From Nemertoderma westbladi (lineage: Eukaryota > Animalia > Xenacoelomorpha): 64,000 nt of DNA. This document shows, in pieces, positions 1 through 64,000 of the stretch (within the stretch, counting starts at the first letter, position 1; the number at the start of each line of letters is the position of its first letter). The stretch is taken from the NCBI GenBank assembly GCA_032718475.1, contig JAUCBJ010001126.1:1-64000 (forward strand), given 5' to 3'. The notes beneath the pieces are model-generated. The model was not told the DNA's origin. It did no database searches and worked only from the letters and a program-made list of their open reading frames with translations. The position numbers were made by a program, and so were the translations under genes.

Positions 1-85
1 ATGATTCTGAGTGGACCCTGGCGGGGTTCGAACGTAGAGGCAATAGATGGTAAGGGCGGCGCTAAACCAACTGAGCTACACCGCC
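1..85 (-). mobile_element. tRNA-derived SINE head, running off the window edge
   Basis: Minus strand reads GGCGGTGTAGCTCAGTTGG (A box)...GTTCGAACCCCGCC (B box) and continues into non-tRNA sequence (AGGGTCCACTCAG); no clean anticodon arm. Confidence 0.6.
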
Positions 86-368
86 TTCTTACAACATTAT
101 TATAAATAAATACTGTGGAAACATAATCAAGATACAAAATCTCAAAAAAAGTATTTTATTAGCTGATTTCACGGTTTAATTAATTAATTATATATTCCAC
201 AAATACACGCATACCATCGAAAGATACGACAGATAAATTCTACTTATTCTGCTGTTAAACCTTAAATATAATATGCAGGTATACGTAGCTATATAACAAC
301 AACCGAATTAAACTGAGTAATAACTCCGCCCGAGTCCGTTGCTTTCTACAAGTCGTCACGCCGTCCAA

Positions 369-935
369 CTAAACCTTGAACCCTCGGCTCTTCCTTCGAC
401 CACGAGCTCTCTCGAACTTCCTCCCTTTACTTCTGACAAGCGGTTTGGAGTGGCTGTGCGGAACTCCCGGTGCCTTACCGAAGTGTTTCAAGGCTTTGCG
501 TCCCTTCCTCGGGCCCTGTAGCAGCACCGTGTTCTTTCCTTTCGGGCTGCGAAGCGCCAACTGATCGAACGTGATGATGTCGCCACCGGCTTTAACGATA
601 CGAGCGCGCGCTGTTGCAGTGACCCGCAGAGCGCAAACGGTCAACTTGGGAACGCGGTAAAGTCTGACGTCGTTGGTTATGGAGCCCACAACCACGGCAA
701 CCTTACCCTCACGGCCTTCGCGTTTCATTTGTCTGGAGAGTCGAGACAGCGATAGAGGAGGTCTGTTTATTCGGCTCATACATAGCCGTTTCAGTACTAT
801 CTTATTGAACTTGCAACCCGTTCGTCGGTGGAGGAATTTGTAGAGTTTTACGAGCAGACGGAGGTAAATGTCGTCGCTCTTGGGGTTCTTGCGGACGACT
901 TTCCGCACATGATGGTGTTTAATATCGATACCCAT
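369..935 (-). CDS. RPL18: 60S ribosomal protein L18 (eL18), intronless, full length 188 aa
   Basis: MGIDIKHH...[15 protein letters not shown]...NRPPLSLSR...TFDQLAL.SPKG...[30 protein letters not shown] is the classical eL18 sequence. Confidence 0.97.
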
Positions 936-2109
936 AACGATTGCGTAGAAGTCCTCTCACTACTGCTGTACTGTAGGCCTATTGGTATTCTCTATTCTGG
1001 TACCGGTTCTACAACTACCGTATGCACTACACTGCACTCACACTGCAGCCTCTGTACCGGTACCTGTATGGCTGTATGGTACCGTGAGCAATTTACACCG
1101 CAGCACAATTCATAATACAGCAATACATACAGCAAATACACACAGCAATAACTGATAACAGAATACCGCAAGACCAAACATAAAAAACATTTTATATAAA
1201 AAAAAATGTTGTTATATTTGTTACATGTTTATATGCTGTAACATTGTCATATGTTAAATTTGTTATATTTTGGTTATATTAAAACAAAAAAACAAATGTA
1301 TTTTTGACAGATTTCGTCATTTTTGGCCAAAAATTTACACATTTTGTTAAATAATTCAGCTCTATAACAAAGAAAATTAAAAAAGTGGTAAAATAAGGGG
1401 GTGTTAAGAATCACCCAATCATCATTTATGCCAAATTTTACAATAATTCATAACTTTTTAGATAAGCCTAGTTGCATTTTGAAAATTAAAATTAGCATTC
1501 TTCAGAAAACGCATAGGCCATATTTAACGTGTATGCAGCTTAGTGTAATACTTCCAATGAAATGTTAGAATGAAAAATAGAATGGAAAAAAAGAATGAAA
1601 AAACAACCGCGCTGAAAATTTTGTTGGAAGGGTGTTCCGGGTCGGTGATTTCATTTCTAAGTCTCATTACTCATTTGACAGAGTCATGGACTGTCCTGTC
1701 ATTACTGTCTATCTGTCCGTCAAAATATAACCGACAGCTGAATAGACAAACAGACATTGTGGATGACATCAAACACGAAAACTCGCGTCAGTTAATGGAA
1801 TCAGCAACCCGGATAACCCCCATAATAAAACGTTTATCTACTGTAGTTGGAATGCTTTCCTTATATTTTGACAGACAGACAAACGGACATACATACAGAC
1901 AGACATAATAGACTTCAAGAAAAATTAAAACTGACTTCGGAAATGAAATCAGCGACCAAAAACCCAAATCAAAGAAGTTTTAGAAGTACAGTACCTTTAG
2001 TTTTAGTTTGAGAAGTTTTAGAAGTACAGTACCTTTAGTTTTAGTTTGAGAAGTTTTAGAAGAAACATAATACTGTAGTTTTCGTTAAAAGTCTTATATA
2101 TATATATAT

Positions 2110-2545
2110 AATAATATAATATTTGTAAGCATAAAATAATAAACAAAATAAAAAATTATTTTAAATAAACCTAGATCGACCTCAGAAACAATTCATATAT
2201 TACTTTATCACTAGCTTTCGATATAATATATGTATATCTTTTTCAAGTGTTGAAAACCAACTATTTATCAATTAAATAAATTAATAACATAAGCACAATT
2301 TAAAATTCTAGAAAGTTTGTATACCTGAACTTTAAAGGTATACCAAAAAAAGGTATTAAAGGTAAAGGTTTTAAATTTTGAGAATTTTAAATTGTGCTTA
2401 TATTGTTATTAATTTATTTAATTTATAAATAGTTGGTTTTCAACACTTGAAAAAGATATACATATTATATCGAAAGCTAGTGATAAAGTAATATATGAAT
2501 TTTTTCTGATATTTATTTATTATTTTATGCTTACAAATATATAAT
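2110..2545. mobile_element. AT-rich foldback/MITE-like long inverted repeat
   Basis: ~2190-2310 (aattcatatattactttatcactagctttcgatat...) is the reverse complement of ~2375-2500; outer arms tttgtaagcataaaataat / attattttatgcttacaaa also pair. Confidence 0.65.
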
Positions 2546-5500
2546 ACACTAAACTGGATCCCTTTCCCACGGCGGTTTCTTATATATTCAAGGATTATAT
2601 CTTCCCACAATAATTTACATATATAATATATATATATACATTTTTCCGGAAATTTCTTATTCATTTTCCGGAAATTTCCTATTTTATGAATTATATTTAG
2701 CAAATTCTGAAAACATATATATATTAAAACGCAAGTAGAGTAAACACTAGAAACAAGGGATTCCTACTTAGATGTGGTCATAACTACGGATGAAATATAC
2801 TTTTCCGGAAATTTCCTTTCACACTAACTTTTTGTTATTCATTTGGAAAAATACTGTAAGTGGCAAAATTCAAAATTGCCCCCCCCCCCTTAATATGCGG
2901 CCCTGCATAACTTTTGAACTACATTAGCTATAACAAAAATGTTGACGTTTTGAAATCCTCATAAAAATCTGCACCAGGTGGGATTGAAAATGAAAACTCG
3001 ATTTTTTTCTGATTTAGTCAACCCCCCCGCCCCCCCCCCCCCCCCCCCCTTAAGGTAAGGTTTAATAGATCTTACTAATTGGTTCGCATCCACGCTTAAA
3101 ATATATTACTTTTAAAACATAATTTTTTTGTTAATACCTGCCTGACATCAATCCCCTGTGAGCCTTTGGGTTGGGGTGGTGCAGATCAGGACAGTAAGAA
3201 GGAGGTTGAAGGGGGGGATCTTTCCCCTCTTCTTTGATTTTTTCTTCCGATTTTGTGGTACAGTAGAATCGCTCAATTTTAATTTGTATCATAACTGAGC
3301 CTCATGCTGCGCGAAGGCATCTAGAACGTGTACCCTGTATTATCATTATCATTATTGCAATGCATTGGGAACTAGCCTATTGCATTGGAAAAAGAGGTAT
3401 AAATATATTTAGAATTACAATTTAGAATATATATATAAAGTAATAATAATTTAGAATATTTATTAAGAATACATATTTGAGTAATTTATCTTTAAAATCA
3501 TTATGCGATCATTATTAGAACTCATTAAATCGGCTACATCATGACCTACTGTACTACAGAGTAACAGTAAGTCATGGCTAGATCATTAGGATACAACCAT
3601 GACCTACTACTGTATAACATTTGCTACACCTACTATGTTATAGTAGGTCATGATACAACCCAACCGGGACGCAACGCAACGCGGCCACAGTTCGCATGTA
3701 GGCCTAAACCCACAATTCATCTGCAATACAGTATCAAGAGTTTCTCTTAGCAGACTCTTCCGTAATATCAAGGCTGACCAGCCAGCTGGCTGCCATAGAA
3801 CAGGATCACACAGACGGATCAGTTCTACAACAGCAGCGCCCAATAGGATTCATCCGCTGCGCCTGCAGGGTTGTCTGGGTTTTGGTAGTAAGATGTTACT
3901 AAGTATATTGTACTGTACAACGCTTCGTTTGTTAAGTGAGTATTGTCTCCGATTCCATGATCCATGCATTAGGCCTAGTATCTGGTGTATGTACCGTGTT
4001 CTGGCTCTGGGGTCTACCACAGTACGGACCCACCAGGCGTCACGAAATCACGAATAATAACTGCTCTATGCTCAACATGATGTCTGGCAATTAAATAGCC
4101 AATAACATGGATGGTTGGATTTCTGATCCCGCTTCATCTTTTTAAATAAAGTTTCTTCTGCAATACTGTGAAGAAAGGATGCTTTTAAATAATTAATATC
4201 AAGATAAAGGGGTTAACAGGGAGATTTAGTTTTACTGTGAATAAAATACATAAATTATTGGAAAGCAAACACAGTAGGTTTAATAATTAATCGAACGTTC
4301 TTATACCAAAACAATTATTCAAATTAAATGAAATATTTTAATAGAATCGCACAAACATTGCAATACCAAATGCTAAAATGGACATACAGGAATTTGAAAG
4401 AAACAAAATAACCACATCAACAAATCAATGCAACAATAACAAACAGAAAACTCACGCGTATAGAGGTTGCTGGTTGCATTGAGTACAAGTTAAATATGAG
4501 GGAATAACTAAACAGTTAAGCAGAAGAGCGACAATGTCAGACTAAACCTGTCAATCAATGTATATTTCCTTTTACAAAGAGGGTAATATAATTAAATTAA
4601 AACACTCAAGTTACCGATGAAATAAAATTAACGTCTAAATTAGAGTACAGGTAACACTAATACTAGGCGCACACACACACACATCTTACAATAATGAAAA
4701 ATATAATGAAAACGTACGTTCACATACACACAAGTTATTACAACAAAAGTAGAAATACATTATTATATGCGATGTGAGCACAATATATAAATTGATGTAG
4801 AACTAATCCCACTCCTCAATTGAGCCTAACAACCGACCATATACACCTCATTATCCCATGGAATGACGACACGCCGCTGCCTAGAAATGATATACTGTAC
4901 TTCGTACTGAATTGTTGCTAAGCAGCTACCCCCGTAGGAACAACATAGTGACCCAACACTAAAACCCAACAGAAACTTTAAGATAAATTGATAGATGGTC
5001 CGGAGCTGTATAGTGCGAGCCAGCCACAACGACGAAAATAAATCGTCTACCGATAACTTCCCTACCAAAATATCTTCAAAATTACAAATTCTCCCTAAAC
5101 GCTAACTAAAACAGGCTGTTCTACAACCTAACACTACCTGGTTCAAGATGTAATGATGCAGAAACACAAACTTCACTAAATGGATGTAAAATTGAATTAA
5201 ATCACTAATTTCCTTTCGTCAACAAACAGCGACACCACGACTCACTAAACAACGCAACTCATAAAGTAATCTCGTTCTCTCTACACATCGAACTCCACAA
5301 ACAAGATTCAAAGCGCCAATAATAGAGAACTTGGACCCCCTTAATTATTCGAATCTTTAATTCCACGTAATAATAAATTATGTTTCTTAGGAAATGCGAA
5401 ATTAAACCAATCACAAAGCTTAAAACTCTACTAAACACAATAAACAGCGCCACGGTTGTAAGGTGTAATTTATTTCAAGTCAGAGTACCTCCACACAGCC

Positions 5501-5781
5501 CCTGACCACGCAGATCCCAGGTAAATAAACACAACACAAGAGAATATTAAAGGATATTCCTGTACTTAAATTATTCTGTCTACACGACACATTGACCCTC
5601 CGCCGGTGATAAACAAAAGTCTTAAATCATCCAAGGGTTAGGCGACCCCCGAATTGGCGACAGCGCTCCACTGGTTGGGTGGTTACCATCAACCAATCGC
5701 GGTGGCGCATTCTAGGCCTGGTCCGGGCAGTCTCGAGCAAAATGGCCCAACTTGCCGCATTGGTAGCAGTCTGTCTGGCTC

Positions 5782-6319
5782 TGTGACGGGATCCAGGAGG
5801 GATCCCGATTTATCCGATGTGGTATTTAGTCCACGCGTCCCCGCCGTGTATAAGAGTGAAATAAAGATAACTGAGTTCTGAAGTTCGGTGTATAATAAGA
5901 GGTTATAGGATATAGATATATTGTGAATTGTACGGTAGGCGGGATACGGTAACTAAAGTCCCGTGATCCCCTAACTAAACTAATTGGCTGTACCCTACGC
6001 TAGCACTGCTGCACTGAGATAACTGAATCACTGATTAATAGGTTATTGGTTATATTGCACGGTGGCCTTACTGCTACTCAATCGATGCCATTCCCCCCTC
6101 TGATTGGTTAATACCCTTGTTGGCGCCCCGTGGAGTATTCCCGTTCACTCCACCTGTTCTCCTTGGGTTAGGGGTTTGGCCCCTGACCCTCTATTGTGTG
6201 CTTCCTTCCCACTCTCATTGGGATGGCACGAGTTGGTTAATTGCCCAATCTCGTGGCTCCCAATATTGCTTATCGGCTAATAACTTTATGGGGTGTTGGC
6301 GGGATTGAATAAGCTAACA
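5782..6319 (-). repeat. 3' LTR
   Basis: Same as 11930-12467 except one substitution seen (g5941 vs a12089). Confidence 0.95.
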
Positions 6320-6330
6320 CTCCCCCCCAT
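6320..6330 (-). promoter_or_regulatory. Polypurine tract (PPT)
   Basis: Minus strand reads a G-run followed by AG immediately before the TGTT start of the 3' LTR. Confidence 0.8.
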
Positions 6331-7429
6331 GCTATCTTCCCGGTAAGAAGATAGCATCAACCAAAAAATGCGTTACAATCCCGCTGGATCCCGATCTAGA
6401 ATCGGGTGTGGGGTGGAAATCTTTTCTCTCGGAGTCGGCTTTCCAGGCCGCTCCCTCTGGGTATGATAACGCTACCCTTTACGCCTGGCGTCCATGTCGG
6501 GCCGATCGTGCTCGTCTCTCACACGATTTTTGTTTCCCCAACACTTTCGCCCTTGACTCTACTCTCCTTTCACTCTACTCTCGGACTTCTCTGTCCCTTA
6601 CTCAGCTTCTTACTCCTTCCCCCCCACGCTTGAATTGCGCTCACACTATCTCCAAACTATCTCCATACCACCTCTCGCTATCTCTCTTGCCACTCCCTAA
6701 GGCTTTAATCTCTAATGCTACCCCTGTGCTATCATACTGTCTACCTACTGCTTACTAACTCTAACTATCTAACTAACTCTGCTAACTACTAACTCTTACT
6801 ACTTCTAGCTCTAACTGAGAGCCTCTAACTTTCTACTGACTCTAACTCTCTACTAAGTCTAACTAACTCCTACTAACTTTCTACTTCTACCAACTCTACT
6901 TGACTCCTCTGCTTGACTCCTCTGCTTGACTAGCTCTACTAACTCTGCTCCACTAGCTCTGCTAACTCTACTCCACTAGCTCTGCTAACTCTACTCCGCT
7001 CTTCTAACTACGTGGCGCTTGCGGTGCCCACAACCACTCTACTATCTGGCACCCTATGTGCCCTTCTACTACTCAACTACCTCTCTAGCTCTACTACCTG
7101 GCACCCTATGTGCCCCCTCTGCTCTACTCTACTACCTGGCACCCTGTGTGCCCTCTCTACTACACTACTACCTCTCTAACTTACTACCTGGCACCCTATG
7201 TGCCCGTCTCTACTCCTCTACATCCCCTTTACGTCTCATCGCCTACACGTGACGCTCTGAGTGCCGGCAGAGTGGGTACGTTAATTATGTGAACTACTAC
7301 TGACTCTACTAACTCTACTAACTCTCTTCTAACTCTACTAACTCTTTTTGTGCCCGGCACCTCTTGTGCCCGGCACCTTCTACCTCTACTAACTCTTTTT
7401 GTGCCCGGCACCTCTTGTGCCCGGCACCT

Positions 7430-7975
7430 TCTAACTCTAACTAGGTATTACGTACCCTCTAACTCTAACTCTAACTAGGTACTACGTACCTACTAACTCT
7501 CTAACTCTAGGTACTACGTACCTACTAACTCTAACTCTAACTAGGTACTACGCACCTACTAACTCTTACTAACTCTCTAACGGTACTACGTACCTACTAA
7601 CTCTTACTAACTCTCTAACGGTACTACGTACCCCTTAACTCCTACTCTCTAACGGTACTACGTACCCTCTAACTCTTACTCTAACGGTACTACACGTACC
7701 CTCCTACTAACTCTTCTACTAACGGTACTACACGTACCCTCCTACTAACTCTTCTACTAACGGTACTACACGTACCCTCCTACTAACTCTTCTACTAACG
7801 GTACTACACGTACCCTCCTACTAACTCTTCTACTAACGGTACTACACGTACCCTCCTACTAACTCTTCTACTAACGGTACTACACGTACCCTCCTACTAA
7901 CTCTTCTACTAACGGTACTACACGTACCCTCCTACTAACTCTTCTACTAACGGTACTACACGTACCATCCTACCT
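7430..7975. repeat. 38-bp tandem minisatellite in the 3' internal region of the LTR element
   Basis: ctaacggtactacacgtaccctcctactaactcttcta repeated ~8 times from 7681, with degenerate shorter units to the left; each unit has a ggtac...gtacc mini-hairpin. Confidence 0.85.
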
Positions 7976-8177
7976 AACTCCTAACTACCTAACTTCTGCC
8001 TACTCTATTATTTAATTATTTTCTTATTTTAATTAAATAATTATTTTATATTTTGTGCGTGGGAGGGGCGTCTCGCCCTCATTCCCACCCCCCTCAGTCC
8101 AAAACTTTGGACGACTAAAAACTCTCACGTGCCCCTTCTTCCGGTAGGCACTCTCCCGCTGCCCTCCTATACGTCCT

Positions 8178-11100
8178 CTAACTCTTCGCCACACTCTCTT
8201 CGGTGCCACCTTTGCTGGCCTCCCCCTTCGTATGTGCGCTGGCATTAAAGGCCCTCGACGACCCCCGCTCGTTCCTTGGTACACACGGCGTCTGCCCGTG
8301 CAATGCCCCCTCGCACTGTGTCCGTCCTGCGTGTGTATGCAACACGCCTCCTTCTACTTTCCCGACTCCCTTATGTTTGCTAATGGGCTTCTCTGCCCCT
8401 GGTTTAGTCCTTTCATATCCTCTCCCTTTCCAACACTCTCCGGATCTGTGTCCTTTTACCACACATCGATGACATAGTCCGTTTGCGTCTGTGTAGGCTA
8501 CACGATCTCGTTTGGGCAACGCTTGCCAGTACTTGCAACTCCTGGTCTTATGGGTTCCGTCCCGATGTAATTGACATTGGAATCCTGGATTATAGCGTTT
8601 CCTGTATAGTCCTTCACGTATCGCGCTTAGGTTTATATGTACCGATTTAATGTTTTGGTTGTCTAGACTCGGCCTACTGGGTATATTGGGATTGTGTTTA
8701 TTTTTGGTGTTATTTTCTTTCTGTCCCTGCCACGGTGTGGCCCTGCTCCCAGCTAACTGTGGACTAGCAGTCCCCTGTACGGCCGCGTGTGGTATTGACT
8801 GTCCGCACGACCTGTTCTCGTCCAAGGGAGTTCGATGTTCTCGCTCCTATTGGGGTATATTGTCGATATTGTGATGGGGGAATGTCACCCTGTCCCCCCC
8901 CAGCCGGTATGTTTGGTACTGGGGTTGATGTTAATACATTGGGGCCCATACGTCTATCTCCAATAACTCCCCCCTCCCCTGGATATATGTTATGTCCCTG
9001 TGTATTATAGTCATGCTGCTGTACCGATATAGGCCTACCTACCTCTCGCCTACCTACCGGTATGTACTCCGCGACTTCCGGGTTTAATCCCGTCGTTCGC
9101 GCTACCCCATCGCCTACTCTATCTCTCCCAGCATGGCCTATAATAGTATGTGCAGTAAGGCCTACAGTATGTCCTGCAGTCTGCATGTGCCCTTCCGAAC
9201 CGAAGTTTATTCTTCGCGAATCTCGAATCTCCCCGCGACTACTGCACTCTCGATCGGCAGCTATATCCCGTCGGGAAGCTTCTCTCCGATCCCCTCTCCT
9301 GTTCTCGACTCTGTATTGGTACGTCTTGTACCCCTCTCTTGGCGTGCGGTGCGTTTCTCCGGGGCGACGGCAATCTCCCGAAGTTCGACCCCACTGGCTC
9401 CCTGACTCCATCTCTACTGTCGACGGTCCGTTATCCGTCCTCGCACTGCTATCGTTCGTGGCGACACTTCTTCTACTATCTTCTCTTCTTCTCTTTTCTG
9501 TGTAGTATTCCGGCTCGTGAGATCTCTCGTCGACCTCCCGGTTAAACTCCACTGTTCTTCCTCCCTCTTCTGATCGGGCTCGACGCTTCGCCTGCCCTCT
9601 CGCGACGTCAACCTGCCTCTCTCTGCTCGATCGCACGCCGCTGGGGATACTCGCAATCCCCCTATTACTCTCCGTCGCCGGGTGTTGCGGTTTACCTGAT
9701 TCGGCCCGCGCATTATCCGCTGACGGCTGTGGGACACTCTCTGCCCCCCCTCTCTCTCTACTAGTCTCTCGCGGTGGGGTGCCCGTAGCCCCCCCCCACC
9801 CGCCACTTCTAACTTCACTATTTCTTACTACACTTCTATACCCCTCTTGTGGGGCATTCTCTGCCCCCCCTCTCTCGCCACTAATCTTATGTGGTGGGGC
9901 GCCGGTAGCCCCCCCCCCACTCGCCACATCTAACTTCACTATCTCTCACTTCGTCTCTACACCCCTCTCTAGTCGACGCACTGTCTCTACTACGGCTGGG
10001 TCTATTCACCCCCGCCTCTCTCTCTACTACTGCGTGGCCCACCAGGCCCACTTCGGGTTGGCTCAACCCCGCTACCTCCTGCCTACCAACTACGTGGCCT
10101 ACCAGGCCGCCGTCGGGTTGGCTCAACCCTGCCACCTCCTGCCTACTAACTACGTGGCCTACCAGGCCACCGTCTGCCGGGTTATGTACGTCCGACACGC
10201 TCATATTAATAGCACCATTCCCAATATTATTTGTTAAATCAATTAAATTATTAGAATTTGAAACGGGATTATTATTTAAATTATTTAAATTACTTAGATC
10301 ACTACTATTCTCTAAACTTAAATTATTATTCGAATTATTTTGCGGGTTTGAATTGAAATTATTATTTAGAGTATTTGTATTTAAATTTAAATACTACTAC
10401 CCGGTAAAATATTATTTCCTGTAATAAAGGGATTAGGGTTATTTACTACGGTACTATTAATATTAACTATCTTCTAACGTACTACTACTACCCCCCCCGC
10501 CCGTACGGCTACACCAGTTCTGGCTCTCTCGCCCGGTGCCTGTAAGTGGGGGCTCACTCTCTGATATCTCCAACCGCGCCAGTTCTAGTCGGCGCCGTTT
10601 AAGTTTGGCCCGATATTGCGCAAGCAGCGCCAGTCGGTCAAGCAAAAGATCTCGCTCACGCTTTTGCTTTAACTCTCTCTCTCCGCACACTCGGGACTCT
10701 CTCGCAAGCATCCCAGGCTGCCTCGCCGGCTCGCTCTCTATTCTCCCGGTTATTATCGCGATATGCTCCCGCTTTCTACGCTCCTCGGCCCTCTCTCTAT
10801 CCTCCCTTACCAACTCTAATAATGCGGTTTGCTCTCTCAATTGCCCCTCTAACTGTTTCCGCTCTGCCGCCGCCTTTTCTAATTTATACGCCACGCGTTC
10901 ACTCTCTCGCACCCATTTTTCTTTTGCGGAGGATGTAGCAGACTTATCGGTTGCGACGGACTCCCGTCGCCCCTCCGTCCCACTAACTTTCCCCCGCTTC
11001 CCGGAACTTCCTCCGACCGACGAGACCGAATCCTCGGAGTTAACCTCGGATTCGCCCTCCCCAGGTCTCTTCCAACCCACTAACTTAAATTCCCTGGCAC

Positions 11101-11815
11101 CGACTAAGTATGGCCCTATGTACACTACACCAGGCCCCATACCCCTACGTTCCCATAGCCCAAACAGTTCGAAGGCAACCCCTCTCGCTCTCTCCCTGGC
11201 CAGTTCTCCCTGCCCAGAACGCACTAGGTGATCAAAGTATCTGTTCGACTCACCTAGTCGTCTCCTCAGTCTCACCTCGTCTATCTTCGCCCCTCCTTTG
11301 GCCTCTCTCAGTTGCTCCCGGGTCACGAGGTAGGCCCGTCGAAGTCGATCAGAAACCCCGACGTCCTCGTCGCCGACCTCTCCTCCGTCCCTCCGGGTTC
11401 GACGTCGTACCGGCGGCTCCACCGTCGCCGTTCCGGTGGGCCGTCCGTCGCCCTCGGCCTGTAGCTGGCCGGCGACATCGGTACCGATCTTTCCTCCGTC
11501 TCTTCGCGTCCGGCGTCGCACCGTCGGCCCCACCGTCGCCGTTTCGGTGGGCCGCTCGTCGCCCTCGGCCGGTAGCTGGCCGGTGACATCGGCGCGCCGT
11601 TCTCCGTCTCGTGTCGACTCGTCTCCTTCTCCCTCCGTCTCGCTCTCTTTCTCTCTTAGCTCGACTTCGGGTTCCAGGCCCTCCTCGTTCCGGACTTCCG
11701 GTTCGCCCGTTATCGATGGCTCCGGCGTCGTGGGCCTGTATCGTTTGGTCGCGGCCTCGCGGATCGTTAGGTCTTCGTCCGGGGTCCGCGTCGGTGTCTC
11801 GCCCGATTCACTCAT
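8178..11815 (-). pseudogene. Frameshifted gag-like ORF ending in BEL/Pao-type zinc knuckles
   Basis: Segments 10463-11815, an Asn-rich open frame 10393-9887, 8764-9939 and 8178-8825 chain through frameshifts (~10467, ~10391, poly-C ~9910, ~8800). C-terminus CQLHRDGTHKTRSC..W..LPKRDRVAYTDANGLCHRCVVKGHRSGEC matches the BEL/Pao Gag double knuckle. Confidence 0.7.
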
Positions 11816-11929
11816 CTCGTTTGTGGCTGATGATTCGGCTAGCTAGGTTGCAGTTCTTAGAGTTTAACTAGGGCGGCAGCTCGGTTTAGTTACTGAGTTT
11901 AGCTGGGGAAGCAACACCGTTTTAGTTAC

Positions 11930-12467
11930 TGTGACGGGATCCAGGAGGGATCCCGATTTATCCGATGTGGTATTTAGTCCACGCGTCCCCGCCGTGTATA
12001 AGAGTGAAATAAAGATAACTGAGTTCTGAAGTTCGGTGTATAATAAGAGGTTATAGGATATAGATATATTGTGAATTGTACGGTAGGCAGGATACGGTAA
12101 CTAAAGTCCCGTGATCCCCTAACTAAACTAATTGGCTGTACCCTACGCTAGCACTGCTGCACTGAGATAACTGAATCACTGATTAATAGGTTATTGGTTA
12201 TATTGCACGGTGGCCTTACTGCTACTCAATCGATGCCATTCCCCCCTCTGATTGGTTAATACCCTTGTTGGCGCCCCGTGGAGTATTCCCGTTCACTCCA
12301 CCTGTTCTCCTTGGGTTAGGGGTTTGGCCCCTGACCCTCTATTGTGTGCTTCCTTCCCACTCTCATTGGGATGGCACGAGTTGGTTAATTGCCCAATCTC
12401 GTGGCTCCCAATATTGCTTATCGGCTAATAACTTTATGGGGTGTTGGCGGGATTGAATAAGCTAACA
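11930..12467 (-). repeat. 5' LTR
   Basis: 538-bp direct repeat of 5782-6319, followed by the TSD GGCTC. Confidence 0.95.
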
Positions 12468-14243
12468 GGCTCTTCCCTGTAGGACAGCTGGCTGACATGT
12501 GACCTATTTCGCCACACCTAAAAAAAATATCAAAAAAATATAAGTATCAAAGTATTAGCTATGACACTAATAAACCGGATGGATGGAACCGGAAGTATGG
12601 TATAATAAGGAAAGCACCCAAAAAACGTAGTATGTCAAATTTCTTTAATTTATTATTTCTTTATCAATTTATTTATACAGTTGTAGTTTAGTTTAATTTA
12701 TACTTACTTTTATAATGACTTGCAGTAGTTATAAAAAGGTGATGACCACATCCGGCCACTGTGTAACGAGTACCGGTACAGCTAGCTATACTGATTGTGT
12801 AACTGATTGTGTACCGGTACAGCTAGTTTCCACACCACTTTCACAAAGCCGTGCAAAGGGTGTCATTAGTGACACCTTCCCCTGTAGTATAGGCTATATC
12901 TTTACGGAGCCGTACAGTCGTCTACAGTTCCCCAGTCTGCAGCTAGATGGGGAATTGTCTAATAGTGAAAACCTTCTCTAACTTTGTTATTTACAACCCT
13001 TTTAAGCTGAAACTTGGTAGGTATCGACTGCGGCATAGACTGTATCATTACGGAGCCGTAGATTCATCTACACTTCCATAGTCTGCCGGTAGAGGGCGAA
13101 TTGTCTGATAGTAAAAATTTGATCTCATTTAGTTGTTTTAAATCCTTTTGAACTGAAACTTGGTAGGTATCTATTACGGCATAGGCTATATCTTTTACGG
13201 AGTCGCAGAGTAGTCTGAAGTTCCCCTGTCTGCCACTAGAGGGCTAATTGCCTTAAAGTGAAAACCTGATCTAATTTGGTTGTTTTTAATGCTTTTTTGC
13301 TGATAATTGGTAGATGTGTATTAAACCATAGGGTGTATGTCTACGTCTAGGGAGTACGCCAAACAACCTGCAGTTCTCTATTTGACCGCTAGGTGGCGAA
13401 ATGTCTGAAAGTGAAAACCTTCTCCCATTTCGATGTTTATAATGCTGCTCGGCTGATACTTGTCAGAGGTCTACCACACCATAGACAGCGTGTTTGTGGA
13501 GAACTCTGACCAATCTGCAATAGCTATGTCTGCCGCTAGAGGGCGAAATGTCTGAAAGTTAACATATTCTCTAACTTTGTTATTTACAATCCGTTTAGAC
13601 TGAAACTTGTCTAGGCATCTCTTATGGGGACGATGTTTCATTATATGGTGTCTGTTCCGTATGCAGTTCTCCAATCTGTCACTCATTTCTCCACACACTC
13701 ATACTGTATATTATCATCTATACGTCCCTCTTTAATAATTTTCTTTGAACTGAGGTTTTCGAGAGGGCGCTGTTTCCAATAATAGATATATTATTTATTA
13801 CACCATTTTAAACCCTCACCCTCAGCATCACCCTCAACCTCACCCTCAGCCTCACATCCGAGTCATTAGGTCTGCCTCAGACAAGAAATCTGAGGTTGGC
13901 TGCCTCAGACAAGAAATCTGAGGTTGGCTGCCTCAGACAAGAAATCTGAGGTTGTATTGTCAAACATTGAGGTCCAGCAAAGATTGAAAAAGAGCTTGAA
14001 TGAGAGTACATGGTAGACGATCTAATTAATCTTTCATATACGCATACGTTGCTTTCTATCAATTCCCTAATTACCGCTTTTATTTCTTGTGCGATTTCCT
14101 TTCTTATTGTTCAATTATTTTTTCGAGTATTTCCTCATTTTACCCCGATTGGGGGTGTTAATTGATTAAGTGCTGTACTCAGTACTGCAGCAATCAGATA
14201 CCAACTTTTTACTTTAGGCCTATCGGTTTGGGCAGTTGGGAAA

Positions 14244-16652
14244 ATGCTTGGGGAACATGAGCCCAATATTCAGACTACCCCTACCCCAACTGTGCCTCTA
14301 AACACGCCAGGCGGTCCACCGAACGGTCAGTCCACGAATAAAGGTCGAGGCGCTAAGCGTCCTCGAATAAGAAGTAGTGACTCCGCAACACCATCGATTA
14401 ACACCATCCCACCTGGAGATCGGTCAAACTTCGTATTCGGCAATGCGCAAACCTCAGGCCCGGATCAAACCAGCCAAGTTCTACTTCCAACTACCGGTAA
14501 TTATCTCGAGTTGTTACAGTTGATACCAGGGATAAAGGAGGGAGTTGATACATTACAGTTATCGTTTAACGACGCCACGGCTACGATTCATAGCAACTCC
14601 TGGAGGTTAGACTCCTTGCATCGACGCCAGGTTGAAACTGAAAAACTTATATCGAGCCGTTGTCTAATAGTAGCTGGTTTCCCGGAAGGTACAAGCAATG
14701 AAGTACCGGTACTCGAGGATGTGATGGGTGAGTTTATCAGCGGACGACTGGGAGTTCACCAACCACTTAATATTGAGCGAATATTTAGATTGGGACTCCT
14801 GAAACGAAACGCACGCAGTCATCCAATTAAGGTGGAGTTTCTAAGTCTTAAAACGCGGAATTTGGTGCTAGAAGCTGCTCGAAATTGCCTTGGTAAGGAT
14901 TCGTCGATTCGCTTCTCAGAAGATCTGCCAGTTGAGTTACGCCAACAGCGCGACACACTATCCCGACTGGCACGTGAGGCAACCACACTCGGTATGAGTA
15001 GCGCGGTCTGTGGAAACAAGCTTCTCTTGAATGGCAGCTCCATCAGCGGGTGGGAAGTTTATTCATCCCCGAATATAAGTTTATCGGCCATTCTCGGACG
15101 GGGCCAGTACCATTATCCAGCTGTATTGAAACCCTCTACCCCCGAACACCGCCCACCCTACCAACTGAACCAGTTCCACCACGCTCATCCGGTTCGACCA
15201 GTACCACCACCCTCATCTGTGAGGAATAACCCCTATACCGGATCTGGAAACCCATGTTCCGCATCCGCTTTAGACGACCAGCCAGTCTCGGCCGGTAATG
15301 CTTACGGTAACGGTGGTTACATTTCTACCCAGTATACACGACCGCGACCAAGCGCTGCGTATTGCCCTACAGTCTTTCACCCTGGTCGACCAGAACTTCC
15401 AAGCAATATTCGACCAGGTCCACCGCCCAGTGTCAATACCAGATACCGGTACCCTACTATGAGTCAGACTAATGCGCCATCTATCGGAGGTGATGGTGAG
15501 AATGGATGGCAGGTCGTTGTGAACCAAAATAAAAATTCAAGAAAATCCTACCCCGCAGTCCGAGACAGTATGTTATTGAACAACAAATTTGGAGTGCTTA
15601 TGGACCTCGATGATGGTGGTGTGGAAGCGATTACTCAGAGTCAAAATCATACGATCTGCTCTGTACCCAATACCTATATGTCTAGTATTAGTAGAAACGA
15701 TGTACGAATCAGTAGAAGTTTGTATTTAGCTGGTGCTAATGACGATATACCCCATTCTGTTACAGTGAATGATGTACCAAACAGTAGTAGTCAGTTTATA
15801 TCTGGTGCTAATAACGATATACCCCATCCTGTTACGGTGAATGATGTACCAAACAGTAGTAGTCAGTTTATATCTGGTGCTAATAACGATATACCCCATT
15901 CTGTTACGGTGAATGATGAACCAAATAGGAGTAGTCTGTATATAGCTGGTGCTAATGGCGATATATCCCACACTGTTACGATGAATGACGACAGTACTCC
16001 TCATTATGTAATGGTAAATGAAGAAACAAACAGCTCAAATATTTCGACTGGTGTGAATAGTTTTGTCGGAAGTGTGACAGAAAATTATTTTTCAAATAAA
16101 ACCAGTGAAGTAGTGCGCAAAAAATGCGCACGCAGTGACAGTCTGGATACGTGTATAAGTAATCTGCGTATGAGAAACAATATGCCTCCTATACCCAGCT
16201 CAGTTGTAGGTGTGTCTAGTTGTGCAATCAATTATCGCACTAGTGTAGCTACAGCTCCAGCGCATAGTATATCAGTTTCTACTTCTAACAGTATTAGAAG
16301 TTATTCTTATGATAATATCAATGAGTTTCACTGCCCTGATTCCGTCGGCTGTTCTAATGATATAAACTTTCAATTTTCCAATAACTGTAAACCCAGTTCT
16401 AGGAAACCCAAAAACCCAAAAGGCGTTAGTTTTGGCCACTGCCCAAGGGGGCGCAACACAAAGCGTCAAGAATCGACATCGCGCCGCGTTACGCGATCTA
16501 ACTCGGGTAACAGAATAAGCCAACGGTCCCAGAGCAGTGGTATCGTTACCGTTGTAGGAGTGTCTAACATTGCTGTAGGAAATAGTGTAGCCAATCAATG
16601 TGCTCAAACGACTGCAAACCCTCATCAGCCAGACAGCCTCTATCCGGACTAA
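14244..16652 (+). CDS. LINE ORF1 (coiled coil plus L1-type RRM region, long disordered tail with 24-aa repeats)
   Basis: RCLIVAGFPE...IERIFRLG...PIKVEFLSLKTRNLVL...IRFSEDLPVELRQQR is the typical ORF1 RRM/CTD signature. Confidence 0.8.
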   Translation: MLGEHEPNIQTTPTPTVPLNTPGGPPNGQSTNKGRGAKRPRIRSSDSATPSINTIPPGDRSNFVFGNAQTSGPDQTSQVLLPTTGNYLELLQLIPGIKEGVDTLQLSFNDATATIHSNSWRLDSLHRRQVETEKLISSRCLIVAGFPEGTSNEVPVLEDVMGEFISGRLGVHQPLNIERIFRLGLLKRNARSHPIKVEFLSLKTRNLVLEAARNCLGKDSSIRFSEDLPVELRQQRDTLSRLAREATTLGMSSAVCGNKLLLNGSSISGWEVYSSPNISLSAILGRGQYHYPAVLKPSTPEHRPPYQLNQFHHAHPVRPVPPPSSVRNNPYTGSGNPCSASALDDQPVSAGNAYGNGGYISTQYTRPRPSAAYCPTVFHPGRPELPSNIRPGPPPSVNTRYRYPTMSQTNAPSIGGDGENGWQVVVNQNKNSRKSYPAVRDSMLLNNKFGVLMDLDDGGVEAITQSQNHTICSVPNTYMSSISRNDVRISRSLYLAGANDDIPHSVTVNDVPNSSSQFISGANNDIPHPVTVNDVPNSSSQFISGANNDIPHSVTVNDEPNRSSLYIAGANGDISHTVTMNDDSTPHYVMVNEETNSSNISTGVNSFVGSVTENYFSNKTSEVVRKKCARSDSLDTCISNLRMRNNMPPIPSSVVGVSSCAINYRTSVATAPAHSISVSTSNSIRSYSYDNINEFHCPDSVGCSNDINFQFSNNCKPSSRKPKNPKGVSFGHCPRGRNTKRQESTSRRVTRSNSGNRISQRSQSSGIVTVVGVSNIAVGNSVANQCAQTTANPHQPDSLYPD

Positions 16653-19600
16653 ATAACGCTTCTGAAAATGACTTACAACATGGGACAGAACCCAACAATT
16701 CAATTTTATCACGACAAAATTGGAATGAATTTCAACCTAAATTTTCTATTGGCCTTTTGAACGTTGAGGGTTTGCTTTCTAAGCTAGAGGATCCAAATTT
16801 TTGTGATGTTATAAATAGGTACGATTTTTTCATCTGCACTGAGACATGGCTGAACCCATCAGCTAAGAAAAAAGTTTTTCTAGCAGGTTATGAATCTTTC
16901 TCTGCTACCAGAGCCACAAAGCATCCAAATGCTAAACGTTTTGATGGCGGGGTAACTATTTTAGTAAAAAACAACTTAGCCAGTTTCATTTCTCCGCTTG
17001 ATGGTCTGGATAGTGAATACATAGTGGGTTTAAAATTAGACGCAAATAAGTTACACATTGAACGCGATATTATTCTGTTCTCAGTTTATATCCCGCCTTC
17101 CGGTTCACATGCTGGTGCAGGTGACCCATCATCTCTCTTTGACATTCTGCAGGATGTTATTGCCAGTTATAGTAGTGGTAGTGATGTTATTGTAGTGGGA
17201 GACTTTAATGGTAGGACAGGGACCGAACCAGATTACATAATTGGGGATGCCATTACTACAGGTGCGCTTGACAGTCTACTGCCTCCAGACTACTCATACG
17301 ACGATGGTGACTTTGTGTTGCCTAGCATCCAGAAGGTTAGAGTAAACCAGGACAAGGTAGTTAATAATTTCGGACATAGACTCTTATCACTGTGTATGTC
17401 AACAGGGTTGCGTATCCTGAATGGCAGGATGGATAAAGATGCAACTGTCGGCAAGTGTACTTTCCATTCGGTAGGAAATAATATGACACGTAGGTCCACA
17501 ATTGACTATGTTCTTTGCTCAAAGGATTTGCTTGGTAGATGTTCCTCATTTTCCATTGACGACCCAAATATTTTTTCCCACCACTCATTACTTTCTGCAT
17601 CATTTGTAGAACAGTCCGCTACAATCTCTGATGCAGAACATGAGGACACAACAGACTATAGAGTAGAGAATAGTGAAGTGAATAATAGAACTAGTAAGCT
17701 AATATGGAAGGACTCCCGTAAACAAGCCTTTGTAAGTGACCTTGAATCAGTGGACATGCAATCGCGTTTGGGGGACATTCAGGATTCTCTGACAGGTGGT
17801 ATCTATTCAGCCGACTTAATTGAAAGTGCGACCCAACTGTTGTGTGACTGCATCACAGATACCGCAACTAAGTATTTTAAGGTTAGAGGTAACAACAATA
17901 GCAGTATGCATACTATCGATGCACCTTGGTATAAGGACGAGTGTTGTGAACGACTGCACGATTTTCGTAGAGCCCTTAATCATTGGTGTACCAGTAAATC
18001 GCCTGAATCGTTTACAATCCTATCAAAATCTCGTAGTATCTATCATAGAACATTGCGTCAATCTAAGGCACAATTCCGGCTGGATCAGTCTAATAAGTTG
18101 GAATCCTTGAGATGTTCAGAATCTAAAAAATTCTGGAAACTGTTAGCTAAGGCGTCTGGAAATTCTAGTTCTGCAGGCAGTACTAATAAACTTACACTCA
18201 AGGATTTTGAGACCCATTTTCGTAGTTTAATCGACACGTCATCCACTTTTCAGGATATGGGCATCGAACCCGATCCTGAAATTGATCCTCAGTTCAGTAG
18301 ATCCATCCTTGAAGGCGAAGTGTCACAACCAATTTCCCTAGACGAACTCATTTCCGCAGTTAGTAAATTGAAACGCAACAAAGCTCCCGGTGTAGATCTT
18401 CTCTTATCCGAGTTTTTCATTGAGGCCAAGGAAGCTCTATTCCCTACAATCCATACTCTTTTTAATGCTGTATTGTATTCTGGACACTTCCCGCGTGCTT
18501 GGACAACTGCATTGGTCACCCCAATTTATAAAAAGAAAGGCAGCAGCTTAGATACAAACAATTACCGCGGTATATCGTTGCTTAGTACTCTTGGTAAACT
18601 GTTTACAACCATATTGAACACACGCTTGTTTAGCAGAGAAGGTCTTCAATGTGCACTTGATATTCTGGGTCACTATACAGACTACTGGGCTCTTAAGGTT
18701 AACTTGGATAAAACAAATATAATAATCTTCCGACGCGGTGGGACCTCTGCAGTACTAGACAGATGGACATATAAGGGATGCCCTGTGAAGGTTGTCTCGT
18801 CATATACCTATTTAGGGGTTGAGTTCTCTTCCTCAGGAAGCTTCTTTGTCGCACAGAAGTCCCTTGCATCGAAAGCCAATAAAGCTCTGTTTTCTCTATA
18901 CAAGTACCTAAGCCATTTTTTGAACATTTCATTTGACCTTCGTATAAAACTATTCTCAACTCTTATAATACCAATTTTGAACTACGGTGCAGAAGTTTGG
19001 GGTTTTCACGCAGGGAGAGAGATTGAACGAGTCCAACTATCTTTTCTTAAACGCATAATTGGTGTGAAATCGAGTACACCGAATTTTATGGTATACGGCG
19101 AGTCAGGTGTAATTCCATTGGCTGTTTACAGGAAATTTATAATACTGAAGTTTTGGGTTCGCCTTCTATCATTGTCTAACAATCCTTAAGTAAACGAATT
19201 TATCTTGAACTATACAAAGACGCAACTGCAAGTAGATCCACTGTGAATTGGGCCTCTAGGGTCAGAGACACGTTAAATGGGTTAGGATTGAGTTGGGCTT
19301 GGGAGGTACAAGAGGTTGAGGATCGAAATAGTTTTTTAGGATTAGTCAAACGGATTTTATCTGACCAGTTCGTACAGGCCTGGTGGGCAAACATAAACGG
19401 GTCACCTAAGGGGAGACTCTACATTAAAGATCGGTTTGGTACAGAACTGTATTTGAACTCTCTGAAAAGTTTCCCCTCCTTAAAGCTGGCGCTAGCCCGC
19501 CTGCGGTGCTCAAGCCACAGGTTGCAAGTGGAGGTAGGCCGGTGGGAGCGACAGGAGCCTTCCGAGAGATTGTGTCGAATCTGTAACTCTGGAGAAATTG

Positions 19601-19800
19601 AGGATGAACTTCATTTTTTACTGATTTGTCCCGCATACAGAGAACTAAGAATAGAATTTATTAAAATGTATTATCAATTATTTCCATCCCTTTTTAAGTA
19701 CCGCAAATTATTATCATCCCAGTCCAGATCTGAAGTAAAAAATCTATCTATCTTTATTAGTAAGGCTACCAAACTTAGAAATACATTGTTATTGCTATAA
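16598..19800 (+). pseudogene. LINE ORF2 (APE endonuclease, truncated RT, C-terminal CCHC)
   Basis: LLNVEGL, TETWL, VGDFNGRTG, STIDY, SHHSLL (APE); KAPGVD, NYRGISLL then a jump to REGLQ with no YADD block; frameshift ~19185; RLCRICNSGEIEDELHFLLICP. Confidence 0.88.
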
Positions 19801-20410
19801 TCGAATATGTAACTTAACCTATATCAATAAAATTGTAACTACTCAAATCTATGATGTATAATATATGTTGTTATTTCTTTATGCATTGTGCATCTGAGAA
19901 TTGTATTTTTCTTTTTTTTTTATTGGCGCTGGAGCTGACAATGTTTTATGTTTATGTAGTCCAGTAATCGTGTGCTGTCAACTTATAGCATCAATAATGC
20001 TAGTTGTTCTAATATACGTACGACTCTAATAGTTTTAATTAATAAAAAAAATTGAATTGCTAATTACTTATTATTATTATTGAATGTAAAGAATAGTTAA
20101 AATGAATGTGGGTCAATGTGTGGTTTGATTTTAACGAACTACACGACACTACTAGGTGTGAATGGATTGTAACAAACTATACGACACTAGGTGTAAATGG
20201 ATTGGAACAAACTACACGACAATAGTTTAACAATAATTGAGTCACACCTATCATCGAAAATTTGGAATCATAATATTTTGTTACATTATATATATTGTAC
20301 ATTATCTATTAATACATATAGCAATATAATTGTAATTTCTTTATTCTAAGTGAAGGCTATTTATTCATTTAATCATTCTTCATTCATTCCTACCTGTCAC
20401 AATATTATGC

Positions 20411-20798
20411 TAACTTTAAGGTAAACACTAGAGTCTTACACCCTTTAACTACAAAAAAATATAGAATCAGGACATTAAGCCCAAAATACCTTCCAGACCC
20501 TAAGGCCATCAAGACCTAGGGTTAGGGTTGCGATACATACTTGTATGTGGAGCATGGTATAATATATTTTGTTTGTGTTTTTTGTTTGTTTTGTTTTGTG
20601 TTCCTTGATGGCCTTAGGGTCTGGAAGGTATTTTGGGCTTAATGTCCTGATACTATATTTTTGTTTGTGTTTTTTGTTTGTTTTGTTTTGTGTTCCTTGA
20701 TGGCCTTAGGGTCTGGAAGGTATTTTGGGCTTAATGTCCTGATTCTATATTTTTTTGTAGTTAAAGGGTGTAAGACTCTAGTGTTTACCTTAAAGTTA
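20411..20798. mobile_element. MITE/foldback with ~100-bp terminal inverted repeats
   Basis: taactttaaggtaaacactagagtcttacaccc...aaggccatcaag pairs with cttgatggcctt...gtgtttaccttaaagtta; internal tandem duplication; absent from copy 2. Confidence 0.85.
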
Positions 20799-21305
20799 AT
20801 ATATACATCACAACCCCCTGTTAGTCAGTATGTCGGTACATTCAATTATCACAATAGTATGCAGCGTAGACCTTATTATTATCGTCTGCCCTATTAGTAT
20901 ATATTGTACAGAATTGTATAATTGCAGAATCAACAACAGTAGTATAGAAAACCGATAAATGAGAACACCAACTACCCCCAGGTTAAAGTTTACTACTTAT
21001 AATGCATGTGGAGCTATTTCAATAAGCAAATAATAGGTTCTCATACGCTGATCAAAGGTCATTGTAGATAAAAAATGAGAATGTATGAGTAGGTTTTGGT
21101 TTGGAAACTAAGGTATTGAAACCTCCTTAATATATGATTTATATTGATATTCAAGTGCTCATGCCATGAGCACTTTACCAAAGTATTGAAAGGTATCAAG
21201 GAAAGGTTAAGTACCAAGGTATTGAAAGTTAATTAAAGTAATTTTTATAATGACTTGCATTCTATATAGTTTACAATAATAATATAATATAATATTTAAA
21301 TCATA

Positions 21306-21875
21306 TTAAATAGGTGTAAATTTCCAACCTAAGATTTTAAAAATTATTTTGCAAATATCATTGTGAAACTCTTTAGCATTTTTTGTTTTTAATATAGTAA
21401 AATTTTCAATATTGCAGGGGTGTTCATGCCTACATAGAAACTGAAACAATAAGTACTGTAAACTGAGAAAGTTCTTGCGTTGTATATGCAGTTTATTATA
21501 TTCCACAATGAATCTATTGAAATCACATAAGAGTTTTGTTTCTAAATGACTAATATTGTCTATTTGATTATTAGTAATAACTTGATAAATAAAATTAGCA
21601 TTCTTGTAATGTTTAGCATAATTTATTTCTTTTAAACATCTTGTTATATCTTTTCTTGTTATAGAAGAGTACCTATTTTCATAATACTCAACCAATAGAT
21701 TGTTCTCTTGAAATTTTTTTGTTATCTCTCTCAATAAATGATCTGAAATTCTACAAAATTGTAGTCCTTGATACTGTCTCATGCAAGATTTGAAATAAGC
21801 TTCTCTACTATATTTAAACTTAGTAATATGTTTATTATAATTATTATTATTATAAGAAGAATATAAAAGTTCCAT
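21306..21875 (-). CDS. NCLDV (iridovirus-like) late transcription factor VLTF3 homolog, N-terminally shortened; endogenous viral element
   Basis: KYSREAYFKSCMRQYQGLQ...ITRKDITRCLKEINYAKHYKNANFIY..IT...ISHLETKLLCDF...RKNFLSLQYLLFQFL.RH.HPC..ENFTILKT...HNDICKIIFKILGWKFTPI reproduces the Pox_VLTF3 motif order; intronless and very AT-rich. Confidence 0.85.
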   Translation of the reverse strand: MELLYSSYNNNNYNKHITKFKYSREAYFKSCMRQYQGLQFCRISDHLLREITKKFQENNLLVEYYENRYSSITRKDITRCLKEINYAKHYKNANFIYQVITNNQIDNISHLETKLLCDFNRFIVEYNKLHIQRKNFLSLQYLLFQFLCRHEHPCNIENFTILKTKNAKEFHNDICKIIFKILGWKFTPI

Positions 21876-22236
21876 GAATTCTTTTACCAGACTGACATTA
21901 AGATTTCAACTACTTTTTAGATTTCAACTACTTGTTTACACCGATTTATCACAAATTATCATCATTTTCACCAAATTTTTCGCTTAAAAATGGATGGATT
22001 CCATTTTCCTGAAAGTTGTTCACATGTTCTGACAATATGGTTGGAAGTTCATACATATATACACCATGTCCCGTAATATAGTATCATAACTCGATGACAC
22101 GACCCGCACCCCCCCCTAATTTTTCTACAAATCTCATATCATATTTCATGAAATTTGAGGCAATTACTTTCAGTTTGAAAACCCTTATCATAATTAATTA
22201 GTCTGTTGTTTGGCCTATGTAATATAATAATATAAT

Positions 22237-22482
22237 ATTGGTTATTTATATAGCGCTTTTCCACGCTCAGCATACTCAAAGCGCTTTTTTTTATTATCAT
22301 TACCCCAGCAAAGCCAGGTTCCCATTATACCGCTGGGTTGACGTAGGCACTAATGTCTAAAGTGTCTTGCCTAGGGACACAACAGTGCGAGATTTCTACA
22401 GCCTTTAGTCGGATTCGAACCTGCGTCACCAAACACTATTGTGTAAGCAGTTCAGGCGCCGTATCCACTCGGACATTGCGAC
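22237..22482 (-). mobile_element. tRNA-derived SINE with an L2-type 3' tail
   Basis: Minus strand: A box TGTCCGAGTGG, B box GGTTCGAATCC, central GTGTCCCTAGGCAAGACACTT, tail AAAGCGCTTTGAG...AAAAGCGCTATATAAAT. Confidence 0.8.
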
Positions 22483-23595
22483 ATGTAAACATGTTTGTCA
22501 GTCAGTAAGTCATGAATATCTTGCTTGTCGACAGGCAGGAGCGTGCTGGGGTTTGGGGGCCCCCAGGGGATTCAGGACTCAGGGGCTGATCCAGGAATTT
22601 TTGCGAAGTGGATCGATGGGGAGCGCAGAGCGATCTGCAGATACTGTAGCGCAAATCGAAGGATTGCGCATAAAATTGACAATGTTGTGGGTGCAATTGA
22701 ATGCTCTATCTTTGACCGAGATACCAGGTTTCTTTCTCTCGACCACCTATGTACTTTTTCTCGTCACAGATACAAATAAATATTCATTTTGTGTCGCTAA
22801 ACAGGTAATATAATGCGCATCGCACTCAGAATGAATACAACAAGGGCTTCCCAGCCTGGTTTTGCCGCCATGTTGCATTGTACGTTCTGGTTATTCAGCA
22901 ATGTAATCAACATTTAAGTACATCAGTAGTAAAATCTGGCTGCCAACCTGTGCAACAGCTGCGCTGTGCACTTGCTGTTTAGTAGACCTAGTGCCTATGC
23001 TACAGTATTTCTTTTACTCTATGCACAGATCAGTCTGCAAACTATGGCAAATTTCGGCAAGATCTTGGGCCTGCAGGAAGGAAAATTAGAGCGTGCACGG
23101 CGTACACATGCAATCAGAGTATCAGTATGCACATGTGCACCCATGGAATTACAGCGTGAACGCCATGTATGCAAGTATAGAGTGCACGCATGTAATCAGA
23201 GTACATGCACGTGTGCAGGTGCAGGTGCACCCATGGAATTACAGCGTGCACTCCGTATGCAAATATAGAGTGCACGCATGTAATCAGAGTATGCACGTGT
23301 GCACCCATTCAATTAAATCTTTTTTTGCGCTTGCAAGGCCTGCACATCGTTTTGGCGTGTGAGCACCGTGAAAACCCCCGACTCGGCTGCCATATTAAAC
23401 AGTTTTAACTAGTGAGTTAAACAAATGTAAAGCTAATGAGAAGCTGATGTTTGGGAACTCACTCAGGTATCTCTGTACCGGTATTGAAAAATATGCTCAG
23501 CTACCGGTATGTCACCCTTGTCAGCCTATAAACGAATAAACTTCAGTACTTACATCATTATAATTATAATAATAATAATAATTGTTATTATCTAA

Positions 23596-24654
23596 ATGGC
23601 ATCAAGAAATATGAATGATATTCATACCCACAATCATTATGAAGCCCTGTCGGACTCTATAGATGGAACTAGAATAGAAATAGAAGACGAGCGGGTGCTG
23701 GTAAATGAAAACATCCAACACGTAGATTCTATGCTTGCAAATCTACCAGCGATCATTGATGAACGGATTCGAAAATCACTACATGGAACTACTGAGTCAA
23801 GCAATATTGATGATTCGGTCCTCATAGAACGGGTTTCACAGGAGGTCTACTGCGGTGTCAACATGGATGTATACGCTCTTCGGAACGAACTCGAGAAGTC
23901 ACTGATTAGACTGGACCAATTCTCCCAACGCATCGATCGTACTGATGCGTCGCTGGACGATCTGGAACAGTATTCGAGACGGAACTGTCTGCTGATTCAT
24001 GGATTCGCTGTCCAAGATAACCGGGGTGATATGGATGCGACAGCAAAGGAGATACTCGCTTTTCTACAGAGTAAACTGGATGTTGATTTGTGTCTTGCTG
24101 ACATCGATCGTTGCCACAATATAAAGCCGCGTATAAATGGAGATTCGGAACAAAAACTGTCAATCATTAAATTCACTAACTATCGTGCCAAAGCAAAGGT
24201 CCTACAGAAACGCAAGAGCCTCAAAGGAACCAAGGTTTTTATTTCGGAAAGCCTCACCAAACGTCGTGCTGCACTACTGAAGGAAGCCAAGGCGAAGGGT
24301 GGTATGCGTTCTGCTTGGTCAGTCGACGGCCGAATCCTGGTATCAACTTCCTCGGGATCAATTCTTACCATCACCTCGAGGAAAGATATTGATCACTGGA
24401 CCCCGAGTTCCACCACGTCACCTTCCACTGTTGGTAAATCAACGAAGTCTGTGGCGTCGGCTAAATCTGAGAATAAGTCTTCGTCTGGTTCTAAATCGAA
24501 GTCGGCTCCTAAGACGCAGTCTACTACAAGGATGGAAACAAAGTCTGACACTAACCGTAAGTCGACTGCAGCATCTAAATCGAAGAAGAAGATAACTAAA
24601 GCTCTGAGTAGTAGCACTATTACGGTGTCTACTTCAACCCCTGACAGGGAATAA
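23596..24654 (+). CDS. LINE ORF1 protein
   Basis: LDDLEQYSRRNCLLIHG...DIDRCH...IIKFTNYRAK..VL..RK.LKGTKVFISESLTKRRAALL...SAWSVDGRI. Confidence 0.9.
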   Translation: MASRNMNDIHTHNHYEALSDSIDGTRIEIEDERVLVNENIQHVDSMLANLPAIIDERIRKSLHGTTESSNIDDSVLIERVSQEVYCGVNMDVYALRNELEKSLIRLDQFSQRIDRTDASLDDLEQYSRRNCLLIHGFAVQDNRGDMDATAKEILAFLQSKLDVDLCLADIDRCHNIKPRINGDSEQKLSIIKFTNYRAKAKVLQKRKSLKGTKVFISESLTKRRAALLKEAKAKGGMRSAWSVDGRILVSTSSGSILTITSRKDIDHWTPSSTTSPSTVGKSTKSVASAKSENKSSSGSKSKSAPKTQSTTRMETKSDTNRKSTAASKSKKKITKALSSSTITVSTSTPDRE

Positions 24655-24727
24655 GTGTAGTTAATACCTGTCTGTATGGTATTAATAGTGAAAGTTTTAA
24701 TTTCATAATTATATAGTCTAGTTAATT

Positions 24728-27700
24728 ATGGCTGTCCCAAGTATCAAAGTACCCAAATTATCTATTAATCATCCAATCAAATATCCCTGTAAGGCTTGTC
24801 GCACTGCTGTTAAAACAAACCAATCTGCTATATTTTGTGAAATATGTGAGTGCTGGGTACATTCAAAGTGTATTAGACCTTCTCTACAACGCGGTGATTA
24901 TCGTTACTTCCAAAATTCAGTCCTCCCATGGTTTTGCCCTGAATGCATTGCATCAAATCTACCATTTATGAATATTGTAGATGACGATGAATTTATTTTC
25001 ACTATAATTGACTACCGAATTCCGGACACCATAGATATTTCTGCTTTAAACTCAACTTTTTTCGAACCTTATAATTTAAAAGCCGTTGGAAATAACGACT
25101 TCGACACAGAATTCAACCCTGATGTGCATTTATATTCTGATTTTTCTGACATCAAAAATTGTACATACTACTTTTCAGATGATTTCAATGAAAAATTCAA
25201 TAACGAAAATTTATATGATTTGTCTTTACTTCACCTAAATTCAAGGAGCCTACCAGGCAACTTTGAGAACATATCTGCATATATAAAACAACAAATATCA
25301 ATAAAATTTGATGCTATAGGAATTAGTGAGACATGGCTAAATGCAGATAGGCATATAATCGACAATTATAATTTGGAAGGATATAATTTTTTTCAAAAAA
25401 ATAGGGAAACAAAGTTGGGTGGGGGAGTTGGTCTTTACATTAAAGACACAATATCAGCTATACCACGTGATGACCTTTCCAAGCTTCCGAGTAATGGAAA
25501 TGGATTGGATTCACTATTTATAGAAATTCCACAAGAGAAAAGTAAAAATATCTTAATTGGTGTCATTTATCGACCCCCTGATCATTGCATTCAGGACAGC
25601 ATCACATCACTAAACATCATATTACAAAAAATTACAGACGAGGGCAAAATTTGTTACCTTATGGGGGATTATAATATGGACCTCCTTAAGGTAGAACAGC
25701 ATGCACCAACAAGTGATTTTTTTAATTTAATGACTTCTCATTGTTTTCACCCAACCATTTCTAAACCAACCCGTATCACTGACACAACTGCTACCTTAAT
25801 TGATAACATATTTGTAAACACGCTTCCTACTTCTCTCGACTCTGGTATTTTTATATGTAATTTAACAGATCACCTACCCATATTTCTCCTCAGTAAATTT
25901 AACAGCAAACTTAGTAAGAGAGACATTAAAAAATTTGTATTACAGAGGCAATATTCTGAAAAAAACAGTACAATTTTTAATAAGAAACTCTCTAGCTTTG
26001 ACTGGAATACCATGTTGCTGCTAGCTAGTGACCATGACAATGCAAATGATATGTACAATAAATTTGTAGCAATTACTCAAAAATATATAATGAGTGCTTT
26101 CCAATCAAACGAATAAAATTAGCAAATCCCAAAACACCATGGATACCGCATAATATATTAAAATGTATCAAGAAAAAAGACAGATTTTACCACGATTACC
26201 TCATCCATAAAAATGAAAAAGCCAAAGAAAAATTTGTGAAATATCGCGATGCACTGAAGACAATCATTCGAAGGTCTAAAATTAATTATTTTAATAACGC
26301 CATGGACAGTAAAACTCGAACAGTGAAACAAATATGGCAATCTATAAATCAACTAATTAACCGCAAAGTCAACAAAACATCTGGGCCGACTTTAATTCAT
26401 CATGATTCCCGTACTGCCACGGAACCCAAAACGATTGCTACCTCCATGAATCAGTATTATTCTCGTGTAGCTTTTAATCTTGACAAAGAGATACCAATAG
26501 TCGAAGGTAATCCCATTGATTATTTATCACCAATTAAATTTCCCAATTATCATCTAGATGAATTTAATAGTGTTTCATGTTCTGATATTAAAACAATAGT
26601 TTTGGATTTTGATTCAAAGGCCAGCCCCGGTCATGATGGTATCCGTGGTAAAATTGTCCAGAACTCATTACAGCCGATCCTATTACCTCTAACATATATT
26701 ATTAATTGCTCTCTCCGCACCGGTATTGTACCAGACAGTCTGAAAATTGCACGAGTTGTTCCAATTTTTAAATGTGATGACCCCACGATTCCTAAAAACT
26801 ATAGACCAATATCGGTCTTACCATTCTTCTCTAAGATTTTCGAAAAAGTTGTTGCTAAACAACTTCTAAAATATGTCACCCACCAGGTAATTATATCGCC
26901 ATCACAATTTGGGTTTCAGGCAAACATATCAACGCAATTAGCATTATTAACACTTGTAGACAAAATTACATCATCCCTTGAAAAGAAACAATCAACATTA
27001 GCACTCTCAATAGACCTATCAAAGGCATTTGACACGGTTAACCATGCAATTCTATTAAGCAAAATGGAACACTATGGAATAAAAGGTGTTGCATTGGAAT
27101 GGTTCCAAAGTTACTTGTTCCAACGTAAACAATATGTAGCCATTGACAATATTTGTTCCGAACAAAAAATTATCCAGTGCGGGGTGCCCCAGGGGTCCAT
27201 TCTAGGTCCTCTGCTTTTCCTCCTATACTGCAACGACATAACCAATGTCTCCAAAATATTTAGTTTTGTTTTATTTGCGGACGACACCAGCATAGTTAAC
27301 TCTAGTAATAATATTGATAACCTGATTGCCAGTACGAACTCTGAATTACAAAATCTCCAAAAATGGTTTTGTGTCAATCGCCTATCCTTGAATATCAGCA
27401 AAACAAACTATATTATCTTCAATACAAGCAACCGGATCATCAGTCCATCAACTCCAATTCACATTAATAACATTGACATTACTCGAGTAAAGGTGGCCAA
27501 ATTCCTTGGTGTACACATAGATGAGCGTCTAAACTGGAAGTACCATCTACACCAAATAAGTATGAAGATTAGTAAAAATATAGGTGTTATAAACAAGGTA
27601 AAATCATTTATCACTACAGAATCTTTAGCAGCTCTATACTACGCACTGGTCCATCCATACTTAAGTTACTGTACGGTAGTTTGGGGTAAATCAATAACGG

Positions 27701-28188
27701 ACAATACTGAACAACTAGTACCCAGTTACACCAGATCAAAATTTAGACATAGAAGGAGGAGGAGGCGAAAAGTTTATGATGTTGTTTCAATAACAAACAT
27801 TTTTAAATTGCACAAACACCAACAGAAAATTATTTCAATAATTCAACATCGCGATCTTAATTTTTCACCACCTACACTTAATCACATTTTTACTCAACAA
27901 GTAGCTATCCTCTCCTTTAAGTCTATCCGTAATATAACCCCCCATGGGATATTGCCGGACCTATTAACACCCGTTTCAAATGTACACACCCATGAGACAA
28001 GATCCTCACAATCTCAAAATGCGTTCCGTCTACGAAATAGGCTAAAAATCCGAACTCAATCTATTTACGCTCTAGCACCAGTAATTTGGAATGGTCTACC
28101 TCTTGCAGTGCGACAGTCTAGCGGATTATTACAATTTAAGTACAAATTAAATAATTTCTTAAGGGGTACTACTATAACTACAACGTAA
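24728..28188 (+). CDS. LINE ORF2: PHD finger, APE endonuclease and reverse transcriptase, one frameshift at ~26083
   Basis: CKAC...CEICECWVHSKC...WFCPEC (PHD); HLNSRSL, ISETWL, MGDYN, TLIDNIF, TDHLPI (APE); NYRPIS, QFGF, DLSKAFDTV, GVPQGSILGP, FADDT (RT). Adding one base in the A-run joins the frames (YNECFPIK...TPWI). Confidence 0.92.
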
Positions 28189-28654
28189 GTATCAATTTCA
28201 CTTGTTTTCTATAATTATTTCGCTAGTTATTGTTATCATTTAGTTATTATAATTTTCACTTGTTTTCTATATTCTGCTAGTTATTGTTATTCTATTGAGA
28301 ACAACCCGTATCAATAATAAATTTAAACATATTAATGTACGTATTATAATTAGTTTTGTTGCAACAGTAAGCTTTTTGTAGGCCCATTTTAAGAATTGTA
28401 TAAGGTTTTTTTTTTCTCTACTGTATGTATATTGTTTGTTTGTTTAAACTGGTGTCTGAAATAATCTAATCCAATTATTTTAAATTCACAATGTAATTAA
28501 ATACTATATTATTAATAATAATAGCTTGTTTCTATCAGTTCATATTATTGTGTTGTGCATGCATTATATATCATTTAATATCAATATTTGTGTGGGAATA
28601 GTTTAATAAAAGTTAAAAAAAAAAAAAAAAAAAAAGTTAAATGTGATACTGCCG

Positions 28655-28830
28655 CAATTTAGTCCACTTTGTATGTCCACATGTCTGTCACTTCCAATGG
28701 GGGGCCCCCAAGCTGGGTACTGGCGCTACCGAAAATTAACCTGAGCTACATAAGATTATTCCCAAGTATGCATAGAGGGGCCCCCATTGGCAATGACAGA
28801 CATGTGGACATAGAAAGGGGACCAAATTAC
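28655..28830. mobile_element. Small palindromic MITE-like element
   Basis: tatgtccacatgtctgtcacttccaatgggggg pairs with cccccattggcaatgacagacatgtggacata. Confidence 0.6.
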
Positions 28831-30111
28831 TGTAGTATTACTACAGTACTAGTATGTACCCCCTCACTTGTATGGCCAGCACGCCCATCACCCATGTCGA
28901 CGGGATACTGTACGTATGTGATGTTAATAATATTGTGATTAAGAATACTACAGCGTAATTCACATTTGGTTTAATGACTTTGATACGTCTGTACGTGTCT
29001 AGTCTAGTCTCGTTTTGTGATGTCTTACTTTGTCTCCGGTACATAGGCCTACTGTATTTTGTTGTTTATTACGTCCAACCTCCTCTTCCACCCGAAGATC
29101 ACGATGGTTCCCGTCGAGCTCTACCTACGTCGCAACATAACCGCCGGATCACCGACCGACTTCATCAGGGTCGACGAGATTCCTGCCCTTCGCACCCTAT
29201 ATGGAATACTGACAAAAAGCGCGCCACACGCGTCCTGGTTAAACGAAAATCGCGCCAGCCATGATATCTAATGCGCGCCAAGCCAACAATTGACTATGAA
29301 ATTTTGCAGTAATTGCTTAATTGTAATAATTTATCAGTTTATAATGCTGTAGCCCTACAGTATTTTATCATTAACATGCGAGCGTAGCGAGCAAGGAAAT
29401 TTTCCAATTATGTTAACATAAATACAGTCTGACAGTAATAGTCAGATAGTGCTGTAGTTGTAGTAGTAGTAGTAATAGGTCAACGTCAACTGTCTGTTTT
29501 TAAATGTAGATGTCATGAAATGCGAGCGTAGCGAGCACGAAAATTTTAACATTTCAGCATTTAAAGTAGGCAAACCGCCTGTTTTCAAATGCAGAAATGC
29601 AGATGTCATTAAATTGCGAGCGTAGCGAGCACGAAAATTCTGCTGAATCATGCAGGCAGTCATGGTTTTATTGGTTTGAAGAATCTGACAATTGGAAAAC
29701 TTTTGAAACAAGTCATGTTTTTAATGGTCATGCAGTCATGCTCAATCTGTCCGTTTCCATTTGTCCACAGCCAGACAGTGCTAAGAGTAGGCTTACAGTA
29801 TAAACGCGAGCGAAGCGAGCGGACATTTTTCAATCTTTTTAAACCTATGGAATAATTTCAAATATAGCTGTAGAGTGGGATGTGTTGCCAGTGCACTGCT
29901 ACGCTACCGCTACATCCTACACTAAACCCTACATCCATATTCGCGCCAGGACCGCCAGGATCCTCAATGCGCGCCACACGCCCCTGTCACTACGCGCCAG
30001 GATCCTTAATCCGCGCCACACGCCCCTGTCACTATGCGCCAGGATCCTTAATCCGCGCCACACATGTTGAGCAAACTCTAAATTCCAACCTGGCTTCGCA
30101 CCCGCTCGCAG

Positions 30112-30966
30112 AGGCAGAAGTTGACCGCGTTGAAGGAGGCCGTGGGGCAGCTGGGCATCCCCGTCACCTACAAGACCATCCCCGGCCACAAGGAGAGATC
30201 GCCGATGCTGAAGATCCACGGCATCCGCGAGAAGACATCGGAGGAGAAGTTGAAGCAATCGGTGGTGGTCATCGTGGTCGGGATCCGGAGCGAGTTCCTC
30301 GCCATCGTCGACCATCTCCAGGATCCGAGGCACCTCGAGGTGGATCTCCCCTGGACGAAGAAGAGAGCCGTCGGATTCCTGCGAGGTTCGGACTCCGTCA
30401 TCACCGTCGTCCTCCCCAAGAACATCATTGCCCCCAACGCTGCCGGAGCCATCCCCCAGGTTTTCGCCATCGCCAAAAACACCGTCGAGTATGCCCTCAA
30501 GGTAGGCACCGTCTTCGGCGGAGAGGACTCGGAGATGGGAGAGATCGGGGTCCTGAAATCGGTGGGACGGGCCAGTCCCTTGTACGATGGGTACATGCGT
30601 GAGTGGACGAAGCCGTGGGACGGATTTCCCAGTCGCCAGATATACGACATTGGTGAGGATCTGGACAGAAAGATCAAGGTGCGTGGTCGTTGGGTTCGGA
30701 TCTTGGGGAGGGCAACGACGAGCGGTCCCGCTCGTTTCCCCGGCGAGCAGCAGTTGGAGGAGAGGAGCCATGGCGAGTTCGAGATGTCCGGCGTAGTGTG
30801 GGCCGTCATAGCGACCACGTTCGGACACCCCGTCGAAACATCCCACATCAGTGTCGTTACCGACAAGGACGGCGAGGGCGCCTCCCCGACCGACAGGAAG
30901 AAATATCTAGAGAGACTTGCCATCGTCGCCTGCGAGATCCTGAGGAAATGCCTCGACGAGACCTGA
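30112..30966 (+). CDS. PNP_UDP_1 (purine nucleoside phosphorylase / MTA-SAH nucleosidase) fold protein, probably a terminal exon
   Basis: VVIVVGIRSEFLAIVDHL, YALKVGTVFGG, TTSGP, EFEMSGVVWA, ISVVTDKDG and a terminal helix YLERLAIVACEILRKCL follow the family motif order; strong GC3 bias; in-frame acceptor ctcgcag at 30111. Confidence 0.65.
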   Translation, partial: RQKLTALKEAVGQLGIPVTYKTIPGHKERSPMLKIHGIREKTSEEKLKQSVVVIVVGIRSEFLAIVDHLQDPRHLEVDLPWTKKRAVGFLRGSDSVITVVLPKNIIAPNAAGAIPQVFAIAKNTVEYALKVGTVFGGEDSEMGEIGVLKSVGRASPLYDGYMREWTKPWDGFPSRQIYDIGEDLDRKIKVRGRWVRILGRATTSGPARFPGEQQLEERSHGEFEMSGVVWAVIATTFGHPVETSHISVVTDKDGEGASPTDRKKYLERLAIVACEILRKCLDET

Positions 30967-31369
30967 GAAGAATTCACCATCTGTCTTTATAATGTCTTGG
31001 ATAAATTCATGTGGGATCCTCTACTTTTCGGCAATAAAACATAATTATTTGCAAGATTATAAATTAAATCGACGGAAACGTTATATAAGTTATTATTTCT
31101 ATTCTCATATCTATTCTCGGATCTTTGAAGTAATAGGCCAATTTTTTGTCGGATTTCCAAATTAAAAGTGCAAATCAATTTCAACCATCACCAAACATGC
31201 GTTCAAAACTGGTAAAGTGGCAAAAAAATCAGCTAAAAGACACTGATTTGTCACAATTTTTCACCATTTTCTGCAATTTCACAAAAAAATATATGGTAGG
31301 GGGGGGGGGGGGGGGGGGGGGAATTTTAGGCAAATGCGATTTTTCACCGATTTTGTGCTATTTGATTTT

Positions 31370-32440
31370 TTTTGCATTTTGCCTATAATTTAGGGGCCAA
31401 ATTTTAAACATTTGTGTTTTTTCCCTGTTTTTTGCGCTATTTTTCGTCATTTTTTAAGATTTGCCTAAAATTTAGGGGCCAAATTTTAGGCATTTGTGTT
31501 TTTTCCCTGTTTTTTGCACATTTTTTCGTCATTTTTTACGATTTGCCTAAAATTTAGGGGCCAAATTTTAGGCATTTGTGTTTTTTCCCTGTTTTTTGCG
31601 CTATTTTTCGTCATTTTTTACAATTTGCCTAAAATTTAGGGGCCAAATTTTAGGCATTTGTGTTTTTTCCCTGTTTTTTGCACATTTTTTCGTCATTTTT
31701 TACGATTTGCCTAAAATTTAGGGGCCAAATTTTAGGCATTTGTGTTTTTTCCCTGTTTTTTGCGCTATTTTTCGTCATTTTTTACGATTTGCCTAAAATT
31801 TAGGGGCCAAATTTTAGGCATTTGTGTTTTTTCCCTGTTTTTTGCGCTATTTTTCGTCATTTTTTACAATTTGCCTAAAATTTAGGGGCCAAATTTTAGG
31901 CATTTGTGTTTTTTCCCTGTTTTTTGCGCATTTTTTCGTCATTTTTTACGATTTGCCTAAAATTTAGGGGCCAAATTTTAGGCATTTGTGTTTTTTCCCT
32001 GTTTTTTGCGCTATTTTTCGTTATTTTTTACAATTTGCCTAAAATTTAGGGGCCAAATTTTAGGCATTTGTGTTTTTTCCCTGTTTTTTGCGCATTTTTT
32101 CGTCATTTTTTACGATTTGCCTAAAATTTAGGGGCCAAATTTTAGGCATTTGTGTTTTTTCCCTGTTTTTTGCGCTATTTTTCGTCATTTTTTACGATTT
32201 GCCTAAAATTTAGGGGCCAAATTTTAGGCATTTTTGTTTTTTCCCTGTTTTTTTTCGCTATTTTTCGTCATTTATTAAAATTTGCCTAAAATTTAGGGGC
32301 CAAATTTTAGGCATTTGTGTTTTTTCCCTGTTTTTTGCGCATTTTTTCGTCATTTTTTACGATTTGCCTAAAATTTAGGGGCCAAATTTTAGGCATTTGT
32401 GTTTTTTCCCTGTTTTTTGAGCTATTTTTCGTCATTTATT
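31370..32440. repeat. ~82-bp tandem satellite, about 13 units
   Basis: ttgcctaaaatttaggggccaaattttaggcatttgtgttttttccctgttttttgcgc(t)atttttcgtcattttttacgat repeated; begins after a poly-G run. Confidence 0.92.
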
Positions 32441-32743
32441 TTTAGTTCATCAACACAGCCGTTTTTCGGCGGTGTACATAGATTTTAGTTCATCAACACA
32501 GCCGTTTTTCGGCGGGGTACATAGATTTTAGTAGTCTTTGCCGTTATTAGTAGTAAGGTTACTGACGCTTTTTGTGTGAAAAGTTCGTGTTGACCGGTTT
32601 TTTTTCAAGTGAGAGTCCACGATGAAGCAGATTTCGCTTTTTCTTTGAATGATCTCATTGGATCAATCATCAGTTTGTGGCACTTGATTGCATTTGATTG
32701 TACTAATGCATGATTGATTGATGATTGTTATGGTTTCCTAAGA

Positions 32744-33139
32744 TTATACTGTATTGAATAGAGTAGAAATCCTTGCTATCAAGCTACTCCAAGTGTTATT
32801 CTCCTTCAACTTGCTTGGCTGTTTTGCTTGATTGTGGGCTACAGTCACAATTCTATCTTTGTTCTTTTGTGGTGTTGTCTTCGTTCTGCCTACTTTCACT
32901 AGCAATGGAGATAATACAGTGGACAATTCACACTGCATCTGCAAAACCTCTCTCTGCAAGAAATAGCCATATACTGGTCTGGCAGATTCGCCAGCTGCAT
33001 TCTGCAAATATAATATATGACGCACTTTTCCTCTATAGCTCTGGTTCCAGTATGCTATACATTGATATTCACCTTCTTCCAATTCAAGCACTTTTCTCAC
33101 ACTGCTCTTCTCTTTTGCAGGATATTCAACCAAACACAT
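32744..33139 (-). pseudogene. Protein-like ORF fragment of unknown family, possibly virus/transposon derived
   Basis: 131 aa with globular-looking composition (VRKVLELEEGEYQC...YRGKVRHILYL...VKVGRTKTTPQKNKDRIV); frame closed by TAG 15 codons upstream of the ATG. Confidence 0.35.
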
Positions 33140-33496
33140 GGACTTGGCCTTCTCATATTCATTTTCTCTACTTTCTTCAATCTATCTTGTATATTTTGTT
33201 GTTCGCCTTCAATTGGGCTTCTCAATAATTTAATTGGATACCAAATAATTATCTGCTGCTGCTCACTATTGAACTCTTTGGGTGCTCCGTGTCATCAACT
33301 CTCCGTGTCATCAGAAAATTATACTATATTACGGGTCATGGTGTATATTCTGCAACAGTTTAACCTGAAATATCATGCTTTCACTTTTATTTTATAATTT
33401 CAATAAATACTAGCTAGCAATAAAACTAATTAAATTACAAAAAATTCCCGACGTTTGCGAAATTCGCGAAGAATCTGTCAGTTTCTGTGCCCTACT

Positions 33497-36400
33497 CACA
33501 ATTTATCTGCAATATCAAGAGTGTCTTTTAGCAGACTCTTCCGGAAATCAATCCTGACCAGCCAGCTGGCTGCCATAGAACAGGATTTTGATTATTGATA
33601 GTAACAATGTGTTGGCAAGCTGTATTTTTCGAGGTGTTTGTTATTATACATTTATTATAGGAAGGGATCTAGGGGTCTTTACCTCGAATGATAAGTTTAT
33701 TTTACCGAAAATAACTTATCTTTTATTGGCGCAATTGTAGGACTAATCCCATCACAACCACGCTGATGAGACCCAGTAAGGTCGAAACGCGTACGTGGTT
33801 TGGAGAGATATGAGATATTAATTTCAAGAAAAATTACGCGATTCTTAAATTTGTGGGGCGAGACACGTAGTCGGCGAGCCTTGGCATACGGTTCATATAG
33901 GGTAAATGGGGCATGTCCGTCTGTCTGTCCGTCTGTCTGTCTGTCCGTCCGTCTGTCTGGTAAATGTTTGAACGCGAATTTCTCGGCATCGCTGGTTCGG
34001 AATTGAACCAAACTTAGTAGGCAAGTAGTAGAGAGAAAGTTTAGAAAGTTTCTAAAGTTTGGTGAAAAATCATGCAGTCTGACGTCAGCTACGACAGATT
34101 TTGTGGTTTTTAGAAAATGTTAAATTTCTCGGGAAGGCCTCATTTTCCTGAGCTGAAATTTTGGTGGCCTGTAGAAAATCATGAAGTCTATCTTTTACGA
34201 AATTGAAAAGTTAAGACATTTAATTGGGGATCCGCTAGAGACTCAGAAGTAATGACATAGGCCTACCGGTACGGTACTGCTGTACAGTGCTGCACTGGTA
34301 AGTACAAAATTGCAGAATAACAATTTGACACCACCTAGCGGATTAACATATGATTGTATATCGAATGAATACATTTATAGCATGGGATATGGGGTTCAAA
34401 CTAGACATGCCCCATTTGCTCTATATGAACCGTATGCCAAGGCTTGCCGACTACGTGCTGCGCGAAGTCCCCACGAACGTGTACACTACCCGGTTAAAAA
34501 GTACGCATGTGATGGGATTAGTCCTACAATTGCGCCAATAAAAGATAAGTTATTTTCGGTAAAATAAACTTATCATTCGAGGTAAAGACCCCTAGATCCC
34601 TTCCTATAATAGAACAGGATCACACAGACGGATCAGTTCTACAACAGCAGCGCCCAATAGGATTCATCCGCTGCGCCTGCAGGGTTGTCTGGGTTTTGGC
34701 AGTAAGATGTTACTAAGTATATTGTACTGTACAACGCTTCGTTTGTTAAGTGAGTATTGTCTCCGATTCCATGATGCATTAGGCCTAGTATCTGGTGTAT
34801 GTACCATGTTCTGGCTCTGGGGTCTACCACAGTACGGACCCACTAGGCGTCACGAAATCACGAATAATAACTGCTCTATGCTCAATATGAGGTCTGGCAA
34901 TTAAATAGCCAATAACATGGATGGTTGGATTTCTGATTCCGTTTCACCTTTTTAAATAAAGTTTCTTCTGTAATACTGTGAAGAAATGATGCTTTTAAAT
35001 AATTAATATCAATATAAAAGGGATTAACAGGGAGTTTTACTGTTAATAAAATACATAAATTAATGGAAAGCAAACACAGTAGGTTTAATAATTAATCGAA
35101 CGTTCTTATACCAAAACAATTATTCAAATTAAATGAAATATTTTCATTGAATCGCACAAACATTGCAATACCAAATGCTAAAATGGACATACAGGAATTT
35201 TAAAGAAACAAAATAACCACATCAACAAATCAATGCAACAATAACAAACAGAAAACTCACACGTATAGAGGTTGCTGGTTGCATTGAGTACAAGTTAAAT
35301 ATGAGGGATTAACTAAACAGTTAAGCAGAAGAGCGACAATGTCAGACTAAACCTGTCAATCAATGTATATTTCCTTTTACAAAGAGGGTAATATAATTAA
35401 ATTAAAACACTCAAGTTACCGATGAAATAAAATTAACGTCTAAATTAGAGTGCAGGCAGGTAACACTAATACTAGGCGCACACACACGCACATCTTACAA
35501 TAATGTAAAATATAATGAAAACGTACGTTCACACACACACAAGTTATTACAACAAAAGTAGAAATACATTATTATATGCGATGTGAGCACAATATATAAA
35601 TTGATGTAGAACTAATCCCACTCCTCAATTGAGCCTAACAACCGACCATATACACCTCATTATCCCATGGAATGACGACACGCCGCTGCCTAGAAACGAT
35701 ATACTTCGTACTGAATTGTTGCTAAGCAGCTACCCCCGTAGGAACAACATAGTGACCCAACACTAAAACCCAACAGAAACTTTAAGATAAATTGATAGAT
35801 GGTCCGGAGCTGTATAGTGCGAGCCAGCCACAACGACGAAAATAAATCGTCTACCGATAACTTCCCTACCGAAATATCTTCAAAATTACAAATTCTCCCT
35901 AAACGCTAACTAAAACAGGCTGTTCTACAACCTAACACTACCTGGTTCAAAGATGTAATGATGCAGAAACACAAACTTCACTAAATGGATGTAAAATTGA
36001 ATTAAATCACTAATTTCCTTTCGTCAACAAACAGCGACACCACGACTCACTAAACAACGCAACTCATAAAGTAATCTCGTTCTCTCTACACACCGAACTC
36101 CACAAACAAGATTCAAAGCGCCAATAATAGAGAACTTGGACCCCCTTAATTATTCGGATCTTTAATTCCACGTAATAATAAATTATGTTTCTTAGGAAAT
36201 GCGAAATTAAACCAATCACAAAGCTTAAAACTCTACTAAACACAATAAACAGCGCCACGGTTGTAAGGTGTAATTTATTTCAAGTCAGAGTACCTCCACA
36301 CAGCCCCTGACCACGCAGATCCCAGGTAAATAAACACAACACAAGAGAATATTAAAGGATATTCCTCTACTTAAAATATTCTGTCTACACGACACATTGA

Positions 36401-38827
36401 CCCTCCGCCGGTGACAAACAAAAGTCTTAAATCATCCAAGGGTTAGGCGACCCCCGTATTGGCGACAGCGATCCACTGGTTGGGTGGTTACCATCAACCA
36501 ATCGCGGTGGCGCATTCTAGGCCTGGTCCGGGCAGTCTCGAGCAAAATGGCCCAACTTTCCGCATTGGTAGCAGTCTGTCTGGCTCTTCCCTGTAGGACA
36601 ACTGGCTGACATGTGACCTATTTCGCCACACCTAAAAAAAATATCAAAAAAATATAAGTATCAAAGTATTAGCTATGACACTAATAAACCGGATGGATGG
36701 AACCGGAAGTATGGTATAATAAGGAAAGCACCCAAAAAACGTAGTATGTCAAATTTCTTTAATTTATTATTTCTTTATCAATTTATTTATACAGTTGTAG
36801 TTTAGTTTAATTTATACCTACTTTTATAATTGCATTAGTATAACTTGCATTAGTTATTGTGTAACTGTGTAACGGAGAACCGGTACAGCTAGCTATACTG
36901 ATTGTGTACCGGTACAGCTACTTTCCACACCACTTTCACAAAGCCGTGCAAAGGGTGTCATTAGTGACACCTTCCCCTGTAGTATAGGCTATATCTTTAC
37001 GGAGCCGTACAGTCGTCTACAGTTCCCCAGTCTGCAGCTAGATGGGGAATTGTCTAATAGTGAAAACCTTCTCTAACTTTGTTATTTACAACCCTTTTAA
37101 GCTGAAACTTGGTAGGTATCGACTGCGGCATAGACTGTATCATTACGGAGCCGTAGATTCATCTACACTTCCATAGTCTGCCGGTAGAGGGCGAATTGTC
37201 TGATAGTAAAAATTTGATCTCATTTAGTTGTTTTAAATCCTTTTGAACTATATCGAACGGTATCTATTACGGCATAGGCTATATCTTTTACGGAGTCGCA
37301 GAGTAGTCTGAAGTTCCCCTGTCTGCCACTAGAGGGCTAATTGCCTTAAAGTGAAAACCTGATCTAATTTGGTTGTTTTTAATGCTTTTTTGCTGATAAT
37401 TGGTAGATGTGTATTAAACCATAGGGTGTATGTCTACGTCTAGGGAGTACGCCAAACAACCTGCAGTTCTCTATTCGACCGCTAGGGGGCGAAATGTCGG
37501 AAAGTGAAAACCTTCTCCCATTTCGATGTTTATAATGCTGTTCGGCTGATACTTGTCAGAGGTCTACCACACCATAGACAGCGTGTTTGTGGAGAACTCT
37601 GACCAATCTGCAATAGCTATGTCTGCCGTAGAGGGCAAAACGTCTGAAAGTTAACATATTCTCTAACTTTGTTATTTACAATCCGTTTAGACTGAAACTT
37701 GTCTAGGCATCTCTTATGGGGATGATGTTTCATTATATGGTGTCTGTTCCGTATGCAGTTCTCCAATCTGTCACTAATTTCTCCACACACTCATACTGTA
37801 TATTATCATCTATACGTCCCTCTTTAATAATATTCTTTGTACTGAGGTTTTCGAGAGGGCGCTGTTTCCAATGGTCCTATTCTATAAACGATCTAACCTA
37901 TAATTAATTAATTACGTCTACGAGGCATGCGTAATTAACAAATCTCGTTTACCATTTATCCATAAAATCTATGAAGCTATATTGCATATGACTTGTATGA
38001 GGGGCGACACATGAGGCAAGATGTTTTAGATATATTATTTATTACACCATTTTAAACCCTCACCCTCAGCATCACCCTCAGCATCACCCTCAGCCTCACA
38101 TCCGAGTCATTAGGTCTGCCTTAGACAAGAAATCTGAGGTTGGCTGCCACAGACAAGAAATCTGAGGTTGTATTGTCAAACATTGAGGTCCAGCAAAAGA
38201 TTGTAAAAGAGCTTGAATGAGAGTAAATGGTAGACGATCTAATTAATCTTTCATATACGCATACGTTGCTTTCTATCAATTCCCTAATTACCGCTTTTAT
38301 TTCTTGTGCGATTTCCTTTCTTATTGTTCAATTATTTTTTCGAGTATTTCCTCATTTTACCCCGATTGGGGGTGTTAATTGATTAATAAAAAAATTTAAT
38401 TGCTAATTACTTATTATTATTACTGAATGTAAAGAATAGTTAAAATGAATGTGGGTCAATGTGTGGTTTAATTTTAACGAACTACACGACACTACTAGGT
38501 GTGAATGGATTGTAACAAACTATACGACACTAGGTGTAAATGGATTGGAACAAACTACACGACAATAGTTTAACAATAATTGAGTCACACCTATCATCGA
38601 AAATTTGGCATCATAATATTTTGTTACATTATATATATTGTACATTATCTATTAATCATATAGCAATATAATTGTAATGTCTTTCTTCTAAGTGAAGGCT
38701 ATTTATTCATTTAATCATTATTCATTCATTCCTACCTGTCACAATATTATGCAGTGTAGGCCTTATTATTATCGTCTGCCCTATTAGTATATATTGTATA
38801 GAATTTTATAATTGCAGAATCAACAAC
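33497..38827 (+). repeat. Copy 2 of the ~4.3 kb duplicated unit
   Basis: Co-linear with copy 1; lacks the LTR element, LINE and 20.4 kb foldback; has its own insertion at 33587-34608 and an extra ~155 bp at ~37871-38028. Confidence 0.9.
33653..34611. mobile_element. Foldback element with long TIRs and an internal (GTCY)n microsatellite
   Basis: attataggaagggatctaggggtc...cccatcaca pairs with tgtgatggg...gatcccttcctataat (~100 bp); second IR pair ~33865-33917 / ~34404-34457. Confidence 0.85.
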
Positions 38828-39198
38828 TACGTAAAGTTATTTAAAAAGTATTCACTCATTTTACATACCGTGCGAATAAATTAATACACTACAAATTTTA
38901 AAATTATATCAATTTCAAAAAATGATACAATTATATTGTTGCTTAATTTACAAACCCTTTTTCTTAAATCCATTTTCACAAGTGTGAAATCAGTGACGAA
39001 TGAATGATTTTTTTGCAAAAAATTATTGCTGTTTGAGAAAAATTGTGGGGGACAGAGTTAGTACATATTATTAGGGAGTGGAGGTGAAATGAGACAATAA
39101 AGAAAAATATAAAACAAAAGAGAAATAGACAATAGAGAAAATAAAGCAACAGATGATGGTCGGATGGTCCATCATCTGAATGTTGTGTCATATCGTAC

Positions 39199-39766
39199 AC
39201 AAGGCGTACTATATACAAGGCCATGCCATCGAGTTAACTGGGGCGGTGACTCGGGGCAAGATTTTTTTTACAACTATTCGATATTTTGATATGGGGAGAA
39301 TTCTATAAATTTTCATTTGCTGCAAATTAATCAATGGACGTACTTGAAGCCTCCTCGTTAAGTAAGTTACAAAATTGTATGGTAGCTAGTGTTTTAGATA
39401 GGTTTAGCTAGTAATTTCGACACTGGTTCCGACATCCTATTTCCTTCTACAAATATTTTGTAGTAGCTAGTTCTTATTACTAATTGTATAGAAAATGTTC
39501 CAGAAGATGTTAGCTACCGGTATTTATTTAAAAAAAAATTATGTTCTAGAACAAATATTTTTTGTTCTAAAACATATTTTAGAAAAAAATCTGGATTCTA
39601 TTTAAAACGCATGGAATACGTTCTAAAACGTGTTTAAAATCAATAAAAAAAATTGTGAAAAAAAAATATTGTGAAAAAAAATGTTTGTTTATTGATTTTA
39701 AACACGATGACTTAACATCAGTTAACTCGATGGCATGGCCTTGTATAGGCGTATAGTACGCCTTGA
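39199..39766. mobile_element. MITE with ~40-bp TIRs
   Basis: caaggcgtactata..tacaaggccatgccatcgagttaactg pairs with cagttaactcgatggcatggccttgta..tatagtacgccttg. Confidence 0.7.
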
Positions 39767-40452
39767 TCGTACATCAGTATGTGTGGTGCAGTGTAGTTCA
39801 GTAGTTAGCTGTTTAGAACAGGAGGCACTGGTATGCGGTACCACTGTACCAGTAAGCATGTGGCAATTACCGGTACTGAATTACATAATTCAGGAATTAG
39901 CTGCAACTGTCTGACGTTTCTGGATTTTACCAAACTGAAAAGGTCAACAAAACCAATTCAGTAATTAACTGATTAAACCAACGTTTATACTAATTTGGAA
40001 TGGGGAATACCGCAATAGAGGTACCGTACCTGTAGCTGGAAGTTTACAAGGCACAACTCACAAGGTACCGTTAGCTTCCAAGTCCAGTACACACAGTTGG
40101 TGGTACTGGTAATGTCAGAGTCAGAGTGTAGGTTAGTATAGTAGGTATAGGTACCGATACAGAACCGGTTAGGGAAGGGTTCGCGAAATGCGTTTCACCA
40201 AATTCAGAAATTATTACACCTTTTGTTTTACTTTTATACCTATTATTATAAATATTATATATATATAAGCAATAATTATTCGACCCAAAGACTGAAAGAC
40301 CATTCCATATATAATTGAAATTATAAAAATCTGAAAATAGTACCTATAAAATAGGAGAACTAGAAGAAGGAAATAGGAGAAGAACTATAAATTTGACAGG
40401 CAAACGGGTACCGGTACCTCTATTGTGTTCGTGACAGAGGCAAAGCCAAACG

Positions 40453-40746
40453 ATGGCCGATGAGTTCGTTCGCAACGAAATAGCAGCAAACAAAATCGTT
40501 GTCTTCTCTAAAAGTTACTGCCCTTACTGTAAGATGGCGAAGGACTCACTCAAAAAAGTGGGAGCAAACCCGAAAGTAATCGAGATTAACGGTCGTCCAG
40601 ATGGAAGGGAAATACAACAAGCACTTAGTGGTATAAGCGGATCGCATACGGTCCCCCAGGTATTCATTGACGGTAAATCTATAGGAGGGGGTACCGAAAC
40701 GAAAGCTCTCGAGAAAAATGGAGAATTAGCGAAAATGGTCAAGTGA
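40453..40746 (+). CDS. GLRX: Dithiol glutaredoxin (CPYC), intronless
   Basis: IVVFSKSYCPYCKMAK...IQQAL..ISGSHTVPQVFIDGKSIGGG. Confidence 0.95.
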   Translation: MADEFVRNEIAANKIVVFSKSYCPYCKMAKDSLKKVGANPKVIEINGRPDGREIQQALSGISGSHTVPQVFIDGKSIGGGTETKALEKNGELAKMVK

Positions 40747-41686
40747 AAAAACATTTGGAATGGTCATGAGACTGGATACGGATACGAATAATGGATTCGA
40801 ATCGCAGAATTAAAATCTCACAGCACTCCAACACTATAACCGTATGATTGCTGCAGTACTGCTTCATTACGATACGATACGAATAAGGACGACAATTAAT
40901 TTAGAAATTAACCTTCACAATTATTTAGGTGTATAATTCGACTTTACTTTATGAATATTCCCAGTCAACATAGCCGCGTACCGATGTCACGGCATATTTG
41001 CCTCCTAGGTCCCTAGGTTCAAGGTCCCCAGGCCCCTAGGGGGGGGGTGTTGGTCATTTTCGCCTGTCCCACTGGTACTATATAACCAAATCATAAAATA
41101 TATTTACTCAGGTACTAACCATTTATTAGTATTATATTATTGTGTGTGTGTAATAAATAACCATAATCCTTGAAGACACTGAGACGCTGGAAAAGTTTTA
41201 AATATTTTCAACTCGAGATCAAAACCACTTAAACCGAAAAATCTATTTCCGATTCGAAAAAGAAGTCTAGGTTCACTTAATAGTATAATATTACAATAAA
41301 TGATACGTTAATTTGTTGTCGTTACTAAGTTGTTTTTCGGTTTATTTTTATTCCATGGCGTTGTGGCTTCCTAATTTATAATCGTCTGTTGTCGTTGATT
41401 TGGCTGATTTTTGTTGTTTATGTGTTTAGTTTAGCTATGCAAGATATTGTAGCAAATTATAATTAGTAATTCGATTCATGTTAATTGGATAGAACAACAT
41501 TTGATAATTATTTTGACAAATTGATAATAAAAGGCAAAAATAAATGTAAAACCCATTTTGGATCCAGTAATGAGTACCACTCTACCTATAGTTTACGTGT
41601 ATCACTTGGACATGGTTCCGCCACAAGTGACCAATCACATACTTACCTGTAGCACTTAGTACCGCCACCAGTGACCAATCACATAC

Positions 41687-41958
41687 TTACTTGTAGCACT
41701 TAGGTCCATTTCCATCTGTGCGGGTCTTATTGGGGCAGTCCCTGGCGTAGTGGCCCGACTCTCCGCACACGTAACAGGATTGTCCGCTGCCTCGCCCCTC
41801 GCTGCTACTACAATCCCGGGCAACGTGCCCAGACTCGCCACACGCGTAGCACGTCTGTCCAACACTCTTCCTGGGACAGTCGCGAGCCATATGACCCTCC
41901 TCGTTGCAGTTGTAACACAGGACCACACCGCGACCAGGTCCACGACCCCCTTCAGTAT
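41687..41958 (-). CDS. CNBP: CNBP-like CCHC zinc-knuckle protein, coding exon 3 (three knuckles)
   Basis: Acceptor tttttag at 41959; CYNCNEEGHMARDC, CYACGESGHVARDC, CYVCGESGHYARDC; ends KCYK-TAA, overlapping a GTAAGT donor at 41690; phase 1 matches the previous exon. Confidence 0.85.
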
Positions 41959-42014
41959 CTAAAAACGATAAAGTTTTATTATACTGTAACGCGTTTTTCT
42001 GGAGTAAAATGAAA

Positions 42015-45000
42015 TACGCAAAGTGTGAACATTTACTTGAGTTGGTAAATCCCTCGCGAATTGTGCACACTTAGTTCGGTTGGTGCAATCCCTCACGAAG
42101 TATGAACACTTACTTAGGTTGGTACAATCCCCCGCGAAGTGTATGAACACTTACTTGGGTTGGTACAATCACTCACGAAGTGTGAACGATTACTTGGATT
42201 GGTACAAACCCTCGCGAAGTGTGAACACTTACTTGGGTTGTTACAATCCCTCACGAAGTGTGAACGATTACTTGGGTTGGTACAATCCCTCGCGAAGTGT
42301 GAACACTTACTTCGATTGGTGAAATCCCTCGCGAAGTGTGAACACTTACTTGGGTTGGTGCTATCCCTCGCGGAGTGTGAACATTTACTTGGGTTGGTAC
42401 AATCCCTCACGAAGTGTGAACGATTACTTGGGTTTGTACAATCCCTCGCGAAATGTGAACACTTAGTTCGGTTGGTGCAATCCCTCGCGAAGTGTATGAA
42501 CACTTACTTGGGTTGGTACAATCCCTCACGAAGTGTGAACGATTACTTGGATTGGTACAATCCTTCGCGAAGTGTGAACACTTACTTGGGATGGTGCAAT
42601 CCCTCGCGAAGAGTGAACAGCTTGGGTTGTTACAATCCCTCACGAAGTGTGAACGATTACTTGGGTTTGTACAATCCCTCGCGAAATGTGAACACTTAGT
42701 TCGGTTGGTGCAATCCCTCGCGAAGTGTGAACACTTACTTGGGTTGGTGCTATCCCTCGCGGAGTGTGAACATTTACTTGGGTTGGTACAATCCCTCGCG
42801 AATTGTGAACACTTACATGGGATGGTATAATCCCTCGCGAAGTGTTCGCCTGAACACTTATATACTTTGGTTGGTACAATCCCTCGCGTAGTGTGAACAC
42901 TAACTTGGGTTGGTACAATCCCTAGTTACTTGGGTTGGTGCAATCCCTCGCGAAGTGTGAACATTTACTTGGGTTGGTAAATCCCTCGCGAATTGTGAAC
43001 AATTAGTGGGATGGTACAATCCTTCGCGAAGTTTTCACCTGAACACTTATATACTTGGGTTGGTACATTCCCTCGCGAAGTGTTCGCCTGAACACTCATA
43101 TACTTGGGTTGGTACAATCCCTCGCGAAGTGTGAACACTTACTTGGTTTGGTCGCGAAGTGTGAACATTTACTTGGGTTGGTACAATCCCTCGCGAATTG
43201 TGAACATTTACTTGGGTTGGTAGAATCCCTCGCGAAGTATAAACACTTACTTGGTTTGGTCGCGAAGTGTGAACATTTACTTGGGTTGGTACAATCCCTC
43301 GCGAATTGTGAACACTTACTTGGGATGGTACAATCCCTCGCGAAGTGTTCGCCTGAACACTCATATACTTGGGTTGGTACAATCCCTCGCGAAGTGTGAA
43401 CACTTACTTGGGTTGGTCGCGAAGTGTGAACATTTACTTGGGTTGGTACAATCCCTCGCGAATTGTGAACACTTACTTGGGATGGTACAATCCCTCGCGA
43501 AGTGTTCGCCTGAACACTCATATACTTGGGTTGGTACAATCCCTCGCGAAGTGTGAACACTTACTTGGGTTGGTCGCGAAGTGTGAACATTTACTTGGGT
43601 TGGTACAATCCCTCGCGAATTGTGAACATTTACTTGGGTTGGTAGAATCCCTCGCGAAGTATAAACACTTACTTGGGTTGGTACAATCACTCACGACGTG
43701 TGAACGATTACTTGGGTTGGTACAATCCCTCGCGAAGTGTTAACACATACTTGGGTTGGTACAACCACTCACGACGTGTGAACGATTACTTGGGTTGGTA
43801 CAATCCCTCGCGAAGTGTGAACACATATTTGGGATGGTGCAATTCCTCGCGAAGTGTGAACACTTACTTGGGTTGATGCAATTCCTCGCGAAGTGTGAAC
43901 ACTTACTTGGGTTGGTGCAATCCCTCGCGAAGTGTGAACATTTACTTGGGTTGGTACAATCCCTCGCGATTTGTGAACACTTACTTGGGATGGTACAATC
44001 CCTCGCGAAGTGTGAACACATACTTGGGTTGGTACAACCACTCACGACGTGTGAACGATTACTTGGGTTGGTACAATCCCTCGCGAAGTGTGAACACATA
44101 TTTGGGATGGTGCAATCCCTCGCGAAGTGTGAACACTTACTTGGGTTGATGCAATTCCTCGCGAAGTGTGAACACTTACTTGGGTTGGTGCAATCCCTCG
44201 CGAAGTGTGAACATTTACTTGGGTTGATACAATCCCTCGCGATTTGTGAACACTTACTTGGGATGGTACAAACCCCCGCGAAGTGTTCGCCTGAACACTT
44301 ATATACTTGGGTTGGAACAATCCCTCGCGAAGTTAGAACACTTACTTGGGTTGGTACAATCCCTCACGAAGTGCAAACGATTACTTGGATTGGTACAATC
44401 CCTCGCGAAGTGTGAACACTTACTTGGGTTGGTACAATCCCTCACGAAGTTGAAACGATTACTTGGATTGGTACAATCCCTCGCGAAGTTTGAACACTTA
44501 CTTGGGTTGGTACAATCCCTCACGAAGTGCAAACGATTACTTGGATTGGTACAATCCCTCGCGAAGTTTGAACACTTACTTGGGTTGGTACAATCCCTCA
44601 CGAAGTGCAAACGATTACTTCGATTGGTACAATCCCTCGCGAAGTTTGAACACTTACTTGGGTTGGTACAATCCCTCACGAAGTGCAAACGATTACTTGG
44701 ATTGGTACAATCCCTCACGAAGTGCAAACGATTACTTGAATTGGTATAATCCCTCGCGAAGTGTGAACACTTACTTGGGATGGTGCAATCCCTCGCGAAG
44801 TGTGAAAACTTGCTTGGGTTGTTACAATCCCTCACGAAGTGTGAACACTTACTTGGGTTGGTGCAATCACTCACGAAGTGTGAACGATTACTTGGGTTGG
44901 TACAATCCCTCGCGAAGTGTGAACACTTACTTGGGTTGGTACAATCCCTCGCGAAGTGTGAACACTTACTTGGGTTGGTACAATCCCTCACGAAGTGTGG

Positions 45001-48000
45001 ACACTTACTTGGGTTGGTGCAATCACTCACGAAGTGTGAACGATTACTTGGGTTGGTGCAATCCCTCGCGGAGTGTGAACATTTACTTGGGTTGGTACAA
45101 ACCCTCGCGAATTGTGAACACTTACTTGGTTTGGTACAATCCCACGCGAAGTATGTGAACACTTACTTGGGTTGGTGCAATCCCTCGCGGAGTGTGAACA
45201 CTTACTTGGTTTGGTAGTGGTACAATCCCTCGCGAAGAATGAACACTTACTTGGTTTGGTACAATACCTCGCGAAGTATGAACACTTACTTGGTTTGGTA
45301 CAATACCTTGCGAAGTATGAATGAACACTTACTTGGGTTGGTACAATCTCTCGCGAAGTGTGTGAACACTTATTTGGTTTGGTACAATACCTCGCGAAGT
45401 ATGAACACTTACTTGGGTTGGTACAATCCCTCGCGAAGTGTGAACACTTACTTGGGTTGGTAGTGGTACAATCCCTCGCGAAGTGTGAACACTTACTTGG
45501 GTTGGTGCAATCCCTCGCGAAGTGTGAACACTTACTTGGGTTGGTAGTGGTACAATCCCTCGCGAAGTGTGAACACTTACTTGGGTTGGTAGTGGTACAA
45601 TCCCTCGCGAAGTGTGAACACTTACTTGGGTTGGTACAATCCCTCGCGAAGTGTGAACATTTACTTGGGTTGGTACAATCCCTCGCGAAATGTGAACACT
45701 TACTTGGGTTGGTACAACCCCTCGCGAAGTGTGAACACTTACTTGGGTTGGTACAATCCCTCGCGAAGTGTGAACACTTACTTGGGTTGGTGCAATCCCT
45801 CGCGAAGTGTGAACACTTACTTGGGTTGGTACAATCCCTCGCGAAGTGTGAACACTTACTTGGGTTGGTACAATCCCTCGCGAAGTGTGAACACTTACTT
45901 GGGTTGGTACAATCCCACGCAAAGTGTGAACACTTACTTGGGTTGGTACAATCCCTCGCGAAGTGTGAACACTTACTTCGGTTGGTACAATCCCTCGCGA
46001 AGTGTAAACACTTACTTGGGTTGGTACAATCCCTCACGAAGTGCAAACGATTACTTCGATTGGTACAATCCCTCGCGAAGTTTGAACACTTACTTGGGTT
46101 GGTACAATCCCTCACGAAGTGCAAACGATTACTTGGATTGGTACAATCCCTCACGAAGTGCAAACGATTACTTGAATTGGTATAATCCCTCGCGAAGTGT
46201 GAACACTTACTTGGGATGGTGCAATCCCTCGCGAAGTGTGAAAACTTGCTTGGGTTGTTACAATCCCTCACGAAGTGTGAACACTTACTTGGGTTGGTGC
46301 AATCACTCACGAAGTGTGAACGATTACTTGGGTTGGTACAATCCCTCGCGAAGTGTGAACACTTACTTGGGTTGGTACAATCCCTCGCGAAGTGTGAACA
46401 CTTACTTGGGTTGGTACAATCCCTCACGAAGTGTGGACACTTACTTGGGTTGGTGCAATCACTCACGAAGTGTGAACGATTACTTGGGTTGGTGCAATCC
46501 CTCGCGGAGTGTGAACATTTACTTGGGTTGGTACAAACTCTCGCGAATTGTGAACACTTACTTGGTTTGGTACAATCCCACGCGAAGTATGTGAACACTT
46601 ACTTGGGTTGGTGCAATCCCTCGCGGAGTGTGAACACTTACTTGGTTTGGTAGTGGTACAATCCCTCGCGAAGAATGAACACTTACTTGGTTTGGTACAA
46701 TACCTCGCGAAGTATGAACACTTACTTGGTTTGGTACAATACCTTGCGAAGTATGAATGAACACTTACTTGGGTTGGTACAATCTCTCGCGAAGTGTGTG
46801 AACACTTATTTGGTTTGGTACAATACCTCGCGAAGTATGAACACTTACTTGGGTTGGTACAATCCCTCGCGAAGTGTGAACACTTACTTGGGTTGGTAGT
46901 GGTACAATCCCTCGCGAAGTGTGAACACTTACTTGGGTTGGTGCAATCCCTCGCGAAGTGTGAACACTTACTTGGGTTGGTAGTGGTACAATCCCTCGCG
47001 AAGTGTGAACACTTACTTGGGTTGGTAGTGGTACAATCCCTCGCGAAGTGTGAACACTTACTTGGGTTGGTACAATCCCTCGCGAAGTGTGAACATTTAC
47101 TTGGGTTGGTACAATCCCTCGCGAAATGTGAACACTTACTTGGGTTGGTACAACCCCTCGCGAAGTGTGAACACTTACTTGGGTTGGTACAATCCCTCGC
47201 GAAGTGTGAACACTTACTTGGGTTGGTGCAATCCCTCGCGAAGTGTGAACACTTACTTGGGTTGGTACAATCCCTCGCGAAGTGTGAACACTTACTTGGG
47301 TTGGTACAATCCCTCGCGAAGTGTGAACACTTACTTGGGTTGGTACAATCCCACGCAAAGTGTGAACACTTACTTGGGTTGGTACAATCCCTCGCGAAGT
47401 GTGAACACTTACTTCGGTTGGTACAATCCCTCGCGAAGTGTAAACACTTACTTGGGTTGGTACAATCCATCACTAAGTGTGAACACTTACTTGGGTTGGT
47501 AGTGGTACTACTACTACTACTACTAGGTCGAGCGAACTCGGACAGTGGAAATGAGATCCTTCCAGGCTTCCCGATTCTCCATAGTTGTCGCAATTTCGTT
47601 TCTCCCAAGTGCAGTATCCCTTTCAAGTTGATCTATATATGTTATGGCAGGTCGTCCACGACTACGCTTTCCATGAGTTGGTTGCCAGAGAAGTAGATCT
47701 GGTATGACCTCGTCTTTACTTCGCCAGCAGTGCCCACTGAATCTTAATTTGCGTTCACGGAGGGTGGTTGATACAGGTGGTATTGTATCATAAAGCTCGG
47801 CGTTTGTCATGTGTTGTCTCCAGCTGATGTTTAGGGCTGCCCTTAGTAGTCTTGTGTAGCAACCATCAATTCGTTGTTCAAGTGATTTAGTCAGTGTCCA
47901 GGTCTCACCCCCGTATAAAAATACACTTTCCACTGTGGCTCGAAAGAACTTAGTCTTCAGGTGCCTGGAGAGATCTGATTTCCAGATGGTAACCATTTTT

Positions 48001-51000
48001 GATAGAGCTACTCAAGCCTTTGCTTTCCTAACTTCTATGTCATTTTTGCTACTCTCTATCCATGATCCAAGGTACTGGAAGTCATCGACCTTCCTTAGTT
48101 GATTATTATCAATGGTTGTCAAATTTCCATCAACATTAAAGGTCATGAATTCAGTCTTTGTAGCATTTATATGCAATCCAACCTCCTTAGCAGCCCTCTC
48201 CACTTTATTTAGTAGAAGCTGTGCGTCTGCTAGCGTATTAGAGAGCAGGGCGATGTCATCCGCAAAGTCGGTGTCTGTGACTGTAGTTGCCGGATATCTA
48301 CTACTTCTGCGTTTTTGAAGTGTGAATCCCAGATCTTCACCCTTTGTGGCCGTCCTCATTGCGTAATCCAGCACAATTACAAATAGTAATGGTGCTAATG
48401 TGTCACCTTGCAGTACGCCAGCCAGGATTGAGAAAAACTCAGTTTCAACATCTGGTGAGAGTACCTGCGCTTCTGTGTCACAATATAACAATCCAATGCC
48501 AGCAACAATTACTTCTGGTATTCCATAAGCTCTTAGTATTTCAAGTATTTTACCTCTTTGGTAGTGGTACAATCCCACGCAAAGTGTGAACACTTACTTG
48601 GGTTGGTACAATCCCTCGCGAAGTATGAACACTTACTTCGGTTGGTACAATCCCTCGCGAAGTGTGAACACTTACTTGGGTTGGTAGTGGTACAATCCCA
48701 CGCAAAGTGTGAACACTTACTTGGGTTGGTACAATCCCTCGCGAAGTGTGAACACTTACTTGGGTTGGTACAATCCCTCGCGAAGTGTGAACACTTACTT
48801 GGGTTGGTACAATCCCTCGCGAATTGTGAACACTTACTTGGGATGGTACAATCCTTCGCGAAGTGTTCACCTGCACACTTATAAACTTGGGTTGGTTTGG
48901 TACAATCCCTCGCGAAGTGTATGAACACTTGGGTTGGTACAATCCCTCGCGAATTGTGAACACTTACTTGGGATGGTACAATCCTTCGCGAAGTGTTCAC
49001 CTGAACACTTATAAACTTGGGTTGGTACAATCCCTCGCGAAGTGTATGAACACTTACTTGGGTTGGTACAATCCCTCGCGAAGTGTGAACACTTACTTGG
49101 GTTGGTACAATCCCTCACGAAGTGTGAACACTTACTTGGGTTGGTACAATCCCTCGCGAATTGTGAACACTTACTTGGGATGGTACAATCCTTCGCGAAA
49201 TGTTCACCTGAACACTTATAAACTTGGGTTGGTTCAATCCCTCGCGAAGTGTATGAACACTTACTTGGGTTGGTACAATCCCTCGCGAAGTGTATGAACA
49301 CTTATTTGGGTTGGTACAACCCCTCGTGAATTGTGAACACTTACTTGGGATGGTACAATCCTTCGCGAAGTGTATGAACACTTGGGTTGGTACAATCCCT
49401 CGCGAATTGTGAACACTTACTTGGGATGGTACAATCCTTCGCGAAGTGTTCACCTGAACACTTATAAACTTGGGTTGGTACAATCCCTCGCGAAGTGTAT
49501 GAACACTTACTTGGGTAGGTACAATCCCTCGCGAAGTGTGAACACTTACTTGGGTTGGTACAATCCCTCACGAAGTGTGAACACTTACTTGGGTTGGTAC
49601 AATCCCTCGCGAATTGTGAACACTTACTTGGGATGGTACAATCCTTCGCGAAATGTTCACCTGAACACTTATAAACTTGGGTTGGTTCAATCCCTCGCGA
49701 AGTGTATGAACACTTACTTGGGTTGGTACAATCCCTCGTGAAGTGTATGAACACTTATTTGGGTTGGTACAACCCCTCGTGAATTGTGAACACTTACTTG
49801 GGATGGTACAATCCCTCACGAAGTGTATGAACACTTACTTGGGTTGGTACAACCCCTCGTGAATTGTGAACACTTACTTGGGATGGTACAATCCTTCGCG
49901 AAATGTTCACCTGAACACTTATAAACTTGGGTTGGTTCAATCCCTCGCGAAGTGTATGAACACTTATTTGGGTTGGTACAACCCCTCGTGAATTGTGAAC
50001 ACTTACTTGGGTTGGTACAATCCCTCGCGAAGTGTATGAACACTTACTTGGGTTGGTACAACCCCTCGTGAATTGTGAACACTTACTTGGGATGGTACAA
50101 TCCCTCACGAAGTGTATGAACACTTACTTGGGTTGGTACAATCCTTCGCGAAGTGTTCACCTGAACACTTATAAACTTGGGTTGGTACAATCCCTCGCGA
50201 AGTGTATTAACACTTACTTGGGTTGGTACAATCCCTCGCGAAGTATGAACACTTACTTGGGATGGTACAATCCTTCGCGAAGTGTTCACCTGAACACTTA
50301 TAAACTTGGGTTGGTACAATCCCTCGCGAAGTGTATGAACACTTACTTGGGTTGGTACAATCCCTCGCGAATTGTGAACACTTACTTGGGATGGTACAAT
50401 CCTTCGCGAAATGTTCACCTGAACACTTATAAACTTGGGTTGGTTCAATCCCTCGCGAAGTGTATGAACACTTACTTGGGTTGGTACAATCCCTCGTGAA
50501 GTGTATGAACACTTATTTGGGTTGGTACAACCCCTCGTGAATTGTGAACACTTACTTGGGATGGTACAATCCCTCACGAAGTGTATGAACACTTACTTGG
50601 GTTGGTACAACCCCTCGTGAATTGTGAACACTTACTTGGGATGGTACAATCCTTCGCGAAATGTTCACCTGAACACTTATAAACTTGGGTTGGTTCAATC
50701 CCTCGCGAAGTGTATGAACACTTATTTGGGTTGGTACAACCCCTCGTGAATTGTGAACACTTACTTGGGTTGGTACAATCCCTCGCGAAGTGTATGAACA
50801 CTTACTTGGGTTGGTACAACCCCTCGTGAATTGTGAACACTTACTTGGGATGGTACAATCCCTCACGAAGTGTATGAACACTTACTTGGGTTGGTACAAT
50901 CCTTCGCGAAGTGTTCACCTGAACACTTATAAACTTGGGTTGGTACAATCCCTCGCGAAGTGTATTAACACTTACTTGGGTTGGTACAATCCCTCGCGAA

Positions 51001-52631
51001 GTATGAACACTTACTTGGGATGGTACAATCCTTCGCGAAGTGTTCACCTGAACACTTATAAACTTGGGTTGGTACAATCCCTCGCGAAGTGTATGAACAC
51101 TTACTTGGGTTGGTACAATCCCTCGCGAAGTGTATGAACACTTACTTGGGTTGGTAAAATCCCTCGCGAAGTGTGAACGATTACTTGAGTTGGTACAATC
51201 CCTCGCGAAGTGTGAACGATTACTTGAGTTGGTACAATCCCTCGCGAAGTGTGAACACTTACTTGGGTTGGTACAATCCCTCGCGAAGTGTATGAACACT
51301 TACTTGGGTTGGTAAAATCCCTCGCGAAGTGTGAACGATTACTTGAGTTGGTACAATCCCTCGCGAAGTGTGAACGATTACTTGAGTTGGTACAATCCCT
51401 CGCGAAGTGTGAACACTTACTTGGGTTGGTACAATCCCTCGCGAAGTGTATGAACACTTACTTGGGATGGTACAATCCCTCACGAAGTGTATGAACACTT
51501 ACTTGGGTTGGTACAATCCTTCGCGAAGTGTTCACCTGAACACTTATAAACTTGGGTTGGTACAATCCCTCGCGAAGTGTATTAACACTTACTTGGGTTG
51601 GTACAATCCCTCGCGAAGTATGAACACTTACTTGGGATGGTACAATCCTTCGCGAAGTGTTCACCTGAACACTTATAAACTTGGGTTGGTACAATCCCTC
51701 GCGAAGTGTATGAACACTTACTTGGGTTGGTACAATCCCTCGCGAAGTGTATGAACACTTACTTGGGTTGGTAAAATCCCTCGCGAAGTGTGAACGATTA
51801 CTTGAGTTGGTACAATCCCTCGCGAAGTGTGAACGATTACTTGAGTTGGTACAATCCCTCGCGAAGTGTGAACACTTACTTGGGTTGGTACAATCCCTCG
51901 CGAAGTGTATGAACACTTACTTGGGTTGGTAAAATCCCTCGCGAAGTGTGAACGATTACTTGAGTTGGTACAATCCCTCGCGAAGTGTGAACACTTACTT
52001 GGGGTGGTACAATCCCTCGCGAAGTGTATGAACACTTACTTGGGTTGGTACAATCCCTCGCGAAGTGTGAACGATTACTTGAGTTGGTACAATCCCTCGC
52101 GAAGTATGAACACTTACTTGGGATGGTACAATCCTTCGCGAAGTGTTCACCTGAACACTTATAAACTTGGGTTGGTACAATCCCTCGCGAAGTGTATGAA
52201 CACTTACTTGGGTTGGTACAATCCCTCGCGAAGTGTATGAACACTTACTTGGGTTGGTAAAATCCCTCGCGAAGTGTGAACGATTACTTGAGTTGGTACA
52301 ATCCCTCGCGAAGTGTGAACGATTACTTGAGTTGGTACAATCCCTCGCGAAGTGTGAACACTTACTTGGGTTGGTACAATCCCTCGCGAAGTGTATGAAC
52401 ACTTACTTGGGTTGGTAAAATCCCTCGCGAAGTGTGAACGATTACTTGAGTTGGTACAATCCCTCGCGAAGTGTGAACACTTACTTGGGGTGGTACAATC
52501 CCTCGCGAAGTGTATGAACACTTACTTGGGTTGGTACAATCCCTCGCGAAGTATGAACACTTACTTGGGTTGGTACAATCCTTCGCGAAGTATGAACACT
52601 TACTTGGGTTGGTACAATCCCTCGCGAAGTG
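42015..52631 (-). repeat. ~10.6 kb intronic satellite with a 39-bp unit derived from the exon-intron junction
   Basis: Unit (minus) CACTTCGCGAGGGATTGTACCAACCCAA|GTAAGTGTTCA; roughly 240 units estimated from length; indel variants and higher-order blocks. Confidence 0.97.
47509..48557 (-). mobile_element. 5'-truncated RTE-clade LINE inserted in the satellite
   Basis: GVLQGDTLAPLLF, DFADDIALL, FQYLGS, VFLYGGETWTL, RSRGRP; nonsense codon at 48012-48014; (TAG)n tail; 13-bp TSD ttggtagtggtac (47496-47508, 48558-48570). Confidence 0.92.
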
Positions 52632-52801
52632 GCCTCCTTTCCCACATCGGTAACATTTGTCTCCGCCACCTACTCCATGATCCTCGCAGTCCCGCGCAAA
52701 GTGTCCCGAACGGCCGCACCTGTAACATCGCTCGTCTCGTAACCCAGTAGCGCAATCGCGAGCGAAATGGCCAACTCCTCCACATTTGTAACACTTGTTA
52801 C
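52604..52801 (-). CDS. CNBP: CNBP-like protein, coding exon 2 (three knuckles; not called in this frame by the ORF track)
   Basis: ttttccag acceptor at 52802; NKCYKCGGVGHFARDC..ERCYRCGRSGHFARDC..DKCYRCGKGGHFARDCTNP; donor GTAAGT at 52603; 198 nt, phase 1-1. Confidence 0.9.
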
Positions 52802-53703
52802 CTGGAAAATAATATAATACATTACGTCAATTTATTAAAGGTAGATAGATAGATATATTTATTTATACATTATGTAAAAACAATAACAAATACACCAAAC
52901 AATGTACCGGTATAAAGGTATTGTCCAACATAACATATAGGATTACCCCTAAAGCTTTGCAGCTTATTTCCAAGGGGGTCCTTTATGTTACTTGGTTACA
53001 AATACAACATTACACTACGCTAACCTAAAACCAATATAAAACGTAATTACACTATGTACATGTACAACTTTACCAAGAGTGTGACAATGTCCGACTCAAC
53101 GATAAAGATGTAATGTACAGAACAATTTATTATAAAACGTATTTACAGTATAAATAGTAAATAATTAATAAACTAATAACTTACTGTAGGACTATTGTAC
53201 CTATTTTTACATTGCACACGGAGGTGAGATTTAACTGCAGATTTAAAAGAATGTTGATTATTTAGGTTTTTAATTTCATTAGGAAGAGCGTTCCAATTTT
53301 TAATGCCGCTTTTCAAGCGGCATTATGTGTGCGGCAAAATGTCAATTTTTAAAAAGGTATAAAATATTTATATTAAAAAATATAGAATTAAAATCGTAAA
53401 TGAAAAACATAACAAAACACCATTTTTACTGATGTGTTTAATAATGCTTATTGGTGGGCATTTACGTTTAAATAACTACATTTGAATGAGGCTCGCTCGT
53501 ATAATTATTTTATGGTTCTGCGATATATAACAGGTAAGGATGGTAGGTTGGGTTGATGTCTAAAATGAAAAGGTGTGTCAATATCTGCAGTCTACACTAC
53601 AGTGCAGTGTTCGATTAATAGCAAAATTATATCAAAAGCTAAACAGTAAACATCACCTAACAGTTCCTTGATAAATTAAGTTCCAGAAAATTCATAAACT
53701 CAC

Positions 53704-53944
53704 CACCGCCGCCCCCACCAGAGAAGAATGTCCGACTTCCTCCGCCTCCCCTCGGTCTGTCCCGTTCCTCCCTGGCGTTGGGACATTCACGCGAGATGTG
53801 TCCCGGCTTGCCGCAGTTGTAACACGCCCTCTCCGTGCTCTCGCAGTTCCTCGCTAGATGACCCGGTTTGCCGCACTTGTAACAGGATCCACCCCCGCCT
53901 CCTCCACTACCAGTACTCCCAGAGCGCCGTGAACGATCCCCCAT
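53704..53944 (-). CDS. CNBP: CNBP-like protein, coding exon 1 (two knuckles and a Gly/RGG-rich linker)
   Basis: ATG at 53944; [37 protein letters not shown]; donor GTGAGT at 53703; a possible acceptor at 53977 would imply an upstream 5'-UTR exon. Confidence 0.88.
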
Positions 53945-55644
53945 TATGTAAGCGATAGGCAACCGAAATGATCAACCTGTCAGTCAGATAAATAAACAAA
54001 ACATTTCTTATTGATACCTGGCAGCCTGGCCGCGTAGGTGTTCGTTCGTGTCACCTACTGACCTATGCTGCTATGCATTCGGGAACAAGACTTTGCACCT
54101 TTGAATGCTGGTTGTGGAGTGGATGTAGGCCTACAGCATAACAGGATTTTGGTTCCGAGAGGAACCGGGGTTATTAAAATATAACGTTTGGGACCAGTAT
54201 ACGAATACGGGGCGGATATCAATTTTTCACGAAAAACCTGAGGCCAAGTGTCTTTCAAAAATTTGAAACAGTCACATCAAATTTTTATTTAACATCTTTT
54301 CATTCAATTTTTATTCATACAGTCATATAGCAGTATAGACAACTCCAGGCAATCACGTTCAGTTACAGTTTGTTCTACTCACTATAACACTATTGAACTG
54401 TATAAGCACTTACAGACTTAACTTTACAGTAGCCTATTATAGTTATACCTACCTTGTTGTTGCAGTATTAGGCCTACCCAAACAAAGCCTAGGCTAGGCC
54501 TCCAATGAAAATTTCAGAATTTTTTTTGTGAATTATATTTTTAATCGGAACTAGGCCAGGTAGGCCTACCCTTACCGCCTTTTTCAGTTATTGATCCCTC
54601 AGGCTGTCAGCGTCAGGGATACCCTCTGTCAGTCTGTCTGTCTGTTATGAAAAGCTGTTTACAGTTTAGGCGTCCTTGCAGCCTTGTCTTTGTCTGTTGT
54701 CGGGGTCGGGCGGCTAGTCCTGTAGTCCTATATCAGAGAAATCGATAGGCAGATAGGGCTTAATCGAGTTTCATTGCTAACTTTACAAGGCTGCAAGGTA
54801 GGCCTACCCTGCTGCCCTGCTACCTGTACTGCGGTAAGCACTACATTTCTGCAATAGGCTGATAGGCCTATTCAGATAGGCCTATTACTGCAATACTGTC
54901 AGACTGTAATAGGCAACAGTTCAGCAGCTAGTTCAGTAGTTAGGCAGTTAGGCCTACCAGTACAGCAGTAGGCAGGGCTGCAGGGCTGGCATACTCCTGA
55001 ACTCTGGTACTCCTACAGCTACAGAGCTACCTAGCTACAGACAGACAGACTAGACAGACTAACGGAGTTAGAGTTAACGCTAGGCAGCTACAGACTGACA
55101 GAGCTAAGGCTGAAGGCCAGAAGGCTGTACTGCTGTAAGGCCTAGCCAAGGCAGCTAGGGATGCCCTAAGCTGCTAAGTTTAGGCCTATGTCTGTATGTT
55201 TTCAATTCAAAGCTCACCTGTCTGCCTGTAGTTTGATTGATAGGCCTAATCCAAAATTCCAAACGGTTCCAGTAGAGCTGTATGTAGTAGGGCTAATAAT
55301 CCTCTGTCCTCAATCAGTCAATCCTGAAATCGGGTGCTCAAAACAAAACTCCAAAAGGCACCCACACGCGTCCTCCACCAATCCAAACCTCAAACTCCAG
55401 GACTCCTGAAACCTCCTCACTCGCTAACAACCAACGAGCCAAGCTAATAAGTCCAAAGTCTGAAAGTCTGACAATAAATTGATGCTGATCAGGATACCTG
55501 GATACTGCAGGATGAATGGCTACCGGAGTACCGAACCGGTAAGGCAGTAAGGTAATGCAACATGTACACAATGTATCTGTGTTATGTGTATAAAAGGCTG
55601 AAAGGTACAGTATGTGCAGCATTGACACGTAGCTACAGTAGGAC

Positions 55645-55845
55645 AATTTGCAATTCCGACCCGGACAATTCTGACTCGGACAATTCCGACCCGGACAATT
55701 CCGACCTGGACAATTCCGTCCCGGACAATTCCGTCCCGGACAATTCCGACCCATTCAAAGATCAAATGAAATTTTCATGGGTCAGAATTGTCAGTGTCGG
55801 AATTAGCTGGGTCAGAATTGCCCTAGGTCGGAATTGTCCGAATGC
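55645..55845. repeat. MITE-like element with 15-bp subterminal repeats in both orientations
   Basis: ccggacaattccgac about 7 times, then inverted gtcagaattgtc / gtcggaattgtccg copies. Confidence 0.7.
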
Positions 55846-55959
55846 CAAATAAATAAAAATAATAAATTAAAATTAACACAGATTTTTTGTACTCGAAGAA
55901 TTTTTCGAAATTTTTTTATTTAATACAAATCGTACAGAGATCGTTAAATTGTAAAACAA

Positions 55960-57210
55960 ATGATAAATAAATATTTTATTCTCAAATTATTACTTTTTCG
56001 CTCGCATTTACCCCAAAATCGGGAGAAAAAGTTGCAATTTTTCCCTATGGAAAAAAGTTAAAATCTCTTTATTAAAATCTTTATTAAAATCTGTTGAAAG
56101 AGCAACGAAGTAGAAAATGTTTGCACTTAATATTCCAGGCACACACTCAAAAGTTATTGCAACTTTAGTGTCTACAGTACAAGCTGTCTTCCAAAACTGA
56201 ACTCAATATCAATATTGGTTTATCTTGTTAAGCGGCTCTCTAGTTACAATAGCAATAAATTTTCGAGAACACTAAATTATTTAACATTGAGTAAGGCAGC
56301 ATCAGGAGTTGAAGATAACAATAATTTGAATCGCAGTACCGGTAACTACAGTATGGAAGCAATATACTGTAGTAAAATACTACACAGTACAAATTATTTT
56401 GTAACACTATATCGTTTTACTGTATGTTTCATTAAAGATCTGAGCAACAAAAAGAACCAATTTAAGAAAAAAATGACGCATTAAATGGGAAAAAAACGTT
56501 GAACAATTTTTTTTCAATTTTATCTCGACCCTTATTTATAAACCTCGCTGGCGCTCAGTATATAAAATGCTTCGAAAATAGTGAAAAAAAGTTATACGTT
56601 TTCCCATGTATGTAATAAATAATTCATTTTATTCTTAAATTGTCACTTTTTCGCTCGAATTACCCCAAAATCGCGAGAAACAGTTTCACTTTTTTCCCTA
56701 GGGAAAAAAAGCAATTAATAGGAATGCAGTGATTTTACTTTTTTCCCGGCGAAAAAAGTAAAGCAAAATATTTTTGAAAGATCATCGACGTACAAAAGGT
56801 TTGAAAGTAATTTGAGTGAAATCCATTCAAACACTCAAAAGTTATTGTAACTTTAATGTCTGCGCGGAGTACACCAAAACGGAACTCAATATCCAATATT
56901 GGTTTATTTAGCAGAACGGCTCTCTAGTTACGTAATAAATATTCGAGAACATTAAATTATTTTAACATTGAGAAAGGCATCATCGAGAGTTGAAGAGTGC
57001 AATAATAATAACTATGGAAGCAATATAGTAAAATACTGCAGTTCAATTTATTTTGTAACACAACTGTGGAACTATGGAAAAAAAACGTAGTACATTTTTT
57101 TTCATTATTCTCTCGACCCTTTATTAATTTCGCTGACACTCTGTAAAAAAAATGCCTCGAGAATAATAAAAAAAAGTTCTACTTTTTTCCCATGTAATAA
57201 ATAATTATTT
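55960..57210 (+). repeat. Diverged ~650-bp tandem duplication
   Basis: ttttcgctcg..ttaccccaaaatcg, acactcaaaagttattg, cggctctctagttac and tctcgaccct each occur twice in the same order. Confidence 0.75.
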
Positions 57211-57316
57211 TACAACCCGACAGCCCGAGTAATAGAAGTCTAGCTACAATAAGACATTTATTTATTTTTAAGCCATTTTGTTCTACAACATTTTAAAGAT
57301 GTCTTAAATAAATATA

Positions 57317-58140
57317 CCGGGTGTTCCATAATGATTCCCCCCCCCCCCCTGACCAGCCAAAACTGTCAGACATGCACTTTCGTGTAATATACCATTTGAA
57401 AGAGAATTTAATTCTGAGCTTGCATGCAAAAATTTAGTGTCCAATACTAAAGTATAACAATTTTATATGCAATTCTTTAAACCTATCTTACTTTTCAATA
57501 TTTGTGATTTAATCACAATTTAAAAAAAAAAAATAATTTATCCAGCGTTAGGCATCAGCTTTGCAGGTTGCAGCCCTGTTTAAACAGTTATTTCTGCCTG
57601 ACTTTTGCTGTATTGCAATATATTACAGTATTCAGTTACCGGTATTAGTGTTTCTTTGGTGATTTTACTGAATTAGGCCTAACAGAAGTAATTAAAATGA
57701 CAAGTTCCAGTGCAAACTTCGATGACTCCGAAGAAAAACGTAAGGTTGACAGGATCAGAGATGCTACTTTAGAGAGGGTCGTGATTCTGTGACATAATCA
57801 AACTGAACTCAAACCAAGACGGCACTTTTAAGGGCCTACATCCTTTGCCACTATCGAGGAGCTCTCCGTGCTGCCAATGGGAAACATGGCTGTAAATCTG
57901 ATGACTAACACTGGATAAATTATATTTTTTAAATTGTGATTAAATCACAAATATTGAAAAGTAAGATAGGTTTAAAGAATTGCCTATAAAATTTTTATAC
58001 TTTTGTATTGGTCTCTAAATTTTTGCATGCAAGCTCAGAATTAAATTATCTTTCGAATGGTATATTACACTAAGGTGCATGTCTTACAGTTTTGGCTGGC
58101 TAGGGGGGGGGGGGGGGGGGAATCATTATGGAACACCCGG
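57317..58140. mobile_element. Tc1/mariner-type non-autonomous element with ~220-bp TIRs and TA TSD
   Basis: TA|CCGGGTGTTCCATAATGATT...AATCATTATGGAACACCCGG|TA; inverted arms extend to tttaatcacaatttaaaaa. Confidence 0.88.
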
Positions 58141-58817
58141 TATATTATGTTCTAGAGCATTTTCAAAAACAAATAGCAAAAACTATAGCTATTATAAATA
58201 ATTGTGTGGTGTGTGTGCCCAAAACACTCTAGTACAAATGCCAACGTACAGTAATACCTGAATACAAGGCCTGTTCACTACATTCTACAATACATCGATC
58301 AGCTGATAATAAGTAGGCTTACTGTTTGATTGCTATATGTTTGGTTGATATACTGTTTGAGATTTTCTTATAGCTGCGTAGGGTAATAACTATTTAGTAA
58401 CTAATCTAATAACTATAACTTGTGTCGTCGCCATTTACTCCCAGTTATCTTCTACATAGTTATCCCCCATGGTAAAATAACTATTACAGTAGTTCTATGG
58501 GTAACCTGGCAACCCAGTTATCCACCCATGGGAAGATAACTATTAGTTCTATGGGTAACATGGCAACCATTATTACATCAGGCCGCAGTTTCCAGAAACT
58601 CTTCTGTAGGTACAGTACCGGTATCAGCAATATTTGTGCTAGTTTCAGTTTGCATACCAGTATACCGGTATTGTCAGACGAGCAGACAGTAGGCAGCTCT
58701 AACCTTTTTCGTTAACAAAGGTTCTATAAAAATTTACAAAAGTTTTGTTCGCTTTAATCGGTTTGCATACCATCAGTTTTGCTCACTAATATGCTACTAC
58801 TGTAGCTACTACAGTAA

Positions 58818-59660
58818 AGGCCGGTTTTGGCAACTTTTAGAGCAACCCAGGTTGCCATTCAAGTTATTGCTCCGTGTAAACACGAAGTTGCTGTAAAAAA
58901 TAGTTGCTGTAAAAGTTGCTTAAATTTGACGGCAACATAAGAAACAATTTGAGTGGACGGATTAAAGCAGAATAATCAAATTAAATTATTAGATGAAATC
59001 TGTTTTTTGGGAAGAATTCCATGGTTGTTTATTCTTCACCCCCACTTTAATTGTATTCTTATATCTATGCCATGTCTGACTGAGCTATGCCTTTATTGTT
59101 GTTTTATATTCACTTATTATTATGGAATACAGTACCGGTACTGGTATACAGTTTAGGCCCCTACGTACAGCATACACCATGCACATTGCCCATACAGCCA
59201 TATGCACATTGCCCATGCACGCACATGTTTGTTTAAAAAATTCGAATAAATCCTTTATGTTCCGAAATTGCGAACCACTATTGAGGTGTCGATGTTTCCT
59301 TGATATATTCGGGTTACAAACACTTCCATAAATGTAAATAACACCTGAAACGAGTTCATTGTAGGGGGCCTATAGAATCTGTATAGAATTTACGATTATG
59401 ATAATGTAAAATAGCGCGACAGAGGGAATCCGAAATATTACATAATTATTGGGAGGCTGTGTAAGTGTAATAATGTAATAATTGCCTAGTTTCTAAAGAG
59501 AACACTATTTTACATTAAATACTCGACGTTGCTCAAAAAGTTGCCGGCCAAGTTGCTGGTAAAATTTCCACTTTTAAACTGCGAATAAATTAAGTTGCTC
59601 CAAAAAAGTTACTGGTTGCCGACAAAGTTACTCAAAATGTTGCCACGTTTAAACCGGCCT
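58818..59660. mobile_element. PIF/Harbinger-like MITE
   Basis: TAA|AGGCCGGTTT...AAACCGGCCT|TAA, with repeated gttgc subterminal motifs. Confidence 0.6.
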
Positions 59661-60185
59661 TAATGGCTGAAATGCAGTTATCAGAATGTACCCACAATGA
59701 TTTCTCGTTTGTTGTTTTGGTTATTGTTGATAGTCAAGCACAAAACCTAATTGAAACTGTGGTGTCATGCGAGCGCGGTGAGAGTGCGGTGCGGTGACAG
59801 GGCTGTGAAAATGCAATGCCGGTCACTCACAGCGTTTTGTTTTTGGATACAACGTTTCGAGAACGCGGCAGGGAAATTTTCAGTATTATCTAAATTTTTG
59901 GATAAAATAACCCGCTATACCGCCACACCCTTTCCTTATGCCTTACTTAAGTTAGGTTTGGTTTGGATTATATAAATTTATATATTAATTATTATTCGAA
60001 GATCACCGTAAAACCAGTACAATTGCTTTACAATTAGTTATCTTCCACGGATAAATAACTAATGTAAATGTTTATGATTTGTACCCCCAAAATTTCCATG
60101 CCCCATTTTTATTCTTAGTCCCCCAAACAAAACCCTTTTAGAAATGTTGGGTTGGCAGAACCTATCCCGTGTGGAGATCGGGTGA

Positions 60186-60337
60186 CAACATATTTATCAC
60201 CCAGTTATTTAGTTATTTTACGAGTTATTTATCCTCGGGGAGTTAACGAAACCCTCGGCTTCGCCTCGTGTTTGTTAACTGCCCTCGGATAAATAACTCG
60301 TAAAATAACTAAATAACTGGGTGATAAATAATGTTGT
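60186..60337. repeat. Near-perfect ~150-bp hairpin
   Basis: tatttatcacccagttatttagttattttacgagttatttatcc pairs with ggataaataactcgtaaaataactaaataactgggtgataaata around a cggcttcgcctcg loop. Confidence 0.85.
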
Positions 60338-61367
60338 AAAGTGGCACTCTACAGTGTGATGATCCGAGTGGCTTTGTTACACGAACGAACGTACTGAGTG
60401 AGTGAAAATAAAGACGCGAGGATCAGAACACTGTAAAGAACTTTGCAACAAGTTTGTATGTAGTTTTATTCCAAAATTTTAATATTACGAAATGATTGTA
60501 CATATATTATAAGTGATAGAAACTGCACAAATTATATTAGTTGCAGTATAAATAAATGTAAAAATTACAAAATCATGTTATAAATATGTTAGCTTATATT
60601 TATGGTGGCGTTTGGAGCCATGTTATAATAATATAGCTAGGCCCTACTGGTTATTAATAGCTATACCCCGCCTACCGGTAGGTAATGCAGTAGGCCTATC
60701 TGGCTGTCAGGCAAATTTCCACCTATTGTTTACGTGGTATCCAATGACGGCGTTAAGTAATGTCCACTAAGTGAACATTACTTAACTGATAACACCAAAT
60801 GCAAAACTAAATGTACATGCCAATACAATGATGTAATGTCCTCTAATGTTGTAAAGTGCTAAATAACAACTCGCTGTTAATAGTAACGGCGTTGAGTAAT
60901 GTTACAATTTTGGAATAAAATACCTTTACTTCAAAGTTGTGTTACTCGAGCTGACGAAAATATATAAATACTATTTATTTATTTATTTAATATATCAAAT
61001 TGTTAATTTTACTCTATATGTTTGGAATTAAATACATACAATTTCCAATATATCAAATTGAAGAAGAATGGCAGGGAATTACAGTCCCTCTCTCATTCAT
61101 GAATATCATTTCTTAAACTGGGTATCATTTCTCAAACCTTAGTTTTACTAATGATAGTCAACGGAGAATTTCGGTAAGGTAAGAGTTAAACAAGCGCGTA
61201 ATCGCGCAAAGGTCCGCGTCTACTAATGTATGGTATGGTAACGAACGACACAGCCAGCTCGAGCTAACTCAAAGTAAATAGTGGCGCCAAAGGTTTGAGT
61301 GAGTTTGACTTCCAATTGTGCCATCATCAGCATTACTGAACCAGTACGGGATGGATAATTACTCTGG

Positions 61368-62373
61368 TTGGGGTGTAAACGTTGTAGCGACACTGTGTCG
61401 ACTGTGTCAGCATAATGTTGTGTAGACAGTGTGCAAATAATGTGCAGAAAATGCGCCGACAGTGTCGGCGTTACGTTTTGCCGACAGCGGCGTTACGTTG
61501 TGCCAACAGTGTCGGTATTATGTTGTGCCGATAGTGTAGGCGTTACGTTGTGCCGACAGTGTCGGGGTTACGTTATGCCGACTGTGTCGGCGTTACGTTG
61601 TGTCGACAGTGTCGGCATTGCGTTGTGCTGACAGTGTCGGCGTTACGTTGTGACGACAGTGTCGGCGTTACGTTGTGTCGACAGTGTCAGCGTTACTTTG
61701 TGTCGACAGTGTCAGCGTTACGTTGTGTCGACAGTGTCGGCGATACGTTGTGTCGACAGTGTCGTCGTTACGTTGTGTCGACAGTGTCGGCGTTACGTTG
61801 TACCGACAGTGTCGGCGTTACGTTGTGCCGACAGTGTGGCGGGCTAAAACCTAAATATAAATAGGAGACTGTAGGATAAATCATCTGAGTTTCTGACAAA
61901 ATACAGCAATACCATTCAGCCAAATGGACCTATGTCTGCCTGTACTGTATTCAGTTCCTGCAATCAGTAAATACAGCAATACCGTACACTGCTCACTGCT
62001 GTTGCTGTGTACTGTACGTGGTAGGCATATTGTCAGCTCAACGTAATGCCGACACTGTCGGCACTATGTAACGCCGATACTGTCGGCACAACGTATTGGC
62101 GACACTGTCGGAACAACGTAATGCCGACGATGTCGGCACAACGTAACGCCGACAATGTCGGCACAACGTAACGTCGAAACTATCGGTACAACGTAATGCG
62201 ACCCCGACATTGTCTGCATAACGTAACGTCGACAGTGTCGGTACAACGTAACGTCGACAGTGTCGGCACAACGTAACACCGACACTGTCGCACGACGTAA
62301 CACCGACACTGTAGACAATGTCGCTGACACTGTCGGTAAAGTGTCGGCTGTCGGGATAACGTTTACACCCCTA
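61368..62373. mobile_element. hAT-like non-autonomous element with two inverted arrays of 25-bp repeats
   Basis: TIR ggggtgtaaacgtt / aacgtttacacccc(ta); gtgtcggcgttacgttgtgtcgaca array at ~61390-61840 and the inverted array at ~62040-62350; no clean TSD. Confidence 0.7.
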
Positions 62374-64000
62374 TGGTTGTGTGAGACACCACATAAGGAA
62401 GGAGCCTCAGTCTGCTGAAGGGACTCTTAGTTAATTAGGTGAATTAGATAAGCTGGGCTGACCGGAATATGGTGTGTTTCATAAAAAACATGTTTAGGTA
62501 GGCCTAGTGGCTCCGGCGATTGGGCTGTTTACTGGTTTGCCAAGGCCAGGGACAATTCTCCAGGCAGCCAGGATGGTCGTATTAGTTACAAACTTTAAAT
62601 GGACACAGGTAGCATTATAATGTCCATTATACATATAATCTATTTTCTACGTCGTGTTGGAAGGATAGGTGGTGAGTCCACTTGAGCCACCACAACCCCC
62701 CCCCCCCCCACCCCCTCCATATTATAGGAAAGTTAAGGTGTAAATAAAGTTCATAATTAATAAAATAATGTTTAGCTATGAGTCAAAACTATTTTATAAA
62801 TGTAACCGGGAAGAAAGATCTTCCATTTAATAATTTATTATATAATTATTCTGATTTTATTCAGAATAAATTATTTAATAGCTTGCAATTGAATCCTCGC
62901 TGTCTACCAGGGGGGAGGGCTGGTAATTACACCCAAACAAGCGCAATTATAGCAGAGTTGGATGATACACAAGAGTTTAGTTAAGGGAGTTGGTGCTGTA
63001 TGAATGGGAATGGTACAATGGAGGGTCACGCGAGTTTGAGTTTGGGTTTGAGTAAACCAGACAAGTTTGAGCTAGTAAGAGAAAAGGTACCCAGTTTGAG
63101 AAACGGTATCTATAAAGAGATAGGGACTGTTCGATGCTTTGTATCAATCAATATTGAAAATGATGGTTAGACTTGCATCTCGCTTTTAATAACCCTTTAA
63201 TTACTACGAAGTATTTCACCTATCTTTGCCGTGTTTTATTTAAAAAACGTAGGTGGGAGTTATATAAATCGAAGAGTTGTCAAAAAATGGTGTAACCCCC
63301 CCCTGGTAATTAGCTGTTATACAGTATGTGTCGACGTGGGGGAGACCATTTTGATTGCATTACATTGAGAATGTCCTCCAAATTTTAACCCTCTTGTCTG
63401 GTAGAGGAGAGATTCATCAGACACCGCAGGCCATAAAAAACTGTAACAGTAGTCCCAATTCAGTATACAGTAGAAAGCTACACAGCGACACAGTGGCGAA
63501 TTTAGTGGAATGATACATATTGTTGGACATGTGGGGAGCGAAATGAGCGAATTTTTTTAGTTCGAATTTTTTTAGTTCGTTGAAATGTATCATAATTCCA
63601 CAATTGGGTCGTTTGCACAAAAAGTGGCCAAATTCCAGGTTAAAAAACAATTTTCGCCAACCCTATCAAATCATACATATTTCGAAAGCCCTTAAAGTGC
63701 TGATTTCAAATTTCATAGTGGTTCATTTTTTCTACCAATAGCAAAGAAGTTATGGAAGAAAAACGTAACTCTCGTCGGTAACGCTTTGTCTCATATGTAA
63801 CGCAAGTTTAAACCAATCAGGTAGTCGTTAAGAGTTAAAACTGACCAATTAAATAAGATAATAATATGAACGCATTATATTATTATTACAGTACAGGCCA
63901 CCAGAAAACGCAGATTTGTGATCAAATGTGCACCAGTGTAATGTAATGTTGTTGAACGGGACAATTGAACATAATTGACAAAATTAATTGGCAAAATTAA

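What the first reader, a model, noticed from the sequence alone, without database searches (positions are those of the whole stretch)
21306..21875. Giant-virus (iridovirus-like) VLTF3 gene with an open frame in an animal genome
Seen: a 189-codon uninterrupted ORF in very AT-rich DNA, flanked by host repeats, with no other clear viral core gene nearby; aggtattgaaa-like motifs repeat at ~21110-21230. Known: VLTF3 is a Nucleocytoviricota core gene with no normal cellular counterpart; the N-terminal Zn-ribbon region appears missing here. Inference: a recent endogenisation, a transposon-carried viral gene or a domesticated factor.
Basis: partly seen in the sequence, partly recalled or inferred. Interest (0 to 1): 0.7.

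Follow-up and report, generated by a model that had tools for sequence, protein, structure and literature searches.

The report
Iridovirus gene riding an animal transposon
This is a cut-off, probably dead copy of an iridovirus-type late-transcription-factor gene (VLTF3) that sits just inside the end of a repeat present in likely ten to thirty copies in an animal genome; the repeat is likely a Maverick/Polinton virus-like transposon, which would make it a trace of gene capture between these elements and iridoviruses.

Summary
The ORF (21306-21875, minus strand) is real: the whole Pox_VLTF3 domain (125.5 bits), 40-52% identical to its closest relatives, and inside an iridovirus-like clade (100/98). 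It is not a lone gene. In three DNA runs from two studies its contigs are 12-29 times deeper than the unique flank and break into many short variants, so it belongs to a repeat family. The unit has a sharp left end at 20938 that a second study's contig bridges exactly, and it begins AGTAGT, the commonest published Maverick end motif. The window copy lacks the zinc ribbon (another copy keeps a CxxC knuckle in frame); its differences from sister copies look neutral (4 silent of 12). Best reading: a decaying end fragment of a Maverick/Polinton carrying a captured iridovirus-type VLTF3 (about 50%); another transposon carrier is the main rival. No second terminal repeat, target duplication or Polinton core gene is in the window, so membership is unproven. 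VLTF3 in coral Polintons and iridovirus insertions in fish are in print; this combination I did not find. The scan had not noted it on other DNA.

The parts
21306..21875 (-). Open frame for the VLTF3 core domain (189 aa), iridovirus-type; starts at an internal Met, zinc ribbon absent
20938..20943 (+). Left end of the repeated unit; begins with (AGT)2, the commonest Maverick end motif in print
   Evidence: flank match ends at 20937; two X3 contigs leave at 20938 with other flanks; X2 contig 20886-20984 bridges the junction with 0 differences
20938..21305 (.). Non-coding terminal region (candidate terminal repeat), with a unit of about 43 bp at 21027-21069 that appears to be tandem in other copies and the 11-base motifs at 21111, 21181, 21217
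   Evidence: depth, joint 21069 to 21027 in table 5c, loose end at 21072; no tblastx hit to viral loci
21127..21216 (.). 90-bp insert that most sister copies lack
   Evidence: joint 21126-21217 at depth 1178/569/728; bin 21138-21183 depth 34/0/9.5
21876..21886 (-). Last bases shared with a sister copy whose frame continues upstream into a CxxC knuckle; the window copy departs here
   Evidence: table 7, X1 loose end at 21886, read by hand; bin 21874-21919 depth falls to 252/73/36
21887..22057 (.). Sequence upstream of the break: stops in the VLTF3 frame, an 18-bp tandem duplication (21898-21933), no detectable zinc ribbon; likely another repeat
   Evidence: weak 75% match of 21938-21997 to 31240-31296
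22057..22101 (.). 45-bp motif of a very abundant repeat (likely an end of another DNA element), inverted copy at 33304-33348
   Evidence: depth above 10,000 in three runs
20849..20937 (+). Left flank: end of a low-copy segment duplicated at 38739-38827, where no VLTF3 unit follows
22499..23539 (.). Right-hand single-copy flank used as depth yardstick (0 differences in three runs; depth 80.7, 17.4, 12.7)
   Evidence: table 8

Best explanation
The ORF is the core domain of an iridovirus-type VLTF3 gene lying 370 bp inside the left end of a repeat with likely ten to thirty copies, and that repeat is likely a Maverick/Polinton virus-like transposon that captured the gene, of which this locus is a truncated, likely non-functional end fragment. 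Shown: the domain identity, its clade, a sharp shared left end, many variant copies in two studies, loss of the zinc ribbon in this copy. Inferred: (1) a Maverick took a single VLTF3 gene from a co-infecting iridovirus-like virus into its terminal accessory region; (2) its integrase spread the family through the germ line; (3) in intact copies the protein, a zinc ribbon plus a cyclin-type core built like TFIIB, would switch on the element's capsid genes or engage the transcription machinery of a helper iridovirus; (4) this copy lost everything upstream of 21886 and now drifts neutrally.
For: Domain and clade: Pfam 125.5 bits; best hits 52-45% identical; nearest named sequence is from Rhinella marina erythrocytic-like virus, an iridovirus; ML tree puts it with that protein and frog virus 3 001R at 100/98, and the AU test rejects joining the 8 outgroup rows, p 0.033; top structure matches are two iridoviruses. 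Multicopy: single contigs over the ORF have depth 975, 509 and 360 against 80.7, 17.4 and 12.7 for the unique flank; 214-340 contigs per run lie on 1.36 kb, most 80-99% alike, longest listed piece on the ORF 223 bp. Shared end: the flank's duplicate stops matching at 20937, two X3 contigs leave at 20938 with different flanks, and an X2 contig bridges the junction with 52 and 47 bases and no difference. The six bases starting at 20938 are AGTAGT; any of three published end motifs within one base of a fixed site has a chance of about 0.003. Mavericks have accessory regions outside the core modules and average 22 copies in vertebrates; coral Polintons carry VLTF3 homologues. Single-gene capture: in 34 of the closest viral loci the next gene follows within 23-483 bp (31 of 34 within 134 bp), while the window has 368 bp without a hit and then the end. 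Decay: 4 silent and 8 residue-changing differences among the 12 listed, neutral expectation 22% silent, p 0.25; at 5 of the 8 the sister copies carry the residue commoner in 21 homologues.
Against: The carrier rests on a six-base motif at one boundary, noticed after the fact. No inverted copy of the terminal region lies in 21301-64000, no target duplication can be checked, and no Polinton core gene is in the window; no whole genome was available and the scan holds no Polinton note for this genome (only 78 windows noted). Depth in the terminal region is about 1-1.5 times the ORF depth at single sites, not the clear doubling expected of a terminal inverted repeat. All close relatives with known context lie in large NCLDV genomes, none beside a protein-primed polymerase or rve integrase. 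Contig depth is not a copy number by the tool's own warning, and two runs of one sample give 12 and 28. The nearest tree sisters (four short-contig proteins) have long branches and unknown context. The transcription role is from family knowledge and a middling fold score.
Confidence: 0.5

Rival explanations
1. The gene is passive cargo of some other DNA transposon (a non-autonomous Helitron-, Mutator- or KDZ-type element, or a Teratorn-like transposon-iridovirus fusion) that copied a piece of an old iridovirus insertion around the genome; the AGTAGT is coincidence.
For: Multicopy signal and shared left end are the same. Copies leave the window at many places (21273, 21747, 21819, 21886, 21930), as in internally deleted families. 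No Polinton gene or second terminal repeat is seen. Unchecked scan notes describe several cargo-bearing DNA transposons in this genome.
Against: The end matches the Maverick motif at the exact base. No stable terminal hairpin (z 0.65) and no CTRR end as recalled for Helitrons. VLTF3 has precedent in Polintons; one paper on cargo-bearing DNA transposons has no mention of it.
Confidence: 0.3
2. One piece of iridovirus DNA integrated by accident and was then multiplied by segmental or tandem duplication, without a transposon of its own.
For: The window is rich in nested duplications (segment 33494-38827 repeats as 3708-20937). Iridovirus insertions without mobility genes are described in fish genomes.
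Against: The flanks on both sides are at single- or low-copy depth while the unit is 12-29 times deeper; other copies carry different flanks at the same end; no viral neighbour gene is retained.
Confidence: 0.12
3. The 189-aa frame is a domesticated host factor: a ribbon-less TFIIB-like core kept under selection, for example as a decoy against iridovirus transcription.
For: The whole Pfam domain is open and folds confidently (pLDDT 85); it keeps 51 of 64 strongly conserved columns, like its nearest sister (49 of 63).
Against: No excess of silent differences among copies; the start is an internal Met preceded in a sister copy by in-frame coding sequence; some contigs carry one-base indels inside the frame at 21519 and 21768; an open frame is expected about half the time at this divergence.
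Confidence: 0.05
4. The gene comes from a free virus in the sample, joined to host DNA by assembly error.
For: High depth could reflect replicating virus; no single listed contig spans the right-hand junction.
Against: A second study's contig crosses the left junction exactly at flank depth; the sequence falls into hundreds of short variant contigs in three runs instead of one long viral contig; no viral gene neighbours.
Confidence: 0.03

Closest known systems
VLTF3 of Iridoviridae (Rhinella marina erythrocytic-like virus QXT57802.1; frog virus 3 001R; largemouth bass virus A0A9E7TJS4); Pfam PF04947
   Same: Same core domain, 48% identity to the cane-toad virus protein over the matched stretch, same clade, best structure matches.
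   Different: Free-virus homologues are mostly 330-390 aa with two CxxC knuckles and sit among tightly packed viral genes; this one lacks the ribbon in this copy, has no viral neighbours and is multicopy in an animal genome.
Mavericks/Polintons of animals (PMC8097293, passages) and VLTF3-bearing polintoviruses of stony corals (PMC11131425, section 8)
   Same: End motif (AGT)2, low-tens copy number, mostly degraded copies, accessory genes outside the core, VLTF3 as an accessory gene.
   Different: No core gene, second terminal repeat or target duplication is present at this locus; the coral paper does not say which virus family its VLTF3 genes come from (section read; the one supplement held as text has no mention).
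Isolated VLTF3 in the sea anemone Exaiptasia pallida (PMC5294986, passages)
   Same: [quoted passage not shown]
   Different: That gene was placed with Asfarviridae in the paper's table; this one is iridovirus-like and has a mapped mobile-type end.
Endogenous iridovirus regions of ray-finned fish (bioRxiv 10.1101/2025.04.19.649669, sections 9 and 10, passages)
   Same: Iridovirus-derived DNA fixed in animal chromosomes.
   Different: Those are multi-gene regions read as accidental insertions; here a single gene has been amplified in a repeat, in a likely invertebrate.
TFIIB/TFB/cyclin fold
   Same: The predicted core aligns with Pol III and Pol II initiation-complex chains, archaeal TFB, ORC6 and cyclins at Z 5-7.9, rmsd about 3, about 90 residues.
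   Different: Scores are below 8, identity 0-13%; a shared helical fold, not shown homology or function.

Membership tests
Pox_VLTF3 (PF04947) | Profile match above the curated cut-off over the domain | tested here: met
   125.5 bits against cut-off 25, positions 3-168 of 168
Functional VLTF3 protein | N-terminal zinc ribbon with two CxxC knuckles before the core | tested here: not met
   Absent in this copy; one sister contig shows one in-frame knuckle (read by hand). Ranavirus 001R also lacks a clear ribbon (sequence), so the ribbon is usual, not universal
Iridovirus-type VLTF3 | Groups with named iridovirus VLTF3 proteins in a tree | tested here: met
   100/98 clade with frog virus 3 and the cane-toad iridovirus; AU p 0.033 against 8 outgroup rows
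Iridoviridae as opposed to other Pimascovirales | Placement against ascovirus, marseillevirus and pithovirus references | tested here: inconclusive
   No such named rows were in the tree; structure search ranks two iridoviruses first (34, 30% identity), a marseillevirus third (26%)
Maverick/Polinton | End motif (AGT)2 or (AG)3 at the terminus | tested here: met
   AGTAGT at 20938-20943, the mapped left boundary
Maverick/Polinton | Long terminal inverted repeats at both ends | tested here: inconclusive
   No inverted partner in 21301-64000; ACTACT at 21909 and 21927 has no matching repeat behind it; the copy is truncated, so the family is untested
Maverick/Polinton | Six-base target-site duplication | not testable with these tools
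   Right end not present; the expected junction was not found in the window; no genome held
Maverick/Polinton | Protein-primed polymerase B, rve integrase, capsid, ATPase, protease genes | tested here: inconclusive
   None among 94 window ORFs; the locus is a 0.95-kb end fragment and other copies could not be read
Giant endogenous viral element (multi-gene NCLDV insert) | Several colinear NCLDV genes | tested here: not met
   One viral gene only
Helitron | 3' hairpin followed by CTRR (recalled) | tested here: not met
   No stable fold at the mapped end, z 0.65; the end does not read CTRR on the gene strand; only this one end was tested
Domesticated viral gene | Single orthologous locus, transcribed, under purifying selection | tested here: inconclusive
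   Multicopy and neutral-looking, but the test has 12 sites and no RNA or sister-species data were available

The most novel reading that the evidence does not exclude
An animal Maverick family has taken the late-transcription factor of an iridovirus and keeps it as a working zinc-ribbon/TFIIB-like switch in its intact copies. That would be direct genomic evidence that animal Mavericks share cells with iridoviruses and behave as their virophage-like parasites, as proposed without gene-level evidence for vertebrates, and the short ribbon-plus-core proteins that are its nearest tree sisters would be a wider clade of such captured genes.
Probability: 0.25. Interest if true: 0.75.

Novelty: new variant of a known kind. 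Interest (0 to 1): 0.47.

Why it matters
Whether animal Mavericks/Polintons make virions and depend on a helper giant virus is open; iridoviruses were proposed as the helper from host range alone (PMC8097293, passage). An iridovirus-type transcription factor at the end of a multicopy Maverick-like element names a family and a gene on which that can be tested. At the least it records past iridovirus infection of the germ line in a little-studied animal lineage, and it warns that VLTF3, widely used as a giant-virus marker, can come from an amplified repeat without any giant virus present. This locus itself is probably a dead fragment.

Tried and rejected
No whole genome is held, so copies could not be read directly. 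No RNA holder was listed; this says nothing on expression. Run X5 (same species label, third study) covers neither the ORF nor the unique flank: uninformative. Word-index homologue search near the query length found none of 48 candidates; exact peptide scan of viral contigs found 0 of 42; exact DNA scan of metagenome contigs found 0; the clade-profile scan there gave 2 of 570, both short contigs. The short sister proteins P0181 and P0041 were not found in viral contigs (0 of 2 and 0 of 8 candidates), so their context is unknown. One weak prokaryote hit (E 3e-4, 1 of 47) was set aside. My first idea that 21876-21953 is a decayed zinc ribbon came from a profile alignment running through three stops; a dedicated test did not support it and depth drops there, so I now read it as truncation at 21886 followed by other DNA. 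For the same reason the idea that the family gene is a short 215-aa form is only suggested by the tree sisters. The idea that the motifs at 22057 and 33348 are two ends of one 11-kb element could not be tested. Joint 20920-22059 (24 bases on its short side) was not taken as an empty site. Foldseek against the PDB gave no match at E 0.001 or better. The ORFs at 30205-30963 and 32747-33181 had no Pfam hit and no relative in viral contigs; the Atlas hit for the second is a weak lead only. Paper searches found no report of an iridovirus-type VLTF3 in an animal Maverick; the library lacks most subscription papers, and Krupovic and Koonin 2016, cited in the coral paper for VLTF3 in Polintons, was not seen.

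Full report
Observation. It matches Pfam Pox_VLTF3 at 125.5 bits over profile positions 3-168 of 168. The region is 19-32% GC per 100 bp and an open frame of this length is not chance (about 7e-9). The window is otherwise animal-type repeat-rich DNA: two LINEs, an LTR-bounded element, a SINE-like repeat, MITEs, and RPL18, glutaredoxin and CCHC-knuckle genes; the RPL18 scores highest against what I recall as animal ribosome entries (289 bits, against 268 or less for plant and fungal entries). No second viral gene was found among 94 ORFs by Pfam or among 524 ORFs against 134 viral loci. The 11-base motif exists but is not enriched window-wide.

Origin of the gene. HMMER over 1.84 billion representatives gave 872 hits at E 0.001 or better, the best at 52% identity. 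Of 30 proteins looked up for names, the informative ones were Rhinella marina erythrocytic-like virus (P0007, 48%) and ranavirus 001R (P0132); most have no name. The cane-toad virus is described as an iridovirus close to Betairidovirinae (PMC8450580, passages). The closest viral contigs are large NCLDV genomes: RNA-primed polymerase B, NCLDV capsid, D5, two RNA polymerase subunits, DUF5757 and DUF5850, and no protein-primed polymerase or rve integrase among the 28 and 66 neighbour proteins scanned (the 66 are of 74 cluster representatives, 8 left out because their locus matches one scanned). A FastTree of 152 domains, a quick mixture-model tree of 63 rows (the careful run did not finish) and a careful LG+G4 tree of 32 rows chosen after seeing the first tree all put the protein in the clade with the named iridoviruses (100/98; AU p 0.033 against joining the 8 outgroup rows). 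Its nearest sisters are four unnamed proteins from short contigs, three of them 215-230 aa with a zinc ribbon close to the start (98/93); branches are long. No named ascovirus, marseillevirus or Polinton row was available. The AlphaFold model (pLDDT 85) matches largemouth bass virus and lymphocystis virus VLTF3 first and, among solved structures, cyclin-fold proteins including TFIIB and TFB at Z up to 7.9, which the tool counts as middling.

It is a repeat family. Three DNA runs of one organism label, from two samples and two studies, hold the stretch; one may be the window's own source. The unique flank 22499-23539 is matched with no difference at depth 80.7, 17.4 and 12.7, while single contigs over the ORF have depth 975, 509 and 360: ratios of 12, 29 and 28. 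The tool warns that depth is no copy number, and the two runs of one sample disagree, so I take 'roughly ten to thirty'. On 1.36 kb lie 214, 223 and 340 contigs, most 80-99% alike; the longest listed piece on the ORF is 223 bp. A free virus would be expected to give long contigs. Copies leave the window at several places with unrelated sequence (21273, 21747, 21819, 21886, 21930), and one-base indels inside the frame appear in some contigs (21519, 21768).

The unit has a defined left end. The segment left of it is a low-copy duplicate of 33494-38827, and the match ends at 20937. Two X3 contigs leave at 20938 with flanks that disagree with each other, and an X2 contig (second study) spans 20886-20984 without a difference at depth 15, close to flank depth. 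So the junction is real and the end is shared between loci. The bases at 20938-20943 are AGTAGT, the commonest end motif of vertebrate Mavericks (PMC8097293, passage); the chance of any of three published motifs within one base of a given site is about 0.003 from local counts, though I noticed it after the fact. A unit of about 43 bp near 21027-21069 appears tandem in other copies. In viruses the next gene follows VLTF3 closely (31 of 34 loci within 134 bp), whereas here 368 bp without a hit lead to the end, which fits capture of one gene rather than a slice of viral genome. Against the Maverick reading: no inverted partner in the rest of the window, no core genes, no clear doubling of depth at the end, and no listed contig spans the right-hand side in one piece.

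This copy is probably dead. A zinc-ribbon profile from 260 natural homologues finds nothing upstream. One X1 contig that leaves the window at 21886 continues, by my hand reading of the 30 letters shown, in the ORF's frame into a CxxC knuckle at the spacing seen in homologues; so the family gene had the ribbon and the Met at 21875 is internal. Of the 12 differences listed inside the frame (the tables are cut to the best supported), 4 are silent and 8 change a residue, against 22% silent expected under neutrality (p 0.25); at 5 of the 8 the sister copies carry the residue commoner among 21 homologues. With 6.3% of single changes giving a stop, an open frame after 12 changes has a chance of 0.46. 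The window copy also has a 90-bp insert at 21127-21216 that most copies lack.

Mechanism. Shown: iridovirus-type domain, multicopy family, shared end, truncation. Inferred: a Maverick captured the gene from a co-infecting iridovirus-like virus into a terminal accessory region (such regions are described in PMC8097293, passage), spread by its integrase, and left fragments such as this one. In intact copies the ribbon-plus-core protein would act as a late-gene switch, either for the element's capsid genes or on a helper virus's polymerase; the late-transcription role is family knowledge from poxviruses (recalled, and the Pfam name), not tested. Unchecked scan notes of Polintons with their own TBP in other animals offer a parallel. 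I give 0.5 to the Maverick carrier, 0.3 to another transposon, 0.12 to plain duplication of an insertion, 0.05 to domestication and 0.03 to artefact.

What is known. VLTF3 homologues in coral polintoviruses (PMC11131425, section 8 and passages; supplement held as text has no mention, figures not seen), in MELD viruses of non-animal hosts (PMC8502044, one passage) and in some Polinton-like viruses (10.64898/2026.06.19.733378, passages); an isolated asfarvirus-like VLTF3 in Exaiptasia (PMC5294986, passages); iridovirus regions in fish chromosomes (10.1101/2025.04.19.649669, abstract, passages, sections 9 and 10; its supplements are closed and may list invertebrate cases). Mriyaviruses also carry VLTF3 (PMC11253617, passages). 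PMC12730594, 10.1101/2023.08.22.554363, PMC3671162 and PMC7458399 were searched for the gene name without result; PMC3014272 gave general Polinton features (passages). Ten searches did not turn up an iridovirus-type VLTF3 in an animal Maverick. The scan's own index has no look-alike.

Verdict. A real, correctly named viral gene, but a fragment of an amplified mobile repeat rather than a lone or domesticated gene. New variant of a known kind; interest 0.47, rising to about 0.75 if intact Maverick copies with this gene are shown.

Noticed in passing
window 3708-20937 and 33494-38827: A 5.3-kb segment occurs twice (91-97% alike); the left copy is stretched by nested inserts: an LTR-bounded element, a LINE and a MITE.
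   Followed up: partly
window 5781-12467: Element with 539-bp LTRs 99.8% alike, so very young; its ORFs of 459, 393 and 222 aa have no Pfam hit and no pol was seen. Possibly a non-autonomous LTR element.
   Followed up: partly
window 41659-53971 (-): A CNBP-like CCHC zinc-knuckle gene with a roughly 10-kb satellite (about 42100-52300) built from a degenerate knuckle-coding unit.
   Followed up: no
window 372-935 (-) and 40453-40746 (+): RPL18 and glutaredoxin are each a complete ORF without introns: retrocopies or an intron-poor gene set.
   Followed up: partly
window 29929-30986: GC-rich island with an orphan ORF of 294 codons (30082-30966, +) overlapped by antisense frames of 325 and 272 codons; no Pfam hit, no relative in viral contigs.
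   Followed up: partly
window 31240-33348: Poly-G run, 13 copies of an 82-bp unit (31378-32437), an orphan 145-aa frame (32747-33181, -) and the abundant 45-bp end motif also found inverted at 22057-22101.
   Followed up: partly
window 20406-20857: MITE with 108-bp arms 98% complementary and an internal 92-bp duplication; an empty-site joint 20405-20858 is seen in two runs.
   Followed up: partly
L030:4725-5573, L015:19302-20474, L009:270-1292: VLTF3-bearing large-virus contigs carry an ATG9-like piece, a full innexin and a CARD protein.
   Followed up: no
proteins P0016, P0181, P0041, P0028: Short VLTF3 proteins (zinc ribbon near the start, 215-230 aa for three of them) from short contigs form a clade with the window protein; their genomic context is unknown.
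   Followed up: partly
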